This document shows, one piece after another, positions 1-64,000 of a stretch of 64,000 nucleotides of DNA (positions are counted from its first letter, which is position 1; each line of letters begins with the position of its first letter). The position numbers were made by a program, and so were the translations under genes. The DNA is from Candidatus Poribacteria bacterium (GTDB lineage Bacteria; Poribacteria; WGA-4E; WGA-3G): NCBI GenBank assembly GCA_965220325.1, contig OZ244821.1, forward strand, positions 4,381,924 to 4,445,923. The letters run 5' to 3'. The notes beneath the pieces were generated by a model, which made no database searches, had not been told where the DNA came from, and saw only the letters and a program-made list of their open reading frames with translations.

Positions 1-488
1 GTTGCCATCTTGAAAGCGATTCGGAAGATATCCGGGTTTGCTTCTTCGTTTGCTTTCACAAGTTGGCTATGAAATGAATCGTTTCGCTGTTTGTTCTCAT
101 ATTCGTTGAGATAGATAGCAGTCTCCACGGCTTCACGTTGACAGAAATAGAGGCGTGGTTCATTTTCTGGATTGTTCCAATGCTCAAGGAGCCGCCGTGT
201 CGTTGGTGTTACACCGGGATAACCGCTCTGCCGCCACGCCGCCACCTGTGTCCGAACGCTGTTGATAAACGTGTTCGCCTCTCGGAGATCGCTATCGGGA
301 AGCTCAAATTGTAGTTGTGCTTCTCCTGACTGCTTTTTCGGTTTCGGAAACGGCATGAAGTATTCACTTCTGCGTCTACCGTCAGCAATCTCTTCGGTGA
401 TACCGCGGGCATTGAATTTGAAATGTCGTTTCGGTTCTTCAAACGGACTATTGATAACTGGGTTGTCTATGTTAACTTTTGCCATGTG
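1..488 (-). CDS. ResIII-type SF2 helicase / Type III restriction Res-subunit-like protein, N-terminal fragment (gene runs off window start)
   Basis: Minus-strand ATG at 486-488, only 9 nt after the stop of the PIN-like gene (497). Translation MAKVNIDNPVINSPFEEPKRHFKFNARGITEEIADGRRRSEYFMPFPKPKK...RLYFCQREAVETAIYLNEYENKQ...IAFKMAT stays open to position 1. It resembles N-termini of ResIII/Type III Res-like helicases (from memory). It is absent from the ORF track because there is no stop in the window. Confidence 0.4.
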
Positions 489-496
489 GATGCCTT

Positions 497-1048
497 TTAT
501 CTTCCTTTTGAATGCCGCCTTTTCTCGCGTCGTTCGTGTAAGTGACGGATGTTCTCCTCACAGATGAATTCAACTATCAAACCGTTCTCAACAAATAGTG
601 ATCGTAAAGGATACCATTGGCTATCTACTGATTGTAGGAGAGTCGCTTTTTGCTGATGGACATTCTCGTACACCACTGCTACGGCAATAAATTTTTGGTC
701 ATCTGAGTCGAAATCACTGAATACATCAGGGAGTTCTTCAAAACCCTTTTCACCCGTAGATGATGGTGTGATATGCACCTGCACACACTGCTCAGGATTT
801 TTATAATTGCGGATGAACCACTCCAAAAAGTGGCCACCTGCTCTATTATCTGTTGTTGAATTATTATCTTCAAGGTAGGTGTTATATTCATTGAGAATTA
901 TCCAATTATCGTCAATAACGACCTTTTCAGGCCCCTCAATAATTAAATCCAACCGCTCTTGGCACAATATTACACACTCGGGCCACGCTTGTTTGGACAT
1001 ACCCTTTGCAGCCAAAATAACATTTGTATCTACGACAACAGTGCTCAT
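497..1048 (-). CDS. PIN-like (possibly TOPRIM-like) Rossmann-fold nuclease candidate, paralog 1, 183 aa
   Basis: N-terminal MSTVVVDTNVILAA (hhhDTNhh is typical of PIN motif 1) and an acidic cluster DFDSDDQKFIAVAV. The start ATG overlaps the stop of the upstream ATPase (ATGA at 1045-1048). A diverged paralog lies at 2358-2885. Confidence 0.5.
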   Translation of the reverse strand: MSTVVVDTNVILAAKGMSKQAWPECVILCQERLDLIIEGPEKVVIDDNWIILNEYNTYLEDNNSTTDNRAGGHFLEWFIRNYKNPEQCVQVHITPSSTGEKGFEELPDVFSDFDSDDQKFIAVAVVYENVHQQKATLLQSVDSQWYPLRSLFVENGLIVEFICEENIRHLHERREKRRHSKGR

Positions 1049-2361
1049 TCACCCTCCGTTTCCTTCTGACGTTTCATCTGCTCACGTGTCATTTTAACAA
1101 GATCACCCCGGACATTACCAAAGAAGTCTGGTGGCCAATTTGTGATGTTGCCGAGCTCATCTACGCCTAATGATTTAATAGTAGAAACGCCGCTTTCGTT
1201 TTCACAAAAATAGAGTGCTGTATCACTTGCGGCAATCTTCTGTTCCGCGATGTGGAGTTGCAGACGCGTTAAGAGGTGTTCGCTGTGGCTCTCTATAAGA
1301 ATCTGGAGGTTCCGTTCGGTGATAGCTTCTATTAGCAGATCAGCAAAGTCGGCTTGCGCCTTCGGATGGAGGTGGATACCCGGCTGTTCTAAAATTAGCG
1401 TTGAACCTTCCGGGACATAGCAGCAATGCACCAACAAGGGAAACAGATCGGAGACTCCGTGCCCCATGTCTGCTAACGTGACCTCTGCACTGTTAGAAGT
1501 TGTTTGGAAGCGGACTTCGTAATTGTTATCGTCTAAGGAACCTTTGGGAACAAGTGAAAAGGAGTGAGCAAGTTCTAACTTTCGGAGCCATTTAGATATT
1601 CGCTCCTCAATTGAGACATTTTTTCCGTTGTGAGGGGTTGTTAATTGTCTGACGCGCGCGGAGAGTAACGCGTCAACGGCTTTATCGCCTTGCAGATCTA
1701 TCTCCTCCGGATGTGTCCTTTTCCAGTGATAGTGACGTTGTGGATGAACGCGAGTCGGACCGAGCGGATAGACGTTAGCAAATAGATTTTCAAACGCAGC
1801 GGAAAGCGGCGATAAAGATTGATCCGTTTCCCTTGCTCGGTGACCATAACAGTTTGTCCCGCCTATAATACCATGTGACTTCTTTCCATGGTAAAGTTTT
1901 CCATTTTGCCATCCTATCTTTTGAATAACCTCAGGGCCAACAGTGTAACAAAAACGCTCAATTGACAGCCCATGAGAGCCTCCTCGGATTGCAGTATCAA
2001 AAGTGAAACTATCAATATCCAACGGAGCCAGTTCATAATTTCCTATATGTTTGTTAATTTCTTGATAGGCTATGATATTTGACGGTTTCTTGAGTTTACA
2101 TCCAAACTCTAATTCGAGCAGTTCATTTTCTTTGTGTCCATGAATTACTTCACGGAAGCTGCCGAGATTGAGGAGTGATGTTTCGTCCCCAAAGAAGATA
2201 ACTTCTTCCCGCCCAATAGTCTGCTTTAGCAACAACAGCATTTGCAACAGGCTGCTCTTCCCAGAACTATTCGTCCCAAAGAAACCAGTCAGTGGAGCAA
2301 GTTTCACCTCACCGCTGTCTTTCCACGATTTGAAGTTTTTTACATGTATATGTGTAATCAT
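1045..2361 (-). CDS. ABC-type AAA_15/AAA_21-like ATPase with DUF3696-like C-terminus, copy 1, 438 aa
   Basis: Walker A GFFGTNSSGKSSLLQ at the N-terminus. Walker B / H-loop region near the C-terminus reads LILEQPGIHLHP...LQILIESHSEHLL, followed by the C-terminal NWPPDFFG motif. The start overlaps the stop of upstream PIN-like copy 2 (ATGA at 2358-2361). Confidence 0.7.
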   Translation of the reverse strand: MITHIHVKNFKSWKDSGEVKLAPLTGFFGTNSSGKSSLLQMLLLLKQTIGREEVIFFGDETSLLNLGSFREVIHGHKENELLELEFGCKLKKPSNIIAYQEINKHIGNYELAPLDIDSFTFDTAIRGGSHGLSIERFCYTVGPEVIQKIGWQNGKLYHGKKSHGIIGGTNCYGHRARETDQSLSPLSAAFENLFANVYPLGPTRVHPQRHYHWKRTHPEEIDLQGDKAVDALLSARVRQLTTPHNGKNVSIEERISKWLRKLELAHSFSLVPKGSLDDNNYEVRFQTTSNSAEVTLADMGHGVSDLFPLLVHCCYVPEGSTLILEQPGIHLHPKAQADFADLLIEAITERNLQILIESHSEHLLTRLQLHIAEQKIAASDTALYFCENESGVSTIKSLGVDELGNITNWPPDFFGNVRGDLVKMTREQMKRQKETEGE

Positions 2362-2885
2362 CTTTCTTTCCTTCCTTGGCGTGGACGTTGCATATCCTCC
2401 TTACAGATGAGGTTAACGCTAACTCCATGGTTTGCAAGCGCAGCCATAAATTGAAGCCATCCTCTATCTATCGCCAAGAGAATTGGCGGAGTTTGTCCAG
2501 TATCGCGTTTGTGTGCCAGAGCAACGGCAATGAATTTTCTGTCATCAGAATCAAAACTAATTAATACATTGTCATCGGGAAATTCTTCAAAATCAGTCCC
2601 ATTTCCAGCCAATGATGTAATATGTACCATTGTGCAGATCTCTGGGTTTCCAAGATTTTGTAGTAACCTTTTCACAAAGAGATCGCCAATGCCTTTTCGG
2701 GTGTTTGGACGCGTATTATCCTGGTACTCTCCCAAAATTCGCCTTTTGTTGTCAATAACCACCTTTTCATGTTGGTCAATAATTTGTTGAATTCGCTCTT
2801 GACAACGGTCTCTACAATCTTTACGTTTGTCATCTGTATCATTTGCGATCACAATAACGTTCGTATCTACAATAACAGCGTCCAT
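2358..2885 (-). CDS. PIN-like nuclease candidate, paralog 2, 175 aa
   Basis: MDAVIVDTNVIVIAND...ISFDSDDRKFIAVALA has the same motif architecture as the 497-1048 protein (about 40% identity by eye). The start ATG overlaps the TAA of the upstream ATPase by 1 nt (TAATG at 2883-2887). Confidence 0.5.
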   Translation of the reverse strand: MDAVIVDTNVIVIANDTDDKRKDCRDRCQERIQQIIDQHEKVVIDNKRRILGEYQDNTRPNTRKGIGDLFVKRLLQNLGNPEICTMVHITSLAGNGTDFEEFPDDNVLISFDSDDRKFIAVALAHKRDTGQTPPILLAIDRGWLQFMAALANHGVSVNLICKEDMQRPRQGRKER

Positions 2886-4234
2886 TAACCCTCCGCTCTC
2901 TTTTGACGTTCTCTTTGTGCTTCTGTCATAGCAAACAGATCTCCCATTTCGTCCCCAAAGAAATTTTCGGGCCAGTTCGCTATATTACCGAATTCATCCA
3001 TTTCTAACTTGTCAATTTCAGAAATACCTTCTTCATTACGGCAGAAATAGAGGGCAGTTTTATCAACGCTAATCTTTTCCTCAGCAATACGCCGCTGCAA
3101 CCGGTTTAAGAGGTGTTCGCTGTGGCTCTCCACCAAAATCTGAAGGTTGCGTTCCGTAATAACTTCTATCAGTAGGTCTGCAAGTTGGGATTGAACCTTC
3201 GGATGGAGATGCATGCCCGGTTGTTCCAAGATTAGTGTAGAACCCTCTGGAGCATAATAGCAATGCACTAACACTGGCAGAAATTGTGCTAACCCGTAAC
3301 CCATGTCAGCTAGCGTGACCTTCGCGCTATCAGGTGTCTTTTGAATAAGGACATCATAATCCCGATCTGTGCCTACACTACTCCGTTTAATAGAAAAGGC
3401 ATAACCAAGATCCATTTCTCGGAGCCACCAAGAGATTCGCTTCTCAATAGAGACATTTTTTCCTTCATAAGGCGTTGTTCGCTGATCCACGCGAGCGTTG
3501 AGTAGAGAGTCAATCATATTTTCGCCGCTTTGCCCGATGCTTTCAGGATGTGTTCCTTCCCAATGGTAGATACGTTTCGGTTGGACGCGAGTCGGACCGA
3601 GCGGATAGACGTGAGCAAATAGTCTCCTAAATTCAAATGCAAATCGGGTTATTGGATCGCGGCTTGGGTCAGGATGGTGGGATTGACCATAGATTTTTCC
3701 TGAGAAATTTCCCGTTATGACCTGCCCCTTATTTCCCGATTTAGTACGGGGACCAAAGACTATAGAAGGAGTGCTGAAATCACCGTTTACAACTTGCTCT
3801 TCATTTTCAGATTTAACGTGGTAATGACCTTTTTCAACAGAGACTCTGTTCTTTCTGCAAAAAATAGTAGCATTAAAGGTAAAACTCTCAACATTTAACG
3901 AAGCATCAATATAACCATTGAACTGATCACGGAGAGGGATAGTAAACGGCTCCTGGACCTTACATCCAAATTCCAACTCAAGCAAGGCATCTTCTTTATG
4001 CCCATGAATCACTTCACGGAAATTGCCGAGATTAACGAGAGATCCTTCATCACCGAAGAAGATAATTTCATTTAAATCTGGACGCTCTGCGGTCTGTTTA
4101 AGCAGCAGGAGCATCTGCAACAGGCTGCTCTTCCCAGAACTATTAGTCCCGAAAAAGCCTGTCAACGGTGCAAGTTTCACCTCGCCACTATCTTTCCACG
4201 ATTTGAAATTTTTCATCCGTATATGTGTAATCAT
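2885..4234 (-). CDS. ABC-type AAA_15/AAA_21-like ATPase with DUF3696-like C-terminus, copy 2, about 449 aa
   Basis: Start re-assigned to the ATG at 4232-4234 (MITHIRMKNFKSW, matching the paralog MITHIHVKNFKSW). It has a GGAGG Shine-Dalgarno 8 nt upstream; the ORF-track start at 4321 lacks an RBS. Walker A GTNSSGKSS; C-terminus LILEQPGMHLHP...ESHSEHLL...NWPENFFG. Confidence 0.7.
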   Translation of the reverse strand: MITHIRMKNFKSWKDSGEVKLAPLTGFFGTNSSGKSSLLQMLLLLKQTAERPDLNEIIFFGDEGSLVNLGNFREVIHGHKEDALLELEFGCKVQEPFTIPLRDQFNGYIDASLNVESFTFNATIFCRKNRVSVEKGHYHVKSENEEQVVNGDFSTPSIVFGPRTKSGNKGQVITGNFSGKIYGQSHHPDPSRDPITRFAFEFRRLFAHVYPLGPTRVQPKRIYHWEGTHPESIGQSGENMIDSLLNARVDQRTTPYEGKNVSIEKRISWWLREMDLGYAFSIKRSSVGTDRDYDVLIQKTPDSAKVTLADMGYGLAQFLPVLVHCYYAPEGSTLILEQPGMHLHPKVQSQLADLLIEVITERNLQILVESHSEHLLNRLQRRIAEEKISVDKTALYFCRNEEGISEIDKLEMDEFGNIANWPENFFGDEMGDLFAMTEAQRERQKRAEG

Positions 4235-4351
4235 TTTTTCTGCCTCCGTATTAACTCTATTATACGCAATTTCACGAGAAAATTCAAGCGGATCAATATA
4301 AAGTAGAACCAAGATCCACATCGAAAATTGAATGATCCTGAAATGAGATTT

Positions 4352-4381
4352 GACTTGTGTTGCAAATATATGCTATAATTT
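4352..4381 (+). promoter_or_regulatory. sigma-70-like promoter (TTGACT - 18 nt - TATAAT) for the Rpn-family gene, in the divergent intergenic region
   Basis: ttgacttgtgttgcaaatatatgctataat lies 24 nt upstream of the AAGGAAA RBS and the ATG at 4405. Confidence 0.4.
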
Positions 4382-4404
4382 GCTAAAATAGAAAAGGAAA
4401 TAGA

Positions 4405-5325
4405 ATGGCGATTTTTGATACCCTTACCAAAACGCAAGCACAAACACACCCCATGGACTTCGTCAATTACTGCCTAAACTTTGAGCAAGACGAGGCTACT
4501 TTCGTTGAATTGATCGTACCGGAGCAACCTACGGTTGAAATGCACCAGGCAGATATCGTCATCAAAGTAGAACGCAACGGTCAAGAGATTCTGGTCCATT
4601 TCGAGTTTCAAACCACCGACAGTTATGATCCTGAGATGTCTCTGAGGATGGCAGGTTATATCATTCGGTTGGTTGAAACGTATCGGTTGCCGGTGTATTC
4701 AAGTGTTATCTACCTTCGACCGGATGCGGGTCGAAGGGACCGTGGCGTTTATGTGCAGAACATAGCGGAACATCAGATTTTCATTGAATATAAGGTTTTT
4801 CGGCTCATTGAGATGGACGGGCAGCGGATCCTTGATGCCAAACCTACAGGATTGCTCCCTTTCACGCCGCTGATGAAACGTCCGGCGGGTGTAGATGCTG
4901 AGCAATGGCTGCGCCGGTGTATCCAAACCGCCGATAGCGTTGATGTCTCGAACAAACCAGCGTACCTCGGCACCTTGGCGGTTTTGGGAAATTTAGTCTA
5001 TGAATCGGAAGTAATTTCACGTATCATTTCGGAGGAAACCATGCAGCAACGTAATATTATTGAATACTGGACAGAGAAAGCCACAGCAGAAGCACACCAA
5101 CAAGGCCTCAAGCAAGGCCTCGAGCAAGGTATGAGAGAACGGGCCCTTGAAGACATTCTTGAAGCATTGGAACTCCGATTACAGCCCGATGCTGCGAGCA
5201 CCTTCAAGCCCATATTAGAAACGATTGAGGATTCCCAACGTCTCAAGCAGCTGTTTCGCGCCGCACTCTTAGCTGAAAGCACAGAAGACTTCGCACAGGT
5301 TTTAGCGGCAGACAGAGGTGTATAA
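4405..5325 (+). CDS. Rpn-family recombination-promoting nuclease / putative transposase (PD-(D/E)XK, Transposase_31/DUF4351-like)
   Basis: ADIVIKVE...ILVHFEFQTT gives the D...E-x-Q catalytic motif of the Rpn/YhgA family. The C-terminal QQGLKQGLEQGMRE repeat region is typical of DUF4351 tails. A good RBS (aaaaggaaataga) precedes the ATG. Confidence 0.65.
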   Translation: MAIFDTLTKTQAQTHPMDFVNYCLNFEQDEATFVELIVPEQPTVEMHQADIVIKVERNGQEILVHFEFQTTDSYDPEMSLRMAGYIIRLVETYRLPVYSSVIYLRPDAGRRDRGVYVQNIAEHQIFIEYKVFRLIEMDGQRILDAKPTGLLPFTPLMKRPAGVDAEQWLRRCIQTADSVDVSNKPAYLGTLAVLGNLVYESEVISRIISEETMQQRNIIEYWTEKATAEAHQQGLKQGLEQGMRERALEDILEALELRLQPDAASTFKPILETIEDSQRLKQLFRAALLAESTEDFAQVLAADRGV

Positions 5326-5378
5326 CTAATTATCCGTGTAATCCGAGCTTCAGACATTGCATAACCTGACAGGTTAGG

Positions 5379-8063
5379 CTACAAAATCTTATACTCTTTC
5401 ATCACCTCATCGCCGTAGTGATTGATGACTTTTACTGCGATTTTGCCGGTTTCAGGTTTTGCAAACGGTAGACTCTCTGTCCGATAAAGTGCTTCCCACG
5501 CCTCCGCGTCAATTTCCGAATTCAGGGCGCGCTTCAGCTGCTTATAAGGCTCATCCTCACCCGTGAAATAGGCATGTCGCACAAAAAACGCTTCACCGTT
5601 ATAAGCAGTATCAATGAACCAGCAAGCGATGTCTTCCGGTGTGTCGGAGCGGGTTAACCCCTGCTTTGGATCGTATACATCCACGCCCAAAAGTTTCACA
5701 GAGTGTGTCCCATCTTCATGATTCACAATCTCGACATCCGGTTCTCCAAACACCATGAACAGATTGCCTTGACCTGTGTTTTTAAGTTCGCGCACCATTA
5801 ACTCAGGACTCATCTTAACCGGTAGGATGGTAAGCCGTCCCATGCGTGTGTCCTCACCGGCGGTATAGCCTTCAAACGCAAAACCGGCAATAATGAGTAA
5901 ATCAAATCGCGGGGTTCGGCGCGCTGCTTCCTTCGCAGCCTCGTTTATCCACTGGCTACCCACAGTAATGGATTGGGGAGCGATACTAATAGCGACATTG
6001 GGCATATTGTTATCTGCATCGGTATACGCACCTTCTGCATGTAACCACTCACCGGGCAGTTCCTCCAACCAATCAAAGGTAATGCGCTGCCCCTGAAGGC
6101 GGTTTTGCACACCTCCTGTTTTCAGATGTTCAAGGATATGCTGGTGATAATCTTGTGAAACATCTGGGGCAGCAGGCGTTGGCGCAGCAGTCTCTGCATC
6201 AATAGAATCAAGCACGAAATGTGGCGATAAACTTTCTACAGTGAACGGACCTGTGACGCGAACCCGTTTTTTGTCTTCATGCGGTTGATCGTAGAGTATC
6301 TCTTTTTTTGCACGCCGTGCAGTTGAGGCATCCATGGCAAGTTGTCGTTCACGTTTGAGGTTGAGCCATTGACGATGTAAATTCTGGAATTCGGAGTCCC
6401 ATTCACTATCAGTCTCTGCTGGCACTTCCCACTCTTCCCAGTTTTGCCCCATGAGACGGTTCATTTCAGCACGCAGCGGATCCAGCTTTGCTGCATATTC
6501 GATATAGATGTCGTCAACCTCTGTGTTATTTGCCATGTCTGAGAGACTGATATCCGGGGCTGTTTTGTAAATAAAACCCTCCTTGATGTCGTCTGTATTT
6601 TCAAGACGATAGTAGGGATATTTGGCAGATATGAGGCGCGTACGTGCCAGTGCAAGTGCGACGCGTGAGGTATCTACTGTTATCCATCGTCTGCCCCACT
6701 GCTCTGCAACATAAGCAGTTGTGCCGCTACCACACGTCGGATCAAGCACGAGATCTCCAGGGTCCGTTGCCATGAGTACGCACCGTTGAATTACCTTAGG
6801 GTGAGTCTCTACAACGTACTTTCTTCCAGAACGACCTCCTGCTGTATCTATCCATAGGTTAGTAATCGGGTTCCCTGGTGAATCAACTGCATATCGGATA
6901 TAACGCAAGGCACTTCTTTTTCCAGTAAGTCTTTCCTGCTTTGCAAGTCGATTTAAACCTTCATTGCTCGCACTCCACGTTCTGGAACCAGGTGGAGTAA
7001 AAGTTTTTCCTTGAAATTCATATTCATCAGCATAACCTTGAGAACTCTGTGACGATACTGAAAGGTTTATAAATCTTCTGCTTCCTGGTGGCAAAAGCCC
7101 TGGATTTTCTTGCTCATCCCTTGTCATTCCACGCCTCGTTCCGTTTTCTAACTCAACCTGGGTGTAAGATTTAAGCAGAGGATCAGCTATGCGTTCATCC
7201 CATTCCATCCAAAGTTGTCGATACTTCACCATTTCCTTGTCTTTCGCATACCATAGGATATAATCTGATACTGACGCTAAGGAGGTAGATGAAGTCATAT
7301 TCGTACGAGTCCATGTAATTGTAGAGATAAAATTATTATCTCCGAAGATTTCATCTAATAAGCATCTAACACGGTGAACGTTCTCATCGCTAATCTGAAT
7401 AAAGATACTGCCGCTATCCGTTAGCAATTCACGGGCAACAGTAAGGCGATCGCGTAAATAAGCAAGGTAAGAATGGATGCCGAGTTCCCATGTATCTCGA
7501 AATGCTTTAACCTGTTCTGGTTGTGGTGTAACATCTTCTGCACCAGTATCACCAACTTCATTTTTGCGAGTGCTGACCTGCCAATTGCTGCTGAATTTAA
7601 TCCCGTACGGCGGATCAAAATAGATTATCTGCACCGCACCTTTGAGATGTTCTTTTTCGGCAAGCGAGTTCATCGCCGTAAGTGAATCACCTAAGATAAA
7701 ACGGTTGTGCCAGTTTTGTTCGTGTTCGTAGAATTCGATTTTTTGGTTGAAATCAAGACCGTCGAAACCTTCAAAGAGCAACTCTATCTGCTCTGATTCT
7801 CGCCGCTTTTGTGCGCGAAGGTTTTCAATAATCGCTTGGGGTTGGATATGTTCTTGCGTGTAGATAGGTACGGCTGGCACTTCAAGATCGCTATCGTTCT
7901 GTTGGTCCTTGCCTTTCCAGACGAGTTGCGGGTCAAGTGCTACGTCGCGCGGGTAACGGGTGGGTGCGTTTTCTTCATCTTCAGCGAATCCGCTTAATTC
8001 TTGGGTCGGGTTGTTCGGAAGTGTGTCAGGGTGTTCGTAATGGTCAATCGGTTTTTTCGGCAT
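5379..8063 (-). CDS. Beta-class N6-adenine/N4-cytosine DNA methyltransferase (Type III Mod-like), ~894 aa, with a C-terminal domain of unknown function
   Basis: Motif IV IIYFDPPYG lies about 290 aa before motif I TCGSGTTAYVAEQWGRRWITVD, the beta-class order with an intervening target-recognition domain as in Type III Mod. Start re-assigned to the ATG at 8061-8063 (MPKKPIDHY), which has an AAGGAG RBS; the ORF-track start at 8213 has none. Confidence 0.75.
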   Translation of the reverse strand: MPKKPIDHYEHPDTLPNNPTQELSGFAEDEENAPTRYPRDVALDPQLVWKGKDQQNDSDLEVPAVPIYTQEHIQPQAIIENLRAQKRRESEQIELLFEGFDGLDFNQKIEFYEHEQNWHNRFILGDSLTAMNSLAEKEHLKGAVQIIYFDPPYGIKFSSNWQVSTRKNEVGDTGAEDVTPQPEQVKAFRDTWELGIHSYLAYLRDRLTVARELLTDSGSIFIQISDENVHRVRCLLDEIFGDNNFISTITWTRTNMTSSTSLASVSDYILWYAKDKEMVKYRQLWMEWDERIADPLLKSYTQVELENGTRRGMTRDEQENPGLLPPGSRRFINLSVSSQSSQGYADEYEFQGKTFTPPGSRTWSASNEGLNRLAKQERLTGKRSALRYIRYAVDSPGNPITNLWIDTAGGRSGRKYVVETHPKVIQRCVLMATDPGDLVLDPTCGSGTTAYVAEQWGRRWITVDTSRVALALARTRLISAKYPYYRLENTDDIKEGFIYKTAPDISLSDMANNTEVDDIYIEYAAKLDPLRAEMNRLMGQNWEEWEVPAETDSEWDSEFQNLHRQWLNLKRERQLAMDASTARRAKKEILYDQPHEDKKRVRVTGPFTVESLSPHFVLDSIDAETAAPTPAAPDVSQDYHQHILEHLKTGGVQNRLQGQRITFDWLEELPGEWLHAEGAYTDADNNMPNVAISIAPQSITVGSQWINEAAKEAARRTPRFDLLIIAGFAFEGYTAGEDTRMGRLTILPVKMSPELMVRELKNTGQGNLFMVFGEPDVEIVNHEDGTHSVKLLGVDVYDPKQGLTRSDTPEDIACWFIDTAYNGEAFFVRHAYFTGEDEPYKQLKRALNSEIDAEAWEALYRTESLPFAKPETGKIAVKVINHYGDEVMKEYKIL

Positions 8064-8142
8064 AGAATCTCCTTTGCTGTTGGCTAAAGATGATGCCTCA
8101 TTTTTTTCGTGAATGCTTGCGAATCTAAATACGTTGGTAGAT

Positions 8143-8520
8143 TCATGGGCGGACGATCTGTTGTTGTTTGAGTGCTTCGATTTCTTGTGTGAGTGTCTCA
8201 ATCTGTTTTTCAAGAGTCTGATCTTTTCTGCTACGCCTGCTTGCTAAGATGCCCCACACTGTTGCACCGATGGCAAGAATCGCTAAAGGGATACCAATGC
8301 AAGCGATAATGATGTTATTGAGTCTGTCGAAATTCTTTTCAAGGCTCGCAAATTTGTCGTCAACTCCCTGAAATTTGTCGTCAATCTTTTCATTTAGATT
8401 CTTAATTTCGGTTTTTATCACCGCGATTTCGGTCTCTACATCCATCTGTGGTGTTTGACAGAGTGCTGGAAACCCAGCGATAGCACCTAAAAGTAGTGAA
8501 AGTGCAAGAACATATTTCAT
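8143..8520 (-). CDS. Hypothetical secreted/membrane-anchored coiled-coil protein
   Basis: Start at the ATG at 8518-8520 (MKYVLALSLLLGAIAGFPALC signal peptide) with an AAGGAG RBS. Central coiled coil; C-terminal TM helix IIIACIGIPLAILAIGATVWGILA. Confidence 0.4.
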   Translation of the reverse strand: MKYVLALSLLLGAIAGFPALCQTPQMDVETEIAVIKTEIKNLNEKIDDKFQGVDDKFASLEKNFDRLNNIIIACIGIPLAILAIGATVWGILASRRSRKDQTLEKQIETLTQEIEALKQQQIVRP

Positions 8521-8576
8521 CAAATGTCTCCTTTTAGAAAGAGTCAATCACATTTGCTTTTGTGTGGCAAAAAATG

Positions 8577-8858
8577 CTAGCGTGTAATGCACACCCTACG
8601 GGGGTTGAAGAAACGGGAAAATTGCTGCGTCTCCCACACAATAGATCCGATGTCGCTGCCTTTGTTACGATTACAATATGAACACGCGTAAGCGAGATTA
8701 CTTTCTTGGGTAGAGCCTCCATGTTTCTCGCTAAGAATGTGATCTATCTGACAACCAAAGTAAGTATCCTCTTCACGAATCAGACAGTATTCACAAAGGC
8801 TTTTGGCGCGGGCCCTAACCAACTCTCGTAAGGCAACGGGGATATAAGTCTTACTCAT
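8577..8858 (-). CDS. HNH endonuclease (small, 93 aa)
   Basis: CEYC...CQIDHILSEKHGG...NLAYACSYCNRNK carries the HNH and zinc-ligand motifs. Confidence 0.7.
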   Translation of the reverse strand: MSKTYIPVALRELVRARAKSLCEYCLIREEDTYFGCQIDHILSEKHGGSTQESNLAYACSYCNRNKGSDIGSIVWETQQFSRFFNPRRVCITR

Positions 8859-9093
8859 TTTTTAAATAGTATCGAGCGCGAGATTTAGCGAGCCGCATCA
8901 GATGTTCAAGTTGCAAACAGTGATTGAGTTCTGCTGTTTCTTCAGAGGTTAGTCCTGTCGTCTTTTCGCGGTGGATGAGATCTGAAAGACGCTCTTTTGC
9001 CGCCTCGGATGGACAAAAGTCTATTAAATTTTGCGGGGTTGTCCCTGCTGCAATAAAATCAACGATTTCTTGATATGCAGGTGATATGTACAT
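8851..9093 (-). CDS. Small conserved hypothetical protein, likely partner of the HNH endonuclease (overlaps its start by 8 nt)
   Basis: 80-aa helical protein (MYISPAYQEIVDFIAAG...LEHLMRLAKSRA). The 8-nt overlap with the HNH gene suggests a two-gene module. Confidence 0.4.
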   Translation of the reverse strand: MYISPAYQEIVDFIAAGTTPQNLIDFCPSEAAKERLSDLIHREKTTGLTSEETAELNHCLQLEHLMRLAKSRARYYLKNE

Positions 9094-9110
9094 TGAATTC
9101 TCCTTATATG

Positions 9111-9524
9111 TTACAGCTGATCTTCAATCCATTCATCGTCGTGGGCAGGATTATAGATGAGCCCCTTTTTAATATCGAGACAGAGATCCAGGTATTCCAG
9201 GACCATGTGTCCGACAAGGACAGGCAGCCCGGCCGGTAGATCCGCCACTTCCATCGTCCCCTCCCGTTCTAAGACGGTATATCGGACATCTGAATAAACT
9301 GTCCGCGTAACGATACCGTTTGTGGTCTGTGCCCTTCTACTTCTAACGGGAGTCAAGCCGAGTTGTTCGATAAGCGGCTTCGGTAAGGATAATCCAGTCG
9401 CACCGGTATCAACAATCGCGTCTTCAACGGTCACTTGCCGGATATCCTCAGGTTTAATAACACCAGCTTCAGCTAAAAACTGATCTTTTCGATTTGCGAG
9501 TTCTATTTTTGTTGTGTGTTTCAT
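9111..9524 (-). CDS. Retropepsin-like (clan AA) aspartic protease
   Basis: AIVDTGATGLSLP is the classic D-T/S-G-A active-site motif; about 137 aa. Confidence 0.6.
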   Translation of the reverse strand: MKHTTKIELANRKDQFLAEAGVIKPEDIRQVTVEDAIVDTGATGLSLPKPLIEQLGLTPVRSRRAQTTNGIVTRTVYSDVRYTVLEREGTMEVADLPAGLPVLVGHMVLEYLDLCLDIKKGLIYNPAHDDEWIEDQL

Positions 9525-9592
9525 TTTTTTTCCCTCAGTTTACGATAAAATTCTTTGTGACATAGCATATGCTGCTGGCTAAAGATGATACC

Positions 9593-9775
9593 TCATTCTT
9601 TCAAGCGTTCAAGTTCCGCTTGGAGTCGCGCGACTTCTGCTTCTGCGCTCTCCGCGCGTGCTTTCGCGATCTCCATCGGCGTTTGGAGCCACTGCTCCCT
9701 AACCGGATCGTAAACCTCTAAACGCCTTTCACGGATATGGAAATCTAAACCGAAATATACACAATAGTGTAGCAA
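9593..9775 (-). pseudogene. Possible remnant of an Uma2-family (DUF820) endonuclease C-terminus
   Basis: The 60-aa ORF ends LEVYDPVREQWLQTPMEIAKARAESAEAEVARLQAELERLKE, which resembles the conserved C-terminal tail of cyanobacterial Uma2 proteins. No upstream domain is present. Confidence 0.2.
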
Positions 9776-9835
9776 AAAAAAACGCCGCTGTCAAATTTAA
9801 TTTTTAAGGAACCTTCCTTATTTTTACTTTACTAA

Positions 9836-10060
9836 AGTTTAGACAATTTTAAGAGGTCCAAGGTTTTTGATCGGATACGCTCTTTTGTACCATAGGAGAC
9901 CGTTGGTTTCCTGTGGTCTCTTTGTACCATAGGCTGTATGAAGATTAAATAAATATTTCGGTAATCGTTGAAGATCGCGAGCGCAGCTCGCTCCTACCAA
10001 GAGGCTATTGATACATTACCGAATTAAATTCTGAAACTTCATTTAGCCTGTGGCAGTGAT
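9836..10060. repeat. Dispersed intergenic repeat, copy A (shares blocks with 58005-58090), with an internal duplication
   Basis: Shared blocks actaaagttt(a/g)gacaattttaa, ctcttttgta(c/g)cataggctgt and tagcctgtggca. ctcttttgtaccatagg occurs twice in copy A, and gatcggatacgctc recurs at 9871 and 10059. Confidence 0.5.
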
Positions 10061-10300
10061 CGGATACGCTCTAACGCTGCCAAAATATTTACACACTCAA
10101 AATAAAAAATAAATTTGCATCTCTACATTATATATGTTATCATATACATACTAATTGAATTATATTAATCTCAAGAAAAAAAGATAAAAACAACCCTTCA
10201 CCCACACAAAGGAGCACAAAACGTAGACTCGGTTAAAACGAAACTATGACTTCTGGTAGGAGCGAGTGTTTTTGCTGGGGTGTTTCTTGTCGCTCGCGAT
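9971..10300. repeat. Imperfect terminal inverted repeats bounding a ~330-bp AT-rich non-coding element (MITE-like)
   Basis: The left arm gatcgcgagcgcagctcgctcctaccaaga (9971-10000) is the reverse complement, with a few mismatches, of the right arm tctggtaggagcgagtg...cgctcgcgatc (10251-10300). Confidence 0.4.
10115..10143 (+). promoter_or_regulatory. Orphan sigma-70-like promoter (TTGCAT - 17 nt - TATCAT) inside the non-coding island
   Basis: ttgcatctctacattatatatgttatcat; no annotated ORF lies downstream before the terminator at 10358-10387. Confidence 0.3.
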
Positions 10301-10357
10301 CTGTACTTTTGCCTAACGACTCAGAGTCACCCCAAACGCAAATCGAAAATCGCAAAT

Positions 10358-10387
10358 CGAAAATGTTACACTTTTCGCCTTTTTTTT
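10358..10387 (+). terminator. Rho-independent terminator-like hairpin (weak AU-rich stem) plus T8 tract
   Basis: cgaaaa tgttacac ttttcg cc tttttttt; together with the promoter at 10115 it would delimit a ~230-nt transcript. Confidence 0.3.
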
Positions 10388-10463
10388 CAAATACGAAACC
10401 ATAACACAATTACCTCTGAACCCTTACAATGACTAAGTTTATCGCAATATTCTATCCATACCC

Positions 10464-10487
10464 AATGTTACACTGGTGTAACATTTT
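10464..10487. promoter_or_regulatory. Perfect palindrome AATGTTACAC-TG-GTGTAACATT (candidate operator; the half-site also occurs in the terminator loop at 10362)
   Basis: The 10-bp arms are exact reverse complements. The motif AATGTTACAC occurs three times within 130 bp. Confidence 0.35.
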
Positions 10488-10883
10488 AAGCACAGATGCA
10501 CTGCCTCTTAAAGTCCCTGATAACCTGACACCTGCGATCACAACCGGAACCTGAAACGCCCGAACTTGAACCAATAGACCCTAATCCATCGCAGAAAAAA
10601 ATATAACGCAAATTTTTGCGTACAAAAAAAATTAAAGTGCCTTTAGGACAAAAATCACAGCAGCCGAACGCATCCATGTTGAAATTGTTATACTTGAACA
10701 GGAGGCTAAATTCTGATAGAATATCTCCTAAGCAGGAAAGAAGAGGCATTTTTACATTCCTTTCAAAACACTTCTACGTTTTTATGAAAGGATGCCTCTT
10801 TTCTGCTTGTTGTCATCTTAATTCGTAAAATTGTCCAAACTATAGTACCAATTGCGAAAACACAACTGAAAAGGAGACACACA

Positions 10884-11147
10884 TTGGAAAAAATACGCGG
10901 ATTGATTTCTCTATTGGAATCTGGCGTTGAAGACTATGACGCGCAGGTAAAGGTTCTCCAGTCAGAACGCCTGAAATATATCCGGCTCTCTATAACGGAC
11001 GGGTTCGGCACGGAAGAAGGCGACTCTAAACAGTCGTGGCTACTTCACCTCAAGCAACTCGAAGATTCACTCGCCCTGAGACGGAAAACCATACGACAGG
11101 CAGTTGTAGATACCGCAGAAGATATTCAGAAAGAGGAAAACGCATAA
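10884..11147 (+). CDS. Small hypothetical helical protein (87 aa, TTG start) translationally coupled to the downstream CRTAC1-like gene
   Basis: AAGGAG (10871-10876) lies 7 nt before the TTG at 10884. The stop TAA overlaps the ATG of the next gene (TAATG at 11145-11149). Confidence 0.45.
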   Translation: MEKIRGLISLLESGVEDYDAQVKVLQSERLKYIRLSITDGFGTEEGDSKQSWLLHLKQLEDSLALRRKTIRQAVVDTAEDIQKEENA

Positions 11148-14100
11148 TGTTGAAATTTCTGTCTCCAAGTATAGAAAAGTGTTTGAAGTATATCCTGCTG
11201 TTGGTATCGTGTTTTGCTGCCCCAATAGGATGGACGCAAGAGACAGATAACAGCAGAATTATTGAAGAAGCGATCCGGCACCAGAATTTAGGGTTGGCAT
11301 ACCTGGAGGAGTCACAGCCCTCAAAAGCAGTCGAGGAATTTACGACGCTTATTGAACTGCTCCCCAACGAAGCGATCGGTTATGGAAACCTTGCTGTCGC
11401 GCACTTACGTCTACAACAGGCAGACACCGCTGAAGAATGGGTGAAACGCGGCATCGCTGTCGCGCCGATGGATAGCCGGTTACATTTCATCTTGTCCGAA
11501 GTCTACCAACTGCAAGACGGAAAAACGAATTTAGCCGTAGAAGCGATGAAGGAAGCTGTTCGGTTGGACGCCGATGAATTAGAATTTCGCTACAAACTGG
11601 TGCGTCACTACCTTGGACGCCGAAACGACCCGGAAGCACAGCGGGAGGCTGTCCGGCATCTTCAAGAACTGCATGCCCGATCACCGGTGAATATCGTTGT
11701 GCTGATGAAGTTGACACTCGGATTGTTAGCGCAGGAGGACCTCGAAGCTGCTGGAGACCTCTGTCAAGACCTAATGCTCCTTTTAGGCGATACCGACCCA
11801 GACAAACTCAAATATCTTACACAAGGAATAGAAGCAATAGCACAAGGTGACCTAAAACTCGCTACACGAAATATAAAAATTTTCGAGAACGTAAATCGGG
11901 CAAGTCCCCGTTATCAGCAGGGTATCGGCGAATTGGTGACCGACATCCTTGGGCATCCGATAGAGACATTCAGTCCAGGGTTTCGCGCGCGAATCATCGC
12001 TAAAGAGAGCCTACCGATTGAAGTGGAATTTGTGGATGTTACTGAACAACTTGGACTTGCCGATGTGAATCCGCCTTTAGATTTCAAGACACCCGTTGCT
12101 GTCATTCTTATGGACCACGATAATGACGGGGATCTGGATCTGCATATAGTCGCGGCGAACGGTTTTGAGTTGTATCGAAATATAGGAAACCAGTTTGAGC
12201 CTATTAACACATACGTAGCGGACGAAGACACCCATATCATTGTTGCGGATTTAAATAAGGATGGCATACAGGATTATTTATTCCAAAGTGTTAAGGGAAT
12301 CGGGCATATATGGAGGGATACGGAAGGGAATGAAGGGGCATCTGACCTCATCATATATAAAAATCCCAGAACTGAGATAGGGATCCTTCATCCTGTCGAT
12401 TATGATCACGATGGCGATCTGGACCTCTTTACAACCGGTACCACGATGTATCGGAATAATAGCGATGATAAAAATAAAGGGGACGAAAGGTTTACCGATG
12501 TTAGTGAACAGGCTTTTGTAAAAACAGCCGCGCCACAATCCGTACCTGCCGAAGCATTCTCCGCTGATTTTGATGACGATGGCGATATAGATATTTTTAC
12601 GATACACCGCGAAACCGGATGTACCCTTTACGATAACCTCCGTCAAGGGAAACTTCGCGCGATTTCCGATGAGACAGGAATTCACCAGGATATGCATTAC
12701 ACGGCAGCTGCTATCGGTGATTATGACAACGATGGCGACATTGATATCTTCTTAGCAACAGCAGCTCGTATGCACCTCTACCTTAATAGAGGCGACGGAA
12801 GTTTTGTAGACGACCCACGCTTAGAGGCGGATGTACAAGGTATATCCCCTACACTCTTAAAAAACATAGATTACGATAACGACGGATTTGTTGACCTCTG
12901 GGTGAGTGGTGAAGATGGGATGTTTCTGTTCCGAAACGACGGAACCGGGCAGTTCATGGAACCGTATCCGCTAATAGAAACTGGCACACCAACGGAGGGA
13001 GCGATCCTCCACAAGGCAACCGCTGGAGCCGTAGGCGATTATGACAATGACGGCGACCTTGACCTCTTTTTTATCAACCTCAAAGGAGAACTTCGAGCAT
13101 TACAAAACAATGGTGGCAATCGAAATAAATGGATACAGGTGCGATTGGAAGGTATCACTACTGGAAACAATAAAGTCAATAGGGACGGCATCGGCTCGAA
13201 ACTGGAGGTGAAAGTCGGTGATCTGTATCAACTACAATATGTATCCGAACAGGTCTCCCATTTCGGGTTAGGCGCGTTTGACAAGGCGGATATTGTTCGT
13301 GTTGTCTGGACGAACGGCGTGCCGCAGAACGTCATCGAACCGCAAGCGAAACAACGGATTCTGGAGAAACAGATACTCAAAGGTTCCTGTCCGTTCTTAT
13401 ACGTCTACGATGGAGAGAAATACGAATTCGTTACTGACTTGCTCTGGCGCGCACCTTTGGGGCTTGTCACTTCAATGGGGTTCGTTGCTCCTGATGAAAC
13501 GCGGGACTTCGTGAAGATTTCCGGGACACAGATACAACCGAAAGATGGTAAGTATTCCATTCAGATTACCGAGGAGTTATGGGAAACCGCCTATTTTGAC
13601 GAGGTGAAACTGATCGCGGTGGACCACCCAGTAGGTACTGACATCTTCGTAAATGAGCAGTATGTTCCGCCGCCGTTTGCCGAATTCAAGGTTTACGGGG
13701 TCAAGGAGAAGCTGCACCCGAAATCCGCACGCAACCATCGGGGTGAAGATGTATCCGATGCTTTAAGAACGTCTGATTACCACTACGCCGTTGAACACGC
13801 ACCCGGTCCCTATCAAGGGGTCGTTGAACCGCATGCAATAGTTCTTGATCTCGGTGATGTACCGAATGATACGCCTGTGACGCTGTTCCTCACCGGCTGG
13901 ATTTTCCCGACGGATACGAGTATCAATGTTGCCCTGTTCCAAAACAGCGAAATTAATCCGAGTTTTCCGTCGGTTGCTGTAAAAGATAAAACAGGAGCGT
14001 GGGAAACCGTGATTGATATGATTGGGCTGCCGGCGGGGAAAAACAAGACGATTACCGTCGATCTAACGGGCAAATTTCTGTCGGATGACCGACACGTCCG

Positions 14101-14671
14101 AATTGAAACCGATATGCAGATTTACTGGGACGCAGCGTTTTTCACTGTCGGCAGGCAAGACGTACCGATAGAGATGACGACGTTGAACCCAGATAGCGCG
14201 GATCTGCACTACCGCGGCTTTTCGGAGATGTATCGTCCAAACGCACACGCGCCGCACCTGTTCAACTACCAAAAAGTGACGACCGATGCCCAATGGCGCG
14301 ATCTGGCAGGTTATTATACGCGCTACGGAGATGTCAATCCGCTGTTACAAGAGGTTGATGATATGTATGTAATCCTTAATGCTGGCGATGAAATCACGGT
14401 TGAGTTTGATGCCTCACGCTTGCCGGTACTAAAACCTGGATGGGCTCGCGATTTTATTCTCTATAGCGACGGATGGGACAAAGATGGCGACATCAATACG
14501 CTCACCTCGCAGACAGTTGAACCGCTGCCGTTTCACGGGATGTCTGCCTATCCGTATCCAGACACTGAGCATTATCCAGATAGCGAAGCGCATCGCCGGT
14601 ATCGGCTTGAATATAATACCCGACGCGTGGAGCACCGTTTACCGCTATTATCGACAGAAGTAAAACCATGA
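11147..14671 (+). CDS. Secreted TPR + FG-GAP/VCBS repeat + ASPIC/UnbV domain protein (CRTAC1 family), ~1174 aa
   Basis: Start at 11147 (MLKFLSPSIEKCLKYILLLVSCFAAPIGWTQE signal peptide), in frame with the ORF-track 11036 start. TPR helices precede six FG-GAP/VCBS calcium loops (DHDNDGDLDL, DYDHDGDLDL, DFDDDGDIDI, DYDNDGDIDI, DYDNDGFVDL, DYDNDGDLDL). The UnbV/ASPIC core follows (GSKLEVKVGDLYQ...HFGLGAFDKADIVRVVWTNG). Confidence 0.8.
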   Translation: MLKFLSPSIEKCLKYILLLVSCFAAPIGWTQETDNSRIIEEAIRHQNLGLAYLEESQPSKAVEEFTTLIELLPNEAIGYGNLAVAHLRLQQADTAEEWVKRGIAVAPMDSRLHFILSEVYQLQDGKTNLAVEAMKEAVRLDADELEFRYKLVRHYLGRRNDPEAQREAVRHLQELHARSPVNIVVLMKLTLGLLAQEDLEAAGDLCQDLMLLLGDTDPDKLKYLTQGIEAIAQGDLKLATRNIKIFENVNRASPRYQQGIGELVTDILGHPIETFSPGFRARIIAKESLPIEVEFVDVTEQLGLADVNPPLDFKTPVAVILMDHDNDGDLDLHIVAANGFELYRNIGNQFEPINTYVADEDTHIIVADLNKDGIQDYLFQSVKGIGHIWRDTEGNEGASDLIIYKNPRTEIGILHPVDYDHDGDLDLFTTGTTMYRNNSDDKNKGDERFTDVSEQAFVKTAAPQSVPAEAFSADFDDDGDIDIFTIHRETGCTLYDNLRQGKLRAISDETGIHQDMHYTAAAIGDYDNDGDIDIFLATAARMHLYLNRGDGSFVDDPRLEADVQGISPTLLKNIDYDNDGFVDLWVSGEDGMFLFRNDGTGQFMEPYPLIETGTPTEGAILHKATAGAVGDYDNDGDLDLFFINLKGELRALQNNGGNRNKWIQVRLEGITTGNNKVNRDGIGSKLEVKVGDLYQLQYVSEQVSHFGLGAFDKADIVRVVWTNGVPQNVIEPQAKQRILEKQILKGSCPFLYVYDGEKYEFVTDLLWRAPLGLVTSMGFVAPDETRDFVKISGTQIQPKDGKYSIQITEELWETAYFDEVKLIAVDHPVGTDIFVNEQYVPPPFAEFKVYGVKEKLHPKSARNHRGEDVSDALRTSDYHYAVEHAPGPYQGVVEPHAIVLDLGDVPNDTPVTLFLTGWIFPTDTSINVALFQNSEINPSFPSVAVKDKTGAWETVIDMIGLPAGKNKTITVDLTGKFLSDDRHVRIETDMQIYWDAAFFTVGRQDVPIEMTTLNPDSADLHYRGFSEMYRPNAHAPHLFNYQKVTTDAQWRDLAGYYTRYGDVNPLLQEVDDMYVILNAGDEITVEFDASRLPVLKPGWARDFILYSDGWDKDGDINTLTSQTVEPLPFHGMSAYPYPDTEHYPDSEAHRRYRLEYNTRRVEHRLPLLSTEVKP

Positions 14672-16710
14672 AAACGAAACGCGTATTTATCACAGCTATT
14701 CTGTTGTTCATCTGCCCCGTATTCCCCCGCAATGGAATTACGCAAGACTCTACGCAATGGAAATTACCGGAGGGCGCAAAAGCACGCCTCTGTAAAGGAG
14801 AAATTCGTGGCATAAGTTTTTCGCCCGATGGCACCCAAATTGCTGTAGGCAGTGCTACCGGCGTTTGGCTCTACGATGCGCGCACCGGTGTTGAACGCAA
14901 ATTGCTTACCGATCATCTCTCAAGAACGGGTCTCGTGACGTTCTCACCCGACGGTAAAACCTTGGCGACTGGAGAGTATGACACAATCCTGATCTGGGAT
15001 GTTGCCACTGGCAATCTTTTGAAATCCATCAAAAGACAAAGGGCTCGGATACAGGCACTTAGAATCCTTGAAGATAATAAAACGCTTCTTTGTGAAAATT
15101 ACAACGGTTCGGTTCGATTGTGGGATGTTAGCACTGGACTTGAAATAAAGAACTTCGATCTGAAATCTTCAGATAGGTTTGGTGGTGTACTGAGTTCTGC
15201 GTTCGGGTACGAGGTTACCACTGCTGGCTTATATCTGAATAAAATTCAGGACAACGGTCTTTATGCGGTTGGCTACAAAAATGGCAAAATTCGGTTGAAG
15301 GATGCTACAACTGGCAAGCACCTGAAAACGTTTCAAGGTCCCAAAGGTTATATCAACCAATTGGTATTTTCCCCAGACGGCAACACCCTTGCTGTTAATA
15401 ACAGTAACGCTCCGATCCGTCTCTGGGACGTTAACACGGGGAAATTAATAAAAGACTTAACAAAAAAGGCAAAAATGTGGGGAATGCTCACTTTCTCTAA
15501 AGATGGTAAAACCTTGGCTTATCAGGGGCAGTTTGGTGACCTTGAGTCGATTGAGTTGTGGGATGTTGCTACGCAAACACTTCGTACGACGCTTGGTGAG
15601 GATATAGGCACCAACATACATATTTTCGCAGTCTCGCCGGATGCTAAAACGGTTGCCAGAGCGAATCGAAATGGTGAGATCCGAGTATGGGATGTGAACA
15701 CCGGTGACGAGTTGTCTGCCTTTTCAACAGGACATACAAAGCGGCTGACCGCGTTGGCGTTTTCACCGGACAACAGTACGATTGTAAGTGGACATATTAA
15801 CACGATTGCACTGTGGGATGCACGCAATTTTACGCAACTATCTAACGCCGTAGACCCCAAGGGATGGATTAATGCCTTGGTATTTTCACCTGATGGCAGC
15901 ACTGTAAGCGGCATAAAAAGTTTCGCATATAAGAAAAATACCCGCGGTCAACTCGTCAAGGAGGGTGTAAAAAGCACGTTGAGTACATGGGATACACGTA
16001 CAGCAGATAAATTGTCTGATTTGACCGTTGAATCATACCAAGGCGAGGCACCGAAGATTCCAGGCGTGGGAGGAACGGCATCATCTTTCGTTGGAGGTGC
16101 TGCTGTCGTTGTGTTTTCTCAGAATGGTAACATGCTTGCTGCAGCCCTAAATGCAGAACAGGCGACTGAGGATTACCGATTTACTGTACATGTATGGGAT
16201 ATTCCTGATAGGAAGTTGAATTTTACGCTCAAAGGACATACGGACAAGGTTAATGCATTGGCACTCACCGGTGATGGTAAAATGCTTGCCAGTGGGAGTG
16301 ACGATGGCACAATTCAACTCTGGGATATAAGAATCGGGCTCCCGACGTTAAGCCTCCGCGCTGGCAAAACTGGTGCGTTAGCATTTTCCAACGATGGCAA
16401 AATTCTTGCAAGTGCAAACAATTCTGATAGCATCCAACTTTGGGATGTTACGACCGGTAGGCAATGGACATCTCTTAAAAGCGAAAACGGTTACATCACC
16501 GTTTTCGCATTCTCTACGGATGGAAAAATTCTTGCAAGTGGAGACCAGTATGGGGCAATTCAGTTGTGGGATATTCCCACTGGTAACATGTTGTCTACGC
16601 ACAAAGGCCATGTGAGTTGGATTAACTCGCTAGCGTTTTCATCTGACGGCAAAACACTCGTAAGTGGTGGCCAAGATGGTGCAATCTTTCTCTGGAACAT
16701 TCCACATTAA
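14668..16710 (+). CDS. Secreted WD40 beta-propeller repeat protein (680 aa)
   Basis: The start overlaps the upstream stop (ATGA). Signal peptide MKTKRVFITAILLFICPVFP. Many repeats of the FSPDG(K/N)TLA...D.T(I/V)RLWDV type. Confidence 0.8.
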   Translation: MKTKRVFITAILLFICPVFPRNGITQDSTQWKLPEGAKARLCKGEIRGISFSPDGTQIAVGSATGVWLYDARTGVERKLLTDHLSRTGLVTFSPDGKTLATGEYDTILIWDVATGNLLKSIKRQRARIQALRILEDNKTLLCENYNGSVRLWDVSTGLEIKNFDLKSSDRFGGVLSSAFGYEVTTAGLYLNKIQDNGLYAVGYKNGKIRLKDATTGKHLKTFQGPKGYINQLVFSPDGNTLAVNNSNAPIRLWDVNTGKLIKDLTKKAKMWGMLTFSKDGKTLAYQGQFGDLESIELWDVATQTLRTTLGEDIGTNIHIFAVSPDAKTVARANRNGEIRVWDVNTGDELSAFSTGHTKRLTALAFSPDNSTIVSGHINTIALWDARNFTQLSNAVDPKGWINALVFSPDGSTVSGIKSFAYKKNTRGQLVKEGVKSTLSTWDTRTADKLSDLTVESYQGEAPKIPGVGGTASSFVGGAAVVVFSQNGNMLAAALNAEQATEDYRFTVHVWDIPDRKLNFTLKGHTDKVNALALTGDGKMLASGSDDGTIQLWDIRIGLPTLSLRAGKTGALAFSNDGKILASANNSDSIQLWDVTTGRQWTSLKSENGYITVFAFSTDGKILASGDQYGAIQLWDIPTGNMLSTHKGHVSWINSLAFSSDGKTLVSGGQDGAIFLWNIPH

Positions 16711-16714
16711 GGAT

Positions 16715-17935
16715 TTATTTCCATTTATCAGTAGTGTCAGGACTCTGACTCTTGTGAAATGGGGTGACTTCATCTCTAACGCGTTTCAAAGGAACATACA
16801 GACAGAGCGTCGCGATGACCAAGATACCTGCCAGCACTGCGTAAGGATAAGCCTCGTTTGCGTAAAGCCAGCCGCCGAGCAGCGGGCCCAAAATGCGTCC
16901 TAAACTTAGAAAGGCATCCATAATACCGATAGCGGCACCTTGACCAATCTCCGTCTGCTTGGAAATCCACGATGTATTCGTCGGACGGATCAACTGATTA
17001 CCGATACCGGCAATGGTGAGGTACACTGTGAGTGTCGCAAAAGAGTAGGCTTTGAGCAGTAACGCCATACCGATAGCGTTGAGCAGCAAACCGGTGAGAA
17101 CAATGCGCCGTTCCCCGAACTTATTGATTAATCTACCGAGCAGCCCGCCTTGTAATGGCACGACAATCGCTCCCATAACCATGAACATCCACCCCATCTC
17201 TTTCTCTCCGTAGTTCCACTTATCTTCGATGAACAGTGGAAAGGTCATCTCCAAACCTGCAAAACTGAAGGTTGTGAAAAAAGCGACAAGAAAGAGAGGC
17301 GTAAGCGGCGATTTTAAAGTCGTCTGACGAAAAATTTCGCGTGGTGAAACCCATTCATGTCGGTCTTCGAGTTCCGCGCTTTTGAGACCTTTCTGGAGCG
17401 ATTCTGGTAATAAAATAAATGCGAAGAGAAAGGTAAGTAGCGACAACCCGCCTGCGACAAAGAACGGCATATCGTGGCTGCCCATGACACCACCGATCGC
17501 TGGTCCGAGGATGAAACCGAGTCCCATCGCTGCCCCCATTAATCCCATACCTCTGCCGCGTTCTTCCGATGTCGTTATATCGGCAACATAAGCCATGACA
17601 CTCGGTAAAACTGCAGCGGAAGCGATACCTGCAGCACTGCGTGCGGTAAAAAGCCACACATAATCCGTTGCGAGTCCGAAACCGATTAAAGCAGCAGCAT
17701 TACCGAGCAATCCGAGTAGAATCGCAGGTTTCCTGCCGTGTTTGTCTGATAACCTACCCCAGATCGGTGCAAACAGCAGTTGCATCCCGGAATAGATAGA
17801 CATCAATATCGCGATTTCAGTGGTGGTTGCCCCAGTTTCTTTGGCGTAATAGGCGAGGTTCGGAATGATGATGCCAAACCCAAGCATCACGAAAAATAGG
17901 GTTAAGAACAGCAGGAGAAGTCTTGATTTTTCCAT
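16715..17935 (-). CDS. MFS transporter (drug/H+ antiporter-like, 12 TM)
   Basis: The hydrophobic profile and GRLSDKHGRKP (MFS motif A-like loop) support the call. Confidence 0.8.
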   Translation of the reverse strand: MEKSRLLLLFLTLFFVMLGFGIIIPNLAYYAKETGATTTEIAILMSIYSGMQLLFAPIWGRLSDKHGRKPAILLGLLGNAAALIGFGLATDYVWLFTARSAAGIASAAVLPSVMAYVADITTSEERGRGMGLMGAAMGLGFILGPAIGGVMGSHDMPFFVAGGLSLLTFLFAFILLPESLQKGLKSAELEDRHEWVSPREIFRQTTLKSPLTPLFLVAFFTTFSFAGLEMTFPLFIEDKWNYGEKEMGWMFMVMGAIVVPLQGGLLGRLINKFGERRIVLTGLLLNAIGMALLLKAYSFATLTVYLTIAGIGNQLIRPTNTSWISKQTEIGQGAAIGIMDAFLSLGRILGPLLGGWLYANEAYPYAVLAGILVIATLCLYVPLKRVRDEVTPFHKSQSPDTTDKWK

Positions 17936-18282
17936 CTAAAATAGACGCGGAAACCCGCGATGATGAGTCCATACCTTTTCCGCTCCGAGTGGATTGTCCG
18001 TTATTGGTGAGACCTCGGAGCGATGCTAAAAATATAATATCGTTTATTATATCAGATTTGAAGAAAGTGTATCAACTAAAAACGGAATTCACGTCGGTAC
18101 TTTTCGTTGATAGGATTTGTAACTTTATTGTTTTGGCAACGAAATTGTGACATGAAAAGAGTGATTGGAAAGATGTTAATTGGAAAATTTATTATGGAAA
18201 TTTTCGTGGATTTTTGGTATTATAAAGATGGTTTTATAATTCTTAATACATTTAATGATTGAACTTATATATCGGAGGAAAA

Positions 18283-21200
18283 ATGGCAACCGGATTTGTG
18301 CATCTACACAATCACAGTGAGTACAGCCTGCTTGACGGGGCGTGCCGTATTGAAGATATGGTGAATTGGGCTGTTGAGAACAGTGTTCCTGCTGTCGCCC
18401 TCACCGACCACGGCAATATGTTCGGGGCGTGGGAACTCTACGATAAAGCGAAGAAGGCGGGTGTCAACCCTATTGTCGGTTGTGAAGTGTATGTTGCGCC
18501 CGGTGATCGGAGAAAGCGCGGCAAAGAGCAGGGAGGTCCCTATCACCTGACGCTGCTTGCAGAGGATGCAACCGGTTACCAGAATCTCCTCAAACTGGTA
18601 TCACTCGGATATACAGAGGGTTTCTACAGCAAACCGCGTATCGACATGGAAATCCTACGCGAGTACCACCACGGAATTATCGCGCTAACGGGATGTATCC
18701 AAGGACAGGTGCCACAACTCATCTGCTCAAGTCAACGAGACGAAGGTATCGAAAACTTCAAAATGCTCATGGAGATTATGGGTGAACGGAACCTCTACGT
18801 TGAAGTCCAGAACCATTATATTGACAAGGAACTTCAGGCATATCCGATAATGGTGGAACTGGCGAAAGAGTTCAACCTGCCGATCGTGGGTACCAACGAC
18901 TGTCACTACCTCCGAAAATCTGATCACGAAATGCACGATGTTCTGTTATGTATCCAGATGAGGAGAACCGTCAACGATCAACAGCGGATGCGGTTTGACA
19001 ATCATTTCTACTTTAAAAACGTTGACGAGATGCGTGAGGCACTCAAGGACTTTCCACCCGAAGCCATCAGCAACACGCTTGAAATCGCGAATCGGTGTAA
19101 CCTTGAACTCGGTTACGGCGAGAGTGTGATGCCGAAATATGAGGTGCCGGAGGGATACACAAACGACAGTTATCTCAAAGAGTTGTGTTATCAAGGTTTG
19201 CGCGAAAAGTACGGCGATTTGTCGGATGAAATTCGGAAACGTCTCGACTACGAGCTCGATATTATTAGCCAGACCGGCTATTCCGGCTACTTCCTCATTG
19301 TATGGGACTACGTTAAATATGCGCACCAGCAAGGTTACCCGCTCTGCGCACGCGGCTCCGCCGCAAGTAGTCTCGTGTTGTACGCACTTGACGTAATTAC
19401 CTTCAACCCAATGGACTACGATTGTCTCTTTGAACGTTTTTTGAACCTTGAACGTATCAGTCCACCCGATATTGATATTGATTTCGCCGATCGCGCCCGT
19501 GAACATGTCATTGATTACCTCGTGAAAAAATATGGTGAAGCCTCTGTCGGTAAAGTCGCCACCTTTGCCACATTGGGTGCGAAAGCCGCTATCAAGGATG
19601 TCGGACGCGCACTTGAAACGCCGCTCGAAGATGTTGTTCGGTTAACAGAACTCATTCCAGTGACACCAGGGATAACGATTGATGAAGCCTTGGAGGAGGT
19701 TCCCGATTTCCAAAAACTCGCTGATAGTCCTGAGTACCGCGAACTCATGGATCTCAGCAAAGCCGTTGAGGGCATGAAACGCCATGTCTCCTGTCATGCT
19801 TCTGCGATTGTCGTTTCAAACGGGCCTCTCACCAATTACGTCCCGTTATTTAAGGATAAACATGGCCAGGTCGCCTCGCAATTTGAAGGTAAAACTGTTG
19901 AAGATGTCGGTATCGTTAAATTGGATTCCCTCGGCTTACGAAGCCTCACTGAGACATATGACTGTCTACAGATGATTAAGACAAATCACGGTAAGGATAT
20001 TAAACTTGAAGATATCCCTTTTGACGACGAAAAAACCTACTCGCTCATCAGTGAAGGACTCATCCCTGGCTTGTTCCAGCTGGAAAAATCTGGTGGTATG
20101 TATCGCGTTGTTACGCAACTCAAACCGGATAACTTTGAGGAGTTCTCTGCGATCCCTGCCCTCTATCGTCCCGGACCGATAGAAAGCGGCACCATGCAGG
20201 ATTTCATAGACCGAAAGAACGGGTTGCAAAAGGTGACATATATGCACCCATCACTTGAAAATGCCCTCAAAAACACCTATGGCGTGTGTATCTATCAGGA
20301 GCAGGTCATGCAAATCGCTCGTGATATGGCAGGCTTTACGCTCGGTGAGGCAGACGTCCTCCGCTCCGCTATGGGAAAGAAGAATCCTGAATTGCTTAAA
20401 GCACAGCGTGAGAAATTCGTTGAAGGGGCAGTCAAAAAAGGTATCGCCCAACAAGAAGCGGAAGATGTGTTTACGCAGTTGGAACCTTTCGCTGGCTATG
20501 CCTTCAACAAGTCGCACACCGTCGCCTACTCTATGTTAGCATACCGTATGGCGTACCTGAAAACCCACTACCCACACGAATTCATGGCAGCAATGATGAC
20601 TGGTGAGGCTAGTTATTCAGAAAAAATCACCCGTTACCGCGCTGAATGTAAGAAACTCGCCGACTTTTTGGCTGTAGAAATCAATCTACTCCCGCCGGAT
20701 GTCAACAGCAGCAAAAGAGAATTTACAGTAGATAACAATAATATTTGCTTCGGGCTTGTCGCGGTAAAAAGTGTCGGCGACAGTGCAATAGAGGCAATCG
20801 TAGAAGCACGGGAGCAAGGCGGTTCGTTCACATCTTTACAAGATTTCTGTGAACGCGTGGATATCAAACAGGTTAATAAACGGGCTATTGAGAGTCTAAT
20901 TATGAGTGGTGCTTTCGATTCACTTGAGGGTCACCGGGCGCAGCACCTTGAGAGTGTAGATAGTGTCATGAAAGTGGCACAAAGTGCGCAGGCGGATCGA
21001 GATCGCGGACAGATGAGTCTCTTTGGAGATGTGGAAGAAGCACCGGCGATGACGATAACGCTTCCAGAAGTGCCAGAATACGGCGTGTTAGAACGGCTTA
21101 TGCAAGAAAAGGAGCACCTCGGTTTCTATGTTTCTGGGCATCCACTTGAAGAATACAACGACATCATCGAAAACTATACAACCGCAAGTACCCGAACTTT

Positions 21201-21813
21201 GGAGGCACACCGTATCGATTCCGAGGTTTTTGTGGCGGGTATGATAACAGAGGTGACTAATATTATCACGAAAAAAGGAGACGCGATGGCGGTCCTTAGT
21301 TTCGAGGATTTGGAGGACACAGTGGAGGTCGTCGTTTTCCCGGACACATACAAAAAGGCGGGTGAACTCGTCGAAGGTAGAGCGGTCTGGATTCGTGGCA
21401 AGGTGAATATTAAACAGAACGGCAAAAGTCGGCGGGCTGATTCTGATGACGAACCTCAGCAAGAGGAACGCCAAATTCAAGCGGAACAGATCGTAGATAT
21501 CGCGTCTGTTAGCAGGGATCAGACGACGGCACTTGAAGTGATAATCCCGGAATCCGATCTCGAAAACACCGAAAAATTAGAGGCACTCCAGAAAATAGCG
21601 CAGGCTAACAAGGGTAAATTGGATCTGATTTTACGTCTCATGAGTCCTCGTTACGGCGAAGTCATCGCGCGGTGTGCTAAGAAATACAGTATCACAGACG
21701 AACCACAGGTTATTGAACAGGTTGAGAAATTGTTTGGTGAAAATTCTGTTAAACCGAGCAACCGCACCATACGGTCAAATAAGAGAAACGTCTCACAGAT
21801 AGGTTTCGTGTAA
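18283..21813 (+). CDS. dnaE: DNA polymerase III alpha subunit
   Basis: Start at the ATG at 18283 (GGAGG RBS): MATGFVHLHNHSEYSLLDGA (PHP domain), polymerase core and OB-fold; about 1176 aa. Confidence 0.95.
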   Translation: MATGFVHLHNHSEYSLLDGACRIEDMVNWAVENSVPAVALTDHGNMFGAWELYDKAKKAGVNPIVGCEVYVAPGDRRKRGKEQGGPYHLTLLAEDATGYQNLLKLVSLGYTEGFYSKPRIDMEILREYHHGIIALTGCIQGQVPQLICSSQRDEGIENFKMLMEIMGERNLYVEVQNHYIDKELQAYPIMVELAKEFNLPIVGTNDCHYLRKSDHEMHDVLLCIQMRRTVNDQQRMRFDNHFYFKNVDEMREALKDFPPEAISNTLEIANRCNLELGYGESVMPKYEVPEGYTNDSYLKELCYQGLREKYGDLSDEIRKRLDYELDIISQTGYSGYFLIVWDYVKYAHQQGYPLCARGSAASSLVLYALDVITFNPMDYDCLFERFLNLERISPPDIDIDFADRAREHVIDYLVKKYGEASVGKVATFATLGAKAAIKDVGRALETPLEDVVRLTELIPVTPGITIDEALEEVPDFQKLADSPEYRELMDLSKAVEGMKRHVSCHASAIVVSNGPLTNYVPLFKDKHGQVASQFEGKTVEDVGIVKLDSLGLRSLTETYDCLQMIKTNHGKDIKLEDIPFDDEKTYSLISEGLIPGLFQLEKSGGMYRVVTQLKPDNFEEFSAIPALYRPGPIESGTMQDFIDRKNGLQKVTYMHPSLENALKNTYGVCIYQEQVMQIARDMAGFTLGEADVLRSAMGKKNPELLKAQREKFVEGAVKKGIAQQEAEDVFTQLEPFAGYAFNKSHTVAYSMLAYRMAYLKTHYPHEFMAAMMTGEASYSEKITRYRAECKKLADFLAVEINLLPPDVNSSKREFTVDNNNICFGLVAVKSVGDSAIEAIVEAREQGGSFTSLQDFCERVDIKQVNKRAIESLIMSGAFDSLEGHRAQHLESVDSVMKVAQSAQADRDRGQMSLFGDVEEAPAMTITLPEVPEYGVLERLMQEKEHLGFYVSGHPLEEYNDIIENYTTASTRTLEAHRIDSEVFVAGMITEVTNIITKKGDAMAVLSFEDLEDTVEVVVFPDTYKKAGELVEGRAVWIRGKVNIKQNGKSRRADSDDEPQQEERQIQAEQIVDIASVSRDQTTALEVIIPESDLENTEKLEALQKIAQANKGKLDLILRLMSPRYGEVIARCAKKYSITDEPQVIEQVEKLFGENSVKPSNRTIRSNKRNVSQIGFV

Positions 21814-21875
21814 GACTCGGTACGGACGTTTCGTAAACATACTTACCACATTGTACAAAAGGAGTTTCACCTATT

Positions 21876-22700
21876 ATGCGGTACCGGACACTTGGTAAAA
21901 CAGGGCTCAGCGTGTCAGAAGTCGGTTATGGCGGCGGTAGGGTCCGTCCAGAACACGACGCAGCATCGCTTGTCAAGATGCTTCACTACGCCATGGACTG
22001 CGGACTCAACTTTCTTGATACGGCTCCGGATTACGGGGGCGGTTATAGCGAAACCGTTATCGGTAAAGCAATCGCTGGACGGAGAGCGTCGTGCATCGTC
22101 GCTACGAAGACGGAGGCGTACGATCCAGATGGTATCCGGGCGGATGTGGCGGGCAGCCTACAGCGACTCGGCACCGACTACATTGACGTTCTACAGTTCC
22201 ACGGTGGATGGTTCTACGCCGAAGAAACAGATCAGATATTGAATCAGGGTGGATTAGAGACGTATCTGAAACTAAAAGCGGATGGCACGGTTCGGTTCAT
22301 CGGATTTTCTGCCGACGGTCCCTCTGGTGGTACCGAACAGCTGATTGCTACAGGCGAATTTGATATGATACAGACCCACTATAACCTGATGTATCAGAGT
22401 ACGTGTGATGCGTTCGGTAGACGCGGCATCATCCCGGACGCTGTTGCGCAAGAGATGGGTATCGTGCTGATGCGCTCTACCACCAGCAACGCCTTCCAGA
22501 ACCTCATGAAGCACTGCTTTCCGAATGAAATGGCGGACGTTGATGTAGACAGTTTTCTGCTGAACTACTCGCTCTCAAATCCGATGGTAAACGTTGCACT
22601 GATGAGTCTGCAAAGTATTGACGATGTAGATTGGACAAACGCCGTTTCGGACGCTGTTGAGTCAAGGTTGGACCTACGAGCCATTCACGGTAGGTCCTGA
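21876..22700 (+). CDS. Aldo/keto reductase family oxidoreductase
   Basis: MRYRTLGKTGLSVSEVGYGGG...LDTAPDYGGGYSETVIGKA. Confidence 0.8.
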   Translation: MRYRTLGKTGLSVSEVGYGGGRVRPEHDAASLVKMLHYAMDCGLNFLDTAPDYGGGYSETVIGKAIAGRRASCIVATKTEAYDPDGIRADVAGSLQRLGTDYIDVLQFHGGWFYAEETDQILNQGGLETYLKLKADGTVRFIGFSADGPSGGTEQLIATGEFDMIQTHYNLMYQSTCDAFGRRGIIPDAVAQEMGIVLMRSTTSNAFQNLMKHCFPNEMADVDVDSFLLNYSLSNPMVNVALMSLQSIDDVDWTNAVSDAVESRLDLRAIHGRS

Positions 22701-22716
22701 TATCGAAATATACACT

Positions 22717-23799
22717 TTACCCGCATGCTGCCTCAAAGACACGTAGATGGTTCTCACCGAGTACCTTTCGTATATCGTCATCGGAATAGCCGCGTTCGCT
22801 TAACCCTTCCGCGATTTTGATGAACTCACTGGCATCTTTAAGTAAATCTCCGCCGCCATCAAAGTCTGAACCGATACCGACATGGTCAATACCAGCGATG
22901 TCAATGGCGTAAGCGATGTGGTTCAGGAGCTGCGCCAACGGCGGCATTTTCTGCCAACCGTCTATCGTGAGGAATCCTGGGACGAAAGTGATACCGACAA
23001 CACCGCCGTTAACCGATAAGGCTTTCAGTTGTTCATTACTCAGGTTCCGGGGATGTCGGCACAAAGTCTTGCAATTGCTATGGGATGCGATGACTGGAGC
23101 GTCCGATATCTCCAAAACATCCCAAAACCCACGCTCGCTGATATGTGAAACGTCGACTAACATTCCGAGCCGGTTCATCTCTTTGACTAATGCCATACCG
23201 AACCGAGTCAAGCCGCCGCCCATATCCTCTTCGTCGTTCCCTGTTGATGCCCATGTGTTCAGGTTATGTGTCAAACCGATGGATCGGACACCGAGTAGAT
23301 AGAGCGAACGTAGAATATTCAGGCTCCGTTCAACTGCCTCGCTGTTTTCGATAACAAGGACCGCCGCGAGTTTGCCGGCTGCTTTCGCTTCACGAATATC
23401 ACTCGCTTTGCGGGCGATGCGAATGTCGTCAGCGTTTGCTGCTACCTCTTCGTTAAACCAACCAAAAGCGTCCAATGCATAAGCGAGATGGTTCTTCCAG
23501 GCGCGCGTCACATCGACGGCGAAGAAAGCGGCATCAATTCCGCCTTGTCGCATTTTTGGGATGTTGAGTTGAATACCAATGGCTTCTTCTTCAGGTGGCA
23601 CGCGCCCGCGGAGATAAGCAATAGTGCCGACGGGGTCCATCGGATTTTGGACGTTTTCATCTGCGAGACTCACGTTCCCGCGACGAATGTGTGCCACAAT
23701 AGCATCGTTGTGCGAATCGATCACGAGTGCCTGTTTATGCAGTTCCAAGCCCCGCTTATCTGGCTGTGTGCCTCTGTTTTTCTGTTCCATAGTCCTCAA
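22717..23799 (-). CDS. Membrane dipeptidase (peptidase family M19)
   Basis: VIDSHNDA...GLTHNLNTWA...HSNCKTLCRHPRNLSNEQLKAL...VGIGSDFDGG. Confidence 0.8.
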   Translation of the reverse strand: MRTMEQKNRGTQPDKRGLELHKQALVIDSHNDAIVAHIRRGNVSLADENVQNPMDPVGTIAYLRGRVPPEEEAIGIQLNIPKMRQGGIDAAFFAVDVTRAWKNHLAYALDAFGWFNEEVAANADDIRIARKASDIREAKAAGKLAAVLVIENSEAVERSLNILRSLYLLGVRSIGLTHNLNTWASTGNDEEDMGGGLTRFGMALVKEMNRLGMLVDVSHISERGFWDVLEISDAPVIASHSNCKTLCRHPRNLSNEQLKALSVNGGVVGITFVPGFLTIDGWQKMPPLAQLLNHIAYAIDIAGIDHVGIGSDFDGGGDLLKDASEFIKIAEGLSERGYSDDDIRKVLGENHLRVFEAACG

Positions 23800-23802
23800 G
23801 TT

Positions 23803-24846
23803 TTAATTCATTATAGTTTGTATCGTTCGTTCAGCCATATCGGGTGTAACCCGCAGCGTCATTGCAACAGTGTACGGCAGCTTATGTTGCGCGACGTAAT
23901 CGGATAAATTGACCAGCGTTTCAGCAATTGTCTCGTGGTCAACAGCCGTCGGACGATAGTTAATCTGCAAACATTCCAACGCATGACGGTATTGCATCCA
24001 CGGCTGTGATTGCAGCTCAGCCATCAGTAAAATACCGAGTCCAACCAGTTCACCGTGTAAAATCTTTCCGATGTTTTCTTGTGGTAAATGATTTTCAATA
24101 GCATAGACAAAATGGTGTTCACTGCCTTCTTCAACGCGACTATGTCCGCATAAATTGCAGAGTTGTACCTCCATGCAGAGTAAGTCGAGTAGAATCTTCA
24201 ATCCTGTAGGTGTACCGCTGCCAATCTCCGTTGCGTTTTCCAGAAGCGTTTGGAGAATGGTCTGCCCTATGGCAATTGTCTGCGGTGTAATCTGTTGACC
24301 AGACGGGTTCGCGCCCATCTCCTCTGCTTTTTGCCAATCCCAAAGTGCAGTTGCAATTGAGAGAACATCCGCTGCGCCACTCGCTCGCATCGCAGCTGGA
24401 GCACTGCCCAACATATCCATATCTATGATAACAGTGTCTGGTGTTTTCGTAGGAAGATAGTGGACACATCCATTTTTTCTAACGCCTGTTGCATCTGTGA
24501 GAAAAGCGTCCGTTGACAAGATGGTCGGCACCGCGATTAACGGCAATCCATTTGCCGATGCGACGTACTTAGCGGTATCAATTGCCAGGCCTCCGCCAAT
24601 TCCGTAAACCACCTCACCTTTACATATTTCGGCAAGCGTAGCCATAGCCGCCTCTGTGTTACCTTCAACATAGATAAGTTGATATGGATTTATACCAATA
24701 CCTTTAACTACCCGCCACGCAGGTTCTGTCGTCAAAACGATTGCCTCGTGCGATGCTTTGATGTCGGTAACGGCACATCTTAGAATACACGGCAACCGTC
24801 CAATTTCTTTGTCATAGCAGCCATCTAACAACATCAGAATCCTCAT
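23803..24846 (-). CDS. Iron-containing alcohol dehydrogenase-fold protein (glycerol-1-phosphate dehydrogenase/AraM-like)
   Basis: GGGLAIDTAKYVA glycine-rich NAD motif and the family fold; the exact substrate was not determined. Confidence 0.55.
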   Translation of the reverse strand: MRILMLLDGCYDKEIGRLPCILRCAVTDIKASHEAIVLTTEPAWRVVKGIGINPYQLIYVEGNTEAAMATLAEICKGEVVYGIGGGLAIDTAKYVASANGLPLIAVPTILSTDAFLTDATGVRKNGCVHYLPTKTPDTVIIDMDMLGSAPAAMRASGAADVLSIATALWDWQKAEEMGANPSGQQITPQTIAIGQTILQTLLENATEIGSGTPTGLKILLDLLCMEVQLCNLCGHSRVEEGSEHHFVYAIENHLPQENIGKILHGELVGLGILLMAELQSQPWMQYRHALECLQINYRPTAVDHETIAETLVNLSDYVAQHKLPYTVAMTLRVTPDMAERTIQTIMN

Positions 24847-25135
24847 AGTCTTAATTTAACACAAGTTGACCCGTATTAATTTTGCTGTGTGTCGCGTAAC
24901 CGACAACAGCGCGACAGTGTGTCATGGGCCCATATATTACGAATCGGTGGTTTGCTACGATATTTTTTCAGGCGAATTTTGAAACCGAAACCTGGTTTAT
25001 ATCGTTTTTTGATGTAGTTAACATTCCAAGAAAAGTGAGTGGTTCTCCTGAATGAAATTTGGCACCTCCCAGAATATAGCGCGCGACAAATCTTCTTATT
25101 TTTTTAACGATAAGCCGCTCGGACGACATAAAAAA

Positions 25136-25870
25136 ATGCAATTTGCAGTAAAAACGGATACGGGTAAGATCCGCGATAGGAACGAAGACCTATACTATTT
25201 CGATACGCAGCTCCAGTTGTTTGCGATCGCTGATGGTATGGGCGGTCATGAACGCGGTGACATCGCCAGCCGTATCGCTCTTGAGGTAATTCAGGAGTGG
25301 GTAGAGACCCAAGCATCCCCCCAGATTGATTTAGGACCTATGAAAAGGCTCGGTGTTCTGCGCGATCTTGCAAAGACGGCGAATCAGCGCATCTATACCT
25401 CTACTGAGAGCCAAAATAAAGGTCGTGGCATGGGTACTACCCTCACTGCCGGTTTTATTACTTTTAGTTATCTCGCCTACGTTCATGTCGGTGATAGCAG
25501 GCTCTATGTCCTACGCGATGAGAAACTGACACAGATAACAACGGACGACTCCTTTGTTGAAAAGATGGTCAAAAACGGTGAAATAACGCCTGAAGAGGGA
25601 CGCGTCCATGAGAAACGGAACATTATCACGCAGGCGATCGGTTTGAAACCGACAGTCGCCGTCAGTGCGGACGCGTATCCCCTTGTTCCCGGAGACATTG
25701 TCCTCGCCTGTACCGACGGTTTGCACGACCTGATTATTGATGACAACGAGATTGCGGACATTATATTGGCGGCTTCAGACCTCGAAGAAGCGTCTGAGAG
25801 TCTCGTAAACAAAGCCCTCGATTATGGTGGTACCGATAACGTCACCGTTTTACTCGTTGCTGTCGATTAA
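25136..25870 (+). CDS. PP2C-family Ser/Thr protein phosphatase
   Basis: TDTGKIRDRNED...FAIADGMGGHERGDIAS...GTDNVTVLLVAV. The start is placed at the internal ATG at 25136; the ORF-track start is at 25052. Confidence 0.75.
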   Translation: MQFAVKTDTGKIRDRNEDLYYFDTQLQLFAIADGMGGHERGDIASRIALEVIQEWVETQASPQIDLGPMKRLGVLRDLAKTANQRIYTSTESQNKGRGMGTTLTAGFITFSYLAYVHVGDSRLYVLRDEKLTQITTDDSFVEKMVKNGEITPEEGRVHEKRNIITQAIGLKPTVAVSADAYPLVPGDIVLACTDGLHDLIIDDNEIADIILAASDLEEASESLVNKALDYGGTDNVTVLLVAVD

Positions 25871-25941
25871 TCTCCGCGTACCTATTCCTCAGCTGCAGCT
25901 TGCCGAATGTTCTCATCACACCTATAACCCGTCGAAACACA

Positions 25942-26397
25942 CTACATATCCGACTGATTCTCCGTATCTTCTCCAAAGACCAAGGTACTATCTGGGTCTA
26001 ATTCTTCTTTGAGTGCTTCTACATGTGCTGGTATTGTCAGCTCAGGCAGTTCAATCTGTTCGGCTTCAGCCCATAAGCGTTCAAGGTTATAATAGGTACG
26101 TCTTTCAGAAAGAAAGACATGAACAACAAAGTCGACGTAGTCTAATAGTATCCAATCCGCCTTACGTTCTCCTTCCTGATGCCACGGTTTCTGTGCCCAG
26201 TTGTTTTCGAGTTCTTCGAGTACGGCTTGCGAAATACCTTCTACCTGAATATCAGAAGTGCCGCTGAAGATGGCAAAAAAGTCTGTGAATCCGTCGAGTT
26301 GACGTAAATCAAGAATAACGCTGTCTTGTGCGCGTCGACTCATCGCTGCGGCGGCTGCCGCCTTCACCATATCTAACGTGTTCTTTTCAGTTTCCAT
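25942..26397 (-). CDS. rsfS: Ribosome silencing factor RsfS (Iojap)
   Basis: VILDLRQLDGFTDFFAIFSGTSDIQVEGISQAV...DWILLDYVDFVVHVF. Confidence 0.85.
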   Translation of the reverse strand: METEKNTLDMVKAAAAAAMSRRAQDSVILDLRQLDGFTDFFAIFSGTSDIQVEGISQAVLEELENNWAQKPWHQEGERKADWILLDYVDFVVHVFLSERRTYYNLERLWAEAEQIELPELTIPAHVEALKEELDPDSTLVFGEDTENQSDM

Positions 26398-26409
26398 TAT
26401 GAAATTCCT

Positions 26410-27012
26410 TTAATTCTCAACGTACGCGAGCGTACTGTTGTAGGTATGAAGTGTATTTGGATGGATCATTACACCTTTTTCGAGGAGATGCTCAATCTTT
26501 GCGCGAGCAACATGATGCACTGCACCCGCTAAGTCTGTGTATGCCAATTTCCGTACCACATCGGCTGTGCGATGTGTCCGCGCGGGTTCCGCAAAGTCTG
26601 CCACATATAAAATTTGTGAAATAATACCCATTGATGGGTTCCCGGTTGTATGGTTCCGAATCGCTTCGAGTACTTCCAAGTCAGTTACTGCGAATTTCTC
26701 AACAGCCAATTGGACGCCGATGAGTGGATGCAGGAGCGACGGATTCACCTTTTCAATAGGGTCCAAGCGAATTTCATAGCAGCGTGCTGCGCTATATAAC
26801 TCTTTAGCGTTCATCCATTTTGCGCTGTCGTGTAGAAGTGCGGCGAGACTTGCCTGCCAAGCATCGGCTTTGTGAACATAAGCCAAATCAACCGCCATCT
26901 CCTGGACAGCGAGTACATGCTGAAGCCGTTTTGTGCTCAGTTTGTCTGAAAGATAGTGCTGAATTTCAATTGACTTTGGGTGTGCCTGGAGTTCTGTGAG
27001 TGTAGTATCCAT
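26410..27012 (-). CDS. yqeK: HD-domain bis(5'-nucleosyl)-tetraphosphatase YqeK
   Basis: HD motif LLHDSAKW; position in the nadD-yqeK-rsfS operon. Confidence 0.75.
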   Translation of the reverse strand: MDTTLTELQAHPKSIEIQHYLSDKLSTKRLQHVLAVQEMAVDLAYVHKADAWQASLAALLHDSAKWMNAKELYSAARCYEIRLDPIEKVNPSLLHPLIGVQLAVEKFAVTDLEVLEAIRNHTTGNPSMGIISQILYVADFAEPARTHRTADVVRKLAYTDLAGAVHHVARAKIEHLLEKGVMIHPNTLHTYNSTLAYVEN

Positions 27013-27032
27013 CGAATTTTAGTCTATTCTCG

Positions 27033-27275
27033 TTAGTCTCTCTCATTGTCAATGTTAACCCCTAATTTCGCCAATTCTGCAAGGAGTTCCCGTTCGGTTT
27101 CAGACAAAATTGTGTCTGGTAACGCTGTACTAATAGCGTATTCTTCGTTAATCCATTTTGAAAGGTCTGTTGCTTTGCAGCGTGCGCTACAGAACGGGAA
27201 ATTCTTCGGTAGAGGGGTGCCTTCTTCCCATACGAAATCATAAGCTGTTCCGCACATACTACATGTGTGTTTCAC
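27033..27275 (-). CDS. yacG: YacG-like zinc-finger protein (DNA gyrase inhibitor family)
   Basis: CSMCGT...FPFCSARCKATDLSKWINEE matches the YacG C-x2-C...FCS-x-RC-x2-IDL-x2-W signature. Confidence 0.5.
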   Translation of the reverse strand: MKHTCSMCGTAYDFVWEEGTPLPKNFPFCSARCKATDLSKWINEEYAISTALPDTILSETERELLAELAKLGVNIDNERD

Positions 27276-27334
27276 AATTTTTATGTCCTTATTTTCGGAT
27301 TTCGGTATTTGAATTTTTAAACGATTTTGTCCAG

Positions 27335-27934
27335 TTATTGATACAACCGATGCCGATGAATATAATTTTCGACTTTTTCTGGAACGAGATATCGGATTGA
27401 GAGCCGGTTCCGAACGCGTTCACGAATCGCTGTTGCGGATATATCCACACCGGTTACTGGGAATGTTGTGACCCGCTTTCGAACTTCCAAAGGTACTCGG
27501 TTGAGATCATAATTCGGACGTGTCGTCGCGATCATAATACACCGCGCTAAGACCTCATCAAAGTCCCTCCAGACTTTATACTCAATGAGCGAATCCGCCC
27601 CGATGATCCATGCCAGTTCCGTCATTTCTCCATAAAGTCTCTGCAATGCTTTTAGAGTCTCCACGGTATAAGAGGGTCCGGCGCGCTCCAATTCTATCCG
27701 AGACACCTCAAAGTATGGATTCCCAATAATCGCCAAGAGTGCCATCTGATACCGCTGCTCCGGTTCGATAATATTGGCATCTGCGACTTTGTGTGGTGGT
27801 CTGGCGGAAGGGATAAACAATATTTTATCGTAACCTAATCCGACGCGGACCTGTTCGGCACTCAGTAGGTGTGCATAATGGATTGGGTTGAATGTTCCGC
27901 CCATCACAGCAATTCTTTGGTTTGTTTTCAGCAT
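27335..27934 (-). CDS. nadD: Nicotinate-nucleotide adenylyltransferase
   Basis: MGGTFNPIHYAHL ((H/T)xGH motif); 199 aa. Confidence 0.85.
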   Translation of the reverse strand: MLKTNQRIAVMGGTFNPIHYAHLLSAEQVRVGLGYDKILFIPSARPPHKVADANIIEPEQRYQMALLAIIGNPYFEVSRIELERAGPSYTVETLKALQRLYGEMTELAWIIGADSLIEYKVWRDFDEVLARCIMIATTRPNYDLNRVPLEVRKRVTTFPVTGVDISATAIRERVRNRLSIRYLVPEKVENYIHRHRLYQ

Positions 27935-28059
27935 CAGAATATCGGAATGTCTCGCGGCTGCGAATTCGATAGCGTATACCTTATATCCGTCATATCCGTC
28001 TGTGCAGTTTAAAGTATACCGGTTTAGACGCGAAAAGTCAATAGAAAAATTGGGGCGCG

Positions 28060-28827
28060 CTAACGTCCGTGGACGCGTGCCTTGTAGTCATCATAACTCC
28101 GCTCAATCTGCTGTGCCGATTCTTCGGTTCCGAGAAAATGCGAACCGGTCAACACAACAGGCGGCTTCCCGCGTTCTGTCAGGAGTTCGGCAACCTGGCA
28201 TTTAATCGCATTGACAATTGAGAGTGTCCCGATGCTGGATGTAGGTCCTACCGGGTTCGCCAGATTCGGGATATCTACGACTGCATCCCCCGGTGGATTA
28301 CAGTTGTCGATTGTTAGGTCGGCGATTTCAAAAAGCCGTTTGCCCGAATTATGTTTTGAGGTAGAAGAACGACTGTGTGCGATGGAACTTACTGCGATGA
28401 CGGGCAGCCCCTGCTTTTTCGCACCCATCGCTATCTCTATAGGTAGGACGTTGGTTCCAGAATTCGAGAATACGATCATAGCGTCGTGAGCGCGGAAGGT
28501 GAAGTTACGTAAAATAACTTCTGCGTACCCTGAGATGTTTTCCAAAAAGAGTGCTTGGCGTTGCCCATTACAACCGACGACCTGATTGTGATATGTGACC
28601 GCTAATTCCACGATCGGAAAGAATCCCGGAAAACTTCCATAACGGGGGAACATCTCTTCAACTGCCATTCGGGAATGCCCCGAGCCAAATAGATAAACGA
28701 GGCCGTCTTCTGCTATTGTCTCGGCGCATATATCGGAGGCTTGCGCAATCGCATCGGTTTGTGTTGCTTCAATCTGTCCCAGAATGTCTTGTGCTGTCCG
28801 TAGGTAACGTAAATAGGAAGTGCTCAT
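28060..28827 (-). CDS. SIS-domain sugar-phosphate isomerase-like protein (UPF0309-like)
   Basis: VYLFGSGHSRMAVEEM...VFSNSGTNVLPIEIA. The start is placed at the internal ATG at 28827 (MSTSYLRYL). Confidence 0.55.
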   Translation of the reverse strand: MSTSYLRYLRTAQDILGQIEATQTDAIAQASDICAETIAEDGLVYLFGSGHSRMAVEEMFPRYGSFPGFFPIVELAVTYHNQVVGCNGQRQALFLENISGYAEVILRNFTFRAHDAMIVFSNSGTNVLPIEIAMGAKKQGLPVIAVSSIAHSRSSTSKHNSGKRLFEIADLTIDNCNPPGDAVVDIPNLANPVGPTSSIGTLSIVNAIKCQVAELLTERGKPPVVLTGSHFLGTEESAQQIERSYDDYKARVHGR

Positions 28828-29140
28828 AATAATGTTGTTGTCTGTTCTCACCTCAGTTGCTTGATTGCTGAAATTATAAAGCGTAACTTGTTTAGTCCAT
28901 CTCGCCAAAATATCAATACCTATTCTATCACATTTTTGACATATTCGCAATGCATTTCAGATAGTAGTTGTCAGTTGTCAGTTAACAAGACTCAGTTAAC
29001 ACTTTTCGTATTAGCATATTTTCCTCTGGATTTTAAAGCTTGGAATCTGCTATAATTTCTTTGTGTTCTGTGGCGTACCTATATATTTCAAATGCAGCAA
29101 TTTGTCTGCCCGGTAAAAAGAAAAGGATATTTGTTTGTAA

Positions 29141-30091
29141 ATGAAGCACATAAAGATTCCAGGGGTTAGTAAAGACATCTCACAGTTGATTCTGGGAACC
29201 ATGGTATTTTCTCCTGCCAGATATGACTATAGCACTGAAATGCTTGACGCATTTTTTGAGGTGGGTGGAAATGCCCTTGACACTGCACACATCTATGGTG
29301 GCGGCGATAGTGAGATGTTAATCGGTCTCTGGATGCGACAACGCGGAAATCGGGACGAGGTGTACCTGATTGGTAAAGGCGGGCACCCGCAAGGGAGTGT
29401 ACCACGCCCGCGTCTCTCCCCCGAAGAACTCAAAGCCGATCTCGATGAAAGTATTACACGACTCCGGACTGGCTATATTGACCTCTACATGCTCCATCGG
29501 GACGACCCTGTAATTCCGGTTAGCACTATTATTGATTACCTGAACACGGAAATCGGTACCGGACGTATCAGAGCCATCGCAGCCTCTAACTGGCAACCCC
29601 AGCGTATTATTGAGGCGAACACGTATGCGCAGGAAAACGGACTGGCGGGGTTTGTCTCTTGTAGCAACAATATTAGTCTGGCAGTACCGATGGAACCGAT
29701 GTGGGGAGGTTGCGTCTGTGTGGACGCTGCTGCACGGGCATGGCATAAAGAGAGCCAATTTCCTTTGATGCCGTGGTCATCTCAAGCACGCGGTTTCTTT
29801 AGTGGTGCATTTACCCCCGAAAATCGTGAAAACCGGGACATGGTGCGTGTCTATTACAATGATGAGAACTTTGAAAGACTTGCACGCGCAAAGAAGTTAG
29901 GCGAGAAATACGGATATTCCGCGATTCAGGTCTCCCTGGCATACTGTTTGCACATTCCCTTTCCTGTTTTCCCAGTTATCGGACCCGTAACTTTAGCTGA
30001 ATTGGATTCCTCTCTCGGGGCAAGGACACTTGTACTCTCCGAGGCTGAAGTAGCGTGGCTCAACTTAGAAACGGATGATAATCCACTATGA
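29141..30091 (+). CDS. Aldo/keto reductase family oxidoreductase
   Basis: GTMVFS...DTAHIYGGGDSEMLIG...YIDLYMLHRDD. Confidence 0.8.
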   Translation: MKHIKIPGVSKDISQLILGTMVFSPARYDYSTEMLDAFFEVGGNALDTAHIYGGGDSEMLIGLWMRQRGNRDEVYLIGKGGHPQGSVPRPRLSPEELKADLDESITRLRTGYIDLYMLHRDDPVIPVSTIIDYLNTEIGTGRIRAIAASNWQPQRIIEANTYAQENGLAGFVSCSNNISLAVPMEPMWGGCVCVDAAARAWHKESQFPLMPWSSQARGFFSGAFTPENRENRDMVRVYYNDENFERLARAKKLGEKYGYSAIQVSLAYCLHIPFPVFPVIGPVTLAELDSSLGARTLVLSEAEVAWLNLETDDNPL

Positions 30092-30216
30092 TAGTTCGGA
30101 TTCTTTTTCTACTGTTCTGCTTTCAGTTTATTTTTTGGGCTCTCGGCTTTGCCCAAATGAGTTGAGGTGCCTGAAGCAATCCCGCGATTCCACGCAGCGG
30201 GATCGATGAAGTCAGT

Positions 30217-31167
30217 TTGACTTCAGGAGAAACGCGTAAATTTCAGAGTACTTTCAGCATGATGCGCTGGTTTGACGCACAAGGTGGACACTTAGAAACC
30301 AAAGGGGTTTCCCCAGACGGAAAAGTAATAGATGTCCCGTTGCACCGACACCACGTTAATCTGAACATCTTTCGGATTGATGTCGGATTGAAGTATCAGT
30401 TCGCTTCTCAGTGGGTCCTGGAAGCCAATATACCGTACGAGACCAAAGCACAAGAGGCGACACTTGAAAAGATTGATCCGGTCACGCCCGCGGATTGGGA
30501 AGCGATTATACGTAGTCGCGACAATCATCATCGCAATGAGACTTATATCGGATTTGCCGATGCGGATCTGTTCTTAGGCTATCAGATGCAAGGGTTGCTT
30601 GGAGAGAACGATTTTCTGATGGCGCGTGTCGGAACGACAATTCCGTTTGGTAAAACAGAAGAGGATCCATGGAAACTCGGCGATGCCGGACTTGAGCATC
30701 TCCATATTCAGTTTGGTAGCGGTACGTTTAATCCGATTGTCGATTTGTATTATAGGCTCCCGATCTACAAAGGACTCCACGCGAATGCCAACGTCCGTGG
30801 GAAATTGCCGTTCTATGAAAATAGCAAGACCTATCGCGGTTCGAGAGAGGTTACGTACACAGGCGGTTTAAGTTATCGTGTCAACGATTGGCTTTCGTTC
30901 CAATCTAGCTACCTCGGTTTTTATCAATCTTACGCGTATTGGGCAGATGAACGCGACATCAATACCGGACTCCAGTTCAGCATGGCATCATTTGGAGTAT
31001 CGGTTGTAACGCCTTATGATCTTCCTTTGTCTTTGGCAGTAATGCTCCCTTTGCACCAAGAGACACTCTATGACGATACGGGTGCCTTATTGGATGGTGT
31101 ATACGAGGAGAGCGATGCCTTTGAATTCGGTCCTTTGATATCGTTAACAGTTCTGTATGGATTTTAG
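30217..31167 (+). CDS. Hypothetical protein with outer-membrane beta-barrel-like C-terminus (ends ...LTVLYGF); TTG start; no signal peptide in the ORF as called
   Basis: A C-terminal aromatic residue and alternating hydrophobic strands. A signal-peptide-like mini-ORF (30088-30165) lies in the same frame upstream, separated by two stops. Confidence 0.35.
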   Translation: MTSGETRKFQSTFSMMRWFDAQGGHLETKGVSPDGKVIDVPLHRHHVNLNIFRIDVGLKYQFASQWVLEANIPYETKAQEATLEKIDPVTPADWEAIIRSRDNHHRNETYIGFADADLFLGYQMQGLLGENDFLMARVGTTIPFGKTEEDPWKLGDAGLEHLHIQFGSGTFNPIVDLYYRLPIYKGLHANANVRGKLPFYENSKTYRGSREVTYTGGLSYRVNDWLSFQSSYLGFYQSYAYWADERDINTGLQFSMASFGVSVVTPYDLPLSLAVMLPLHQETLYDDTGALLDGVYEESDAFEFGPLISLTVLYGF

Positions 31168-31191
31168 GACATCGCTTTGGTTAGGAAAAAA

Positions 31192-33363
31192 ATGATGAAA
31201 CTATTGAACTACACCTCCACAACACAAAGAATTAAGTTCATTACACCGTATGCGATCAGATGTTGCATAGTGATAGTGGCAGTCGCTTTTTTAGTGAGTT
31301 GCGGTGTGCCGAATAATCCGTATCCGAAGTCTGAACGGAGTGAGGAAATCTACTACAGCACGTTTGACGAAGAGCCGAAACACTTTGATCCAGCGGTCTC
31401 TTATAGTTCGGATGAATATAGGTTCATTCAACAGATTTATGAACCGCCTTTGCGCTACCACTACTTAAAGCGGCCTTATACATTGGTTCCATTGACAGCG
31501 GAGGCTATCCCGCAGCCGCGTTATTACAATGCTGGTGGCAGACAGTTGGCATCAGACGCCCCGGCAGCGTTTGTGGCGCGTGCTGTTTATGAAATTCGGA
31601 TACGTCCGGGTATCATGTACCAACCGCACCCGTGCTTTGCGAAGACTGAAAGTGGAGCGTTGCGATACCACAACTTAGAAGGATCGGATGTTTCAGGGTT
31701 TGACGAGATCAAGGATTTTCCGATGACGGGGACGCGTGAACTTATTGCCGAGGATTATGTCCACCAGATTAAACGGATGGCTGATCCGCGTCTCTCCTGT
31801 CCTATTCTCAGTACGTTGGCTGATTATATTCTGGGTATGGAGGCGTATTCAGCTGCCGTTGCTAATGGACAAGCCGATGCTCCGTTTCCGGGTGTAGAAG
31901 TCGTGGATCGGTATACCTATAGGGTTATTCTCAAAGCGAAGTATCCGCAATTTGTCTATTGGTTGGCGATGCCATTCTTTTCACCGATGCCCAAAGAGGC
32001 GATCGGTTTTTACAACCAACCAGCTATGAAGGAACGGAACATCACGATTGATCGGTTTCCAGTGGGAACGGGTGCCTATCGTATAGAGACGCTCCTTGCA
32101 CATAAGGAGATAGTTCTGGTAAAAAACGAGAATTTTCGGGTGGAACGCTATCCCTCAAGTGGTGAACCCGGAGATAGGGAAGCCGGACTTCTGGACGACG
32201 CGTGGGAGATCGTCCCGTTTATACCGAAAGTTGTCTACAAATTAGAAAAGGAATATATTCCGCGATGGAATAAGTTTTTGCAAGGGTATTACGATAATTC
32301 GACTATCTCTTCAGATACGTTTGATAGCGCAATTGCTTTCAACGAAACGGGTGATCCGAGGACAAGTGAGACGTTGAGAGAGAAACATATTGTTTTACGC
32401 ACCAGCGTGGAACCGACAACTATTTACCTCGCGTTCAATATGTTGGATGATACCGTCGGCGGGTATACACAGGAGAAACAGAAGCTCCGTCAGGCGATTT
32501 CGATTGCCTTAAATTACGAAGAGTATATTGAGATTTTCCGCAACGGACGCGGTGTTGTATCGCACAGTCCGTTGCCACCGGGTATCTTTGGTTATGAATC
32601 GGGTGAGGCGGGGATTAACGCTTATCTTTATGACTGGGACGCAAGCACGAACCGTCCGATTCGGAAATCCATTGAAGAAGCGCGCCGGTTGCTTGCAGAA
32701 GCCGGTTACCCGGGCGGCCAGGATCATAAGGGGAATCCGCTTATCGTCTCTTTTGACAACACATGGACTTCGGCGGGTGCTACGTCGCAATTGACATGGA
32801 TGCGAAATAAATTGGAGCAGCTCGGCATCACGATGGAGAGTCGAACCACAGATTACAATCGGTTTCGCGACAAAGTGAAAAACGGGAATTTTCAGGTCAT
32901 CTATTGGGGATGGCACGCCGACTACCCCGACGCGGAAAATTTCTTGTTCCTCCTCTACGGTCCGAACAGTAAAGTCTTACACGATGGCGAAAACGCTGCG
33001 AACTACGATAACCCTGAATACAATCGTCTCTTTGAAGAGATGAAAAATATGGAGAACTCACCGGAACGGTTAGCACGCATCCGTGAGATGAACCGTCTTT
33101 TACAGCGTGATGCGCCTTGGGTCTTCGTCTATCACCCTGTTACTTTCGGTCTATCGCACCAGTGGTTGAAGAACAATAAACCGAGTGCTTTGGGGCGTGG
33201 CAATTTGAAGTATCTTCGCATCGATGCCGGTCAGCGTACAGAAAGCCGTCAAGCGTGGAATAAGCCCATCGTCTGGCCTCTTTGGTTGTGTTTGGGACTG
33301 CTAATTTTAGGGACGATTCCGGCTGCTATCACAATTTGGAAACGAGAAAGAGGGGCGCAGTAG
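31192..33363 (+). CDS. ABC transporter substrate-binding protein, family 5 (peptide/nickel type), lipoprotein with an extra C-terminal TM
   Basis: The lipobox LVSCG and the SBP_bac_5-like length. The ATG at 31192 follows AGGAAAAAA; the ORF track starts at the TTG at 31177. Confidence 0.75.
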   Translation: MMKLLNYTSTTQRIKFITPYAIRCCIVIVAVAFLVSCGVPNNPYPKSERSEEIYYSTFDEEPKHFDPAVSYSSDEYRFIQQIYEPPLRYHYLKRPYTLVPLTAEAIPQPRYYNAGGRQLASDAPAAFVARAVYEIRIRPGIMYQPHPCFAKTESGALRYHNLEGSDVSGFDEIKDFPMTGTRELIAEDYVHQIKRMADPRLSCPILSTLADYILGMEAYSAAVANGQADAPFPGVEVVDRYTYRVILKAKYPQFVYWLAMPFFSPMPKEAIGFYNQPAMKERNITIDRFPVGTGAYRIETLLAHKEIVLVKNENFRVERYPSSGEPGDREAGLLDDAWEIVPFIPKVVYKLEKEYIPRWNKFLQGYYDNSTISSDTFDSAIAFNETGDPRTSETLREKHIVLRTSVEPTTIYLAFNMLDDTVGGYTQEKQKLRQAISIALNYEEYIEIFRNGRGVVSHSPLPPGIFGYESGEAGINAYLYDWDASTNRPIRKSIEEARRLLAEAGYPGGQDHKGNPLIVSFDNTWTSAGATSQLTWMRNKLEQLGITMESRTTDYNRFRDKVKNGNFQVIYWGWHADYPDAENFLFLLYGPNSKVLHDGENAANYDNPEYNRLFEEMKNMENSPERLARIREMNRLLQRDAPWVFVYHPVTFGLSHQWLKNNKPSALGRGNLKYLRIDAGQRTESRQAWNKPIVWPLWLCLGLLILGTIPAAITIWKRERGAQ

Positions 33364-33369
33364 AAAGTA

Positions 33370-34350
33370 ATGGTTACCTATATCATACGGCGTATTCTTT
33401 ATGCGATTCCAATCCTAATAGGTGTGAACCTCATTGTTTTTTTCCTCTTTTTTGTTGTTAACTCGCCGGATCAGATGGCACGCAAGATTCTCGGTGAGAA
33501 GAATATTACACAAGAAGATGTTGACAATTGGAAAAAACAGAACGGCTACCATCTACCGCTCTTTTTCAACGCTGAGGCATCCGGCAGTGCACATCTTACG
33601 GAGACTATCTTTTTTCAGAAAGCAGCGAAACTTTTTGTTTTTGATTTCGGAACGTCTGATACAAACAATATTGACATAACAGCACAGATTTCACAACGGA
33701 TGTGGGCAAGCCTCGCGATTGCTTTGCCGACGTTTATCCTTGGACTTCTGGTGAACATTACGATTTCAATGATTGTGGCTTACTATCGGGCAACTTACGT
33801 CGATTTCTGGGGCACAATTGTTGCTGTGACCGTTATGTCAGTCTCCTCTCTCTTTTATATTATAGGTGGGCAGTGGTTGTTTGGAAAAATGTTGCGTCTG
33901 TTTCCGATTTCGGGTTATGATTCAGGGGCAAACATGTTAAAATTTGTGATTCTACCTGTGGTTATCGGTATCATCAGTGGCATCGGTAGCGGTATCCGTT
34001 TCTACCGGACGATATTCCTTGAGGAGGTAAATCGCGATTATGTGCGGACGGCACGTGCGAAAGGCGTAAGCGAAACCGGGGTTCTCTTTAAACACGCACT
34101 CAAGAACGCGATGATCCCGATCCTAACGAATGTTGTGTTGGCAATCCCGTTACTCTTTCTGGGCAGCTTGGTGATGGAGGCGTTTTTTGCGATTCCGGGG
34201 TTAGGGAGTTTCACCATTGAAGCGATTCAGGCACAAGATTTCGCTATTGTGCGGAGCATGGTCTATCTCGGTTCTGTTCTATATATTGTCGGTTTGTTGC
34301 TAACCGATATCAGTTATACACTTGTCGATCCACGTATCCGGTTTGGCTAA
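33370..34350 (+). CDS. ABC transporter permease (OppB/DppB-like)
   Basis: Six TM segments; the EAA-like motif region ARAKGVSETGVLFKHALKNA. Confidence 0.85.
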   Translation: MVTYIIRRILYAIPILIGVNLIVFFLFFVVNSPDQMARKILGEKNITQEDVDNWKKQNGYHLPLFFNAEASGSAHLTETIFFQKAAKLFVFDFGTSDTNNIDITAQISQRMWASLAIALPTFILGLLVNITISMIVAYYRATYVDFWGTIVAVTVMSVSSLFYIIGGQWLFGKMLRLFPISGYDSGANMLKFVILPVVIGIISGIGSGIRFYRTIFLEEVNRDYVRTARAKGVSETGVLFKHALKNAMIPILTNVVLAIPLLFLGSLVMEAFFAIPGLGSFTIEAIQAQDFAIVRSMVYLGSVLYIVGLLLTDISYTLVDPRIRFG

Positions 34351-34362
34351 GAAAGAAAAAGA

Positions 34363-34800
34363 ATGATTTCAGAAAATAGAAGTTATCAAATTATGCAAGG
34401 CGTGATGAGCCTCCTATTGGGATGTATTAGTATCATCTTATTGGTAATGCTACGGCATTCAGGATATTCGAGTGTCATCCTGTTCTGCTTTCTAACTGTA
34501 GGAGTTACCTTAATTTTCTCTGGTGATTATCTGCTCAACCCGTTTAAGCTGCCGGTCACACCGCTGAAACAGGAATTCGCGAGCGATATTGGTCTCATCG
34601 CGTACGGTGTCCTCTATTTCAGTATCGCTATGTCGAACCTATTGCAGCCGCGGTGGTTCACAATGGGTCTGCCTGTCTTTTTACAACCGATTTGGGTGCG
34701 ACGTGGGTTGGCATGCATCGGGATCGTTCTGATAGCAGCAGGGATTTACGGCATTTATCACTTATGTGTTAGCCAATTATCGGATGATCCGTTGGAATAG
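34363..34800 (+). CDS. Hypothetical integral membrane protein (4 TM)
   Basis: Hydrophobic profile only. Confidence 0.35.
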   Translation: MISENRSYQIMQGVMSLLLGCISIILLVMLRHSGYSSVILFCFLTVGVTLIFSGDYLLNPFKLPVTPLKQEFASDIGLIAYGVLYFSIAMSNLLQPRWFTMGLPVFLQPIWVRRGLACIGIVLIAAGIYGIYHLCVSQLSDDPLE

Positions 34801-34841
34801 GAAACGCTTTTATATGCGAAGCCTGTCCTTTAAGGAACCAA

Positions 34842-35147
34842 TCATTTCGCGATAATCACGGCATAACGGAGCGGTGTCTCGCCGACGTTGCGTATCCCGT
34901 GCAACACTTGACAATCGACATGAACGGCTTCGTTATCACTGACAGGGTGTGTCTCTTCACCAAACAAGACCTCCGCTTCTCCAGAAAACACGTAAAAAAT
35001 CTCTTGTCCGTCGTGTGTATGCGGCGGGTGTGCGCGTTGCCCCGGTCCGACTTCTGAGATGTGGAGATGGAGTTGTTCCCGGTCTGCTCCTGTTTCAAAG
35101 ATAAAGCGGTTAATGCCTTTAACATCGGTGCTAATTTCTTTTTTCAT
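34842..35147 (-). CDS. Cupin-domain protein
   Basis: Two-His cupin motif GPGQRAHPPHTHDGQEIFYVFSGE...HGIRN. Confidence 0.65.
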   Translation of the reverse strand: MKKEISTDVKGINRFIFETGADREQLHLHISEVGPGQRAHPPHTHDGQEIFYVFSGEAEVLFGEETHPVSDNEAVHVDCQVLHGIRNVGETPLRYAVIIAK

Positions 35148-35420
35148 GAGGGGCCTCCGTTTTGAAGCTGCTTTCTATAACTATGCAGGCATTTCGGATG
35201 CGAAAATAGAGTTTCCTGAAACGCATCTGGAATGTTTAAATCAAACTGATGTTTTTTCGTCAAACTCACCTAAATTTAGCATATTCCTTGAAGGTTGTCA
35301 AGTGGTTGACGCAAAATTAAGATTTTGGTATACTGCTTTTCGTTAGGACTTTGAAATTATCGTTCTCACTAATGTAAAAAACCCACCTGATAGTTCAATT
35401 TTAAACGCAAGGGGGATTTC

Positions 35421-36068
35421 ATGAATACAAAGAACTTAGTCGTCGAATTTATCGGCACCTTCGCGCTGATTTTTATTGGTGCTGGTGCGTTGGCGATCGG
35501 TTCAGCGAATTTAGTAGGTGTTGCGCTCGCTCACGGCTTGGTGATTGTAGCGTTTATTTACGCTTATGGGCATATCTCCGGTACGCATATTAATCCGGCT
35601 GTGACATTGGGTTTACTGATAGCAGGCGAGATTGAATTCGTGGCAGCTATCGGATATTGGGTTGTGCAATTTCTTGGCGGGATTCTGGGTGCGGTTCTGC
35701 TTAATATTTTACTGCCGGATCCAGGCGATCTCGGTGTGACAATTTTAGCTGAAGGTGTTACGCCGGTTCAAGGACTTGTTATTGAAATCGTGCTCACTTT
35801 CTTTCTCGTCAATACTATTTTCAACACCGCTGTGAGTGGGAAAGCAGGGAACTTCGCTGGACTTGCCATTGGGCTCACGTTGGTCTTTGCCATCCTAATG
35901 GGCGGTCCTTTGACGCGGGCTTCACTCAATCCGGCACGGACTTTGGGACCTGCTATCGTCAGTGGGAATTATGCGGATATCTGGCTCTATTTCGTGGGAC
36001 CGTTCATTGGGGCAATCCTCGCTGCGCTTCTCTATATCGGTGTGTTGAAAGACAAAGAAGAAGCGTAG
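35421..36068 (+). CDS. aqpZ: Aquaporin / MIP-family channel
   Basis: Two NPA boxes (HINPAVTLG, SLNPARTLG); the AAGGGGGA RBS. Confidence 0.9.
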   Translation: MNTKNLVVEFIGTFALIFIGAGALAIGSANLVGVALAHGLVIVAFIYAYGHISGTHINPAVTLGLLIAGEIEFVAAIGYWVVQFLGGILGAVLLNILLPDPGDLGVTILAEGVTPVQGLVIEIVLTFFLVNTIFNTAVSGKAGNFAGLAIGLTLVFAILMGGPLTRASLNPARTLGPAIVSGNYADIWLYFVGPFIGAILAALLYIGVLKDKEEA

Positions 36069-36088
36069 GACATCTATTGATAAAAAGA

Positions 36089-36123
36089 AAAGGCTGGCAC
36101 TTTACGCGCCAGCCTTTTCTTTG
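36089..36123. terminator. Bidirectional stem-loop terminator between the convergent aquaporin and hsp20 genes
   Basis: aaaaggctggc actttacgc gccagcctttt: an 11-bp stem with A/T tracts on both sides. Confidence 0.5.
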
Positions 36124-36139
36124 GGTTAGATATTCTGTG

Positions 36140-36571
36140 TTAAGAGGCGGTTGTAATCGGGATTTCAGTCGGTTTCGCGGCTTCCGGTTTCGGAATGGAG
36201 AGCGTCAACACCCCGTCGGTATAATCTGCCTTGATGTCGTCTGTCGCCACATCCGGAGGGAGTGTAAATCTCCGTTGGAAACTTCCATACCGGCGCTCAA
36301 CTCGGCGGTAGTTTTGCGTGTCGTCCGCGTTTTCCTGCCGTTTTTCGCCGCTAAGCGTCAAAAGATTATCTTGGACAGAAATGTTGAGATCATCTTTTGC
36401 GACACCTGGCACCTCGGCGCGGACTTCAAATGTGTCATCTGTCTCCGAAACATCAACCGAGGGTGTCCAGTTGTATGTGTCTGCCTCGGTTCCCATACGC
36501 GTTGGCGCAAAGAACGGGTTGTAAAATCTGAAAGGGTTTCTCGCGGGTTTGCGAAGCGTCAAATAAGTCAT
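36140..36571 (-). CDS. Hsp20/alpha-crystallin family small heat-shock protein
   Basis: WTPSVDVSETDDTFEVRAEVPGV...GVLTLSIPK. Confidence 0.9.
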   Translation of the reverse strand: MTYLTLRKPARNPFRFYNPFFAPTRMGTEADTYNWTPSVDVSETDDTFEVRAEVPGVAKDDLNISVQDNLLTLSGEKRQENADDTQNYRRVERRYGSFQRRFTLPPDVATDDIKADYTDGVLTLSIPKPEAAKPTEIPITTAS

Positions 36572-36597
36572 TTCTTTTCTCCTTTTGTGTTATTGAT

Positions 36598-36638
36598 GAT
36601 ATGCCCCGTGTGTTGTTATCGAGTGGACGGGGCATATC
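36598..36638. promoter_or_regulatory. Perfect 12-bp inverted repeat GATATGCCCCGT-N17-ACGGGGCATATC between the two hsp20 genes
   Basis: The arms are exact reverse complements. There is no T-tract on the minus strand, so it is not a simple terminator; it is not CIRCE. Confidence 0.35.
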
Positions 36639-36650
36639 CGAATCGTTAGA

Positions 36651-37103
36651 TTACGAGTTTGCTGTGATCGGGATTTCGGTCGGTTTTGCGACTTCTGCCT
36701 TCGGAATTTCGAGTGTCAGAACGCCATCGGCGAACTTCGCTTTGATACCATTAGTTTCAACGTGCCTCGGTAGTGTGAAACTCCGCTGGAAGCTGCCATA
36801 CCTTCTTTCAACATGGTGGTAGTTCTTTCCTTCGGTCGCTTCTTCTTGGTGTTTGTCACCTTTGATGGTAAGCAGGTTATCGGTTACAGAGATGTTGACA
36901 TCGTTTTCTGAAACGCCGGGGAGTTCTGCCCGAATTTCAAACCCGTTTTCTGTTTCACAAATATCCGCCATAGGCATCCAAGCGGCATTCTCTGTATCCG
37001 TCCTATTTTCATCTGACCCCAACAGGTCCCCAAAGATGCGTCCCATTTCGTTGTGGAGTCCAAACAGATTTCTCATCGGTCTGCGTGTCGTTAGATAATT
37101 CAT
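36651..37103 (-). CDS. Hsp20/alpha-crystallin family small heat-shock protein (paralog)
   Basis: WMPMADICETENGFEIRAELPGV...GVLTLEIPK; AAAGGA RBS. Confidence 0.9.
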   Translation of the reverse strand: MNYLTTRRPMRNLFGLHNEMGRIFGDLLGSDENRTDTENAAWMPMADICETENGFEIRAELPGVSENDVNISVTDNLLTIKGDKHQEEATEGKNYHHVERRYGSFQRSFTLPRHVETNGIKAKFADGVLTLEIPKAEVAKPTEIPITANS

Positions 37104-37141
37104 TTTTTTTTCCTTTTGAATTTTGTTTATATGGTTGTTGG

Positions 37142-37158
37142 TGCAAGTTCCGTGCCAA
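37142..37158 (-). promoter_or_regulatory. Sigma-54 (-24/-12) promoter, proximal copy, upstream of hsp20
   Basis: The minus-strand sequence TTGGCACGGAACTTGCA matches YTGGCACGrNNNTTGCW at every position; about 40 nt upstream of the hsp20 ATG at 37103. Confidence 0.6.
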
Positions 37159-37205
37159 TCTTTTCTGAGGCGTTTTCAAGATGCTTGCCTCTCTATTCTG
37201 TAATG

Positions 37206-37222
37206 AGCAAGTTCCGTGCCAA
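37206..37222 (-). promoter_or_regulatory. Sigma-54 (-24/-12) promoter, second tandem copy
   Basis: Minus strand TTGGCACGGAACTTGCT; part of a ~64-bp tandem duplication with the proximal copy. Confidence 0.55.
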
Positions 37223-37272
37223 TCTTTTTCAAGCAACAGAAGCATATTCACTTCTGATTTGGATATAAGTAA

Positions 37273-37289
37273 GCAAATTGTGTGCCAAA
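37273..37289 (-). promoter_or_regulatory. Sigma-54-like promoter, third (diverged) copy
   Basis: Minus strand TTTGGCACACAATTTGCT (TGGCAC-N5-TTGC). Confidence 0.45.
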
Positions 37290-37455
37290 CGTTCTGTTAT
37301 CGACTGACGAACTAAGATTAGCATGTTTGTGGGAGTTGTGCTGAGGGTTTCTGTTGGTGTAATCTACTTATCGCCAAGACGGGGATAAAAACCGGTTGGA
37401 TCCATATTTGTATAGTCGGATTGGCGTGGATATAGGCAGAAAAAGAGATCGCCAA

Positions 37456-37471
37456 ATTGGCACACGCCTTG
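37456..37471 (+). promoter_or_regulatory. Sigma-54-like element on the plus strand (TTGGCAC-acgcc-TTGCC), 270 nt upstream of the TonB-dependent receptor gene
   Basis: TGGCAC-N5-TTGC spacing is exact; the -12 flank is weaker. Confidence 0.3.
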
Positions 37472-37746
37472 CCACTGTGGCACTTCGGTATGTCAATTTG
37501 GCTTTAGATCGTCAAGGATAATTTGAGTGTTCTCTTATGCAACAAATGGGCCGCTTATATCGCGCTTACCCTTTTCAAATATCCATCTTTTCTTGATATT
37601 TTTTTTAAAATATGTTATCATTTTTTATAATCAGCGCGGGTTTATAATCAGCGCGGGATAGAGTGTGAAGGATTTTCTACAGTCTCGTAGTTGACATCAT
37701 TTTAGATAAACCCTTATTAAGGATTAGTTGCAGTAAAGGAATGTTT

Positions 37747-39969
37747 ATGAAAAAAATCCCCCGATCGGCTCTTTATTTTTTAACAGTGTTTGTATCTGTT
37801 ATATGCTTCCTTCCTCTTTTTGAAACATCTGAAGCGATAGAAGAAACAACTCAAACAGAAGACATAGATAGCAAAAACGACTCTGAGTCTTCCACTGATG
37901 TAATTCAACTCGAAAAAATTTTGGTCAGAGGTGATCGTGCCTATTCCACGGCGTCTTCAAAGTCTATCCGAGAGTTTGATTTGAATATTCGTCCGATGAA
38001 AACTGCGCAAGATATGCTACAATTGGCACCGGGGCTTGTTGTCACACAACATGCTGGTGGTGGCAAAGCTGAACAGATTTTTCTACGTGGATTCGATGCG
38101 GATCACGGCACGGATGTGGCTATTTCGACCGATGGTATCCCGGTAAATATGGTTTCACACGGGCATGGTCAAGGATATGCCGACCTTCACTTTGTTATAC
38201 CTGAATTAGTGGAATCGATCGAACTTTTCAAGGGTCCCTATTTTGCCAGACACGGTAATTTATCGACTGCAGGTTCGGTACTGTTTCATACAAAAGATCA
38301 TATTGACGCGAACATGGTGAAAATCGAAGGTGGCGAGTTTAATACGCAAAAGGTCACTGGATTGTTTCAGGTGCCAGGTGGCAGTGAGCAGCAAAATATT
38401 TATTTTGGGTCACAGTTTTATAACACAGATGGTCCTGTTGAAAGCGATCAGAATTTCCAGAGGTCCAACCTTTTTGGTAAATTTCATACGCACCTGAATG
38501 AAAGAAACAAAATTGCGGTTTCGGTGAGTGCCTTTAGTTCGGCGTGGGATGCCTCCGGTCAGATTCCGAAACGCGCCGTTGACAATGGTCTGATTACCCG
38601 ATTCGGGTCACTTGACGACCTTGAGGGCGGCCAAACTGGTAGACAAAATATCAATGTAATCTACACCGCCGAAGGCGAAAATAATAGCCGATTTCTCATT
38701 CAACCTTATTTCACACGCTATAACTTTAAACTGTTCTCGAACTTTACCTTCTTCCTCGACAATCCAGAAAACGGGGACATGATTGAACAAACCGATGACC
38801 GCGCGATCCTTGGACTGAACACCGAATATGAATTCAATCAGTCCATCTATTCTATGGAGTCAACGATTACTTTCGGTGGCGGATTTCGTTCTGATGATAT
38901 TGCTGTCAGTCTCTGGCACAGTCCGAATCGCAGGCGTATAACCGAAAAGGTGAATTCAGGTATTATTGAGCGAAACCTGTTTCTCTGGGGGCAGAAAGAA
39001 TTAATTATTAATTCACAACTCCGATTGCAACTCGGTCTGCGTGGCGATTACTTCACCTTTAACGTTGAAGACCATCTTGATACATTATCTGATCCGTCAA
39101 TAACCTTGCCGCATGCTTCGGGATACGCTCAGAAAGCAGTGCTGAATCCCAAATTTAACCTTGTTTATAGTCCTGTTTATTCGACTGATCTTTTCTTGAA
39201 CTTCGGTACTGGGTTCCATTCTAATGATGCCCGTGATGTGGTGATTGAAAAAACTATTTCCGACTTAGAACGAACATTTAGGCATCAGGGATTAAGTAAC
39301 ACACAAATTAACGAACGACTTGTACAGTTGAATTTCGACCCAGAGCAGTCTGGTATTCACACGTTACCACGCGCGATCGGTGCAGAAATTGGCGTGCGGC
39401 ACCACTTCTGGAACCGAATCAATATCGGAATTGCTGGATGGCTGCTGGACTTAGACGAGGAACTGGTTTTTGTCGGTGATGCAGGTGAAACCGAAATCAG
39501 TGGTAAATCCCGTCGGATCGGCATTGACATTGAAGGGCGTGCGCGGATTTTATCGTGGTTGTGGGTAGATACAGATGTGAACCTTTCCAATGGGAAATTT
39601 ATCAACGAACCTTCTGATGCTAACGAAATTCCACTTGCCCCGCGTATGACTTCGACTGGCGGCTTGACAGCTATTCATCCGTCTGGATTTAGTGCTAATT
39701 TGCGTTATCGTTATATTGGTGACCGACCTGCCAATGAGGATAATAGCGTCACAGCGGAGGGGCACACACTCTTGAATCTTGGACTTTCCTACGCGTTTGG
39801 TCCGTTCAAGTATTTCGCAAGCGTTGAAAATCTCTTTGATGTTGATTGGAACGAAGCACAGTTTGACACCGAGTCTCGGTTATCCAGCGAAAAAGAACCG
39901 GTATCAGAGATTCACTTTACACCGGGTAATCCGAGAAACATACAAACCGGCATCAGTTATCAGTTCTAA
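37747..39969 (+). CDS. TonB-dependent outer-membrane receptor
   Basis: Signal peptide, plug domain, 22-strand-barrel-length sequence and a C-terminal ...GISYQF. Start at the second ATG (37747), 6 nt after AAAGGA. Confidence 0.85.
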   Translation: MKKIPRSALYFLTVFVSVICFLPLFETSEAIEETTQTEDIDSKNDSESSTDVIQLEKILVRGDRAYSTASSKSIREFDLNIRPMKTAQDMLQLAPGLVVTQHAGGGKAEQIFLRGFDADHGTDVAISTDGIPVNMVSHGHGQGYADLHFVIPELVESIELFKGPYFARHGNLSTAGSVLFHTKDHIDANMVKIEGGEFNTQKVTGLFQVPGGSEQQNIYFGSQFYNTDGPVESDQNFQRSNLFGKFHTHLNERNKIAVSVSAFSSAWDASGQIPKRAVDNGLITRFGSLDDLEGGQTGRQNINVIYTAEGENNSRFLIQPYFTRYNFKLFSNFTFFLDNPENGDMIEQTDDRAILGLNTEYEFNQSIYSMESTITFGGGFRSDDIAVSLWHSPNRRRITEKVNSGIIERNLFLWGQKELIINSQLRLQLGLRGDYFTFNVEDHLDTLSDPSITLPHASGYAQKAVLNPKFNLVYSPVYSTDLFLNFGTGFHSNDARDVVIEKTISDLERTFRHQGLSNTQINERLVQLNFDPEQSGIHTLPRAIGAEIGVRHHFWNRINIGIAGWLLDLDEELVFVGDAGETEISGKSRRIGIDIEGRARILSWLWVDTDVNLSNGKFINEPSDANEIPLAPRMTSTGGLTAIHPSGFSANLRYRYIGDRPANEDNSVTAEGHTLLNLGLSYAFGPFKYFASVENLFDVDWNEAQFDTESRLSSEKEPVSEIHFTPGNPRNIQTGISYQF

Positions 39970-40010
39970 TGTTCCTGTTTTCTATGAAGGGATAATCAAC
40001 TCGGGTTGTC

Positions 40011-40664
40011 TTACGGCAAAGAGGTGCCTTCTTGAATTCTTGCCCGAATTCCAGCGATAAGCGTCTGTAATGCAACCGGATTTTCGTCTTGAAATGGGAT
40101 AACGAGGTCTGCGTACTGTTTGCAAGGTTCCGTATAGACGGGGAAGTTGGGTAAGACATCACGCCGGTACCAGTTGATTGCCCACTCCAAGTCGCCGCCG
40201 CGTTGGGCGACATCCCGGAGCATCCGTCGTAGAACTCTCTCATGTGCATCGACATCAAGGAAAAGTTTAATGTCCATCAAATCGCGGAGGTCTTCACTCC
40301 AGAAGATGAGGTGTCCTTCCACAATGACGACATCACTCGGTTGAACGCTTGTCTTTTCGTCGCCGCGTTGGGCGCCACGGGTGCCTGGAGTAGGGACATC
40401 AATAGTATCTCGCGAGCGTAGTTTTTTGATGTCCGTAATGAGTGCCTCCCAAAGAACAGCGTTCGGATGATTCGCGGTAATCACACGTTCGCGTTCTGCC
40501 TCTGAGTATTCCGACCAGTCGCGGAAATAGGAATCTTGATTGAGTACAACAGGCGAAAAATCCGAGAGTTCTTCCGCCAACGCCCTGGCAAATGTCGTTT
40601 TCCCAGAGGCGGAACCGCCCATAATTCCGACAGTGATGGGCGTGAAATGTTTATTTTCTTGCAT
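40011..40664 (-). CDS. Uridine kinase / phosphoribulokinase-family P-loop kinase
   Basis: Walker A GIMGGSASGKTT and the family length (217 aa). Confidence 0.65.
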   Translation of the reverse strand: MQENKHFTPITVGIMGGSASGKTTFARALAEELSDFSPVVLNQDSYFRDWSEYSEAERERVITANHPNAVLWEALITDIKKLRSRDTIDVPTPGTRGAQRGDEKTSVQPSDVVIVEGHLIFWSEDLRDLMDIKLFLDVDAHERVLRRMLRDVAQRGGDLEWAINWYRRDVLPNFPVYTEPCKQYADLVIPFQDENPVALQTLIAGIRARIQEGTSLP

Positions 40665-40767
40665 AGGTTCTCCGTCTATATTCTGTTGTCGAATTTAGAT
40701 TTTGTATGTTAGCATATTTCGGGTTGCGTGTCAAACCTATTTTGCCGCTTCGGAAAAAGAAATTTGA

Positions 40768-40797
40768 CTTGCAAAAAAAAATGTGTTATCATATATT
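40768..40797 (+). promoter_or_regulatory. Sigma-70-like promoter (TTGACT - 17 nt - TATCAT) driving a ~540-nt leader of the DAHP synthase gene
   Basis: ttgacttgcaaaaaaaaatgtgttatcat. Confidence 0.45.
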
Positions 40798-41058
40798 AAA
40801 GTTAGCAACACTGACACAGTTTAACAACATATAAACGTTTTTTTGCAAATAACGTCTTAATAGCATAGGTTGCTTTCGAGACGTTGTGGGTAAGTTTCTT
40901 ACGGATCCAATTTTGAGAATTTGATGATGCAAACGCTTGAACGCAATACCATCACAACACAAATGACCGTTGTAGGGAGCGTCTATAACCTGCCTCTCTA
41001 CGTGTGGACTCTTTTTAGGCAGCTTGCAAGCAGCAGTTTGCTGTTAAAAGGTGTGTTT

Positions 41059-41109
41059 GTGTATTATCTTTATCTGTACTTATATTTGTACAGCAACGAT
41101 AGGTGGTGA
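41059..41109 (+). CDS. Candidate Tyr-rich leader peptide (minimal form fM/V-YYLYLYLYLY-SNDRW; the ORF-track version is 62 aa from 40921)
   Basis: Six Tyr codons alternate with four different Leu codons (gtg tat tat ctt tat ctg tac tta tat ttg tac). The SD-like AAAAGGTG lies 5 nt before the GTG at 41059; the stop TGA is at 41107-41109. Confidence 0.45.
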   Translation: MYYLYLYLYLYSNDRW

Positions 41110-41162
41110 GCATTCAAAGGCGATGCCTCAGATTGTATGACGAACCGACCTCATGATCACCA

Positions 41163-41203
41163 CCCAGCGTTGAAAATAGTTTCGATGTTGGGTTATTTTT
41201 TTT
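41163..41203 (+). terminator. Rho-independent terminator (attenuator candidate) between the leader ORF and the DAHP synthase gene
   Basis: RNA stem CCCAGCGUUG / CGAUGUUGGG (10 bp including 3 G-U pairs) followed by UUAUUUUUUUU. Confidence 0.5.
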
Positions 41204-41341
41204 AACCGAGTTTGATTTGGGACAGATAGAGTTACTTTTCGGTGCAGCTTGCAACAGTGGGTTCCCACCCATTACTGGGAAGCGGGGTCCCCACTCGCTA
41301 CCGGGAAGGGACTAAATTGGCTATTGAAAAGGCGGAGGTAA

Positions 41342-42367
41342 TTGAAAAGCATGGTAATCGTTACCAAGACCGATGCGACACAGGCAGATATTGATGCTGT
41401 TGTCAAACGGATCGAAGGTGTTGGACTCAAAGCAGAGGTCTCAACTGGTGAACGGCACACTGTCATCGGTGTCATAGGAGATAAAACATTGCTTGGTGAT
41501 ATTCCGATAGAGTCGATGTCCGGTGTTGAACGGACAATGCCGATTACAGCACCGTTTAAATTAGCGAGTCGCGAATTCCGGGATGAATCGACGGTTATTG
41601 CAGTTAACGGCACGAAAATTGGTGGAAAGGAGCTGCCGGTTATCGCGGGCCCGTGTGCGGTAGAGAGTACTGAGCAAATTGTAACCATTGCTCGCCTCGT
41701 TCAAAAAAGCGGCGCGAGTTTCATCAGAGGTGGTGCCTTTAAACCGAGAACGGGTCCCTATAGTTTCCAAGGGTATGGTGAGAGTGCTCTTAAAATGCTA
41801 AAAGCGGCGAAAGACGAAACTGGACTCGGCATTGTTACGGAAGTTATGACACCGGACGAAGTGGAACTTGTTGGTGAATATACAGATATGTTCCAACTCG
41901 GGACCCGTAACATGACGAATTTTTACCTACTACGCGAAGTGGGACGTGCACGGAAACCTGTAATCCTCAAACGTGGCATGTCTTCGACCATTGAAGAGTG
42001 GCTGCTCGCTGCGGAGTATATCCTCTCCGAAGGAAACCGTGATGTGATTCTCTGTGAACGCGGCATTCGTACTTTTGAACCGCACACACGTAACACGCTC
42101 GACTTGAACGCGGTCCCCGTTATACACGAATTAAGCCATCTTCCGATCATCGTAGATCCGAGCCACGGCACCGGTATCCGAAGCCTCGTGTGTGATATGG
42201 CAAAAGCATCTGTCGCTGCAGGTGCTGATGGGCTGCTACTCGAAGTACACCACGATCCCGATCATTCTATGACAGGAGATGGTGCTCAGTCGCTGTTCCC
42301 AGATCAATTTGAGACACTGATGCGGGAACTGAAACCGATTGCTATCGCTGTCGGTCGTGAAATCTAA
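41342..42367 (+). CDS. aroG: 3-deoxy-7-phosphoheptulonate (DAHP) synthase, type I-beta, with N-terminal regulatory domain
   Basis: KPRTGPYSFQGYGESALKMLKAAKDETGLGIVTEVM...ILCERGIRTFE...IVDPSHG. Confidence 0.9.
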   Translation: MKSMVIVTKTDATQADIDAVVKRIEGVGLKAEVSTGERHTVIGVIGDKTLLGDIPIESMSGVERTMPITAPFKLASREFRDESTVIAVNGTKIGGKELPVIAGPCAVESTEQIVTIARLVQKSGASFIRGGAFKPRTGPYSFQGYGESALKMLKAAKDETGLGIVTEVMTPDEVELVGEYTDMFQLGTRNMTNFYLLREVGRARKPVILKRGMSSTIEEWLLAAEYILSEGNRDVILCERGIRTFEPHTRNTLDLNAVPVIHELSHLPIIVDPSHGTGIRSLVCDMAKASVAAGADGLLLEVHHDPDHSMTGDGAQSLFPDQFETLMRELKPIAIAVGREI

Positions 42368-42373
42368 GGAATA

Positions 42374-42408
42374 GTTATAAGTTATAAGTTATAAGTTATA
42401 AGTTAATC
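42374..42408. repeat. Tandem heptamer (GTTATAA) x5
   Basis: gttataagttataagttataagttataagttaa. Confidence 0.7.
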
Positions 42409-42504
42409 TCTTGTGGTAGGCGATTGTGTTGTGGTATCCACAGCAGCCCTGAATACCACAACAAAGTATCTTATAACTGTTAACTGTTAACTAACAACTA
42501 TTCC

Positions 42505-42560
42505 CCTGACGACTGAAAGGTTTTTTGGCAGAAAAAACCGCACTGACAACTGATAACTAA
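42505..42560. repeat. Intergenic repeat, left copy, carrying the hairpin GGTTTTTT-ggcag-AAAAAACC; inverted partner at 44140-44195
   Basis: The reverse complement of aaaggttttttggcagaaaaaaccgcactgacaactgataact closely matches gttgtcagttatcagttcggtttttctgcgaaaaaccttt downstream of leuA. Confidence 0.5.
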
Positions 42561-42577
42561 TATTGGAGGAAAGAGCC

Positions 42578-44131
42578 TTGGACGATTTTGAAAAGAATCA
42601 ACAGAAAATCTATATTTTTGATACAACGCTCCGTGACGCTGAGCAGACCCCCGGTGCTGCCCTTGGTATCGGGGAGAAACTCGAAATTGCCAAGCACCTC
42701 GCCAGATTAAATGTTGATGTCATTGAAGCCGGGTTCCCGATTTCGTCACCGGGCGATTTTGAGGCTGTCAAACAGATAGCAAATGAAGTTGAAGGACCGG
42801 AAATTTGTGCCCTCTCTCGCGTCGTTGAGAAAGACATTACTGCCGCGTGGAAAGCCATTGAAGATGCACCGCGGGCACGTATCCACACGTTTGTCGGGAC
42901 TTCACCGATTCACATGGGACGCATCACTCGGACGACACCAGAGGATACGCTCCGGATGGCGACCGATGCTGTTGCTTATGCGAAGAGTCTCTGTGAAGGT
43001 CACCCGGATGCGAATGTAGAATTTTCACCGATGGATGCGGGGCGGACAGAATTGGCGTTTCTCTATGAAGTCGTTGAAGCGACAATTGCTGCAGGCGCGA
43101 CGGTTATTAATATTCCAGAGACCGTCGGGTGGACAGTCCCGACAGAATTCGGTAACCTCATTAGAAGCATTATGGAGAATGTCCCGAATGTCAATGATGC
43201 CATTATTAGTGTCCACTGTCATAACGATCTCGGCTTGGCAGTAGCGAATAGTCTCATCGCGGTTGAGCAAGGTGCGCGTCAGGTGGAATGCACGATCAAC
43301 GGACTCGGAGAACGGGCTGGAAATACCTCACTTGAAGAGGTCGTCATGGCGATTCGAACGCGACGTGACTATTTCAAAAGTTATTACACCGAGATTAACG
43401 CGAAGGAGATTGTCCCGATTAGTAGACGGGTTAGCCGTACGATGGGCATTTCTGTGCAACCGAACAAAGCGATTGTCGGTGCGAATGCCTTCGCTCATAG
43501 TTCCGGCATCCATCAGGACGGTATCATAAAATCGCGTGTAACGTTTGAAATCATTGATCCGCAAGAGATCGGTTGGAAAGAGAGTCAACTGGTCCTCAGT
43601 CCGCGTTCGGGACGCAATGCCCTCAGGCATCGGCTCAGTGAACTCGGTTATGAAGTAGAAGGGGAGCAGTTAGACAAGGTTTATGAACGGTTCCTGAAGG
43701 TCGCAGATAAGAAGAAGTCGATACAAGACGCTGATCTTGAGGCGATCATGAGCGACGAGATTCGGGCGATTCCTGCTGTCTTTGAACTCGACTATATCCA
43801 AGTCGTCAGCGGAACGAAAATTTCGCCAACAACGACAGTCGGCATTCGGACAGAAGAAGGGGTCGTTGAGAAAGCGTCCACTGGTGATGGGCCCGTTGAC
43901 GCGGCGTTTAAAGCGATCGGTCAAATTGTTGACATTCAGTTGAACCTTGTTGATTATCAAATCCGTTCCGTAACCGAAGGCGAAGACGCTATCGGTGAAG
44001 TCTCATTAAAGGTCCAGGACAACGGACATATTATCACGGGGCACGGTGCGAGTACAGACATCATTGAAGCGAGTGCACGCGCTTATATCCATGCTGTTAA
44101 TAAACTGATTCAGATCCGATCTGAAGGGTAA
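42578..44131 (+). CDS. leuA: 2-isopropylmalate synthase
   Basis: IFDTTLRDAEQTPGA, HCHNDLGLAVANS and the C-terminal LeuA dimerisation domain. Start set to the TTG at 42578, 7 nt after GGAGGA; the ORF-track start at 42563 overlaps the SD. Confidence 0.9.
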   Translation: MDDFEKNQQKIYIFDTTLRDAEQTPGAALGIGEKLEIAKHLARLNVDVIEAGFPISSPGDFEAVKQIANEVEGPEICALSRVVEKDITAAWKAIEDAPRARIHTFVGTSPIHMGRITRTTPEDTLRMATDAVAYAKSLCEGHPDANVEFSPMDAGRTELAFLYEVVEATIAAGATVINIPETVGWTVPTEFGNLIRSIMENVPNVNDAIISVHCHNDLGLAVANSLIAVEQGARQVECTINGLGERAGNTSLEEVVMAIRTRRDYFKSYYTEINAKEIVPISRRVSRTMGISVQPNKAIVGANAFAHSSGIHQDGIIKSRVTFEIIDPQEIGWKESQLVLSPRSGRNALRHRLSELGYEVEGEQLDKVYERFLKVADKKKSIQDADLEAIMSDEIRAIPAVFELDYIQVVSGTKISPTTTVGIRTEEGVVEKASTGDGPVDAAFKAIGQIVDIQLNLVDYQIRSVTEGEDAIGEVSLKVQDNGHIITGHGASTDIIEASARAYIHAVNKLIQIRSEG

Positions 44132-44139
44132 TAGTTGTC

Positions 44140-44195
44140 GGCGGAATGGTTGTCAGTTATCAGTTCGGTTTTTCTGCGAAAAACCTTTAGTTCTC
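44140..44195. repeat. Intergenic repeat, right copy (inverted orientation relative to 42505-42560)
   Basis: See the left copy; it contains GGTTTTTC-tgc-GAAAAACC. Confidence 0.5.
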
Positions 44196-44245
44196 AGTTA
44201 CAAGAGATCTATTAACCGATAACTGATAACTGGCAACCCTTAAAT

Positions 44246-45733
44246 CTACCAGTCCTCAACTAATTGCACTAACAACCGCACACCGTAGCCTGATGCGCCT
44301 TCAGGAATGTACGTAGAGCCTTTCATCCCCCAAGCCGTACCAGCGATGTCGAGATGTACCCACGGGTAGCCTTCAGCGAATTTCTTCAAAAAGGCAGCCC
44401 CTGCGATTGTGCCAGCCCCACCATCCCCGATGTTCTGGACATCCGCCACTTTACTTTTAACGCCTTCATCGTAGTCGTCCCAGAGCGGTAATTCCCAGAC
44501 CCGTTCGTGCGTCTTTACAGCTGCGGATTTCACTTTCGCCATGAGTTCGGGGTCTGTCCCCATCGCGCCGGCTGCAATGTGTCCTAAGCAGGTAATGACG
44601 GCACCGGTGAGCGTGGCTAAGTCGATAACGCCTTTCGGGTTATACTGTGCTGACCATCCGAGCGCATCTGCCAATACCAATCGTCCTTCAGCATCGGTGT
44701 TGAGAATTTCGATGGTTTTGCCACCGTAAGAGGTGACGACATCACCGGGTTTAATAGCAGTTCCACTCGGCATATTTTCGGTAGCGGCGACGACACCGAT
44801 GACTCGGACGTTCGGTTTAAGATGACCGATCACTTGCATCGCACCGATGACTGCGGCGGCACCGGACATATCGTGTTTCATTTCGTGCATACCGCTTCCA
44901 CCTTTGATCGAGATTCCGCCTGTATCGAAAGTGATCCCTTTTCCGACGAGTACAACCGTATCCTGCCCTTCGCCATCCGGGGTATACTCTAAGATGATGA
45001 ACCGCGGCTCTTCAGCGCTCCCTTGTGCGACGGCAAGAAGCGTCCGGAACCCTTTCTCCTCCAGTGTTACTTTATTGAAGATTTCACAACGGAGTCCTGC
45101 TACCTCTGCTACGGCTTCCGCTTTTTCAGCCAACTGTGTCGGTGTAAGGTGGTTACTCGGTTGGTTGCTCAAATCGCGAGCGAGGAGCGTGCCGTTGGCG
45201 ATCAGTTCTCCACGCTGTACTGCCTGTTCTACTGTCGCCTGACTGTGATCGTTTTCCGCTAAGAACGTCAAAGATTCAAGTTTTTTCTTTTCCTCGTCAT
45301 CATTGCTATCTGTTTTGTGTTCGTCGAACTGATAGAGTGCGAGAATACACGCTTCCGTTGCAGCTTGTATCATCTCAGGTGTCGCTTCGATCGGAATCGG
45401 GATCGCTGCGTTTCTTAACCCCATATCTCGGATTGTCCGTGCGGCGTGTCCGGCTGCTTGACGCACCTTTTCAGGTGTGAGGTCATGATATTCACCCAAA
45501 CCGACTAAGAGTACACGCGGAGCGGTGATAGTTCCATTTGTGTAGAGCCAAGCAGTGGTTTTCAACTTACCGGTGAAATCACCGAGGTTTATCAATTCAC
45601 GTATGCGCCCACCGAGTGCTTGGTCTATGGTTTGAAGGGGCGCGCTATAGAAATCTGGATTTTCCAACACACCGATGGCGACGACATCCGCTTGTTCTTG
45701 ATTGAACCCACCGGTTTTGACAGTAATATTCAT
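44246..45733 (-). CDS. pepA: Leucyl aminopeptidase (M17)
   Basis: NTDAEGRLVLADAL, VGKGITFDTGG. Confidence 0.9.
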   Translation of the reverse strand: MNITVKTGGFNQEQADVVAIGVLENPDFYSAPLQTIDQALGGRIRELINLGDFTGKLKTTAWLYTNGTITAPRVLLVGLGEYHDLTPEKVRQAAGHAARTIRDMGLRNAAIPIPIEATPEMIQAATEACILALYQFDEHKTDSNDDEEKKKLESLTFLAENDHSQATVEQAVQRGELIANGTLLARDLSNQPSNHLTPTQLAEKAEAVAEVAGLRCEIFNKVTLEEKGFRTLLAVAQGSAEEPRFIILEYTPDGEGQDTVVLVGKGITFDTGGISIKGGSGMHEMKHDMSGAAAVIGAMQVIGHLKPNVRVIGVVAATENMPSGTAIKPGDVVTSYGGKTIEILNTDAEGRLVLADALGWSAQYNPKGVIDLATLTGAVITCLGHIAAGAMGTDPELMAKVKSAAVKTHERVWELPLWDDYDEGVKSKVADVQNIGDGGAGTIAGAAFLKKFAEGYPWVHLDIAGTAWGMKGSTYIPEGASGYGVRLLVQLVEDW

Positions 45734-45744
45734 AAATTCTCCTT

Positions 45745-46050
45745 CTAAGTTGTTCTCATCCCTGTTAAGACGACTAACGGTTCTTTGCTCGTGACGGTAA
45801 TTGAATGATAGGTATTCGCAGGCACATCAATTCGGTCACCGCTCTCAACGGTTTCCTGCTCATCAGCGACCTTTACATCTGCTGTGCCAGATAGTACGCA
45901 TACGACCTCATCTTGCGCGTGGATATAGTCGAGATAGGCACCCCCCGGACGACCTGTCCATTCATAGGCATTGAAGCCTTCGGTTTCCAACTGTCGCTTT
46001 AAAGCGTCGGTATCTGCATGCTGATCTGACCAACGTGATTTCCAATTCAT
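45745..46050 (-). CDS. Cupin-domain protein
   Basis: A small beta-barrel with the DEVVCVLSG...YHSI pattern; overlaps the higA stop by 4 nt. Confidence 0.55.
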   Translation of the reverse strand: MNWKSRWSDQHADTDALKRQLETEGFNAYEWTGRPGGAYLDYIHAQDEVVCVLSGTADVKVADEQETVESGDRIDVPANTYHSITVTSKEPLVVLTGMRTT

Positions 46051-46388
46051 TTTCCAACTCCAAGGACATCTGTTGTATTTTGTCTGTCGTTATTTTCTGA
46101 TAGTGTACCCCGCTCTTTCACATAATGTCTTAACCGGTCTCGAAACTCGGAAAGGCATGCCAAGCTGAAATGATCGTCGTCTCCGTTCTTAATTTTTGAG
46201 ATGTCAGTTGGATCAACTGCCAGCAGGTTCGCTGCCTTTACACTTCTCAACCGAGACTGCTTGAGAAGTGTAAATACCTCAAAACTTAACTTCGTCCGAA
46301 ACGACAAGGCTTCGGCTTCTTCATCAGAAAAACCTATATCTTTAAACACGTTCCCACTACTTTTCTCAAACTTCACATCATCACACAT
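46047..46388 (-). CDS. higA: HigA-like XRE-family HTH antitoxin
   Basis: SGNVFKDIGFSDEEAE...SVKAANLLAVDPTDISKIKNG...FSLACL. Confidence 0.6.
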   Translation of the reverse strand: MCDDVKFEKSSGNVFKDIGFSDEEAEALSFRTKLSFEVFTLLKQSRLRSVKAANLLAVDPTDISKIKNGDDDHFSLACLSEFRDRLRHYVKERGTLSENNDRQNTTDVLGVGK

Positions 46389-46731
46389 ATTCTGCCTCCG
46401 TTTCTCTTGCTCGTTTTAAGCGTCGCTTGATAAGGTCTATATCTCTCTTGGGCGTTTTTATCCCTCGCGTTGATTTTTTCTCAAAACAATGCAATACATA
46501 CACTCGCTCTCGAATACTGACCGTGTAAACAGCCCGATAAGCATTGGTAGAGTGCCGGGCAACAATCTGCTGTACCCCCGTCCCGAGGCCCCGCATCGGT
46601 TTGGCAGCTGGATGTTTATCCCCGAGCTGTGCGTATTCTAACGCTTTACCGATTGTTCGTCTGGCCTCTTTCGGGAATTGCCGCAGGCGTTCACGGGAAT
46701 CCGCAACCCATATAACGTCTTTCATATACAC
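46381..46731 (-). CDS. higB: HigB / Gp49-like (RelE/ParE superfamily) toxin
   Basis: AYRAVYTVSIRERVYVLHCFEKKSTRGIKTPKRDIDLIKRRLK matches the Gp49/HigB family. The toxin gene is upstream and overlaps the antitoxin by 8 nt. Confidence 0.6.
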   Translation of the reverse strand: MYMKDVIWVADSRERLRQFPKEARRTIGKALEYAQLGDKHPAAKPMRGLGTGVQQIVARHSTNAYRAVYTVSIRERVYVLHCFEKKSTRGIKTPKRDIDLIKRRLKRARETEAEYV

Positions 46732-46743
46732 TTCTAAAAGGTC

Positions 46744-49443
46744 TTAAAGTGGTTCTAACCGGACAGGACACACTTTGAGTTCAGCCGTGTGCGTGACCGG
46801 ATCGTAACCCGAACCTGTCAATAGATTAACAGGGACATCCGCGAAACTAAAACTGGCGAAAACGGTGCCGCGCGGCGAGCGGTTCGTCGCTTTTACCTTG
46901 ATGTTAATACTGCCACGGGCGCTACTCATTTTGCACCATTCACCGTCTGTCAATTCCCACCTCTCAATGTCGGCAGGATTGACTTCCAGCGATTCTTCTG
47001 GCAAGAGGTAATCAATGCCTTGTGCTCTGCCTGTCTGCGTTCGTGTATGATAGGACGCTAAGCGTCTGCCTGTTGTGAGCCATACGGGGAACTCATCGCT
47101 GATTGTCTCCGCGGGGTCTCGGTAATGAACGTTTGAAAAGAGACCGCGCCCGTTGACGAATTCTTCTTCATGGAGCATTGGGGTCCCCGGATGCCCTTTA
47201 TAGGGTACGGGCCACTGGTACTCGCCTTTCTCAACGCGATCCCAATCTAAGCCTGCGTAAATCGGTGAAACCTGACAGAGTTCGTTGAAAATCGGTTTCG
47301 GTGCATCAAAATCAAAACCTTTAAAACCGAGCCGTTGTGCTATTTGGCAGATAATCCACCAGTCAGGTTTTGCGACACCTGGTGGCGGTACAGCGGCGCG
47401 GACCCGTTGGACGCGACGTTCTGTATTTGTGCATACGCCATCTGTTTCACCCCACGCAGTCGCTGGCAACACGACATCGGCAAGCTCAGCCGTCTCCGTG
47501 AGGAAGATGTCAATAACAACGAGGTGATCCAATGAACGGAGTGCATGCTCGCAATGCTCTCGATCTGGGTCGGAGAGCAACGTGTTTTCACCATCAATCA
47601 GCATCGCGCGGATGCTTTCTCCACAAAGTTCTAAAGCAGTTACTTTGGTAATCCCCTTCTCTAAATCGATTTCTCTGCCGTATTCTGCTTTGAATTTCTT
47701 TTGATACTTCGGCTCCGTAACAGATTGGAAGCCGGGATAGTTGTTCGGGAGTGCGCCGCTGTCTCCTGCGCCTTGAATATTATTTTGCCCACGCATCGGA
47801 TTGATGCCGGTTCCCTCGCGCCCGACGTTACCCGTCATCAAGGCGATGTTACATAGACTCCGTACGTTCTCAACACCACAGATATGCTCCGTGATTCCCA
47901 AAGTATAATAGATGGCACCTTTGTTCGCACTTCCGTACCATATCGCAGCGGTTTCAATGTCTTTTGCGGGGACACCTGTAATTGTTTCTGCCCATTCCGG
48001 TGTCCACTGACTGATGTGTTCAAAGAAGTCGTCAAATCCGGTTGTGCGATTTTCGATGAAATCCTCGTCAATCAAACCTTCACGTGCGATGACGTGTGCG
48101 ATTCCGAGGAGCAGTGCGGTATCCGAACCGACCCGGAGCGGTAAGTAGAGATGCGACATCTCTGCCAATCCGATGCGTCTCGGATCCGCTACGATGAGTT
48201 TCGCACCGCGGGCGATTGCTTTCTTAAGCCCTGTCGCTGCGACGGGGTGGCATTCGGTCATATTTGTGCCGATACAGAAGATCACATCCGGTTTCTGCAT
48301 ATCGACGAGCGGGTTAGACATGGCACCACGTCCGATTGTCGCTGCCAGACCGGCAACGGTTGGGGCGTGTCAGGCGCGGCTGCAGTTATCGATGTAGTTA
48401 GTGCCGAATCCAGCGCGGATAAACTTTTGCATGAGGTAGGCGGCTTCACTCGGTGCGCGCCCGGAGGCGATGCCGTAGATACTGTGTCTCCCGTGTTGGG
48501 TATTGACCTTCCGAAATCCGTCAGCGGCTTTATTCAGTGCGTCCTCCCATGTCGCTTCGTGGAGTTCGCCATCGGTGCCACGGATGAGTGGCGTTTTCAA
48601 GCGATCAGGATGCTGTACGAAGTCGTAAGCGAACTGCCCTTTAACGCAGAGTGCTCCCTGATTCGCAGGTCCGTCCATCGCGGGATGGATGCCGACAATC
48701 TTTTCATTTTTCGTGAGCACATCAACGGAACAACCGACACCACAATAGGGACAGATGGTGCGGGTTTTGTTAGGAACGGTATCGCCCACCTCATCAGTTG
48801 CGCGGAGTGCTTTTTTGTCCGCGAGAGCACCGGTCGGACAGGTCTGTATACATTGTCCACAGAAGGTGCAGGCAGAATCCTTGAGGTGTCCATCGAATTC
48901 GGTTGTAATCTGCGTATGGAAACCGCGGTTCATGATATTGATGGCATGGTCACCCTCTTGCTCAGCGCAGACGCGGACGCATCGGTAGCACGAAATGCAA
49001 AGTTCATAATCTCGGAGGATGAACGGATTGTCGTCATCAGCTTTACTGATGCCGGATTTCGCACCTATTATTTTTGAGGCATCAATATCGTACCTATCTC
49101 GGAGGTTCGAGAGTTCGTCTGACGCATAACCTCGTAATGGGGATACCTCAACTTCACGGTTCTCACTCACAACCATCTCCAGCAGCGTCTTCCGATACGC
49201 TTCTATCGTATCGGTTGTTGTCCGCACGACCATTCCGGGGGTCGCTTTCGTTGTACAGGATGCGACAGGATTCCGCGCCCCTTCTAATTCAACGATGCAG
49301 AGACGACAACCGCCGAAAGGTTCAAGCCTCGGATCGTAACAGAGCGTCGGAATCTCTTTTTCTTGTCGTTGCGCGACCTCAAGAATCGTTTCGCCTTCAC
49401 TAAAGGCGACTTCAATCCCATCAATTTCCATCTTATGCGTCAT
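46744..49443 (-). CDS. fdhA: Formate dehydrogenase alpha subunit (NuoG-like 2Fe-2S/4Fe-4S N-terminus + molybdopterin oxidoreductase), a selenoprotein with in-frame TGA (Sec) at 48370-48372
   Basis: The ORF-track pieces 48370-49443 and 46744-48321 are in the same frame and read ...YIDNCSRA-U-HAPTVAGLAATIGRGAMSNPLVD... across the TGA. This is the conserved CxR-U-H Sec motif of FDH catalytic subunits. An fdhF-like SECIS hairpin follows immediately. Confidence 0.8.
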
Positions 49444-49482
49444 GGTAGATACTCCAAAGCCAGAATTACATATTTACAGAGG

Positions 49483-50499
49483 CTACTCCTCTTCCTTTTC
49501 AGTGAAGTCGATTTGTGGCACTTTCAACTCACCAGCAAGGATTTTCGATTTCGCTTCTTCAACGGCTTTTTGAACATCTTCCGGCACCTTATCCTTTAGC
49601 GTAGGACTGTATGTGAGGGTGATCGCTTCGTCCGTCAGCATGTTGAAAGTATAGATTTTCGGTTTGAACTTACCTTCCTTAATAATCTTGGCAATTTGTA
49701 CAAAAGCGTTGGGTGTAATCACAGCATTCGCAATCACAGTTGGGGATATGTCGCTCTTGTCGCGATTTGCGCCGAAGGTGTATACGATTTTACCGTCTTT
49801 TTGCGCGAGTTCAGCTGCCTCATAAGCGCCGAGTCCGGCTGCGTCGGCATTCGGAAAGATAAAGTCAACACCTTCGTTAATCTGTGCAAGTGCGAGTTCT
49901 TTTCCTTTACCGATGTCTTCCCAGTTTCCGACGTATACATAGGACACGTCTACTTCAGAGTTGACACTTTTCGCGCCGCCCTCAAACGCCATAAATGTGC
50001 TATTGACAGACGGGATGTTCTGTCCGCCCATGACACCAATTTTATTCGTATTGGTCATCATGCCTGCGATCATCCCTAATAGATAGGCTGCCTGCTCGAC
50101 ACGGAAGTTCGCTGGCGAAATATTGTCGGTGATGGTGCCGCCGGAAGAGGTGATGAAAATCGTCTCAGGGAAGTCGACAGCGACGGCTTTGGCGGGGTCT
50201 TGAAACTCGTATCCGTGTCCAAACACTAAGTTATAACCGTCAAGTGCGTAAGAACGGAATTGTTCTTCTTGATCGGATGGGGTTCGTGTTTCGGCGTGGC
50301 TGATTTCTGCGCCGAGTTCCTTTTCGATGGCGACGAGACCTTCGTAGGCCAAAGCGTTCCATCCGGCATCACTAATTGAGCCGGGAAGCAACATAGCAAC
50401 CTTGAATTTCTCATGTCCTTTTGCGTCGAGGTCGATATCCGTAACGAGTATGAATCCGATTGCGAAAAGACATAAGACGGTCCAACAAAAGTTTTTCAT
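49483..50499 (-). CDS. BMP-family (PnrA/Med-like) ABC transporter substrate-binding lipoprotein
   Basis: Signal peptide; KFKVAMLLPGSISDAGWN...FGHGYEF. Confidence 0.8.
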   Translation of the reverse strand: MKNFCWTVLCLFAIGFILVTDIDLDAKGHEKFKVAMLLPGSISDAGWNALAYEGLVAIEKELGAEISHAETRTPSDQEEQFRSYALDGYNLVFGHGYEFQDPAKAVAVDFPETIFITSSGGTITDNISPANFRVEQAAYLLGMIAGMMTNTNKIGVMGGQNIPSVNSTFMAFEGGAKSVNSEVDVSYVYVGNWEDIGKGKELALAQINEGVDFIFPNADAAGLGAYEAAELAQKDGKIVYTFGANRDKSDISPTVIANAVITPNAFVQIAKIIKEGKFKPKIYTFNMLTDEAITLTYSPTLKDKVPEDVQKAVEEAKSKILAGELKVPQIDFTEKEEE

Positions 50500-50719
50500 G
50501 TGTGTATTTTTCCTCCATTACATTTTAAAATATGGGGATATTATAGCATGTTTGTCTCGGAAATGTAAAGCGGGAATTTCATCTTATATTTATTTTGACT
50601 GCTAAGCGATGATGTGATATACTTAACCGAGAGTCAATACCCTATCGCGTCGCACAATCAAACCATAATTTAACAGCAGAGAAAAGGGTAATCATACCTA
50701 CCGAAGAGGGTATAAGCTA

Positions 50720-51571
50720 ATGAGCAAGTTTGAAGTTAAAGTTAATGCGAAAACGCATCTGGTTGTTGACAGTCATACGGGCAGGTGTTTGGGTGGTGTG
50801 GGCGCGAATTTTTATCGTCCCTTCGTTTTTCCGTTCTACACGCCAGCCGGACTTACCGTCGTTCAGGAGTTCGCATTTGATCACCCGTTCCACAACGGTA
50901 TTTTCGTTGGGCAGGGGCCGGTTCAGGTCGGAGATAGAGCGGCAGGTTTTTGGGCATCGCCACCCCGCCGCTCTTGGACGGACAAAGTCTTTGAGAAGTT
51001 GGGACGGATGGACACACAGAAGGATATTGACATCACATCACACGCCGATGGTGTTCAATTCGTTCAAAACGTTGTCTGGCGCGATGAAAACGAGGAACCG
51101 TTGATTGACGAAATTCGGACGGTTAATCTCTACGCGTGTGCGAATGCCACAGTCTGCGATATGACGAGCGAGAAGATGGCAACTTACGGTGCTGCGACCT
51201 ATCCACAGACGAAGTTTGGTAGTATCGGTATCCGCGTTGAACCGAGACTTTTACCGGTCATGGGGGGTATTGTGCTGGCGGACAACGGACGTAGTGGCGG
51301 TGTTGATGTTGTTCACGAAGGTGAGTCCGATTTCGTCGCCTATCAGAACGCCTTAAACGGACATGGCGCGTTTGGTGTTTTTATGAGCATCCTTAATGAA
51401 GGTATTCGCGGTCCGTGGTTTATTCGGGATTACGGGATGGCGCTCTATAACCCGACTTGGACGGGATCTGTTTCAACACCCGAAGGTGAAAGTTGGAAAG
51501 TCTCGCTTCGGGTTATCGCTTACGACGGAGAACTCACATCGTCAAGATCGGAAAATTGGTGTCTGCTGTAG
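50720..51571 (+). CDS. Hypothetical protein (283 aa)
   Basis: ORF with an AAGAGGG RBS; no family recognised with confidence. Confidence 0.35.
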   Translation: MSKFEVKVNAKTHLVVDSHTGRCLGGVGANFYRPFVFPFYTPAGLTVVQEFAFDHPFHNGIFVGQGPVQVGDRAAGFWASPPRRSWTDKVFEKLGRMDTQKDIDITSHADGVQFVQNVVWRDENEEPLIDEIRTVNLYACANATVCDMTSEKMATYGAATYPQTKFGSIGIRVEPRLLPVMGGIVLADNGRSGGVDVVHEGESDFVAYQNALNGHGAFGVFMSILNEGIRGPWFIRDYGMALYNPTWTGSVSTPEGESWKVSLRVIAYDGELTSSRSENWCLL

Positions 51572-53215
51572 ATGGAAAAAGAAAACATCCTTGAACTTCG
51601 GAATGTTACAAAGACCTTCGGTGATTTCGTCGCTGTTGACGGTGTTGATTTTGCGCTGCGAGCGGGTGAGATTCACGCGATTTTAGGTGAGAACGGCGCG
51701 GGTAAGTCTACACTGATGAATCTTATTTATGGACTCTATCAACCGTCGGATGGACGCATCTATGTTACAGATCGTGAAGGTTGGCGGCGTAGACTGCATG
51801 CGAAATCACCACGTGACGCGATTGTTAACGGTATCGGCATGGTGCATCAGCACTTTATGCTAATTGAAAATCTGACTGTCGCTGAGAACATCGCGTTGAG
51901 TCTCGGGCAATTAAAAGGAGATCAGAAAGATCGGATGGAAGGATGGAAGGATGGAAGGATGGATGCCTCTCAGTCTTCCATCCTTCCACGCTTCCTGTCT
52001 TCTCTTCCGTTCCCTGATTTTTGGTTTAAGAAAGCGGAAGCGATTCGTATCACGCAAGCACTCTCTGAGCAGTTCGGTTTAACTGTCGATCCGACAGCCC
52101 TCGTACGCACCCTGTCGGTCGGGTTGAAACAGCGGGTTGAAATTTTAAAGGCATTGGCGGTTGATGCCCGGATTCTCATTCTTGATGAACCGACGGCTGT
52201 CCTGAGTCCGCAAGAGGTGGAAGGCTTCTTTAGAATTCTACGCAACCTCCAAGCCGACGGTCGCGCGATTATCTTCATTAGCCACAAAATGAAAGAGGTT
52301 CTAAGCATCAGCAATAGGATTACTGTGTTAAGGCGTGGCAAGAAAGTCTATCTCGGTCCGACAGGTGAACTAACGGCACGTGAACTCGCGCGCGAGATGA
52401 TCGGGGAAGAAATCAACGAGGTTCAACCTTCTGTAGGGGGCAGGTTACCCAACTCGGACGAAAACGATCCCGCAGATAGCGTGCTACAACTCGAAAATCT
52501 AACGGTACTCGGTAGCCGAAACGAAATCGCGGTCTCAGATGTCTCGATGGAAACCCGTCGCGGTGAAATTGTCGGCGTTGCTGGGGTTGATGGCAATGGA
52601 CAGCGCGAACTCGCCGAGGCGATCATGGGTTTACGGCACCGGACATCTGGAACGATAAGCATTTCAGGTGCCGATCCACGGGGGACAAAAGCGGTCCGGC
52701 AACGCGGGGTCGGTTACATCCCTGAAGATAGACAGACGACAGGTATCATCGCGTCGTTCTCGGTTACAGAGAACCTCTTGCTGAATGTGACGCATTTGGA
52801 GAGGACAGCGCGTTGGAATATCCTCAACGAAACCCGAAAACGGGGCATAGCAAAACACCTCATCGCTGATTACGACATCCGTCCGCCTGTCGCTGGCATT
52901 CCCGCCGCTGCACTCTCCGGCGGCAATCAACAGAAAGTTGTCCTCGCCCGCGAAATCTCGCTCCTACCCGATCTACTTATTGCCGTTAATCCGACACGCG
53001 GCTTAGATGTCAACGCGGCTCGTTACGTACACGAGAACTTGTTGGCACAACGCGACGCAGAAAAGTCTGTGCTCCTCATTTCAACAGAGTTAGATGAGGT
53101 CTTGCTCTTGAGTGATCGGCTTTTTGTGATGTCAAGGGGTAAGTTGATTGAGGCGACCGCACAACGCAACGACATTGAGGCACTCGGGTTGTTAATGACG
53201 GGGGAAGGGTTATAA
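51572..53215 (+). CDS. ABC transporter ATP-binding protein with two nucleotide-binding domains (BMP/sugar-type)
   Basis: Two Walker A motifs (GENGAGKST, GVDGNGQRE) and two signature regions (LSVGLKQRVEILKAL, LSGGNQQKVVLAREI). It contains an in-frame repeat insert at 51934-52000. Confidence 0.85.
   Translation: MEKENILELRNVTKTFGDFVAVDGVDFALRAGEIHAILGENGAGKSTLMNLIYGLYQPSDGRIYVTDREGWRRRLHAKSPRDAIVNGIGMVHQHFMLIENLTVAENIALSLGQLKGDQKDRMEGWKDGRMDASQSSILPRFLSSLPFPDFWFKKAEAIRITQALSEQFGLTVDPTALVRTLSVGLKQRVEILKALAVDARILILDEPTAVLSPQEVEGFFRILRNLQADGRAIIFISHKMKEVLSISNRITVLRRGKKVYLGPTGELTARELAREMIGEEINEVQPSVGGRLPNSDENDPADSVLQLENLTVLGSRNEIAVSDVSMETRRGEIVGVAGVDGNGQRELAEAIMGLRHRTSGTISISGADPRGTKAVRQRGVGYIPEDRQTTGIIASFSVTENLLLNVTHLERTARWNILNETRKRGIAKHLIADYDIRPPVAGIPAAALSGGNQQKVVLAREISLLPDLLIAVNPTRGLDVNAARYVHENLLAQRDAEKSVLLISTELDEVLLLSDRLFVMSRGKLIEATAQRNDIEALGLLMTGEGL
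51934..52000. repeat. Palindromic micro-repeat inserted in-frame in the ABC ATPase gene: (GGATGGAA)x3 plus the inverted copy TCCATCCTTCC
   Basis: ggatggaaggatggaaggatggaaggatgg atgcctctcagtc ttccatccttcc: an 11-bp stem and ~14-nt loop. It encodes ...MEGWKDGRMDASQSSILPRF... Confidence 0.55.
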
Positions 53216-53333
53216 GTTACAAGTAATGGGTTATGAGTTCTCTGTTTTCAGTTAAAGAGGTTCCTTGCAGTAATTCAACGCGTCTTGGAATATTCGAGAG
53301 CAATGTTAATTGTTACCAAACGTCTCTTAACCT

Positions 53334-53385
53334 TGACCAACAACTCGTGCCTTAAAAAAAGTATCGGAGTCGAGTTGTTGGTCAA
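53334..53385. repeat. 15-bp perfect inverted repeat TTGACCAACAACTCG-N22-CGAGTTGTTGGTCAA in a repeat-rich intergenic region (53216-53418)
   Basis: Exact reverse-complement arms. The neighbouring motifs ttataagttacaag and acttataactaacaaccgacaact recall the leuA-flanking repeats. Confidence 0.5.
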
Positions 53386-53418
53386 AACTTATAACTAACA
53401 ACCGACAACTCTTAAAAC

Positions 53419-54504
53419 ATGATATCGAAATTAGGCAACATATTCAACAGATTAAAAAGAATCAACATTATTCATTGGCTGGCGGCACCGGTTATAATTT
53501 TGGCGAGTGCGTTTATTGTCAACGCTATTATAATGCTGCTCTGTCACTATAACCCCTTGGATGCCTACTTAGCTGCCGTGGATGGTGCCTTCGGTGGTAA
53601 GCGGAAATTCGGGGAGACGTTGGTGAAAAGCACTCCGTTTCTGATGACTGGACTTTCCGTCGCGATGGCGTTTCGGTGCGGGATTTGGAACATCGGTGCT
53701 GAGGGGCAGTTTCTGATAGGAGCGCTAGCAGCGACATGGTTTGGAACGAAACTCGCGCCTCTTTTTCCCGAAAGTCCATGGATAGCGGTACCGATGTCGC
53801 TCGGTATCGCTATACTTGCGGGTGGAATGTGGGGGCTGATCCCCGCAGTGCTCAAGGTAGCACGCGGTGTCAACGAAGTTATCAGTACGATTATGCTGAA
53901 CTACGTCGCTATCCATCTCATGAATATGATGATAGATGGCGGTCCCTTGCAGGAGGCATCGCAGCGTGGTCCACAGAGTGACCGGATTGCGGAGTGGGTA
54001 TTCCTACCCCGGTTTTTCCCGCCGCATCGGATCCATCTCGGCATTGTTATCGCTGTGGTATTAGCTATTGTCCTTACATTCATCCTTTTTCGGACAGCGT
54101 TTGGCTACCAACTCCGGGCAGTTGGAGAGGGTGCGGCTGCAGCGGAGGCAGCAGGGATTTCGGTCGTGCATAACACGCTTCGTGTCTTTTTCATTAGTGG
54201 TGCACTCGCGGGCCTTGGCGGCGCGATTGAACTCACAGCACTGACACGTCGGTTATTTCTTAACTTCTCACCCGGATACGGTTATACAGCGATTGCGGTT
54301 GCATTGTTAGCAAAGTTGAATCCGTTGGTGACAGTTGCCGCGGCACTGTTGTTTGGCGCGCTATCGACCGGTTCATATAGTATGCAACGCAAGGTCGGTA
54401 TCTCTGACAGAGTAACGTTTGTAATACAAGCGACGATCCTCCTATTTGTTATCGGTTACGGTTCTATCCAGCTTTTCCGAAAACGTGCGTCTACACACTC
54501 TTAG
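53419..54504 (+). CDS. ABC transporter permease (BMP-family system, permease 1)
   Basis: Multi-TM with the family length; follows the ATPase. Confidence 0.8.
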   Translation: MISKLGNIFNRLKRINIIHWLAAPVIILASAFIVNAIIMLLCHYNPLDAYLAAVDGAFGGKRKFGETLVKSTPFLMTGLSVAMAFRCGIWNIGAEGQFLIGALAATWFGTKLAPLFPESPWIAVPMSLGIAILAGGMWGLIPAVLKVARGVNEVISTIMLNYVAIHLMNMMIDGGPLQEASQRGPQSDRIAEWVFLPRFFPPHRIHLGIVIAVVLAIVLTFILFRTAFGYQLRAVGEGAAAAEAAGISVVHNTLRVFFISGALAGLGGAIELTALTRRLFLNFSPGYGYTAIAVALLAKLNPLVTVAAALLFGALSTGSYSMQRKVGISDRVTFVIQATILLFVIGYGSIQLFRKRASTHS

Positions 54505-54526
54505 GACTATGTTCATCTGTAACTTG

Positions 54527-54550
54527 TAGTCGCGAGTTCTACTCGCGACT
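54527..54550. terminator. Stem-loop GTCGCGAGT-tct-ACTCGCGAC downstream of the permease (no T-tract)
   Basis: A 9-bp perfect stem. It is followed by the direct repeat gacagaaccatcaagga x2 at 54574-54607. Confidence 0.3.
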
Positions 54551-54859
54551 CTTAACATGGGGAAAAGGTTTGACAGAACCATCAAGGACAGAACCATCAA
54601 GGAACTGACGCCCAAGGTCCAGCGAAAATAGAGGGACCTTGACAGTGTTCTCGCCGATGCTCGCTACAGTTAGAAAAAAGGTGTTGCTTTTATTTTCCGT
54701 GTGAGGTATTATAGTCTTATCTGTTGGATAGGAAAGCAAGCACCTGCTCCCTCGCGGGTGTCCTATCCGCCCGCTTGCTTGGGGACAGCAGAGGCAGGCA
54801 GTGAGAACCAACAATCAGAGCAGACAATTCAGGGACTTATGTGCCAATCGTGAGATCCG

Positions 54860-56008
54860 ATGAACGAGATTAGAGATGGACACTACACGCTCGGTATCGC
54901 TTATCTGAATGCGGAACAGTATGCCGAAGCGATAACGCATTTTCAGCAGTCGGTGGAATTAGACGCGACTTTTATTGAGGGGTACCACGCGCTTGCGCTG
55001 GTACACTTTGGTGCGCATCGTTTGAAAGACGCTAAAGCAGCGGCTTTAGAGGCACTAAAGATTGATACGACGCACGCTCCGACGCTTTCCTTCCTACAAG
55101 CACTTGATCCGGGCGCGTCCGCACCGCGGGAAACTGTCGCGCCGAGTGAACCTCCCGATGTCGTCGCGACACAGGCTGAAACAGAAAATACCGCGAAGCC
55201 GACTGCGGCGGAAGTCCCGACGATCCCCGCCGATCCGCCTGAACAAGAAGCCGTGCCGCCGAAAGCCGATGCTGCCAATGATACCGATATAGACAAAACC
55301 CTCGAGCGGGGTATCACATTTTTGGCGAACAAACAATATCTGCAAGCCGAAGAAGCGTTGAAGAAGGTAATAAAAGCCTCCCCGAACCATGCCGTTGCGC
55401 ATTACCATCTCGCACAGAGTTACATGGAAACGGGTGCGTTGACAGATGCGAGTGTTGAAGCGGACACAGCGTTACGTCTGAATCCTTCCTACCAGCCCGC
55501 GCAACAACTCAAAGAGGGCATCCGTTATCTCGCGAACCGAGAAAGACACCGCCGACTTCAAAAGAAACTCATCAGATACTGCGTGCCGGTGGTGGTCGTC
55601 GTGCTTGCTGTTTTTCTCGGCTTCCGATATGGTGTTTTCAAAGGGATATTGCCAGCATCGACACCGCCGCAACTTTCGATTGACACGACGCTCGAAGAAC
55701 CACAGGAGAAGAACGGCTACATCGATGCCGGCGAGTCGGTAAAGCTGAAGTTGTCCGTCACGAATATGGGCGGTGCTGGTAAAAACCTGATTGTCCGTGT
55801 GGTGCCAAAAAGCATCAAGGGCTTACGGTATCATGCAGCTGATAGGACAGTGAACATCGCCAAAGAAGGTTTCGCAACGTTGCGTATCCCGATCGCTGCG
55901 GATAAAGATGTCGGTACGAAGCGGGTCTCACTGAAAATAGATGTCTTAGATGCGTATCAGAGCGTGCTTGCGACAAAGGTCGAGCATCTCTCTATTCAGT
56001 CTAAATAA
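54860..56008 (+). CDS. TPR-repeat protein with a central TM segment and C-terminal domain
   Basis: TPR-like helices at the N-terminus and middle; the TM segment YCVPVVVVVLAVFLGF. Confidence 0.55.
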   Translation: MNEIRDGHYTLGIAYLNAEQYAEAITHFQQSVELDATFIEGYHALALVHFGAHRLKDAKAAALEALKIDTTHAPTLSFLQALDPGASAPRETVAPSEPPDVVATQAETENTAKPTAAEVPTIPADPPEQEAVPPKADAANDTDIDKTLERGITFLANKQYLQAEEALKKVIKASPNHAVAHYHLAQSYMETGALTDASVEADTALRLNPSYQPAQQLKEGIRYLANRERHRRLQKKLIRYCVPVVVVVLAVFLGFRYGVFKGILPASTPPQLSIDTTLEEPQEKNGYIDAGESVKLKLSVTNMGGAGKNLIVRVVPKSIKGLRYHAADRTVNIAKEGFATLRIPIAADKDVGTKRVSLKIDVLDAYQSVLATKVEHLSIQSK

Positions 56009-56020
56009 GGGGGCATTGCT

Positions 56021-57832
56021 ATGAATACGAATCGGTGGCTATGGTATAAAGTTTTACGTGGAAAATATCGCAAATATGCGGTTCGGATTTCTGTGGTTGC
56101 TCATATCATCCTATTCATTAGTGTGCCGCTCTTTTTTATTCAGACGGAGCCGCAAGTGTTGGAAGATGAAATCCAAGTAGAACTGCTTACGGAGGTGCCG
56201 CGGCAGGTCGTCAAGAAGAAACCGCCCCCGGTGCCCAAGAAAGAGCCTGAACCTGAACCCGAACCTCCGAAGCCTGAGATGCCACAGATAGAGGCGAAGA
56301 AACCCGAACGGAGAAAGATGACATCAGAAAAAGAGGTCTCTGTTGTTCAACAGAAGCCGTCTGTAGACATTGCGAAGCTGTCTGTCAGCACAGAGACGGG
56401 GGTTGATATTCAACAACCGTCTGTCAAAAGATCAGATGTTGACGCGCCGGCGTTGTCAGAGACACCCGATTTAGCAACGGATGCGAATTTACCGACCTCC
56501 CCTGAAGCGGTGCTGTCTCCGATCGGCGCGCCAGAGGGGGTCTCTGAACACGGGAGCCAGACAAAACGCAACCGTACGGGGGCGAGAAGTCCGCAAAAAG
56601 GTGTCGGTGAAGGTATCCGAAAGGCGGTCCGTGAGACAGGCGCGTCTACAGGTGTTGGTAACGACACCGGTGGTAGCAAAACCGCGACGACTGGTGACGG
56701 TGCTGCGACCTTTAGCAGTATCATCGGTGACTTGACAGATGATATTATCGCCAGTAGTGGTGGCAGACCGATTGATGTTGTGTTCGTTGTGGACGCTTCT
56801 GGGAGTATGCAGGATAACATCAACGCCGTTGCGGAACATCTCGGGCAAATGGTGGACGCTTACAAAGCCTCTGAAATAGATTATCAACTCGGACTGTCGC
56901 ATTTCAACATGGGCGGTGGAAACCCTCAGCAGAATAATATCAAGGTCTTCCAGTTGCTGAGAGACTTGTCGATATACAAACGCAGGCTCTATGAGATTGT
57001 GCCGACCGGCGATGAAAACGCGTTAGATGCGATCTCTGAAACGGTCGGGCAGCTGCGGTTTAGAACCGATACGATCAAACACCTTATCCTCGTGACAGAT
57101 GAGCCTTTTACAAGCCTACAAGGACACACCGCGGATGCCATCATCAAACTCTGTCAAAGAAACGAACTCTTTGTGAATGTGCTCGGGCTGCCCGTGCCGG
57201 AACACAAACGCCTCGCATCCGAAACCGGGGGGAGTTGGCACGCCGTCCCGGAAAACCCGATAACACATCAGCCGACAGCTCGCGCCGTAAACGCACAGAC
57301 GATCGGTGACATCATCCTTGCCGACGGTGCGAATATCCCTGTAGATGTTATCTTGTTTATTGACTCCTCTAAAAGTATGGAAGATAAAGTTCCCTACATA
57401 ACAGAGCAGATAGACTTGTGGATCCGCAACTGGGAGAACGCGAACATTGACTACCGGATCGGCGTTGTCCGCTTCCGTGCGGAGCAGACGGTCAATATCG
57501 TCAATGTCTTCAAGCCCCCGCAAACCCAAGAACAGATACACAAGATTTTACAGCTGCCCTGTCAAGATAATGAGAACCTCCTTCACGCCGTTGTTGAGGG
57601 GGAGCGAAAGCTGAAGCGACGCCCGAATGTCAAAACCCATTTCATTCTCATCACCGATGAACCGGGCGATCCAAAGGCACCTATCGCAGGCACGATCGGA
57701 TTGCTCAAGGAGCTCCCCGTCGTCGTTTCTGTCATCGGTGCGACCGATCCCTTTCAACAACAAGTCGCGTCAGCGACCGGCGGTGTGTATGTCCGAATGC
57801 CGAATGCATCGTACAGCACGCCTTATGAGTGA
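56021..57832 (+). CDS. Membrane-anchored Pro/Glu-rich protein with two von Willebrand factor A domains
   Basis: N-terminal TM; the KKPPPVPKKEPEPEPEPPKPE linker; two vWA MIDAS-like motifs (VVDASGSM, FIDSSKSM). Confidence 0.65.
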   Translation: MNTNRWLWYKVLRGKYRKYAVRISVVAHIILFISVPLFFIQTEPQVLEDEIQVELLTEVPRQVVKKKPPPVPKKEPEPEPEPPKPEMPQIEAKKPERRKMTSEKEVSVVQQKPSVDIAKLSVSTETGVDIQQPSVKRSDVDAPALSETPDLATDANLPTSPEAVLSPIGAPEGVSEHGSQTKRNRTGARSPQKGVGEGIRKAVRETGASTGVGNDTGGSKTATTGDGAATFSSIIGDLTDDIIASSGGRPIDVVFVVDASGSMQDNINAVAEHLGQMVDAYKASEIDYQLGLSHFNMGGGNPQQNNIKVFQLLRDLSIYKRRLYEIVPTGDENALDAISETVGQLRFRTDTIKHLILVTDEPFTSLQGHTADAIIKLCQRNELFVNVLGLPVPEHKRLASETGGSWHAVPENPITHQPTARAVNAQTIGDIILADGANIPVDVILFIDSSKSMEDKVPYITEQIDLWIRNWENANIDYRIGVVRFRAEQTVNIVNVFKPPQTQEQIHKILQLPCQDNENLLHAVVEGERKLKRRPNVKTHFILITDEPGDPKAPIAGTIGLLKELPVVVSVIGATDPFQQQVASATGGVYVRMPNASYSTPYE

Positions 57833-58004
57833 TCGCATCCACACCCTAAGCAAAAAGAATGTTGACACGATTTTCAAAGTCTTGTATCCTAAAGTCAATG
57901 CTGGTGATGCGGGCTTGACTTTGGGTATCCGACCCAAAGCCGCATCCCCCCTTTCAAGCTGGGATCCGGCAGCGGCAGATTCCGAAAAGTTTCTGTATAA
58001 TTAC

Positions 58005-58090
58005 TAAAGTTTGGACAATTTTAAAATAGTCACGATTTCTGGGCGGACACCCTCTTTTGTAGCATAGGCTGTTAGCCTGTGGCACATTCA
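58005..58090. repeat. Dispersed intergenic repeat, copy B (see 9836-10060)
   Basis: actaaagtttggacaattttaa ... ctcttttgtagcataggctgttagcctgtggca. Confidence 0.5.
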
Positions 58091-58222
58091 TAGTTACCGT
58101 TATTTTTCCGCAAGTTCTGTGGTAGATGAAACACCAAAGGAAATCCTTTCAACCTTTCAGAACGCAACTGAAATGTAATATGAATCGTCCAAACTACTGT
58201 ATATTAAGCGACGGATCGGAAA

Positions 58223-59320
58223 ATGATCGATACAGAGTCCACTATGACTGAAGAAAAAATTCAAGAAAAAATCCTTAAATGCCTTGAATCAGAAGTCGTA
58301 AATATTTTACTGACAGATCATTTGATGACAGATCAGCAACGTTCCGTTTTCGATGATGTTCATCGGAATATGTTCTTGCCGAAAACGATCGCATCTTTAA
58401 AAAGAAAAACCGAGAAAACTCGCGACGAAGAGATGCAGTTATTTGCGTTGAAAAACACACCGCGCACCGAGCTTCAGCAAAAAATTTATGTGAATATGCT
58501 CAGGGCGTTCATCGATGGACAAGTAAACTGGTTACAAGGAAAAGCACAACGTTCGACGACCGAGAATCGTGTCCTCGATGCGTTGACCGCAGTAGAAAAA
58601 ACATCACATTTTCGGACGCCAATTCGGTGTAGGTGGTGTTTTAAGGCGCAATATCGAATTCGGTTTGGCAATGCTGGGATAGGATTCGCAGATATTGCTC
58701 TACTGCTCAATAGGAAGCCGTTCGTGATTGTAGAATGTAAAAAACCGAAGGTTAGCCGGGCGGTTATCAGGAAGGGTAAAGAACAATTGGAATCCTATCT
58801 CAACGCATCAAGGGCAAATTTAGGTATCTTTGCTAACAGCGATGATCCCCAAAAGTGGACGTATTACGATAATAGTATCGGATTTGATAAGATTGACCGC
58901 GCAACATTTTGGAAAAAAATAAAGGCAGCATTCACCACCGAACGCGATATTGAAAAAGAGGCACAACAACTAAAACAACAGCGTATCGAGGAACGCGCCA
59001 AAGCACTCGTAGCCCAAGCCTCAGAGGATATAAACGCACGTGCAAATAAAAAGATAGACGAAGAGGCGAAAAAGCGTGTGACTGAAAACGCTATACAAGG
59101 TACAGAAGCACGGCTACTACAAAAAATACGCAGGGCAGAATCAGGGCTGCGAGAAAAAGAAAAAAAGCAACTCGAATCCCAACTACAAGGAAAAATAAAG
59201 CAATTAGAACATAAAATAAAAAGCCAACAAATAGCATTAGATGAGAGTCGAAATCGGGTAATGTGGGGGTGGTTTTTGTTTGGTGTTGCTATTTTGATTT
59301 TGATTATAAGTCATCAATAG
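58223..59320 (+). CDS. HsdR_N-like PD-(D/E)XK nuclease-domain protein fused to a long Lys/Glu-rich coiled coil and a C-terminal TM anchor
   Basis: GIGFADIALLLNRKPFVIVECKKPK matches the D...(E-x-K) core of the Type I restriction HsdR N-terminal domain family. A ~130-aa coiled coil (EKEAQQLKQQRIEERAKA...) follows, then the C-terminal WGWFLFGVAILILIISHQ. Confidence 0.4.
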   Translation: MIDTESTMTEEKIQEKILKCLESEVVNILLTDHLMTDQQRSVFDDVHRNMFLPKTIASLKRKTEKTRDEEMQLFALKNTPRTELQQKIYVNMLRAFIDGQVNWLQGKAQRSTTENRVLDALTAVEKTSHFRTPIRCRWCFKAQYRIRFGNAGIGFADIALLLNRKPFVIVECKKPKVSRAVIRKGKEQLESYLNASRANLGIFANSDDPQKWTYYDNSIGFDKIDRATFWKKIKAAFTTERDIEKEAQQLKQQRIEERAKALVAQASEDINARANKKIDEEAKKRVTENAIQGTEARLLQKIRRAESGLREKEKKQLESQLQGKIKQLEHKIKSQQIALDESRNRVMWGWFLFGVAILILIISHQ

Positions 59321-59360
59321 CCTCTCGATTGCGAGATTGAAACAAAAAGGATAAAAGTAT

Positions 59361-59603
59361 ATGTCAACACACAACCAGCAACAATTTGAATTTGCCTGTG
59401 AACACCTTGAAAACTTCCTTGAAAGTGAAAATTCAAGAATTTCTCTGTCGCCCACGGCGGTTGGCATCGTGTTTCTTCTGCAGGGGTTTGATAAGGAGCG
59501 AGCGCAGGATTTACTGAAACAGGTCTATTTTAAGTGGAATCAACAAGCCGATAGTCCCGTGGAAGAATATATCCAGCGGACGGATAGTAATGAAAACAGA
59601 TAA
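59361..59603 (+). CDS. Small hypothetical protein (80 aa)
   Basis: ORF with a weak AAGGAT RBS; no recognisable family. Confidence 0.25.
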   Translation: MSTHNQQQFEFACEHLENFLESENSRISLSPTAVGIVFLLQGFDKERAQDLLKQVYFKWNQQADSPVEEYIQRTDSNENR

Positions 59604-59620
59604 GAAAAATCGGAAACATA

Positions 59621-61741
59621 ATGAAAGGAGTAACAGCGTTCATGAAAAATACATTTTTAGCAATGTTACTCATGTCGCTTGCGGGACTGACCGTGGCACG
59701 AAATGCCTTCGCTCAAGAGTCACCACAATGGCACTTACCGGAAGGGGCCACAGTCCGTCTCGGTAAAGGTAGCATAAACGAAATCGCGTATTCCCCAGAC
59801 GGCACGCGTTTGGCGGTCGCAAGTCGTATCGGTATCTGGATGTACGACACCGAGACGGGTGAAGCCCTCGCCCTACTCGCGCCGAATACTGGGGTTAATA
59901 GTATGTCGTTTAGTCCGGATGGACAGATATTGGCAACTGTAAATGGGAGCTTTCGCGTGCATCTATGGCACGCAACGACTGGTGAACGCTTGCAAACGAT
60001 CCGCGGGGTTGCGAGGAACAACTATCTGTTTATGCTGGATAACGTGGTGTTTAGTCCGGATGGAAACACACTCGCAGTCGGCAGTCGTAGCAACGCCTTG
60101 TTTCTGTCGGACGTAAACACAGGTAAGCAACTGCACACATTGATAGAATCCGGGTATGGTAACGGGATTAAGCCTCCTATATCGTTTAGTCCGGATGGAA
60201 AGATACTCGCAAGCCATATATGGACATACGTAGATGGAGAGGCGAAAAGATACTTATTCCTGTGGGATGTCAACACCGGGGAAAAACTGCTGCAAATACT
60301 TACAGAGGACAAGTTATCGTTTACGGTTAGTAGCATCTCATTTAGTCCAGATGGTTCCATGCTGGCAATAGGAAGTGGGGACGAGATCCGATTCTGGGAT
60401 GTCAACACGGGGGAAACACTGCAAACACTTACAGGACATACGAGTGTCAAAAGCATTTCATTTAGTCCCGATGGTTCTACGCTGGCAACAGCAAGTGGAG
60501 ACGAGATCCGATTCTGGGATGTCAACACAAGGGAAACATTGCAAACACTTACAGGACATACGAGTGTCAAAAGCATCTCATTTAGTCCCGATGGTTCTAC
60601 GCTGGCAACAGCAAGTGGAGACGAGATCCGATTCTGGGATGTCAACACAAGGGAAACATTGCAAACACTTACAGGACATACGAGTGTCAAAAGCATTTCA
60701 TTTAGTCCCGATGGTTCTACGCTGGCAACAGCAAGTGGAGACGAGATCCGATTCTGGGATGTCAACACAAGGGAAACATTGCAAACACTTACAGGACATA
60801 CGAGTGTCAAAAGCATCTCATTTAGTCCCGATGGTTCTACGCTGGCAGCGGTCCCCGAAGTTTTTGGGGACCGCACAGTGCTGCTCTGGGATGTCAACAC
60901 CGGCAAACTGCAAACCTTCCCAGTGTCGCGTTCGATCTATAGTGTGGCATTTAGCCCCGATGGAAATACACTCGCAATCGGTGGAAATTGGATAACCTAC
61001 CTATGGAATGCAAACACCGGGGGACCGATACACACCTTTTCAAAGATTGCGTGTCGGGTCTATAGCGTGGCATTTAGTCCGGATGGAAACACACTCGCAG
61101 GGGGCGGTAGTGATGGCATAGTCCGGTTATGGGATATAAAGACCGGCACGGAAAAGCAAATACCCACAGGGCAAATCGGTGACACGAGAGTGGTATTTAG
61201 TCCAGATGGAAACACACTCGCAACTGTTCCAGATATAGGCCACAGGCAGGGGCGTCTATGGGATGTGAATACAGGCAAGCAACTGCAAGAATTCACCGCG
61301 GATGGATCAGGACTCGTACGCATCTATAGCATGGCATTTAGTCCCGATGGAAATACACTCGCTACAGGTAGTGGCGATTATGATCATACTGAGGGATCGT
61401 TTGGAACCGTGTCGCTGTGGGATGTCAACACGGGGGAAACACTGCAAACACTTACAGGACATGCGGACAGGGTGAGTAGTATCTCATTTAGTCCCGATGG
61501 TGCTACGCTGGCAACTGGAAGTCGGGACGGCACAGTGCTGTTATGGGAACTTAAACCTTTTTCACCGGAACTCGAAAGAATCACAGCCGACCTCAATATC
61601 GACGGGACCGTGAATATTCAAGACCTCGTCTTAGTCGCTTCAAACTTAGGTAAAACAGGCGAAAATCCTGCGGATGTCAACGGAGATCGTATCGTGAATA
61701 TTTTGGATTTGGTTACTGTGGCAAATCAGTTCGGTCCGTAA
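59621..61741 (+). CDS. Secreted WD40 beta-propeller protein with C-terminal type-I dockerin-like domain
   Basis: Signal peptide (alternative start at 59642 after AAAGGAG). WD40 blades (SFSPDG.TLA...WDVNTG). C-terminal DLNIDGTVNIQDLVLV...DVNGDRIVNILDLVTV gives two calcium-loop dockerin repeats. Confidence 0.8.
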   Translation: MKGVTAFMKNTFLAMLLMSLAGLTVARNAFAQESPQWHLPEGATVRLGKGSINEIAYSPDGTRLAVASRIGIWMYDTETGEALALLAPNTGVNSMSFSPDGQILATVNGSFRVHLWHATTGERLQTIRGVARNNYLFMLDNVVFSPDGNTLAVGSRSNALFLSDVNTGKQLHTLIESGYGNGIKPPISFSPDGKILASHIWTYVDGEAKRYLFLWDVNTGEKLLQILTEDKLSFTVSSISFSPDGSMLAIGSGDEIRFWDVNTGETLQTLTGHTSVKSISFSPDGSTLATASGDEIRFWDVNTRETLQTLTGHTSVKSISFSPDGSTLATASGDEIRFWDVNTRETLQTLTGHTSVKSISFSPDGSTLATASGDEIRFWDVNTRETLQTLTGHTSVKSISFSPDGSTLAAVPEVFGDRTVLLWDVNTGKLQTFPVSRSIYSVAFSPDGNTLAIGGNWITYLWNANTGGPIHTFSKIACRVYSVAFSPDGNTLAGGGSDGIVRLWDIKTGTEKQIPTGQIGDTRVVFSPDGNTLATVPDIGHRQGRLWDVNTGKQLQEFTADGSGLVRIYSMAFSPDGNTLATGSGDYDHTEGSFGTVSLWDVNTGETLQTLTGHADRVSSISFSPDGATLATGSRDGTVLLWELKPFSPELERITADLNIDGTVNIQDLVLVASNLGKTGENPADVNGDRIVNILDLVTVANQFGP
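60361..60847. repeat. Four tandem 120-bp repeats (copies 2-4 differ by a single base) inside the WD40 gene, encoding 40-aa blade units SGDEIRFWDVNTRETLQTLTGHTSVKSISFSPDGSTLATA
   Basis: The period is exactly 120 bp (60361/60481/60601/60721). The only variation among copies 2-4 is catttca versus catctca. Confidence 0.8.
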
Positions 61742-61932
61742 GGCGTATGCTTGAAGAATCATTGACGTTTAGTTGACCTGTATTTTGGCATGGAGATGTC
61801 CCCGATGCAATATGATAAAAACCGATTCACATAGGTAAAAGATAGTGGGTAAAAACACTATATAGGAAATCCCATGGATTTACAAGTAGCAACTTGGGTT
61901 ATTATAATGTCTAATGTTCAATAGTTAAAATT

Positions 61933-62862
61933 ATGTTTGAAGAGATTCTTTCGGCAATGATTCGTGGGGCGACACCGCTCCTACTCGCAGCGCTCGGTGA
62001 GGTCATCTCCCAACGTGCCGGTGTACTGAACATCGGCATTGAAGGGATGATGCTCATCGGCACGTTTTTTGGGATGGTCGGATCCTTTTATATGGCGGAA
62101 TTCGCGATGTTCGCACCATGGTTTGGACTTTTAATCGCAGGACTTAGCGGACTTGCCGCTGCCGCGCTCTTTGCGTTATTCGCTATCCGACTGCGTGGCG
62201 ACCAAGTTATCGTTGGTACAGCGATGACACTTCTGGCATTGGGTTTGACTGAGGTTATCTATCAACGGCTCTTCGGTGTAACAGGCATTGCGAAAGGCGT
62301 TCCTGCGTTTCAACAGATTGACCTGCCACTCCTCTCTAAAATCCCGTTTTTCGGACGTGCACTGTTTTCACATAATATTTTGGTTTTCATGACCTTCCTG
62401 CTGCTGCCGTGTGTCTATTTTTTCCTCTACCATACTCAACTCGGGTTGCGGATACGCGCCTGTGGCGAGCATCCGAAAGCGATTGCGACTGTCGGTTCGA
62501 GTGTTCTCCGTTTACGGACGCTTTGCCTGCTATTCGCGGGGACGATGGCGGGTATGGCAGGCGGCTATCTTTCACTTGCGGATGTCCCCTATTTTACACC
62601 TGGTATGACCCAGGGACGTGGGTTCATCGCGTTGGCGATCGTTATTTTTGGGAAATGGCATCCTGTGAAGGCTTGTGGTGCTGCGCTCCTCTTTGGACTC
62701 GGTTTGGCACTCGATGCGCGGTTCCAAGCGTTGGGTTTGGGAATCCCGCATCAGTTGTGGTTGATGTTACCGTATCTGCTTTGCTTAGCAGTGTTGGCGG
62801 GATTTGTCGGACGTACTGAAGCACCGCTTGCTTTGGGGAAGCCTTACGCGGAATCGGAATAG
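61933..62862 (+). CDS. ABC transporter permease (BMP-family system, permease 2)
   Basis: Multi-TM, 309 aa, the usual partner of the 53419-54504 permease. Confidence 0.75.
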   Translation: MFEEILSAMIRGATPLLLAALGEVISQRAGVLNIGIEGMMLIGTFFGMVGSFYMAEFAMFAPWFGLLIAGLSGLAAAALFALFAIRLRGDQVIVGTAMTLLALGLTEVIYQRLFGVTGIAKGVPAFQQIDLPLLSKIPFFGRALFSHNILVFMTFLLLPCVYFFLYHTQLGLRIRACGEHPKAIATVGSSVLRLRTLCLLFAGTMAGMAGGYLSLADVPYFTPGMTQGRGFIALAIVIFGKWHPVKACGAALLFGLGLALDARFQALGLGIPHQLWLMLPYLLCLAVLAGFVGRTEAPLALGKPYAESE

Positions 62863-62887
62863 CCATTTAGTTGACAGCCGATTGCGA

Positions 62888-64000
62888 TTAAAAAGTGCTG
62901 CCGAGGCGCATGTGGAAACGGCTTGTATCTGGTGAGCTCGGGACGTGAACGAGGGGAACAGCATAGTCAACCCCAACGGTGAGGGGACCAAAGTCCAAAT
63001 AGAGTCCGGTGCCGACAGCGGCGGGTAGCTGCGTTATCGTCCCGATGTCTGCCAATGAATCCCAGACGTTGCCTGCATCGAAAAAGAGTGCGCCGCGGAG
63101 CAACCAGTAGATGGGGAAGCGTAGTTCAGTATTAAAAATGAATTGGACATCGCCGCGGTAGACACCAGCGATGTCTTCAGGTCCGAGGGATCGTTCGGCA
63201 TATCCGCGAACGGTTGTGCCGCCGCCAGCCCAGAACCGTTCAAAGGAGATAAGTTCGGCTCGGCGATTTGAACGCAATCCGGTGGTAACACCCAATCGTA
63301 GCACGGTCGCTAATACGAAATCTCTGACGAGTCTTTGGTAATATCGGGTATCGGTTGTCGTTTTAATAAAACTGGTTTCGCCTTGCAGAAAACCGCCAGC
63401 ATATTCGAGCGTAATCTTGTTCAACATTCCTCCTACGGGGTTGAGAAACTGCACGCGTGTATCATAAGTCCACGAGAGACGTAGGCTGCTCACCGTCGTG
63501 CTGAATGGGTTCTGGTCTTCAAAGACACCGGTTGCGGGTGAGAGGTCTGGCATCATCGGTAGTATTGGTTGGTTCAAGTCTCGGTAACTGTATCGGAAAT
63601 CTAAGTGGTTCGATTCCCCTAATCGCCTGCTGAGGATGAAGCTCCCTTCGAGTGCGCGGACATTGTCGTGGACCTCTAATTTTTTTGCGGATGCCTGCAA
63701 ACTGCTCTGTATCCGCCAGATTAACCAGGGTTGTGTAAGCCTCGCTTCGAGCAGGTATCCCAATTCATCTCGCCAGGCTAATCTACCGAGAATGCTCCCG
63801 CGAATATTCCGTTTAAATAGAAAATTGCTATCGGTTAGTTTCAAGGTACCGCGCCACCCCTCTGCGAAACTATATCCGAAACTTTCACTGTGTGTCCTCG
63901 GTTTCTGTTTTTCGAGCGTTATGACAACATCTTTGATTCTCAGAGCGGGATGTGGGTTGCCGGTACGTACCGCGTTTACATCGTTTTCAATTGGCTCGGC
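62888..64000 (-). CDS. Omp85/BamA-family outer-membrane protein, C-terminal beta-barrel part (gene continues beyond the window end)
   Basis: RFWAGGGTTVRGY...LFFDAGNVW...DYAVPL...FHMRLGSTF matches the D15 surface-antigen barrel. The frame is open upstream of the TTG at 63844 to position 64000 (...AEPIENDVNAVRTGNPHPALRIKDVVITLEKQ...). Confidence 0.7.
   Translation of the reverse strand, partial: AEPIENDVNAVRTGNPHPALRIKDVVITLEKQKPRTHSESFGYSFAEGWRGTLKLTDSNFLFKRNIRGSILGRLAWRDELGYLLEARLTQPWLIWRIQSSLQASAKKLEVHDNVRALEGSFILSRRLGESNHLDFRYSYRDLNQPILPMMPDLSPATGVFEDQNPFSTTVSSLRLSWTYDTRVQFLNPVGGMLNKITLEYAGGFLQGETSFIKTTTDTRYYQRLVRDFVLATVLRLGVTTGLRSNRRAELISFERFWAGGGTTVRGYAERSLGPEDIAGVYRGDVQFIFNTELRFPIYWLLRGALFFDAGNVWDSLADIGTITQLPAAVGTGLYLDFGPLTVGVDYAVPLVHVPSSPDTSRFHMRLGSTF

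Follow-up and report, generated by a model that had tools for sequence, protein, structure and literature searches.

The hsp20A-hsp20B operon of the window, i.e. of the whole 64-kb stretch of Candidatus Poribacteria DNA analysed here, is preceded by three same-sense motifs of the sigma-54 promoter type and, further upstream, by a block of three phased dyads. We consider it likely (with a probability of roughly 0.7) that the operon is run by a sigma-54 array of three promoters together with a remote AAA+ activator that acts from the dyads. According to this proposal, hsp20A-hsp20B would be transcribed by sigma-54 (RpoN) RNA polymerase from three same-sense -24/-12 promoters that lie 64 and 66 nt (about six helical turns) apart, and a closed complex would be held silent at each promoter. 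An AAA+ enhancer-binding activator, encoded elsewhere, would assemble on the three dyads, which precede the distal promoter by about 165-220 nt, loop to the promoters and fire them upon proteotoxic or heat stress. Several poised promoters served by one enhancer would permit no basal expression and a larger and faster burst of small heat-shock protein (sHSP) mRNA than a single promoter. The transcripts of the two upstream promoters are predicted to open with a short stem-loop at about +5, probably for protection of the 5' end, and the leader of the proximal transcript would be short, unstructured and A-rich. We infer the dependence on sigma-54, the start sites, the binding of an enhancer-binding protein to the dyads, the inducing signal and the functions of the array and the hairpins from the sequences described below.

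The operon itself is well delimited. The first gene, hsp20A (150 aa, 36651-37103, minus strand), has a Shine-Dalgarno sequence AAGGA at 37111-37115, and the second gene, hsp20B (143 aa), lies at 36140-36571 on the same strand. The initial annotation described the two as an Hsp20 pair and we agree, as both ORFs belong to PF00011 (E = 1.5e-26 and 2.2e-27, respectively) with scores of 92.9 and 95.5 bits against a gathering cutoff of 20.8. Between the genes there is an intercistronic hairpin with a 12-bp stem and no U-tract (36598-36638, minus strand; -22.8 kcal/mol, z = -4.8), and the operon ends at an intrinsic terminator with a 17-bp stem and a U-run (36075-36122, minus strand; -33.9 kcal/mol, z = -8.6) that is common to a convergent MIP channel (aquaporin-like) gene. 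Hsp20A has hundreds of close relatives, and the named ones come from Candidatus Poribacteria. For comparison we used 38 loci of about 10 kb from a scan of species-representative genomes, almost all of them Candidatus Poribacteria, in which the hsp20A orthologues of Poribacteria show 68-96% identity and are in most loci followed by a second hsp20-sized ORF. These loci, together with the named Hsp20A relatives, bear out the earlier suggestion that the organism is not a cyanobacterium.

Sigma-54-type promoters upstream of hsp20A

All three strings quoted in the initial annotation, TTGGCACGGAACTTGCA (37158-37142), TTGGCACGGAACTTGCT (37222-37206) and TTTGGCACACAATTTGCT (37289-37272), are found on the minus strand. 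They face hsp20 as described, and each holds an exact TGGCAC-N5-TTGC match, at 37143-57, 37207-21 and 37273-87, respectively. The distance of about 40 nt between the proximal copy and the start codon is likewise accurate, as the proximal TTGC lies 39 nt from the ATG of hsp20A (37103). Along the minus strand the order is GTTTGGCACACAATTTGCTT, then, after a period of 66 nt, GATTGGCACGGAACTTGCTC and, after a period of 64 nt, GATTGGCACGGAACTTGCACCAACAACCATATAAACAAAATTCAAAAGGAAAAAAAAATG. In terms of sigma-54-type promoters, these correspond to a distal promoter TTTGGCACACAATTTGC(T) at 37273-37289, a middle promoter TTGGCACGGAACTTGC(T) at 37207-37222 and a proximal promoter TTGGCACGGAACTTGC(A) at 37143-37158, all three on the minus strand and all exact matches, with predicted starts at about 37261, 37195 and 37131, respectively. 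The GG and GC doublets are ten bases apart in all three, as is typical of sigma-54 promoters. The predicted leader of the proximal transcript is A-rich and about 28 nt long. A motif similar to ACAAAC recurs where the distal and proximal transcripts are predicted to start (+1), which is suggestive only.

The motif is rare outside this region. Both strands of the 64-kb window contain five exact TGGCAC-N5-TTGC matches where 0.15 +/- 0.36 are expected from dinucleotide-preserving shuffles; four of the five fall into the intergenic region upstream of hsp20 and the fifth is intragenic (14829). A scan for further sites, as proposed in the initial annotation, was carried out on the window and on 432 kb of Poribacteria DNA, and it found the exact motif to be near-exclusive to hsp20 upstream regions, the intragenic site of the window being the only exception.

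The motifs are conserved across the phylum. Nearly all of the 38 loci carry one to three same-sense sites ahead of the hsp20 orthologue, at -52 to -192 from the ATG, and a site in the proximal position (-52 to -67) is present in 33 of them. Altogether 90 sites were collected upstream of hsp20 in the 38 genomes, and their consensus is TTGGCA[CT]RRAA[CT]TTGC[AT]. At canonical spacing 90/90 sites carry GG and 89-90/90 carry GC, figures that have to be read with the relaxed collecting pattern in mind, which fixes GG and the G of GC and leaves decayed copies uncounted. More telling are the positions that are free in this pattern, i.e. the T before GG (90/90), the AA of the spacer (87/90) and the A/T after GC, all of which agree with the canonical YTGGCACGrNNNTTGCW. 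Unlike the -24/-12 elements, the inter-element and flanking sequences vary among the loci. The common layout begins with a distal site TTTGGCACGGAATTTGCT, whose counterpart in the window is the distal promoter, followed by a spacer of about 48 nt with an inverted repeat and then GAAAAGA, the proximal site or sites ATTGGCAYRRAACTTGCA, and finally an A-rich leader bearing AAGGAG. No credible sigma-70 promoter facing hsp20 was found, the single match on this strand being a weak one (9/12) that overlaps the middle sigma-54 site. The conservation of 90 sites in 38 genomes thus greatly strengthens the original reading of these motifs as sigma-54 promoters, and together with the rarity of the motif elsewhere and the lack of a credible sigma-70 promoter it makes the sigma-54 interpretation well supported at the level of sequence.

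The genes for the protein partners were looked for in the same DNA. Pfam scans detected neither rpoN nor an enhancer-binding protein gene among about 40 ORFs scanned in the 64-kb window, and a six-frame search of the window and 39 loci found no GAFTGA, RpoN box or ESELFGH motif. A 453-aa ORF upstream of hsp20 in a distant lineage (L039) was considered as a candidate activator and turned out to be a mannose-1-phosphate guanylyltransferase. A literature search on sigma-54 or rpoN in Poribacteria returned nothing relevant.

Multiplication of the promoters

According to the initial annotation, two of the three promoters were created by a 64-bp duplication. This claim stands in part. The proximal and middle promoters do share a perfect repeat of 22 nt (about 26 nt if mismatches are allowed) at a 64-nt period, but the remaining approximately 41 nt of the supposed unit are not significantly alike: within the window, the stretches of approximately 40 nt that separate the cores resemble each other no more than shuffled sequences do (p = 0.38). 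The two inter-promoter spacers of three sister genomes (L002-L004) have kept a significant similarity (p = 0.008-0.03), and an old duplication of a unit of about 64 nt is therefore plausible. On this evidence, the triplet of the window clade may plausibly have arisen by duplication of the whole unit, i.e. of the hairpin spacer plus the proximal promoter, and the window sequence outside the 22-26-nt core would then have diverged since that event.

The number of promoters differs among the lineages, and so does the way in which they were multiplied. The middle copy is confined to the window clade (the window and L002-L004), where the third site is about 64 nt away, and many other lineages owe their third site to a 23-nt tandem duplication of the proximal promoter. 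Two sites are present in many lineages, and a single one in L032-L034, which are basal, and in the distant L039. There are also lineages with a damaged copy, as the proximal site is mutated to TTACCA in L028 and the distal site has decayed in L029. The spacings between sites cluster at 61-66, 72-73 and 84 nt, which is near 6, 7 and 8 helical turns, and also at 23 nt. Two different kinds of multiplication, taken together with the strict retention of GG and GC in recognisable copies, argue that promoter copy number is under selection. The earlier suggestion that the multiplication tunes output is plausible for a similar reason, since two different kinds have been fixed in different lineages. At a spacing of 23 nt, two holoenzymes probably cannot bind simultaneously, so a greater number of poised polymerases is unlikely to be the whole explanation in the lineages concerned.

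One may go further and regard the helically phased array with its single enhancer as an amplifier, in which pre-loaded polymerases would fire from one activator assembly and yield mRNA isoforms that either have or lack a protective 5' hairpin. The array would have been made by repeated duplication, in 23-nt steps in some lineages and in 64-nt steps in others, and the response would take the form of a fast pulse with a long tail. This extended scheme is speculative and we regard it as unlikely in its full form. It also adds a role for the enhancer sequence: the half-site TGGCA coincides with the -24 element, so that half of the genomes show a reverse sigma-54 site within the enhancer, and the block may itself dock holoenzyme.

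Two other explanations of the repeated motif have to be weighed against a working array. It could be that there is one working sigma-54 promoter, most likely the proximal one, and that the other copies are relics, holoenzyme sinks or roadblocks that contribute no output. The basal lineages manage with a single site, one copy has been lost in L028 and in L029, and sites 23 nt apart are probably not occupied together, all of which fits such a view. On the other hand, GG and GC are kept in nearly every site of the multi-site loci (90/90 and 89-90/90, the pattern fixing GG and the G of GC), both kinds of multiplication were fixed, and each upstream copy is followed by its own predicted hairpin at about +5. 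In addition, the middle and proximal cores are identical in 22/22 positions while the spacers have decayed to noise, which indicates selection on each core. We therefore think it improbable that only one site works. Much further from our expectation is the possibility that TTGGCAC-N4-CTTGCA is not a promoter at all, but an operator made of 11-bp-phased direct repeats, bound for example by a winged-helix response regulator at a sigma-70 promoter. The motif can indeed be taken for a pair of 7-bp direct repeats offset by one helical turn, and the failure to find rpoN in the 64-kb window or the loci is in line with this idea. However, a conserved -35/-10 pair is not present downstream of any copy, and the lone sigma-70-like match mentioned above is not conserved in other loci. 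Moreover, the positions left free by the collecting pattern (T before GG, C/T after GGCA, A/T after GC) follow the sigma-54 consensus, and the 28-nt proximal leader agrees with a start 12 nt after GC and is too short to accommodate another core promoter. The operator explanation thus appears very improbable, and we retain the reading of the motifs as an array of sigma-54 promoters.

Inter-promoter hairpins and the upstream dyad block

Each of the two spacers between the promoters contains a predicted hairpin. Hairpin 1, CAGAAG-N8-CTTCTG (37237-37256, minus strand), is present in both the MFE and the centroid folds (z = -2.9) and begins at about +5 of the predicted distal transcript; the sister genomes have hairpins of other stem sequence at this position. 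Hairpin 2, GAGGC-N15-GCCTC (37167-37191, minus strand; z = -1.8), begins at about +5 of the predicted middle transcript and ends about 9 nt before the proximal -24 element. In most loci hairpin 2 takes the form GAGGCAA..TTGCCTC, typically GAGGCAA-N11-TTGCCTC. A predicted hairpin of 5-10 bp is found in most of the approximately 40 inter-promoter spacers, mostly with z-scores between -1 and -3.8, and it starts 12-17 nt past TTGC, which corresponds to about +1 to +5 of the predicted transcript. Covariation is modest: in an alignment of 25 sequences, 85.5% of the cells of the 7-bp stem, which was given by hand for this count, are paired versus 83.1% in shuffles, and 3/7 pairs have changed on both sides, the stem sequence being largely conserved. 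RNAalifold finds only a 3-bp consensus stem in the spacer alignment, as the register of the outer stem shifts from clade to clade. Taken as a whole, the long leader is no more structured than shuffled sequence (z = +0.66). An RNA thermometer of the ROSE or fourU type was considered and rejected on account of this value, the lack of an Rfam match in 36000-37800 and a Shine-Dalgarno sequence that is unpaired in the MFE fold. The role of the hairpins is probably, and most simply, protection of the 5' end of the longer transcripts.

The enhancer-like block lies at 37450-37503 and is conserved across the loci. On the minus (hsp20) strand it reads AGCCAAATTGACA-N8-TGCCACAGTGGCA-N7-TGCCAATTTGGCG over about 55 nt, and it consists of three 13-bp dyads of the type TGYCA-N3-TGRCA, namely dyad A (AGCCAAATTGACA, 37503-37491), dyad B (TGCCACAGTGGCA, 37482-37470) and dyad C (TGCCAATTTGGCG, 37462-37450), whose starts are 21 and 20 nt apart. 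The sequence of dyad B is the same in 30/38 loci, and dyad B is the sole match to TGYCA-N3-TGRCA in the window; a recognisably similar triple dyad is present even in the basal lineages L032-L034. Among the genomes the block is located 160-490 nt from the ATG and precedes the distal promoter by about 100-300 nt, the extremes being L037, where the two are directly adjacent, and L027 with about 300 nt. A variable distance between block and promoter is expected for an enhancer, and multiple helically phased dyads that precede the promoter at a changeable distance are characteristic of upstream activating sequences (UAS). As far as can be judged from its sequence, the triple dyad implies that an enhancer-binding protein exists. 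A metagenome scan for the block gave 3 further loci, all of them hsp20. The promoter and enhancer elements thus occur at the hsp20 operon only in the available DNA (the 432 kb and the metagenome scan), and this does not bear out the earlier designation of the system as a regulon.

Both the hairpins and the block allow a second interpretation. The inverted repeats between the promoters might act in DNA rather than in RNA, as a site for a repressor, for a bending protein similar to IHF or for a second activator, which would be centred at about -45 to -50 from the start of the next promoter. We hold this to be a real possibility, albeit clearly the less probable one. The stem GAGGCAA/TTGCCTC and the loop core ACATC are largely conserved and covariation is modest, as would suit a protein-binding site. 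The repeat also adjoins the -24 element on its upstream side, where IHF sites occur in many sigma-54 promoters. Such sites have been described at glmY (PMC3045617). By eye, however, the repeats match the IHF consensus WATCAANNNNTTR poorly, and some stems show compensatory or G-U changes (GAGGTAA/TTACCTC, GAGGTGA/TCGCCTC). Furthermore, the duplicated hairpins of the window clade have different stems (CAGAAG/CTTCTG, AGAAGC/GCTTCT) at the same place, which favours a structural role in RNA.

For the block, the question is raised by the sigma-54-like string TGGCACACGCCTTGC on the plus strand (37458-37472), 170 nt upstream of the three promoters. This could be a real fourth sigma-54 promoter that serves the TonB-dependent receptor gene at 37741-39969, in which case the region would be a bidirectional sigma-54 region. 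The string is an exact TGGCAC-N5-TTGC oriented toward the receptor gene, and 19/38 loci have a reverse match if up to one mismatch is allowed. Yet it is composed of half-sites of dyads C and B, and in about half of the loci dyad C reads TGTCA, so that the GG is lost (TGACA) and the dyad is kept. Nor does the match go with the receptor: it is kept in 4/8 loci with the divergent receptor and in 15/30 loci without it. The divergent receptor is present in only 8 loci, whereas the upstream neighbour in 33 loci is a co-directional PRK/uridine-kinase-like gene, so that in most loci the match would aim into the 3' end of the PRK-like gene. In the window, the receptor ATG is 270 nt away and better sigma-70-like sites are found at 37593-37631. 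A fourth promoter is accordingly quite improbable. The half-site composition, the loss of GG with retention of the dyad and the absence of a tie to the divergent gene suggest that the plus-strand match is most likely a by-product of the dyad block and probably not a promoter.

Relation to known systems

It is instructive to compare this arrangement with other sigma-54 systems and with other regulated sHSP genes. The initial annotation stated that small heat-shock genes are usually controlled by sigma-32, sigma-70 or a repressor. This needs to be qualified, as there are sigma-54 precedents, namely ibpB of Escherichia coli and, by prediction, CT0644 of Chlorobaculum tepidum. In PMC2831329, the passage that cites Kuczynska-Wisnik 2001 describes E. 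coli ibpB as sigma-54 controlled, and ibpB serves there as a positive control for ChIP, being pulled down with an anti-sigma-54 antibody. The resemblance lies in an sHSP (Hsp20/IbpB) gene with a -24/-12 promoter. The E. coli gene, however, has a single site of weak consensus, TGGTAA-N5-TTGC, inside an operon that is mainly driven by sigma-32, whereas in Poribacteria one to three near-perfect sites are the only recognisable promoters and are accompanied by a dedicated enhancer-like block. For CT0644, a member of the HSP20 family, a primary start site has been mapped and carries an RpoN motif (bioRxiv 10.1101/172254). It therefore resembles the present case in having a predicted sigma-54 promoter directly upstream of hsp20 in a non-proteobacterial phylum, but its site is single, and neither an array nor an enhancer block or hairpins are described for it.

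As regards the dyads, the closest parallel is GlrR (QseF) at glmY, where a sigma-54 promoter is preceded, at a distance of more than 100 bp, by three dyad sites (PMC3045617). Both GlrR at glmY/glmZ and the Poribacteria system thus have three upstream dyads more than 100 bp away with similar half-sites (TGTC...GACA), but the spacing within the dyads differs: TGTC-N10-GACA in the case of GlrR and TGYCA-N3-TGRCA (= TGTC-N5-GACA) in Poribacteria. In addition, the GlrR targets are small RNAs with one sigma-54 promoter that is overlapped by a sigma-70 promoter in some species (PMC3045617).

In terms of physiology, PspF-pspA and HsfA-lonD of Myxococcus are comparable, since both are stress- or heat-inducible systems with sigma-54 and a dedicated enhancer-binding protein, and both have single promoters. 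PspF is kept inactive by the product of its own target; by analogy, the activator of the Poribacteria system could be gated by a chaperone. In contrast to these two systems, the window and the loci yielded neither a homologous activator nor a negative regulator. Finally, the RNA thermometers of sHSP genes (ROSE, fourU, the leader of cyanobacterial hsp17) share with the present system a structured leader upstream of a gene of the hsp20 family, but the predicted hairpins of Poribacteria are found where the long transcripts begin, at a distance of 60-130 nt from an unpaired Shine-Dalgarno sequence.

To our knowledge, a sigma-54 promoter normally stands alone. A search by phrase in open-access literature found only cases in which sigma-54 promoters overlap with sigma-70 promoters (glmY) and no description of same-sense tandem sigma-54 promoters, which is weak evidence of their rarity and not a proof. 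The link between sHSP genes and sigma-54 is itself already known or predicted; what is new here, as read from the sequences, are the same-sense arrays of up to three near-consensus sites, the two kinds of duplication, the triple dyad and the predicted 5' hairpins. An array that has been kept phylum-wide and enlarged twice suggests that promoter copy number may be a selectable setting of an all-or-none stress response. The uncultured, sponge-symbiotic Poribacteria thereby gain a concrete candidate stress circuit with promoters, enhancer dyads, leader hairpins and a two-gene sHSP operon, and TGCCACAGTGGCA, in its setting of three phased dyads, offers a DNA bait for finding the activator. Together with ibpB and CT0644, the system adds to the evidence that the linkage between sHSP genes and RpoN is widespread and not an oddity of E. 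coli.

Outlying loci and the possible reach of the sigma-54/hsp20 link

Two of the orthologous hsp20 loci from related genomes deserve separate mention. In L038 an extra tandem copy of hsp20 is present (4048-5000), so that three hsp20 genes stand in a row, and the sigma-54-type promoters and the enhancer block of phased dyads are found before the first of the three only. The distant locus L039 comes from a MAG, and its Hsp20 protein has an identity of only 33%. A single TTTGGCACGACAGTTGCTT (within 4880-5000 of L039) is located about 49 nt 5' of the likely hsp20 ATG, and because this distant locus also carries the element before hsp20, the link between sigma-54 and hsp20 may extend beyond crown Poribacteria.

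The TonB-dependent receptor gene and its upstream region

Among the loci examined, no more than 8 carry the TonB-dependent receptor gene that is divergent from hsp20 (37741-39969, plus strand), namely the window, L002, L004, L005, L008, L009, L016 and L026. The receptor gene is an insertion separating hsp20 from a PRK-like gene, the two being adjacent elsewhere. The repeat search detected a perfect 17-nt tandem repeat, two copies of TTTATAATCAGCGCGGG (37624-37657, plus strand), placed between sigma-70-like -35/-10 hexamers (37593-37631) and the receptor ATG (37741). Each copy contains TATAAT, and judged by its sequence the repeat looks like a duplicated -10 region.

Other genes of the window

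A formate-dehydrogenase-like molybdopterin oxidoreductase was recognized by Pfam in two ORFs (46744-49443, minus strand) that are divided by a single in-frame TGA (48370-48372). The context of this stop is NCSRA-*-HAPTVAG and its position is that of the selenocysteine/cysteine ligand motif, therefore the two ORFs are probably one putative selenoprotein gene.

Pfam also identified two AAA_15/AAA_21/DUF3696 ATPase genes (1045-2361 and 2885-4321) that are paralogous to each other, each followed by an ORF of about 180 aa that matches no Pfam family (497-1048 and 2358-2885, respectively), and beside these pairs an N6/N4 DNA methylase of 944 aa (5379-8213), all on the minus strand. From its gene content, the arrangement at 497-8213 looks like a defence island.

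In the regions 11036-16710 and 59621-61741 the plus strand encodes, according to Pfam, large repeat proteins, an FG-GAP/TPR protein (1211 aa) and two WD40 proteins (680 and 706 aa), which can be called "eukaryote-like" and whose genes are the "cyanobacteria-like" accessory genes of the initial annotation. The sigma-54 pattern scan (TGGCAC-N5-TTGC) gave an exact match, TGGCACCCAAATTGC (14829-14843, plus strand), in the 5' part of the WD40-repeat ORF 14668-16710; this sigma-54-like match is isolated and intragenic. Large repeat proteins of the FG-GAP/TPR and WD40 types are typical of Poribacteria genomes.

Follow-up and report, generated by a model that had tools for sequence, protein, structure and literature searches.

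A candidate leader-peptide transcription attenuator with alternating tyrosine and leucine codons upstream of the DAHP synthase-leuA operon in Poribacteria

Results

The leader ORF and the operon that it precedes

In a 64,000-nt stretch of Poribacteria DNA, hereafter the window, a DAHP synthase gene is preceded by a leader of ~550 nt containing a Tyr-rich reading frame and, behind it, an intrinsic terminator, and the question raised by this locus is whether translation of that frame decides if the synthase gene is transcribed. A first-pass annotation had proposed a tyrosine-sensing attenuator here, and each of the features that it listed was located where it had been placed or within a few bases. 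Related genomes (n=80, with DAHP synthases 83-97% identical) were fetched, giving 81 Poribacteria loci with the window, and all of these sequences are metagenome-assembled genomes of uncultivated organisms. A script typed 77 of the 81 loci; codon columns were counted in 51 loci, the family-wide C-terminal profile is drawn from 74, and the segment 1 folds from 76. The same layout, namely a strong promoter, an ORF, an aromatic core, an intrinsic terminator and then a Thermotoga-type DAHP synthase, is found in 80/80 relatives, and the attenuator element is conserved in 81/81 loci. The parts of the leader and the operon described below lie on the forward (+) strand of the window.

The downstream gene had been read as the first enzyme of the aromatic pathway, and Pfam and structural matches confirm it as a DAHP synthase: behind a GGAGG Shine-Dalgarno sequence (41334-41338), the gene runs from ATG 41351 to a stop ending at 42367 and its product matches PF00793 (2.8e-74), PF18152 (2.8e-20) and the T. 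maritima enzyme 1RZM/3PG9 (E = 1.9e-100). It is a type I-beta enzyme whose N-terminus carries a ferredoxin-like regulatory domain, and T. maritima-type DAHP synthases with this domain are feedback-inhibited by Tyr. The second gene of the operon is probably leuA, encoding 2-isopropylmalate synthase (42578-44131, with a likely TTG start at 42578 after GGAGG and an alternative ORF call at 42563; Pfam domains HMGL-like, LeuA_dimer and HCS_D2), which directly follows the synthase gene in 80/81 loci, in some species with nearly no spacer, and no strict terminator was found in this spacer in any locus examined. In the window, the spacer contains a long repeat-built hairpin that has no U-tract, and the gene after leuA is on the opposite strand.

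Upstream, the best promoter match is of the sigma-70 type at 40764-40792, with a -35 element TTGACT (40764-40769), a 17-nt spacer and an extended -10 element TG-n-TATCAT (40784-40792), having 10/12 consensus bases in addition to the extended -10, and the pattern TTGAC-N16-18-TAnnnT is present upstream of the leader ORF in 74/77 relatives. The first-pass annotation was right that a sigma-70-like promoter is present, but the site it had chosen, 40768-40797, is a weaker overlapping match (TTGCAA/TATATT, 9/12). From the position of the -10 element, transcription would start near 40799. The 5'-UTR contains a conserved element at 40833-40887 with a palindrome, AAACGTTT (40833-40840), and a block, TAACGTCTTA (40850-40859), that is the 5' arm of a hairpin predicted by folding to close with GAGACGTTG. 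These blocks are conserved in the UTR alignments of both Poribacteria clades, and the element may be a transcript-stabilising hairpin or a protein operator; consensus folding of the 5' UTR with the ORF start gave no structure, the alignments being gappy.

The leader ORF occupies 40927-41109 (60 codons plus TGA; MQTLERNTITTQMTVVGSVYNLPLYVWTLFRQLASSSLLLKGVFVYYLYLYLYLYSNDRW) and starts at a conserved ATG in 81/81 loci. A weak Shine-Dalgarno-like GAGAA (40915-40919) lies 9 nt before this start and is replaced by AGGA in relatives (77 start contexts); ATG 40927 with an AGGA/GAGA box ~9 nt upstream is the family-wide leader start. The alternative start favored in the first pass, GTG 41059 with the Shine-Dalgarno-like AAAAGGTG (41046-41053) 5 nt before it, does exist in frame, but GTG and box are shared only by the 22 closest loci, and the 16-residue mini-ORF was rejected as the family start; the leader peptide is predicted to be the ~60-residue product of ATG 40927 instead. 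Frame 0 has no stop codon in 77/77 typed loci, whereas the other two frames contain on average 1.7 and 2.3 stops. At 41-84 codons the ORFs are unusually long by the standard of leader peptides; they fall into 15 length classes among the 77 typed loci, and show internal duplications as well as gain and loss of (YL) units. Codon-position entropy sums in the window's clade are highest for third positions (46.9, vs 38.7 and 30.7 for first and second), whereas the second Poribacteria clade has no such bias (32.9, 34.9, 35.1). Conservation also takes in the N-terminus and a W-A-L-F-T motif, which the attenuator reading explains only in part.

Alternative pairing of terminator and antiterminator

The hairpin and tail that had been noticed after the leader stop codon are confirmed at 41162-41203, where the stem ACCCAGCGUUGAAA/UUUCGAUGUUGGGU joins 41162-41175 with 41180-41193 in 14 pairs around an AUAG loop (-17.9 kcal/mol) and the U-tract UAUUUUUUUU follows at 41194-41203. 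This is the sole terminator-like site in 40000-43000 and is unique across the window. A terminator is present in 81/81 loci, with 93% of cells paired and four compensated pairs, and one locus (L064) has a different stem that is fully compensated. The distance from terminator to synthase start is only ~60 nt in most loci, and in the window this interval is free of promoter-like sites. A candidate internal promoter for the synthase at 41170-41199 (9/12, no TG) was rejected, as it sits inside the terminator and by inspection is apparently unconserved.

The competing structure is formed by segment 2 (41094-41109, CAACGAUAGGUGGUGA), which comprises the codons S-N-D-R-W and the stop codon as its last three nucleotides, and segment 3 (41157-41172, UCACCACCCAGCGUUG), which from 41162 onward overlaps the 5' arm of the terminator. 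In the alignment of the two segments 95.8% of cells are paired, compared with 28-70% in slid controls; five pairs are changed on both sides, with 44 such cells, and 0/500 shuffles reach the observed covariation score. At one pair, for example, AU occurs in 40 and GC in 28, and at another UA in 50 and CG in 13. RNAalifold independently returned the terminator together with a GGUG/CACC helix. Computation thereby shows that the parts are present, how far they are conserved, and that two competing pairings are backed by covariation. The first-pass annotation had called for a search for a mutually exclusive antiterminator strand in the Tyr codons, and while a mutually exclusive pairing does exist, its 5' strand is not the Tyr run, which was rejected in this role, but the 16 nt after it, which fold and covary instead. 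A weak pairing, UAUUAUCU/AGGUGGUG, that appeared in one fold was dropped because it is unconserved. The antiterminator helix does not compete over its whole length: its upper half, GGUGGUGA/UCACCACC, is able to coexist with the terminator, so that the strictly exclusive part comes to only ~8 bp. Conservation in the alignment is lowest in the 47 nt between segments 2 and 3 (41110-41156).

Both states are found by folding. In truncated transcripts, at least 10/14 antiterminator pairs are in the minimum-energy fold of 74/81 leaders, and the switch is visible in single-sequence folds of 78/81 full-length leaders; the window's own leader folds into the antiterminator if the terminator's 3' arm is left out. 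In constrained folds that model a ribosome footprint with each Tyr codon in turn in the A site, 8-13/16 aligned segment 2:3 positions pair, and with the footprint modelled on the stop codon the terminator alone forms.

A further strand, the candidate anti-antiterminator segment 1 (40947-40953, UACCAUC, codons 7-9), is complementary to GGUGGUG of segment 2. When the transcript before segment 3 was folded, at least 5/9 nt of AGGUGGUGA paired with ORF nucleotides +10 to +40 in 67/76 loci, vs 35% once that stretch had been shuffled, and the 6-bp core has 95.4% of cells paired, vs 37-43% when slid by 1-2 nt. Duplex energy between the N-terminal region and segment 2 against dinucleotide shuffles has a median z of -0.83 (-0.02 in the window), falling below -2 in 17/76 loci, and in the window's own clade it is no better than shuffles, for which reason segment 1 remains a candidate.

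The putative control codons and the candidate amino acid signal

The tail of the ORF reads V-Y-Y-L-Y-L-Y-L-Y-L-Y-S-N-D-R-W-stop with TGA at 41107-41109, bearing out the description of six Tyr in 11 residues with four Leu codons. The putative control codons, Y Y L Y L Y L Y L Y, span 41062-41091, with Tyr codons at 41062, 41065, 41071, 41077, 41083 and 41089 and Leu codons at 41068, 41074, 41080 and 41086, where CTT, CTG, TTA and TTG are all used. In the window's clade Tyr makes up 32.6% of the last 16 leader codons, vs 3.1% in the window's long ORFs. Across the family the near-invariant core is L-Y-[L/P]-[Y/F]-L-Y-x3-R-W-stop, and in the C-terminal profile (n=74) Tyr is at -8 in 71/74 loci, Tyr or Phe at -6 in 74/74 and Tyr at -4 in 72/74, with aromatic residues at these three positions in at least 72/74. 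The frame, open in all 81 loci, also keeps its Tyr content in the way that the proposal of a conserved Tyr-rich ORF upstream of the synthase would have it: four Tyr columns are invariant in 51/51 loci with TAT and TAC mixed, changes being synonymous only. Each Leu column of the same loci holds 4-5 synonymous codons, and the Arg and Trp codons within segment 2 are always AGG and TGG, as expected from a base-pairing constraint.

This codon content makes tyrosine a candidate for the actual signal, though it does not by itself give the identity of the signal, since the F-Y-F leader of C. glutamicum answers to Phe and not to Tyr. The control region of the second Poribacteria clade has only 2-3 Tyr codons, along with Phe and Leu. 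Folds also place a hairpin within the Tyr/Leu run (41074-41093, CUGUAC-N8-GUACAG), and the codons that supply its two arms end in G in 47-49/51 loci, suggesting the possibility that it acts as an RNA polymerase pause or coupling hairpin.

A proposed attenuation mechanism

We consider it about 75% probable that the leader is a ribosome-mediated (leader-peptide) transcription attenuator for the DAHP synthase-leuA operon in Poribacteria, and from its parts we infer how translation, stalling, pausing, the signal and termination itself would fit together. Transcription would begin at ~40799, and the 60-codon leader would be translated while the rest of the leader is being synthesized, with segment 3 free to pair either with segment 2, as antiterminator, or with segment 4 (41180-41193), as terminator. 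If Tyr-tRNA, and probably Leu-tRNA, were ample, the ribosome would reach the UGA and cover segment 2, the terminator would form, and transcription would end at ~41203. If charged tRNA were scarce, the ribosome would stall at the Tyr/Leu codons of 41062-41091, 3-45 nt upstream of segment 2, which would be left free to pair with segment 3, so that no terminator would form and RNA polymerase would read through into the DAHP synthase and leuA genes. In an untranslated transcript the C/A-rich segment 1 may pair with segment 2 as an anti-antiterminator; if no such segment operates, the folds predict read-through of a leader that is not translated, unlike the classical attenuators. When a ribosome stalls on the Tyr codons, segment 1 would be ~150 nt upstream of it and would therefore stay unmasked, unlike its counterpart in the trp leader.

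Alternative explanations

The alternative that survives best keeps the same attenuator and changes only what it senses, being keyed to Tyr and Leu together or, more generally, to anything that slows ribosomes on the long ORF, and we regard it as a possible, though less likely, account. Sensing of both amino acids is possible because leuA follows the synthase gene and Leu alternates with Tyr, and it would fit what the operon makes, aromatics through DAHP synthase and leucine through LeuA, the two genes being adjacent in 80/81 loci and their spacer free of strict terminators. Leu is found at -5, -7, -9 and -11 in 51-69/74 loci and is kept despite free synonymous change, even in the column that forms the hairpin loop (TTA 30, CTT 11, TTG 4, CTG 3), and leaders that mix codons for several amino acids are known from ilvGMEDA and thr. 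On the other hand, Leu enrichment is only 2-2.7-fold over background, as opposed to ~10-fold for Tyr, and the four different Leu codons, which call on several tRNA isoacceptors, do not form a run of rare codons; the G-ending Leu codons, moreover, also provide the hairpin's GUAC palindromes. Again in favor of the idea, the share of Leu in the 10-residue window richest in aromatic residues is 28% for Poribacteria leaders and 1% for 15 distant leaders without leuA in the operon, a comparison in which the Poribacteria side has a single origin. In the most extended form of this idea, a (Tyr-Leu)n bivalent sensor would co-regulate DAHP synthase and 2-isopropylmalate synthase phylum-wide, read-through might, given so long an ORF and an N-terminal segment 1, hinge on ribosomes queued as far back as codons 7-9, and the element would be one lineage-specific member of a wider uncatalogued class spread over many uncultivated lineages; this form is put forward tentatively, the odds being against it.

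The ORF might instead encode a small, partly hydrophobic protein of ~60 residues with its own terminator, the DAHP synthase gene being transcribed separately. The conserved N-terminus with W-A-L-F-T and the variability of third codon positions in the window's clade are what one would expect of such a protein, and leader peptides can act in trans, as peTrpL does (PMC7298713). However, the ORF ranges from 41 to 84 codons through duplications and (YL) unit changes and lacks codon-position bias in the second clade, most loci leave only ~60 nt between terminator and synthase, the window has no promoter-like site in that interval, and the covarying antiterminator over the stop codon would be left unexplained, making this account very improbable.

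Likewise very improbable is a ligand-, tRNA- or protein-binding riboregulator, such as a riboswitch or T-box, that would use the same terminator and antiterminator with the ORF being incidental. A leader of ~550 nt that is more stable than shuffles (z = -3.3) and has a conserved 5'-UTR element would suit it, and Tyr pathways in Firmicutes are under T-box control (PMC1262725), but no Rfam family, T-box included, was matched beyond noise at E up to 10, no conserved binding pocket is evident because 41110-41156 is the least conserved part, and it would go unexplained why the frame is open, why a Shine-Dalgarno box precedes its start codon and why Tyr codons change only synonymously.

An arrest of the TnaC type, in which ...Y-x3-R-W-UGA with a free amino acid would stall release, hold segment 2 and enforce termination, is highly unlikely: R-W-stop is indeed near-invariant (R 65, K 6, G 3; W 74; n=74) and segment 2 would be masked by a ribosome held at the stop codon, yet AGG and UGG show neither synonymous nor conservative change and belong to a helix in which the opposite strand covaries or forms wobble pairs, so that RNA pairing suffices for their invariance, and a fixed arrest peptide is not kept, as the stop comes 0-4 codons after Trp among loci and 1-4 codons later in several of them (WC*, WCNL*, WCKVR*).

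Discussion

The leader-peptide attenuator favored here most likely adds a further case to a long-established form of control, the mechanism itself being textbook, and as such the result is solid yet unsurprising to specialists. What it would add concerns the organisms and the operon. Poribacteria are uncultivated sponge symbionts for which a literature search turned up no report of attenuation, and as far as that search shows this would be the first cis-regulatory RNA described for the group. The element implies that the symbiont would sense its own Tyr/Leu charging and make aromatic amino acids on demand, rather than being passively reliant on its host. Tyrosine would also be added, as predicted from the codons, to the amino acids read by leader-peptide attenuation, the search having found no described Tyr-codon attenuator, and a single leader would stand over an operon that couples an aromatic-pathway with a leucine-pathway enzyme.

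The arrangement may extend well beyond Poribacteria. A uORF rich in F/Y/W followed by a terminator was found in 27/66 distant metagenomic DAHP synthase loci, and minimum-energy folding gave a simple antiterminator layout in 7/27 of these leaders, the others being multi-hairpin. This suggests that aromatic-codon uORF attenuators before DAHP synthases with the ferredoxin-like domain form a wider class in environmental bacteria that is absent from Rfam, and the distant uORF-terminator leaders could be catalogued and used for metagenome annotation. For the Poribacteria leader itself, the only matches in an Rfam cmscan of 40600-41450, with E values up to 10 admitted, were three noise matches (the FHbp thermometer and two plant microRNAs), with no match to T-box or to the leader families Trp_leader, Phe_leader, Leu_leader, His_leader, Thr_leader and leu/phe-leader, and no match was obtained at gathering scores across the whole window.

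T-box RNAs bind uncharged tRNA directly and need no translation. In the Tyr-specific T-boxes of Firmicutes, the choice between terminator and antiterminator is set by the charging of tRNA-Tyr (PMC1262725), whereas the Poribacteria leader has no T-box match and has a conserved ORF instead. Closer comparators are two aromatic-codon leaders upstream of DAHP synthase genes, one tested and one predicted, which are precedents to be set beside the first-pass remark that tyrosine-keyed attenuation of a DAHP synthase is no textbook case. In C. glutamicum, the aroR leader peptide (Phe-Tyr-Phe) has been shown experimentally to attenuate the aroF operon, which begins with a DAHP synthase gene, and Phe, but not Tyr, elicits its response (Neshat et al. 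2014, as summarised in PMC11802643). The similarity is put here as a functional analogy. C. glutamicum belongs to another phylum, and aroR has only three aromatic codons, with no interleaved Leu and, by the description available, an operon without leuA. The second, uORFC-13-1 of Acholeplasma, was found computationally (Breaker laboratory, PMC8632094) upstream of aroF, and by its description is similar in having a promoter, an RBS and an aromatic-codon uORF just before an intrinsic terminator. It differs in that a U-run codes for at least one Phe, with no Tyr or Leu, in that it occurs only in Acholeplasma and in some environmental sequences, and in that no antiterminator overlapping the stop codon is described for it (PMC8632094), unlike in Poribacteria.

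For a leader that would read two amino acids, the comparators are multivalent. The E. coli ilvGMEDA (Ile/Leu/Val) and thr (Thr/Ile) attenuators likewise mix codons for more than one amino acid in the leader peptide, and shortage of any one of them relieves termination. In these operons the pathways are connected, whereas the Poribacteria genes start unrelated pathways and dual sensing is a prediction from the codons only. The overall design is best compared with the trp, pheA, his and leu attenuators of E. coli. There is no sequence or Rfam-model similarity to these leaders, and the Poribacteria element differs from them in an ORF of 41-84 codons vs 14-32, in the alternation of Tyr with Leu, in a candidate segment 1 that lies near the ORF start and off the control codons, and in an operon of DAHP synthase and leuA. 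It shares with them a promoter-proximal ORF rich in codons for the end product, an intrinsic terminator, an antiterminator strand in common with the terminator, control codons placed 3-45 nt upstream of the antiterminator strand, and a stop codon at which a ribosome would mask that strand.

Predicted terminator and antiterminator of the DAHP synthase leader

The first-pass annotation had proposed a tyrosine-sensing transcription attenuator in front of a DAHP synthase gene, and every sequence feature it listed is present; on sequence grounds this interpretation as a candidate tyrosine-sensing transcription attenuator is supported, with its start codon and its antiterminator strand corrected. 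The intrinsic terminator found by terminator search on the plus strand, 3' of the Tyr-rich ORF as described, is a 14-bp stem (41162-41193) with UAUUUUUUUU as its 3' tail, and it is the sole terminator-like site in 40000-43000 and also unique within the 64-kb window. A genome scan with the window synthase protein gave 80 related loci with 83-97% protein identity to the window, the taxon-labelled ones all being Candidatus Poribacteria and two being labelled only "uncultured bacterium", and in all 80 a terminator of the form CCCAGCGU[U/C]GA..UCGAUGUUGGG plus a U-run lies upstream of the synthase. In the alignment 93% of terminator cells pair and four of the pairs are compensated; one relative, L064, has a different stem that is fully compensated.

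When the terminator 3' arm was withheld, folding of the window paired CAACGAUAGGUGGUGA (segment 2, 41094-41109) with UCACCACCCAGCGUUG (segment 3, 41157-41172), the latter containing the terminator 5' arm. An alternative partner for this arm, which the first-pass annotation suggested looking for in the Tyr-codon region, therefore exists, but it lies at the very end of the ORF and takes in the stop codon. In an alignment of the window and its 80 relatives (A1, 81 sequences), antiterminator pairing holds in 95.8% of cells, as against 28-70% when the partner strand is slid as a control; five pairs change on both sides (for example AU 40 / GC 28 and UA 50 / CG 13), and the observed covariation score was reached by 0 of 500 shuffles. 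RNAalifold independently recovers the terminator and the GGUG/CACC part of the antiterminator. Single-sequence folds formed at least 10 of the 14 antiterminator pairs in 74 of 81 truncated leaders, and the terminator in 78 of 81 full-length leaders. The upper 8 bp of the antiterminator (GGUGGUGA/UCACCACC) can form alongside the terminator, so that strict exclusion is confined to CAACG.U.GG versus CC.A.CGUUG, and the predicted energies are -17.9 kcal/mol for the terminator hairpin and -26.3 kcal/mol for the segment 2-segment 3 domain. In two relatives (L044 and L080) UGG has become UAG within segment 2, the stop falls one codon earlier, and the predicted antiterminator is lost (0/14 pairs).

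The predicted leader peptide

The frame closing at the TGA at 41107-41109 ends in the window with ...V-Y-Y-L-Y-L-Y-L-Y-L-Y-S-N-D-R-W, and the Tyr-rich tail has the terminal Trp and four different Leu codons (CTT, CTG, TTA and TTG) originally noted. The proposed start is less secure: AAAAGGTG does sit 5 nt ahead of the in-frame GTG at 41059, but that GTG occurs only in the 22 closest loci, whereas a conserved ATG (40927 in the window) opens a longer ORF common to 81/81 loci, with an AGGA box (GAGA in the window) about 9 nt 5' of it and the N-terminus M-[QR]-[TK]-[LF]-E-[RH]-[NT]-T. An initial Tyr-run search found ...YLYLYLY..RW-stop in 52 loci; those outside it carry a homologous ORF ending ...LGLYPFLYCGGRW-stop or ...GVYLYLYLGRGW..., so that, read from the conserved ATG, conservation of the ORF before DAHP synthase extends to the whole set. 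The ORF spans 41 to 84 codons in 15 length classes among 77 loci typed by script, and its frame is unbroken in 77/77 of these, the other two frames averaging 1.7 and 2.3 stops.

Within the window's clade (51 loci), one of the two Poribacteria groups compared, four Tyr columns are invariant with TAT and TAC mixed (26:25 in one column), the Leu columns draw on as many as five synonymous codons, and the pre-stop Arg and Trp codons are AGG and TGG without exception. Because the Tyr and Leu codons vary synonymously while the Arg-Trp codons stay fixed, this pattern fits what a leader peptide predicts, namely that Tyr and Leu would be selected as codon identities and Arg-Trp as RNA. In the same clade Tyr makes up 32.6% of the last 16 leader codons versus a background of 3.1%, and Leu 25% versus 9.4%. 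Numbered backward from Arg = 0, the family-wide core of 74 loci reads L(-9) in 69, Y(-8) in 71, [L/P](-7), Y or F(-6) in 74/74, L(-5) in 56 and Y(-4) in 72, followed by any three residues, R, W and the stop. Leaders of the second Poribacteria clade carry no more than 2-3 Tyr, together with Phe, and the family may therefore be better described as "aromatic plus Leu" than as "Tyr". Species differ in how many Y-L units the leader has, from 3 to 6, and the leader of one relative (L006) contains a 12-codon in-frame duplication (LASKNLLLKSAQ unit). The length of the ORF and its W-A-L-F-T motif are only partly accounted for.

Proposed mechanism

A ribosome stalled on the Tyr/Leu run would leave segment 2 free and permit antitermination, and smooth translation as far as the UGA would mask segment 2 and lead to termination. 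In constrained folds a ribosome on the stop codon gave the terminator only, and with the A site placed at 41062, 41071, 41077, 41083 or 41089, respectively 13, 12, 12, 11 and 8 of the 16 aligned segment 2:3 positions were paired. A hairpin, CUGUAC-N8-GUACAG (41074-41093), is built from the control codons themselves and may serve as a pause or coupling hairpin. For this leader we infer that the ORF is translated, that stalling, pausing and termination occur, and which signal is sensed.

The GGUGGUG of segment 2 can also pair with UACCAUC in codons 7-9 (segment 1, 40947-40953), and in folds of the pre-segment-3 transcript it does so in 67 of 76 loci, versus 35% with that stretch shuffled. Pairing of the 6-bp core holds in 95.4% of cells, falling to 37-43% after a 1-2 nt slide, and variation in the core is mostly pairing-compatible (C/U opposite G, A/G opposite U), with few unpaired cells; the pairing is also retained with the UAG change of L044. 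However, a duplex-energy test gave no significant result for the window's clade (z = -0.02), and segment 1 would stay unmasked by a ribosome that had stalled 150 nt further on, so we keep segment 1 only as a candidate anti-antiterminator. In that role it would make untranslated transcripts terminate, and its position in codons 7-9 would explain the conserved N-terminus.

Promoter and 5' untranslated region

The sigma-70-like promoter reported at 40768-40797 is an overlapping, weaker match to the best site at 40764-40792 (plus strand), in which TTGACT (-35, 40764-40769) is separated by a 17-nt spacer from an extended -10, TG-n-TATCAT (40784-40792); with a 10/12 match it is the top-scoring promoter-like site of the region by motif scoring. 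At 40833-40887, about +35 to +60 relative to the inferred start of transcription, lie a AAACGTTT palindrome and an adjacent TAACGT(C/T)TT box, kept in every Poribacteria clade even where the remaining UTR no longer aligns. This element may act as a hairpin that stabilises the 5' end or as an operator for a DNA-binding repressor, its core resembling LacI/PurR-type sites, and an operator would add a second layer of control. Divergent from the leader is a uridine kinase/PRK-family gene (40011-40664, minus strand), whose promoter-like site, TTGACA-17-TAACAT (40734-40706, minus strand), is a good match; as only ~30 nt (29 bp) separates it from the leader -35 box, the two promoters stand back to back.

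DAHP synthase, leuA and the leucine codons

The next gene (ATG 41351, plus strand) is indeed a DAHP synthase, with Pfam PF00793 and PF18152, an N-terminal ferredoxin-like domain, and Thermotoga maritima 1RZM/3PG9 as nearest solved structure (E = 1.9e-100). DAHP synthases of the T. maritima type are inhibited by tyrosine. The start codon lies 157 nt from the terminator in the window versus ~60 nt in most loci, so that the window carries a lineage-specific insertion at ~41232-41330. These ~100 extra nt, between the attenuator terminator and the synthase ribosome-binding site, hold two tandem 26-nt units (41259-41308), each a small hairpin (UUCCCA..UGGGAA and UCCCC..GGGA); the unit recurs as a weak third copy at 27444-27464.

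In 80 of 81 loci leuA lies 3' of the synthase, the 81st being truncated; no strict terminator was found in the synthase-leuA gap of any locus, and the gene beyond leuA is on the other strand, so the unit comprises leader, DAHP synthase and leuA. In some species the LeuA FDTTLRD motif starts only ~54 nt past the synthase stop codon, and the spacer varies widely in length among species. In the control region Leu residues are interleaved with Tyr and are kept by selection even in a hairpin-loop column, and in the most aromatic 10-residue window Leu makes up 28% of residues in Poribacteria versus 1% in 15 distant leaders without leuA in the operon. This distribution suggests, though it does not prove, bivalent attenuation by Tyr and Leu.

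Inverted repeats of heptad tandem repeats flank leuA on both sides (42368-42504 and 44145-44241), the upstream one pairing (AGTTATA)4.7 with (TAACTGT)2.7 and folding far better than shuffles (z = -5.8), the downstream one pairing CAGTTAT with TAACTGA. Similar A/U-rich hairpins, GGUUUUUUGGCAGAAAAAACC and GGUUUUUCUGCGAAAAACC, lie just downstream of the first repeat (42520-42540) and between the arms of the second (44167-44185). These repeats resemble a family of REP- or MITE-like elements.

Comparison with distant loci and known attenuators

A metagenome scan queried with the most divergent Poribacteria synthase yielded 78 distant loci, 50-58% identical. Among the 66 with enough upstream sequence, 27 have an F/Y/W-rich ORF ending at most 130 nt before an intrinsic terminator directly 5' of the synthase, and the principle is therefore common. 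These leaders form several unrelated peptide families (e.g. MDRKLTANNNIYGYWFYTYFALVCPLLRRLW, MNRHSNANTNFFGYWFYYYYASVCLSLGRTW and MMGRVINLNYWFSYFYFGGSVCPSRMNS), and leuA follows the synthase in none of the 27. They come from soil, sediment and sludge metagenomes (L092, L103, L105, L114, L115, L117, L123, L131, L158 and others) and precede ferredoxin-like-domain DAHP synthases; several terminate ...VC[PL]x[LR]..R.W-stop, and tandem hairpins occur in some. To our knowledge no Rfam family covers them, and an Rfam search of the leader region and the 64-kb window matched no known RNA family. The Poribacteria element is the Tyr/Leu-coded, long-ORF, leuA-linked form of this common principle.

Our literature search turned up no description of an attenuator that reads Tyr codons and no report of attenuation in Poribacteria. 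The kind of regulation is well known, and this instance of it is well founded, of moderate interest and open to direct experiment. Attenuators in front of DAHP synthase genes have been predicted from structure alone in several bacteria (PMC1173090), a Phe-codon uORF is predicted upstream of aroF in Acholeplasma (PMC8632094), and control of E. coli aroF-tyrA was linked to tRNA-Tyr in a 1980 proposal cited in PMC2659441. An experimental parallel is Corynebacterium glutamicum, for which PMC11802643 describes demonstrated leader-peptide attenuation of a DAHP synthase operon. The aroR leader and the window leader are both aromatic-codon leaders before DAHP synthase, the Phe-Tyr-Phe core being that of aroR, and because aroR, as described there, responds to Phe and not to Tyr, codon content is no guarantee of the amino acid sensed.

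Follow-up and report, generated by a model that had tools for sequence, protein, structure and literature searches.

A formate dehydrogenase gene with one in-frame TGA

Within the window (the whole 64-kb stretch of DNA analysed here), a mechanical list of open reading frames places two ORFs in the same frame of the minus strand, at 48370-49443 (357 aa) and 46744-48321 (525 aa). Translation of the minus strand across 46744-49443 yields 900 codons whose sole internal stop is codon 358, a TGA (48372..48370) within ...NCSRA*HAPTVAGLAATIGRGAMSNP...; this bears out the NCSRA-U read-through given in the earlier note. The gene and the features around it are listed below.

46744..49443, minus strand: complete formate dehydrogenase (FDH) alpha-subunit gene, 899 aa with the internal TGA read through, then a TAA stop
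48370..48372, minus strand: in-frame TGA, codon 358, predicted selenocysteine (Sec) and ligand of the Mo/W cofactor, from alignment to E. coli FdhH U140 and from orthologue codons
48823..49431, minus strand: N-terminal NuoG-like Fe-S region (Pfam 2Fe-2S Fer2_4, aa 5-77; 4Fe-4S dicluster Fer4_Nqo3, aa 140-207)
46765..48768, minus strand: catalytic module (Pfam Molybdop_Fe4S4, aa 226-278; Molybdopterin, aa 281-703; Molydop_binding, aa 788-893)
49452..49455, minus strand: GGAG, a ribosome-binding-site-like motif 8 nt 5' of the ATG at 49443, found by sequence inspection
45745..46050, minus strand: cupin-domain gene, 101 aa (Pfam Cupin_2, E 3.7e-11), conserved on the 3' side of the FDH gene

The product read through the TGA belongs to the FDH alpha family. 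PF04879, PF00384 and PF01568 all exceed their cut-offs, and with TIGR01591, the NCBIfam equivalog model of this subunit, the protein reaches 750 bits (cut-off 666.25) over profile positions 1-671 of 672. The best solved relatives are the FoDH1 alpha subunit of Methylobacterium extorquens (7vw6, E 8e-204) and FdsA of Rhodobacter capsulatus (6tg9), which share its domain order and align over its full length (residues 4-898). Both alignments begin at residues 4-5 and thus take in the N-terminal 2Fe-2S and 4Fe-4S NuoG-like region, as in FdsABG/FoDH1. The catalytic module is also 38% identical to E. coli FdhH (fdhF, Sec140), although FdhH is without the N-terminal NuoG-like Fe-S region of about 225 aa and acts in the formate hydrogenlyase complex.

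Codon 358 falls within the Molybdopterin domain, at the catalytic position. U358-H359-A-P361 aligns with U140-H141 of E. coli FdhH, and R551, the catalytic Arg, with R333; K268 and H359 are likewise conserved, and C231, C234, C238 and C266 correspond to the proximal 4Fe-4S cysteines C8, C11, C15 and C42. The FdhA selenoprotein family is listed with a U-H-x-P motif, in which the metal ligand (Sec or Cys) precedes a His (PMC13188914). In FdsA-type enzymes, including the 7vw6 and 6tg9 structures, the catalytic Cys occupies the position at which the Poribacteria gene has UGA. The alignment to the Sec/Cys position proposed as a check in the earlier note thus places the TGA where that note expected it.

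Conservation of the TGA and of the hairpin behind it

We compared the gene with orthologues from 80 relatives at species level, nearly all of them Candidatus Poribacteria; the orthologues align to residues 1-899. Codon 358 is TGA in 79 of them and TGC in the remaining one. On either side of the TGA, dN/dS lies at 0.02-0.05 (about 0.04-0.05 in the N-terminal half), indicating strong purifying selection, which extends to the 16 codons that separate the TGA from the following ATG (48321). The peptide HAPTVAGLAATIGRGAM that follows the TGA is nearly invariant, with Ser at one position in two orthologues. The best 120 database homologues are all C-terminal fragments, 505-546 aa long and for the most part 525-537, which shows that the orthologues are all divided at one and the same point.

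The RNA immediately 3' of the UGA reads CAC GCC CCA ACC GUU GCC GGU CUG GCA GCG and contains the following predicted elements.

48340..48358, minus strand: SECIS apical stem-loop, nt 15-33 after the U of UGA, with a 7-bp stem and a 5-nt loop
48347..48351, minus strand: loop of this hairpin, GGUCU (nt 22-26), whose G23 and U24 keep the E. coli fdhF register (MG1655 comparison)
48317..48375, minus strand: sub-threshold match to RF01989 (SECIS_3), taking in a possible lower stem (nt 4-9/40-46)

The predicted stem begins 11 nt past the UGA and comprises the pairs C15-G33, G16-C32, U17.G31, U18-A30, G19-C29, C20-G28 and C21-G27, so that the GUUGCC-GGUCU-GGCAGC pairing drawn in the earlier note does fold, as part of a 7-bp stem closed by the GGUCU loop. 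The apical hairpin alone folds at -10.1 kcal/mol and nt 4-46 at -16.5 kcal/mol. The consensus for bacterial SECIS elements gives an apical loop of 3-9 nt, an upper stem of 4-16 bp and a minimum free energy of at most -7.5 kcal/mol (PMC13188914). Our element agrees with all four published bacterial criteria, in the size of its loop and stem, the G at loop positions 1-2, the spacing of 18 nt from UGA to loop (nt 4-21) and the energy of the apical hairpin. The folding z-score is unremarkable (-0.5 to -1.0, a fold energy not better than that of shuffles), and the support for a SECIS therefore comes from position, conservation and covariation and not from fold energy.

The stem is paired in 98.8% of cells across 69 distinct orthologue sequences, 62 of which have the identical 7-bp/5-nt fold. 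Pair 15-33 covaries (C-G in 59, G-C in 13 and U-A in 2 of 80, with U.G also occurring). The loop is GGUCU in 74 of the 80 orthologues, GGGCU in four and GGUUU in two, and its GG is invariant in 81/81 sequences. The hairpin coincides with the gene-wide minimum of synonymous-site variability: the conserved four-fold-degenerate sites (n = 334) have a mean entropy of 1.56 bits, and the only four that are invariant all lie in the SECIS stem.

Likeness to known elements points the same way. The hairpin and the E. coli fdhF SECIS both start at nt 15 in the numbering used above, have GUUGC and GGUCUG in common and carry G23 and U24 in the loop, whereas the E. coli element has a bulged U17 and a 4-nt loop where the Poribacteria element has a U.G pair within its 7-bp stem and a 5-nt loop. 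The E. coli letters cited in the earlier note, GGUUGCAGGUCUGCACC, proved correct and, numbered in the same way from the UGA of MG1655 fdhF, span nt 15-31. Rfam at gathering thresholds gave no match in the whole window, nor SECIS_3 in six orthologous loci. A permissive local scan over 251 nt aligned all 59 positions of RF01989 end to end, including the UGA and the apical hairpin, with 54.6 bits (E 2.9e-12), short of the gathering score of 63, and with non-canonical pairs at several places of the lower stem. We rejected the lower stem (nt 4-9/40-46) as a conserved feature, pair 5-45 being formed in 43/80 orthologues and pair 9-40 in 33/80. Taken at the apical hairpin, with its consensus dimensions, its one covarying pair, its frozen synonymous sites and the sub-threshold SECIS_3 match, the data support the fdhF-like SECIS predicted in the earlier note, which would bind SelB and allow decoding of the UGA.

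Decoding of the UGA

The Sec-decoding trait consists of selA, selB, selC and selD in one genome. Searches with E. coli SelA, SelB and SelD (tblastn) found no selA, selB or selD in the window (64 kb) or in the DNA flanking the 80 related loci, NCBIfam scans of about 40 window ORFs found no sel gene, and ARAGORN found no tRNA-Sec in the window or in the 80 loci. SelA, SelB and SelD COGs have been reported in the Poribacteria genomes bin44, bin70 and WGA-3G (Slaby et al. 2017, Table S4), and WGA-3G carries one of the TGA orthologues of FDH alpha. The sel genes that the earlier note places elsewhere in the genome are presumed from these three published genomes. Poribacteria have also been named among the phyla with Sec-type hydrogenases.

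We are highly confident that the two adjacent ORFs are one intact FDH catalytic-subunit gene in which the UGA of codon 358 is decoded as selenocysteine, as the earlier note had proposed from the sequence. The data show that the gene is intact, where the Sec codon lies, the SECIS structure with its evolutionary constraint and the family, whereas Sec insertion itself, the metal, the electron acceptor and the direction of the reaction in the cell are inferred. A pseudogene made by a nonsense mutation, or a TGA that is an assembly error, would fit an ORF split by an in-frame stop and a window without Sec machinery. However, the same TGA recurs in 79 independent species-level assemblies, it stands exactly at the Sec/Cys catalytic position, both halves evolve at the low dN/dS given above, and a constrained, covarying hairpin lies 3' of it; this explanation is extremely improbable and is effectively refuted by the comparative data. 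It is just as improbable that the locus holds two genes, one for an N-terminal Fe-S protein that stops at the TGA and another for a C-terminal molybdopterin protein whose start codon is the ATG at 48321, even though automatic gene callers annotate all close homologues in this way (best 120 listed). Such a break would fall inside the Pfam Molybdopterin domain with loss of the metal ligand, the 16 codons between TGA and ATG are conserved as protein and identical in all orthologues but two, and one orthologue reads through with TGC.

The residue inserted could also be other than Sec, if SECIS/SelB recoding delivered Cys by means of a tRNA(ReC)-type tRNA or if a near-cognate tRNA read through the codon. 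Similar tRNA(ReC)-like tRNAs recode UGA with a SECIS in some bacteria (PMC13582414), and the TGC orthologue implies that Cys is tolerated at position 358. Yet a TGC codon would be the simpler route to Cys and TGA is kept in 79/80 orthologues, and SelA and SelD, which are needed only for Sec synthesis, are reported in Poribacteria genomes, so that we regard insertion of Cys or another residue as very unlikely. A genetic code that reads TGA as Trp or Gly throughout the genome has nothing in its favour beyond the in-frame TGA itself, and its probability is vanishingly small. TGA terminates 8 of the 44 other window ORFs, including family-matched genes, and the code is therefore the standard one; a scan of the window for further ORFs joined by TGA read-through turned up nothing convincing, its hits all being spurious pairs that were out of frame. 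Stop-codon usage refutes this reading.

A Sec-containing FDH is a correct but ordinary finding. The arrangement is well known and gene callers routinely split such genes at the UGA: no bacterial selenoprotein is more widespread than FdhA, and its splitting at UGA is a known annotation artefact, so the gene itself holds no new biology. The close homologues (best 120 listed) are stored as "molybdopterin-dependent oxidoreductase" fragments of about 525 aa, so that a complete FDH would be overlooked or wrongly scored when the metabolism of Poribacteria and of related sponge symbionts is reconstructed. The Sec codon also implies a need for selenium and a working selABCD system in these symbionts. 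Lastly, the locus is a clean natural example of an RNA structure that constrains synonymous sites.

The enzyme and its electron partner

From family, domain order and active-site residues, the protein is best explained as a cytoplasmic FDH with a Mo- or W-bis-MGD cofactor and the architecture of FdsA/FoDH1. We propose that the SECIS within the coding sequence binds SelB with its Sec-tRNA(Sec), which is thereby brought to the ribosome and competes there with release factor 2. At residue 358 the selenol would then ligate the Mo or W centre beside His359 and Arg551, and this centre would be the site of formate oxidation or of CO2 reduction. The chain of N-terminal Fe-S clusters would most likely lead electrons to a flavoprotein subunit of the NuoE/NuoF kind and from there to NAD(P)+, the gene for that subunit not being adjacent to FDH alpha in the present lineage. 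The NADP-dependent Sec/W FDH alpha of Moorella thermoacetica is similar in having Sec, an N-terminal Fe-S extension and a NuoF-like beta partner, although Moorella thermoacetica is an anaerobic acetogen and thus differs from Poribacteria as an organism and in its metabolism.

A fused NuoE/NuoF-like beta subunit is expected for an enzyme of the FdsA/FoDH1 type, and 11 more distant relatives do have a NuoE/NuoF-fusion (diaphorase-like) gene on the strand of alpha and upstream of it. No gene for a NuoE/NuoF-like subunit binding FMN and NAD(H) was found in the window or upstream of alpha in 64 close loci, and no beta, gamma or delta subunit gene adjoins FDH alpha in the window or in the 64 closest loci. 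Stand-alone NuoE/NuoF-like beta homologues do occur on large contigs, and a search for a taxon or linkage that would tie them to the genomes with alpha in the BMP context described below gave no connection. The soluble NAD(P)- or ferredoxin-linked FDH suggested in the earlier note therefore holds in part: its nearest structures are NAD-dependent FdsA/FoDH1 and the 11 relatives have the diaphorase-like gene, but the window has none. As no diaphorase or other partner gene is found in the window, any electron acceptor named for FDH alpha is a guess.

The cupin gene stands just 3' of the FDH gene in 66 loci. One could speculate that in the sponge-associated clade of Poribacteria the Sec alpha subunit was parted from its diaphorase gene and is kept instead in a conserved block of a BMP-type binding protein, FDH alpha, the small cupin protein and a leucyl aminopeptidase. 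It might then use another electron partner, or catalyse formate/CO2 conversion on its own in an aerobic symbiont, and not act as a classical NAD-linked FdsAB; we consider this scenario unlikely. A Wood-Ljungdahl pathway was reportedly proposed for Poribacteria by Siegl et al. in 2011.

A single reading frame through an in-frame TGA

The formate dehydrogenase (FDH) alpha gene fills 46744-49443 on the minus strand with 900 codons, and translation finds its sole internal stop at codon 358, a TGA (48372..48370) in the context ...YIDNCSRA*HAPTVAGLAATIGRGAMSNP... The mechanical ORF list carries the gene in two pieces:

48370-49443, minus strand: N-terminal ORF of the split FDH gene, 357 aa
46744-48321, minus strand, same frame as the 357-aa ORF: C-terminal ORF of the split FDH gene, 525 aa

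Translation and the ORF list bear out the coordinates, peptide and RNA sequence reported in the earlier note. The domain limits place the TGA within the FDH catalytic domain.

Pfam domains of FDH alpha
aa 5-77: Fer2_4
aa 140-207: Fer4_Nqo3
aa 226-278: Molybdop_Fe4S4
aa 281-703: Molybdopterin
aa 788-893: Molydop_binding

The product scores 750 bits against NCBIfam TIGR01591, "formate dehydrogenase subunit alpha" (curated cut-off 666.25). Its best solved relatives, aligned over the full length, are Methylobacterium extorquens FoDH1 alpha (7vw6, E 8e-204), Rhodobacter capsulatus FdsA (6tg9) and E. coli FdhH (1aa6, E 1e-143). The catalytic Cys of solved relatives ("C-t-R-l-C-H-a") falls at the TGA, and Sec140-His141 of E. 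coli FdhH, for which the actual MG1655 fdhF gene sequence was the reference, aligns with U358-H359. U358 thus occupies the Sec/Cys active-site position, as the earlier note had proposed. The four 4Fe-4S cysteines, Lys44 and Arg333 of FdhH are likewise shared (C231, C234, C238, C266, K268 and R551). By reading, the N-terminus (MTHKMEIDG...) has no twin-arginine motif; this absence and the NuoG-like domain suggest that the enzyme is cytoplasmic.

The best 120 matches in a collection of 5.8 billion proteins are all fragments from the C-terminal side, 505-546 aa long and for the most part 525-537 (56-60% query coverage), so gene callers cut the orthologues at one same place. Scanning one genome per species gave 80 loci (by title 75 Poribacteria, 2 Latescibacterota, 1 Gemmatimonadaceae and 2 "uncultured bacterium"), each matching residues 1-899 at 75-93% identity. 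The codon aligned with 358 is TGA in 79 of them and TGC in one, a classical Sec/Cys pattern. This retention of TGA, with dN/dS (unsaturated dS only) of 0.04-0.05 in the N-terminal half and 0.02-0.04 in the C-terminal half, leads us to reject a pseudogene. Two separate genes are also rejected, since the 16 codons from the TGA to the next ATG specify a peptide that hardly varies, the exceptions being two orthologues with Ser at one position. A reassigned code fails as well: TGA terminates 8 of the 44 other window ORFs and the window holds no further plausible TGA read-through pair, so the genetic code is the standard one. The single selenoprotein gene proposed earlier therefore stands, with TGA or TGC at every locus and both halves under low dN/dS, and we regard FDH alpha as a selenoprotein with very little doubt.

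TGC (Cys) replaces the Sec codon in one orthologue alone (L075:11057-11119). Its SECIS-like hairpin still has a 7-bp stem, and the single change in the loop, to GGUUU, is shared with a TGA orthologue. The locus looks like a recent Sec-to-Cys conversion.

The SECIS element

On folding, the RNA 3' of the UGA (U as nt 1) forms a 7-bp stem (15-21 with 27-33) closed by the loop GGUCU, with a possible lower stem pairing nt 4-9 with nt 40-46. The register is identical to that of E. coli fdhF (E. coli nt 15-31, GGUUGCAGGUCUGCACC; window nt 15-33, CGUUGCCGGUCUGGCAGCG), and G23 and U24 in the loop are common to both. The bacterial SECIS consensus calls for a loop of 3-9 nt, an upper stem of 4-16 bp, G at loop positions 1-2, a UGA-to-loop spacing of 16-37 nt and a minimum free energy no higher than -7.5 kcal/mol (PMC13188914). 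The window hairpin lies within it on every count (5 nt, 7 bp, GG, 18 nt and, for the apical hairpin alone, -10.1 kcal/mol). When 251 nt were scanned permissively with Rfam, RF01989 SECIS_3 matched end to end with 54.6 bits (E 2.9e-12), below its gathering score of 63, and six orthologous loci gave no RF01989 match at gathering level; the element is not counted as a member of this curated family. Its folding energy is no better than that of shuffled sequence (z -0.5 to -1.0).

The deciding evidence is evolutionary. Among 334 conserved four-fold-degenerate sites in 81 orthologues (mean entropy 1.56 bits), only four are invariant, nt 18, 21, 27 and 30, all within the SECIS stem, and codons 363-367 form the lowest five-site window of the whole gene (0.057 bits). 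The closing pair 15-33, made of third positions of one Thr and one Ala codon, is C-G in 59 of 80 orthologues, G-C in 13, U-A and U.G in 2 each, with 4 mismatches. Overall, pairing in the apical helix stands at 98.8%, and 13 double-sided changes occur where 2.0 would be expected, a value reached in none of 500 shuffles. The lower stem has not been preserved (5-45 is paired in 43/80, 9-40 in 33/80), which leaves the apical stem-loop, at a fixed distance just as in E. coli, as the functional unit. The consensus fit, the covarying pair and the invariant synonymous sites together support the fdhF-like SECIS claimed earlier.

Third positions of the two codons 5' of the UGA (CGU, GCC; 48373-48378, minus strand) are almost fixed among the orthologues, at 0.10 and 0.43 bits versus the gene mean of 1.56, which suggests a constraint on the sequence immediately 5' of the UGA. 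In the window, the uncommon CGC stands in place of CGU.

Sec machinery and electron acceptor

No tRNA gene was found in the window, and selA, selB and selD are absent among its approximately 40 scanned ORFs. The flanks of the 80 loci gave no tRNA-Sec and no match to SelA, SelB or SelD (tblastn, E. coli queries). For three Poribacteria genomes, a published table lists COGs for all three proteins; one of these genomes is WGA-3G, whose orthologue (locus L076) is 92% identical and has the TGA.

Sec machinery in Poribacteria (Slaby et al. 2017 Table S4, PMC5649159)
COG1921 SelA: bin70, 2; bin44, 4; WGA-3G, 2
COG3276 SelB: bin70, 1; bin44, 1; WGA-3G, 1
COG0709 SelD: bin70, 1; bin44, 2; WGA-3G, 1

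According to a 2026 survey, Poribacteria are one of the phyla in which Sec-type group 4 hydrogenases occur (PMC13582414).

The window contains no NuoE/NuoF-like gene. Upstream sequence was sufficient at 76 loci, and 11 of these (L067-L073, L075, L078-L080) have a co-oriented gene of 552-588 aa upstream of alpha, which in six of the 11 ends within approximately 120 nt of the alpha start. In the two members scanned with Pfam (L067:8209-9885 and L078:8277-9953), the product fuses a thioredoxin-like 2Fe-2S (NuoE-like) domain to Nuo51 FMN-binding and NADH_4Fe-4S (NuoF-like) domains, and is a predicted diaphorase of the FdsB/FoDH1-beta kind. In the window clade, a BMP-family binding-protein gene takes its place. 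Stand-alone diaphorase homologues, 78-80% identical, occur on 5-6-Mb contigs without alpha nearby and are not tied to the window clade. The earlier note proposed an NAD(P)- or ferredoxin-linked soluble enzyme; because of the upstream diaphorase genes in relatives, an NAD(P)-linked soluble enzyme is the best-supported mechanism for the family, but for the window genome we only infer it.

The window FDH belongs with the standard FdhA selenoproteins of bacteria, its fdhF-like SECIS is equally standard, and in Poribacteria the gene is mis-annotated. In published work, FdhA ranks as the most widespread family of bacterial selenoproteins, and splitting of selenoprotein genes at UGA is a long-known annotation artefact. 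Only two points are mildly unusual: solved enzymes of FdsA-type architecture have Cys where Sec is predicted here, and the sponge-symbiont clade has lost the linkage to the diaphorase gene.

Gene neighbourhood

Most loci share the order BMP-family ABC binding protein, FDH alpha, 101-aa cupin protein and leucyl aminopeptidase. In the window, a toxin and an antitoxin gene lie between FDH and cupin genes, and BMP/PnrA-type ABC transporter genes are scattered over 49483-54504 and 61933-62862, the two permease genes being separated by unrelated TPR and beta-propeller protein genes.

45745-46050, minus strand: cupin-domain protein, 101 aa; follows the FDH gene in 66/80 loci, leucyl aminopeptidase next
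46047-46388, minus strand: HTH_37 antitoxin; at this spot in 13/80 loci
46381-46731, minus strand: Gp49/HigB-like toxin; at this spot in only 6/80 loci
49483-50499: BMP/PnrA-type binding protein
51572-53215: BMP/PnrA-type ATPase
53419-54504 and 61933-62862: BMP/PnrA-type permeases

Positions 1-8213 are likely a defence island: 2885-4321 weakly matches a MAD3-type AAA ATPase, the 944-aa product of 5379-8213 has a DNA adenine methyltransferase domain, and the flanking ORFs are without a family match. The stretch 8200-11000 has only small ORFs, with no long gene and no Rfam match; two of them read as possibly HNH-like (93 aa, 8577-8858) and retropepsin-like (137 aa, 9111-9524).

Follow-up and report, generated by a model that had tools for sequence, protein, structure and literature searches.

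A predicted tail-anchored HsdR-N-type nuclease-like protein with a charged helical stalk from a Candidatus Poribacteria genome

The experimentally proven membrane-bound nuclease SNIPE (PD-lambda-1) has a GIY-YIG fold (Saxton et al., Nature 2026, PMC13190303). SNIPE needs its DUF4041 part, which binds DNA and tape-measure, is auto-inhibited at the membrane and becomes toxic without its anchor, while its homologues have variable adaptor regions and tethering is thought to shield the chromosome (PMC13190303). A membrane helix and a PD-(D/E)XK nuclease are also found together in RmuC (PF02646, COG1322), in which one polypeptide comprises a transmembrane (TM) helix, the nuclease and long stretches of helix or coiled coil, and COG4741 has been proposed to be a membrane-anchored 'guardian against foreign DNA' (PMC1189080). 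The nuclease domain at the N-terminus of the Type I restriction subunit HsdR and its relatives forms group 48 of the PD-(D/E)XK survey (PMC3424549), and the QxxxY motif has been defined with a role in EcoR124I cleavage (PMC2475608).

The window analysed here, a stretch of 64,000 nucleotides from contig OZ244821.1 of Candidatus Poribacteria bacterium (GCA_965220325.1), contains a gene whose product is made, from N- to C-terminus, of a nuclease-type head, a charged helical stalk and a single hydrophobic helix. The open reading frame given in the preliminary description of this DNA (58223-59320, + strand, 365 aa) was recovered, and its product is a 100% match to P0001 in a homologue set of 54 clusters. 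The features of the gene are as follows.

58223..59320, + strand: tail-anchored (by prediction) HsdR-N-type nuclease-like protein, long form; complete ORF of 365 aa (ORF list)
58250..58312, + strand: first helix of the fold, residues 10-30 (MTEEKIQEKILK...), AlphaFold2 helix H10-30 and alignment A1
58313..58612, + strand: helical insertion of about four helices, residues 31-130, a gap in the ~247-aa forms in alignment A1
58613..58897, + strand: PD-(D/E)XK core, residues 131-225 (Pfam, AlphaFold2, Foldseek and the pAQ6 pairwise match)
58691..58693, + strand: D157, catalytic motif I, on the second strand
58733..58741, + strand: E171-C172-K173, (D/E)xK motif closing the third strand
58784..58798, + strand: Q188-L-E-S-Y192, RecB/HsdR-type QxxxY, in the helix past the third strand
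58898..59248, + strand: charged, proline-free helical stalk, residues 226-342 (composition, AlphaFold2, conserved columns)
59252..59314, + strand: single C-terminal transmembrane helix (tail anchor), residues 344-364, Kyte-Doolittle maximum 2.13 (19-residue mean)

The head had been described from the letters alone as an HsdR_N-like nuclease core around the motif GIGFADIALLLNRKPFVIVECKKPK, which is indeed present in the protein, and this call now has the combined support of a Pfam match above threshold, an invariant catalytic set and a matching predicted fold. HSDR_N_2 (PF13588) was matched at residues 144-216 with E=5.8e-7 and 30.0 bits (cut-off 25), HSDR_N (PF04313) reached 24.6 bits, narrowly below its cut-off of 25.1, and precomputed PF13588/PF04313 matches are borne by homologues too, one of which is annotated just generically as 'type I restriction enzyme HsdR N-terminal domain-containing protein'. 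The five motif residues D157, E171, K173, Q188 and Y192 are invariant across the 54 homologue clusters, and the catalytic D and ExK are retained in distant representatives as well. Lack of conservation of the D/E/K residues among homologues had been named beforehand as an argument against a nuclease; since these residues do not vary in any cluster, that objection falls.

An AlphaFold2 model of residues 1-240 (pLDDT 90, pTM 0.81) places the motif residues on the second and third strands and in the helix that follows, in the element order of PD-(D/E)XK folds (strands 138-147, 153-162 and 165-172, helix 179-196, strands 200-204, 213-216 and 222-224). The best PDB and viral Foldseek matches of this model are nearly all restriction-fold nucleases (HsdR EcoR124I, BbvCI, 3ijm, Card1, DrdV and NucS), with probabilities up to 0.99 (3ijm), TM-scores of 0.46 at most and none at E<=0.001. 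Searches of PDB sequences with the protein and with the core profile gave nothing significant, the top matches being to CAP by chance (E~0.2) and to Card1 (0.37). Together, the sequence and the model suggest that the head adopts a PD-(D/E)XK fold of the HsdR-N or Type IIG head type with the full D...ExK...QxxxY set, and nuclease activity is predicted from it. The helix of residues 10-30 is kept in all family members and, in the short forms of alignment A1, directly abuts the strands; the insertion of residues 31-130 is restricted to the long form (P0001-P0007), is modelled with a pLDDT of 74-96, gave no Pfam match and corresponds to no known domain. It is possibly an adaptor or specificity module.

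The stalk comprises about 117 residues with 15% K, 14% E, 13% A, 11% Q, 9% R and no proline, and is modelled by AlphaFold2 as helices 226-287 and 294-364, the latter running through the membrane segment. Its proximal part (I243-L262) is almost as conserved as the core and includes the conserved basic positions K251, R254 and R258, and a motif I-D-E-E-A-K-K-R-V-T-E recurs along the stalk. Stalk length ranges from 80 to 154 aa across the family, probably through gain and loss of repeats, as judged from the homologous sequences. A heptad-rich coiled coil had been announced for this region; the long K/E-rich, proline-free segment was confirmed, but its heptad character was not, as period-3.5 hydrophobic power and windowed a/d occupancy, both crude tests, equalled those of shuffled sequences (p ~0.35-0.65) in the protein and likewise gave negative results in six homologues. 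'Coiled coil' is therefore unproven here. An excess of opposite-charge pairs was seen at i/i+3,4 instead (26 vs 18.7 +/- 3.5 in shuffles, p ~0.03).

The single C-terminal TM helix noticed earlier was borne out, residues 344-364 being the sole hydrophobic segment of the protein and leaving a tail of about two residues. The N-terminus is acidic and a signal peptide is consequently taken to be absent, while the family means are 1.6 K+R before the helix and none after it, with a tail of ~2 aa; G349 and W350 are nearly invariant. By prediction the protein thus has the features of a tail-anchored protein, namely a single TM helix at the very C-terminal end, basic residues on its N-side and no signal peptide. 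Given the missing signal peptide and the basic residues N-terminal of the helix, an N-in/C-out orientation with head and stalk in the cytoplasm is predicted.

The domain assignment is therefore well supported at the sequence level, and the architecture that hosts the domain is uncharacterised. Searches of NCBIfam and PHROGs with the protein gave merely coiled-coil-type noise, so that no curated whole-protein family was found, and in PADLOC only the head part of a Type I methyltransferase model (MTase_I PDLC03034) was matched. The protein resembles HSDR_N_2 and HSDR_N domains in its above-cut-off PF13588 match, its HsdR-like D...ExK...QxxxY spacing and its order of strands and helices. Type I HsdR differs in having an SF2 helicase motor and HsdM/HsdS partners, whereas the window protein has a stalk and a membrane helix; no helicase-family Pfam match was obtained with the 365-aa protein even at E<=10, no methylase or specificity partner was found for the gene, and hsdM/hsdS genes are not adjacent, their place being taken by TPR, VWA and WD40 genes in the window and by toxin-antitoxin genes elsewhere. 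The head is also similar to that of Type IIG/IIL-like restriction-methylases, DrdV (7lo5) being a Foldseek match and the best sequence relative outside the family being the nuclease head of an N-6 DNA methylase of 1179 aa (WP_012308631) encoded on the cyanobacterial plasmid pAQ6 of Picosynechococcus PCC 7002 (pairwise E=1e-11), in which all five motif residues are matched (ELK vs ECK) and the alignment extends into the helix after the head. Beyond the head, these enzymes have methyltransferase and target-recognition domains, whereas the window protein has no methylase.

The preliminary description had further held that nuclease core, stalk and C-terminal anchor do not form a described family, which stands inasmuch as no curated whole-protein family was found, but not for the combination of elements, known from RmuC (in mirror order), COG4741 and SNIPE. 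With SNIPE the protein shares, by prediction only, a single gene, an inner-membrane anchor, a cytoplasmic nuclease and an elongated body; SNIPE, in contrast, has an N-terminal anchor, DUF4041 and a GIY-YIG nuclease where the window protein has a C-terminal anchor and a PD-(D/E)XK core, and the latter gave no DUF4041 or T5orf172 Pfam match and no PADLOC PD-Lambda-1 match. The likeness is one of analogy, not homology. RmuC has the reversed order, with an N-terminal anchor and a central or C-terminal nuclease of McrC-like type, and PF02646 was not matched by the window protein. COG4741 is comparable in its predicted cytosolic PD-(D/E)XK domain, its one membrane helix and the similar functional speculation attached to it (PMC1189080), but its anchor is N-terminal, it is stalk-less and it belongs to another PD-(D/E)XK subfamily.

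All 54 homologue clusters have the layout of head, stalk and anchor, and the family comes so far mainly from Poribacteria-type genomes, with six multi-megabase contigs each carrying a different member. In a search for more distant relatives with a core profile built from seven sequences, 35 of the 142 representatives end in a C-terminal TM helix, and others have membrane regions in mid-protein or as four helices. In a sister family in Poribacteria, this core is combined with an OB fold and a zinc ribbon, as well as with a TM helix and an HHH_3 DNA-binding domain of the ComEA type. Some members carry an extra N-terminal domain copy without ExK. The phage collection yielded no homologue and the plasmid collection just one remote match.

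In the window, the gene lies in a block of 7.4 kb that parts two BPD_transp_2 permease genes of one ABC operon (53419-54504 and 61933-62862), in keeping with the inserted island proposed earlier, and the dispersed repeat said to precede it directly ends ~155 nt 5' of its start codon. The 21-nt core of the repeat occurs in 3 copies in the window, against 0 expected. The features outside the gene are as follows.

54505..61932, no strand: block of 7.4 kb splitting the ABC-transporter operon (Pfam), with TPR (54860-56008), VWA (56021-57832), the nuclease-like gene and WD40 (59621-61741)
58001..58068, + strand: dispersed intergenic repeat copy, 81% identical to 9829-9896

Hydrophobic segments are present in the TPR and VWA proteins, the N-terminus of the WD40 protein is signal-peptide-like, and none of these envelope or secreted-type neighbours was matched by PADLOC. 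An 80-aa ORF just downstream (59361-59603) was considered as a partner and set aside; as it has no Pfam match and does not resemble the ORF that takes its position in the long-form homologue locus L001, it is unlikely to be a conserved gene. No Rfam family was found across the whole window, and promoter and terminator counts around the gene were not above those of shuffles.

In other genomes, the VWA and WD40 neighbours recur at L001 (79% and 57% identical), where the outer context is different. The short form (~247 aa) occurs in 5 loci of one syntenic hotspot with DUF433/DUF5615, HicAB and HEPN toxin-antitoxin neighbours, and is missing from 3-4 related loci, which have other cargo or nothing in its place; it thus belongs to the variable cargo of this toxin-antitoxin-rich hotspot. 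A plasmid-like Rep3/ParA contig bears one copy next to an AbiEi_4-domain protein, and two distant members have PD-T4-4_A-like and PDC-S57-like genes within a few kb. An all-against-all comparison of the ORFs within 3 kb at 11 loci revealed no neighbour conserved across subfamilies, the shared neighbour genes being restricted to syntenic, closely related loci, and no competence genes adjoin the gene at the loci inspected.

The reading that we favour, at a rough probability of 40%, is that of a stand-alone membrane-tethered nuclease which acts on DNA at the membrane and is neither SNIPE nor RmuC. Head and stalk would then lie in the cytoplasm within ~15-20 nm of the inner membrane, and the choice of target would be mainly spatial, because a helicase motor, a methyltransferase or specificity partner and a conserved neighbour are all lacking. 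Kept apart from the bulk of the chromosome, the head would encounter DNA at the membrane, for instance DNA injected by a phage or brought in by conjugation or transformation, and the N-terminal insertions and extensions that vary among family members may serve as adaptor modules. By analogy, the logic would be that of SNIPE, realised with another nuclease fold and an anchor at the opposite end; no equivalent of the DUF4041 sensing part of SNIPE was identified in the window protein. For the roles suggested in the preliminary description, abortive infection or restriction of DNA uptake, the hotspot cargo, the plasmid-like copy and the ComEA-type-fused sister family are circumstantial support. 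Counting against a tethered nuclease of this kind are the neighbours in the window, which are of the envelope or secreted type and not defence genes, the Foldseek matches short of E<=0.001 and the non-significant PDB sequence searches, the lack of homologues in the phage collection with a single remote match in the plasmid one, and the presence of a different member on each of the six multi-megabase contigs, which fits lineage-specific housekeeping also.

A more far-reaching version, which we put forward tentatively as possible, takes the protein for a convergent PD-(D/E)XK counterpart of SNIPE that would provide single-gene, modification-free immunity with self and non-self told apart purely by position. 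The head, on a stalk of adjustable length, would cut DNA crossing the inner membrane, and the sister proteins that combine the core with a TM helix and ComEA-type domain, or with four TM helices, would couple DNA binding outside to cleavage inside. If spatial restriction proved true, the tethering of non-specific nucleases would have evolved at least twice, with unrelated folds and anchors at opposite ends, position in the cell would be strengthened as a general means by which bacteria distinguish foreign DNA from that of the cell, and a compact, testable example would come from Poribacteria, a poorly studied phylum rich in defence genes.

The different members on multi-megabase contigs would also suit an enzyme of DNA maintenance or uptake at the membrane, which would cut recombination intermediates like RmuC or process deliberately imported DNA. 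The RmuC layout is indeed a mirror image of the present one (TM helix, coiled coil, PD-(D/E)XK; PMC1189080) and in the Poribacteria sister family the core is joined to a ComEA-type HHH_3 domain, so that, were this the function, the fused relatives could indicate a nuclease acting in DNA import. However, 3-4 related contigs lack the gene in the corresponding syntenic slot, so that it is dispensable, its surroundings are of toxin-antitoxin type with one plasmid-like copy, and neither a Pfam RmuC match nor adjoining competence genes were found; such a role seems rather unlikely to us. The same DUF433/DUF5615, HicAB and HEPN modules, together with the AbiEi_4-domain neighbour on the plasmid-like contig and the toxicity of anchorless SNIPE, bring to mind a toxin-like or abortive-infection effector, in which the anchor would restrain a non-specific nuclease until infection or stress frees or activates it against the cell's own DNA. 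No conserved antitoxin, sensor or protease partner adjoins the gene, though, the small ORFs around it are unconserved and a cleavage or release site is not evident, and we judge this to be unlikely.

Participation in an envelope complex with the TPR, VWA and WD40 proteins of the island draws on the recurrent order VWA-gene-WD40 at L001, with the identities given above, and on the hydrophobic segments and signal-peptide-like N-terminus of these proteins. Most members (the ~247-aa and distant forms) are nevertheless without these neighbours, the synteny between window and L001 may merely reflect kinship of the genomes, and it is not obvious what a nuclease head in the cytoplasm would do beside secreted repeat proteins, all of which makes this explanation very unlikely. 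The least probable of those weighed is a membrane scaffold or DNA tether without catalysis, in which the fold is kept but DNA is not cut. It would agree with the conserved basic stalk positions and with the extra N-terminal domain copy that has lost ExK in some members; yet the main copy keeps all five catalytic-motif residues without variation, whereas the duplicated copies have lost them, which argues for selection on catalysis.

The open reading frame claimed in the preliminary description was confirmed:

58223-59320, + strand, ORF of the predicted tail-anchored nuclease-like protein, 365 aa (ORF list)

Its HsdR_N-type nuclease motif was also recovered. In Pfam searches the 365-aa protein matched HSDR_N_2 (PF13588) at residues 144-216 with 30.0 bits (E=5.8e-7; cut-off 25 bits), while HSDR_N (PF04313) scored 24.6 bits, slightly below its cut-off. 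PADLOC matched only the N-terminal part of PDLC03034, a Type I methyltransferase model (residues 142-334, E=1.2e-8), and NCBIfam and PHROGs searches returned nothing meaningful. A homologue search of 5.8 billion proteins gave 54 clusters, none of them named by any source in that search, and D157, E171, C172, K173, Q188 and Y192 are among the invariant columns of their alignment. D157 and E171/K173 make up the D...ExK set, whose conservation had been proposed as a check, and Q188/Y192 the QxxxY motif of RecB/HsdR, mutation of which slows or abolishes cleavage in EcoR124I (PMC2475608). Among direct relatives whose function is annotated, the best is the N-terminal head of an N-6 DNA methylase (1179 aa) encoded on plasmid pAQ6 of Picosynechococcus PCC 7002 (pairwise E=1e-11, all five motif residues aligned); PDB sequence searches with the protein and the core profile gave nothing significant. 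From these sequence features, a complete active site of restriction type is predicted for the head.

AlphaFold2 models built on the family alignment reached a pLDDT of 84 for the whole protein and of 90 (pTM 0.81) for residues 1-240, with these elements:

Residues 10-30, helix
Residues 37-125, helical insertion
Residues 138-147, 153-162 and 165-172, strands
Residues 179-196, helix
Residues 200-204, 213-216 and 222-224, strands
Residues 226-287 and 294-364, helices

In the model the second strand carries D157, the third ends in ExK and the next helix bears QxxxY, as is canonical for the PD-(D/E)XK fold. Foldseek searches of PDB and viral models gave no match at E<=0.001 and modest TM-scores, the top matches being almost exclusively restriction-fold nucleases, such as BbvCI, 3ijm (probability 0.99), EcoR124I HsdR, Card1, CinB, DrdV, NucS/EndoMS, SfsA and a phage protein titled 'Type I restriction enzyme R protein N-terminal domain'. 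Given the predicted fold, the Foldseek matches and the pAQ6 methylase relative, the head is of restriction-enzyme type.

The stalk that follows (residues 226-342; K 15%, E 14%, A 13%, Q 11%, R 9%, no proline) had been described as a heptad-rich coiled coil, a claim that gained no support, since in simple tests of the window protein and six homologues neither hydrophobic power at period 3.5 nor best-register a/d occupancy differed from shuffles. Opposite-charge pairs at i/i+3 and i/i+4 were in excess (26 vs 18.7 +/- 3.5), a pattern no less compatible with a salt-bridged single helix than with a coiled coil. The stalk base is nearly as conserved as the core in the 54-cluster alignment (I243, E244 and Q248 invariant; A247, K251, R254, I255, R258 and L262 at least 90% conserved), and in the close family stalk length varies from 80 to 154 aa through gained or lost units with the motif (I/L)-I-(D/E)-(E/Q)-E-A-K-K-R-V-T-E. 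By hydropathy the sole hydrophobic segment is residues 344-364, with ~2 residues beyond it, in agreement with the single C-terminal TM helix noted previously. The N-terminus is acidic and hence lacks a signal peptide, and in the family a mean of 1.6 basic residues precedes the membrane helix and none follows it, a distribution predicting a tail-anchored topology with head and stalk in the cytoplasm.

The majority of homologues are ~247 aa long; residues ~31-130 of the window protein, which are inserted between its first helix and first strand, are missing from them. All full-length members share an N-terminal helix, the core, a long charged helix and a C-terminal hydrophobic helix bearing W-G-W-x-L-F-G. 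A core-only profile retrieved just 346 proteins at E<=0.001 from 1.84 billion representatives. Among the 142 representatives absent from the first search, 35 carry an E/K/R/Q-rich stalk followed by a terminal TM helix, and others a membrane region of four helices behind the head, or TPR or Tubulin_2 fusions. The 142 also include a Poribacteria sister family that combines an OB fold (tRNA_anti_2), a zinc ribbon, the HSDR_N_2 core, a mid-protein TM helix, a coiled coil and a C-terminal ComEA-type HHH_3, which would put the nuclease head inside the membrane and the DNA-binding domain outside. Proteins P0088, P0117 and P0095 represent it, as do two loci:

L011, 7101-8990, ComEA-fused sister family
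L012, 7857-8321 and 8243-8821, ComEA-fused sister family, gene broken into two ORFs

With TM-tailed, four-helix and TM/HHH_3 relatives, membrane attachment is therefore a recurrent theme in the HSDR_N_2 branch of the gene under study. Add-on modules in this branch tend to gather in the N-terminal region; some members (P0048, P0051, P0058; locus L008, 6921-8609) bear an extra N-terminal nuclease-like domain copy with ExK lost.

Several duplicated-domain members have in common an unannotated N-terminal module (…FRGHFDL…NDYLLTDI…KITPFSTDPYSVKLW…). The four-helix relatives (P0090, P0094, P0102, P0108, P0111, P0115, P0119, P0123, P0139, P0153, P0156; 600-750 aa) have the head at the N-terminus, followed by coiled-coil segments and then by four membrane helices in a region without a Pfam match; in P0160 the head is fused to a Tubulin_2 domain. 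An aminotransferase gene adjoins the sister-family gene in both L011 and L012.

The gene lies within an ABC operon (Pfam):

51572-53212, ATPase gene
53419-54504, permease gene
61933-62862, permease gene

The 7.4 kb between the two permease genes hold TPR, VWA, nuclease and WD40 genes, an interruption that upholds the inserted island proposed before; no integrase or transposase was found within the block. VWA and WD40 genes flank the long form, with the insertion, in both the window and the related locus L001 (neighbours 79% and 57% identical), whose outer context differs from the window in having a Tn5-type transposase upstream and no permease downstream. Small ORFs beside the gene are not conserved between the two. 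In L001 (6417-9349) the transposase gene is immediately 5' of the VWA gene, which begins at a position matching residue 130 in the window VWA protein, suggesting truncation by an insertion. The window WD40 gene (59621-61741) has a signal-peptide-like N-terminus, and its 120-nt tandem units at 60212-60931, 94-98% identical in DNA, suggest recent blade expansion.

The short form, without the insertion, occupies one syntenic slot in five loci (L002, L007, L013, L014, L015), bounded by GFO_IDH_MocA and acetyltransferase genes and surrounded by DUF433/DUF5615, HicAB and HEPN modules. With the acetyltransferase as query, the same slot was found without the gene in L021 (HicB to DUF5615 ~300 nt), L024 (nearly empty), and L022 and L023 (Trypsin_2, DUF2971 and a DUF932-like gene); the short-form gene can therefore be dispensed with and is cargo of a hotspot with variable content. 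This hotspot belongs to Poribacteria-like genomes and holds DUF433/DUF5615, HicAB and the nuclease gene, or Trypsin_2, DUF2971 and the DUF932-like gene, or next to nothing. An 88-kb plasmid-like contig with Rep3 and ParA carries one family member, adjoining an AbiEi_4-domain protein, and two distant members have PDC-S57-like and PD-T4-4_A-like genes within a few kb. No neighbour is common to several subfamilies, and a search of the phage collection gave no homologue.

A restriction-type head on a long helical spacer, with a predicted tail anchor placing it inside the cell, would amount to a stand-alone nuclease restricted to a shell beneath the inner membrane. Such confinement would keep the head off the bulk chromosome, and DNA crossing or touching the membrane would be met. 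A probability of about 0.4 is given to this reading, partly because none of the neighbours in the window is a defence gene. A role like that of RmuC, or one in DNA uptake, for which the ComEA-fused sister family speaks, is considered unlikely; RmuC itself was rejected, there being no PF02646 match and the parts standing in reverse order (PMC1189080). Action as a toxin or abortive-infection effector is somewhat less probable still. That the protein joins VWA and WD40 in an envelope complex appears quite improbable, and a non-catalytic tether marginally more so.

Among known systems, a precedent for a nuclease confined in this way is SNIPE, a GIY-YIG enzyme bound to the membrane, which cleaves phage DNA during injection and is toxic once its anchor is removed (PMC13190303); the present protein has neither DUF4041 nor GIY-YIG, and identity with SNIPE was rejected. 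The head of the present protein is a member of HSDR_N_2; with neither a helicase domain nor hsdM/hsdS partners, the protein itself is no HsdR subunit. No curated family was found for an HsdR-N-type head with charged stalk and C-terminal anchor, nor did full-text searches on PF13588/HSDR_N_2 and on membrane-anchored nucleases yield a paper on this full architecture. On the whole, the preliminary observation stands apart from its heptad claim, and its interpretation is upheld in part, for the nuclease-type head and the uncurated architecture. For COG4741, a PD-(D/E)XK protein anchored in the membrane had already been proposed as a 'guardian against foreign DNA' in 2005 (PMC1189080).

The dispersed repeat reported ahead of the gene was found as well, 58001-58068 matching 9829-9896 with 81% identity. 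No copy of its 21-nt core CTAAAGTTTRGACAATTTTAA was found in the related loci searched; the window contains three, against 0 expected:

9832-9852, + strand, repeat core
10825-10845, - strand, repeat core
58004-58024, + strand, repeat core

The inverted copies at 9832-9852 and 10825-10845 flank ~1 kb of AT-rich DNA (GC 0.38) that has no long ORFs and is possibly a small non-autonomous element. Elsewhere in the window, direct repeats of 80-154 nt (71-84% identity, 1.84 kb apart) at 1556-2372 and 3393-4245 probably mark two tandem paralogous genes.
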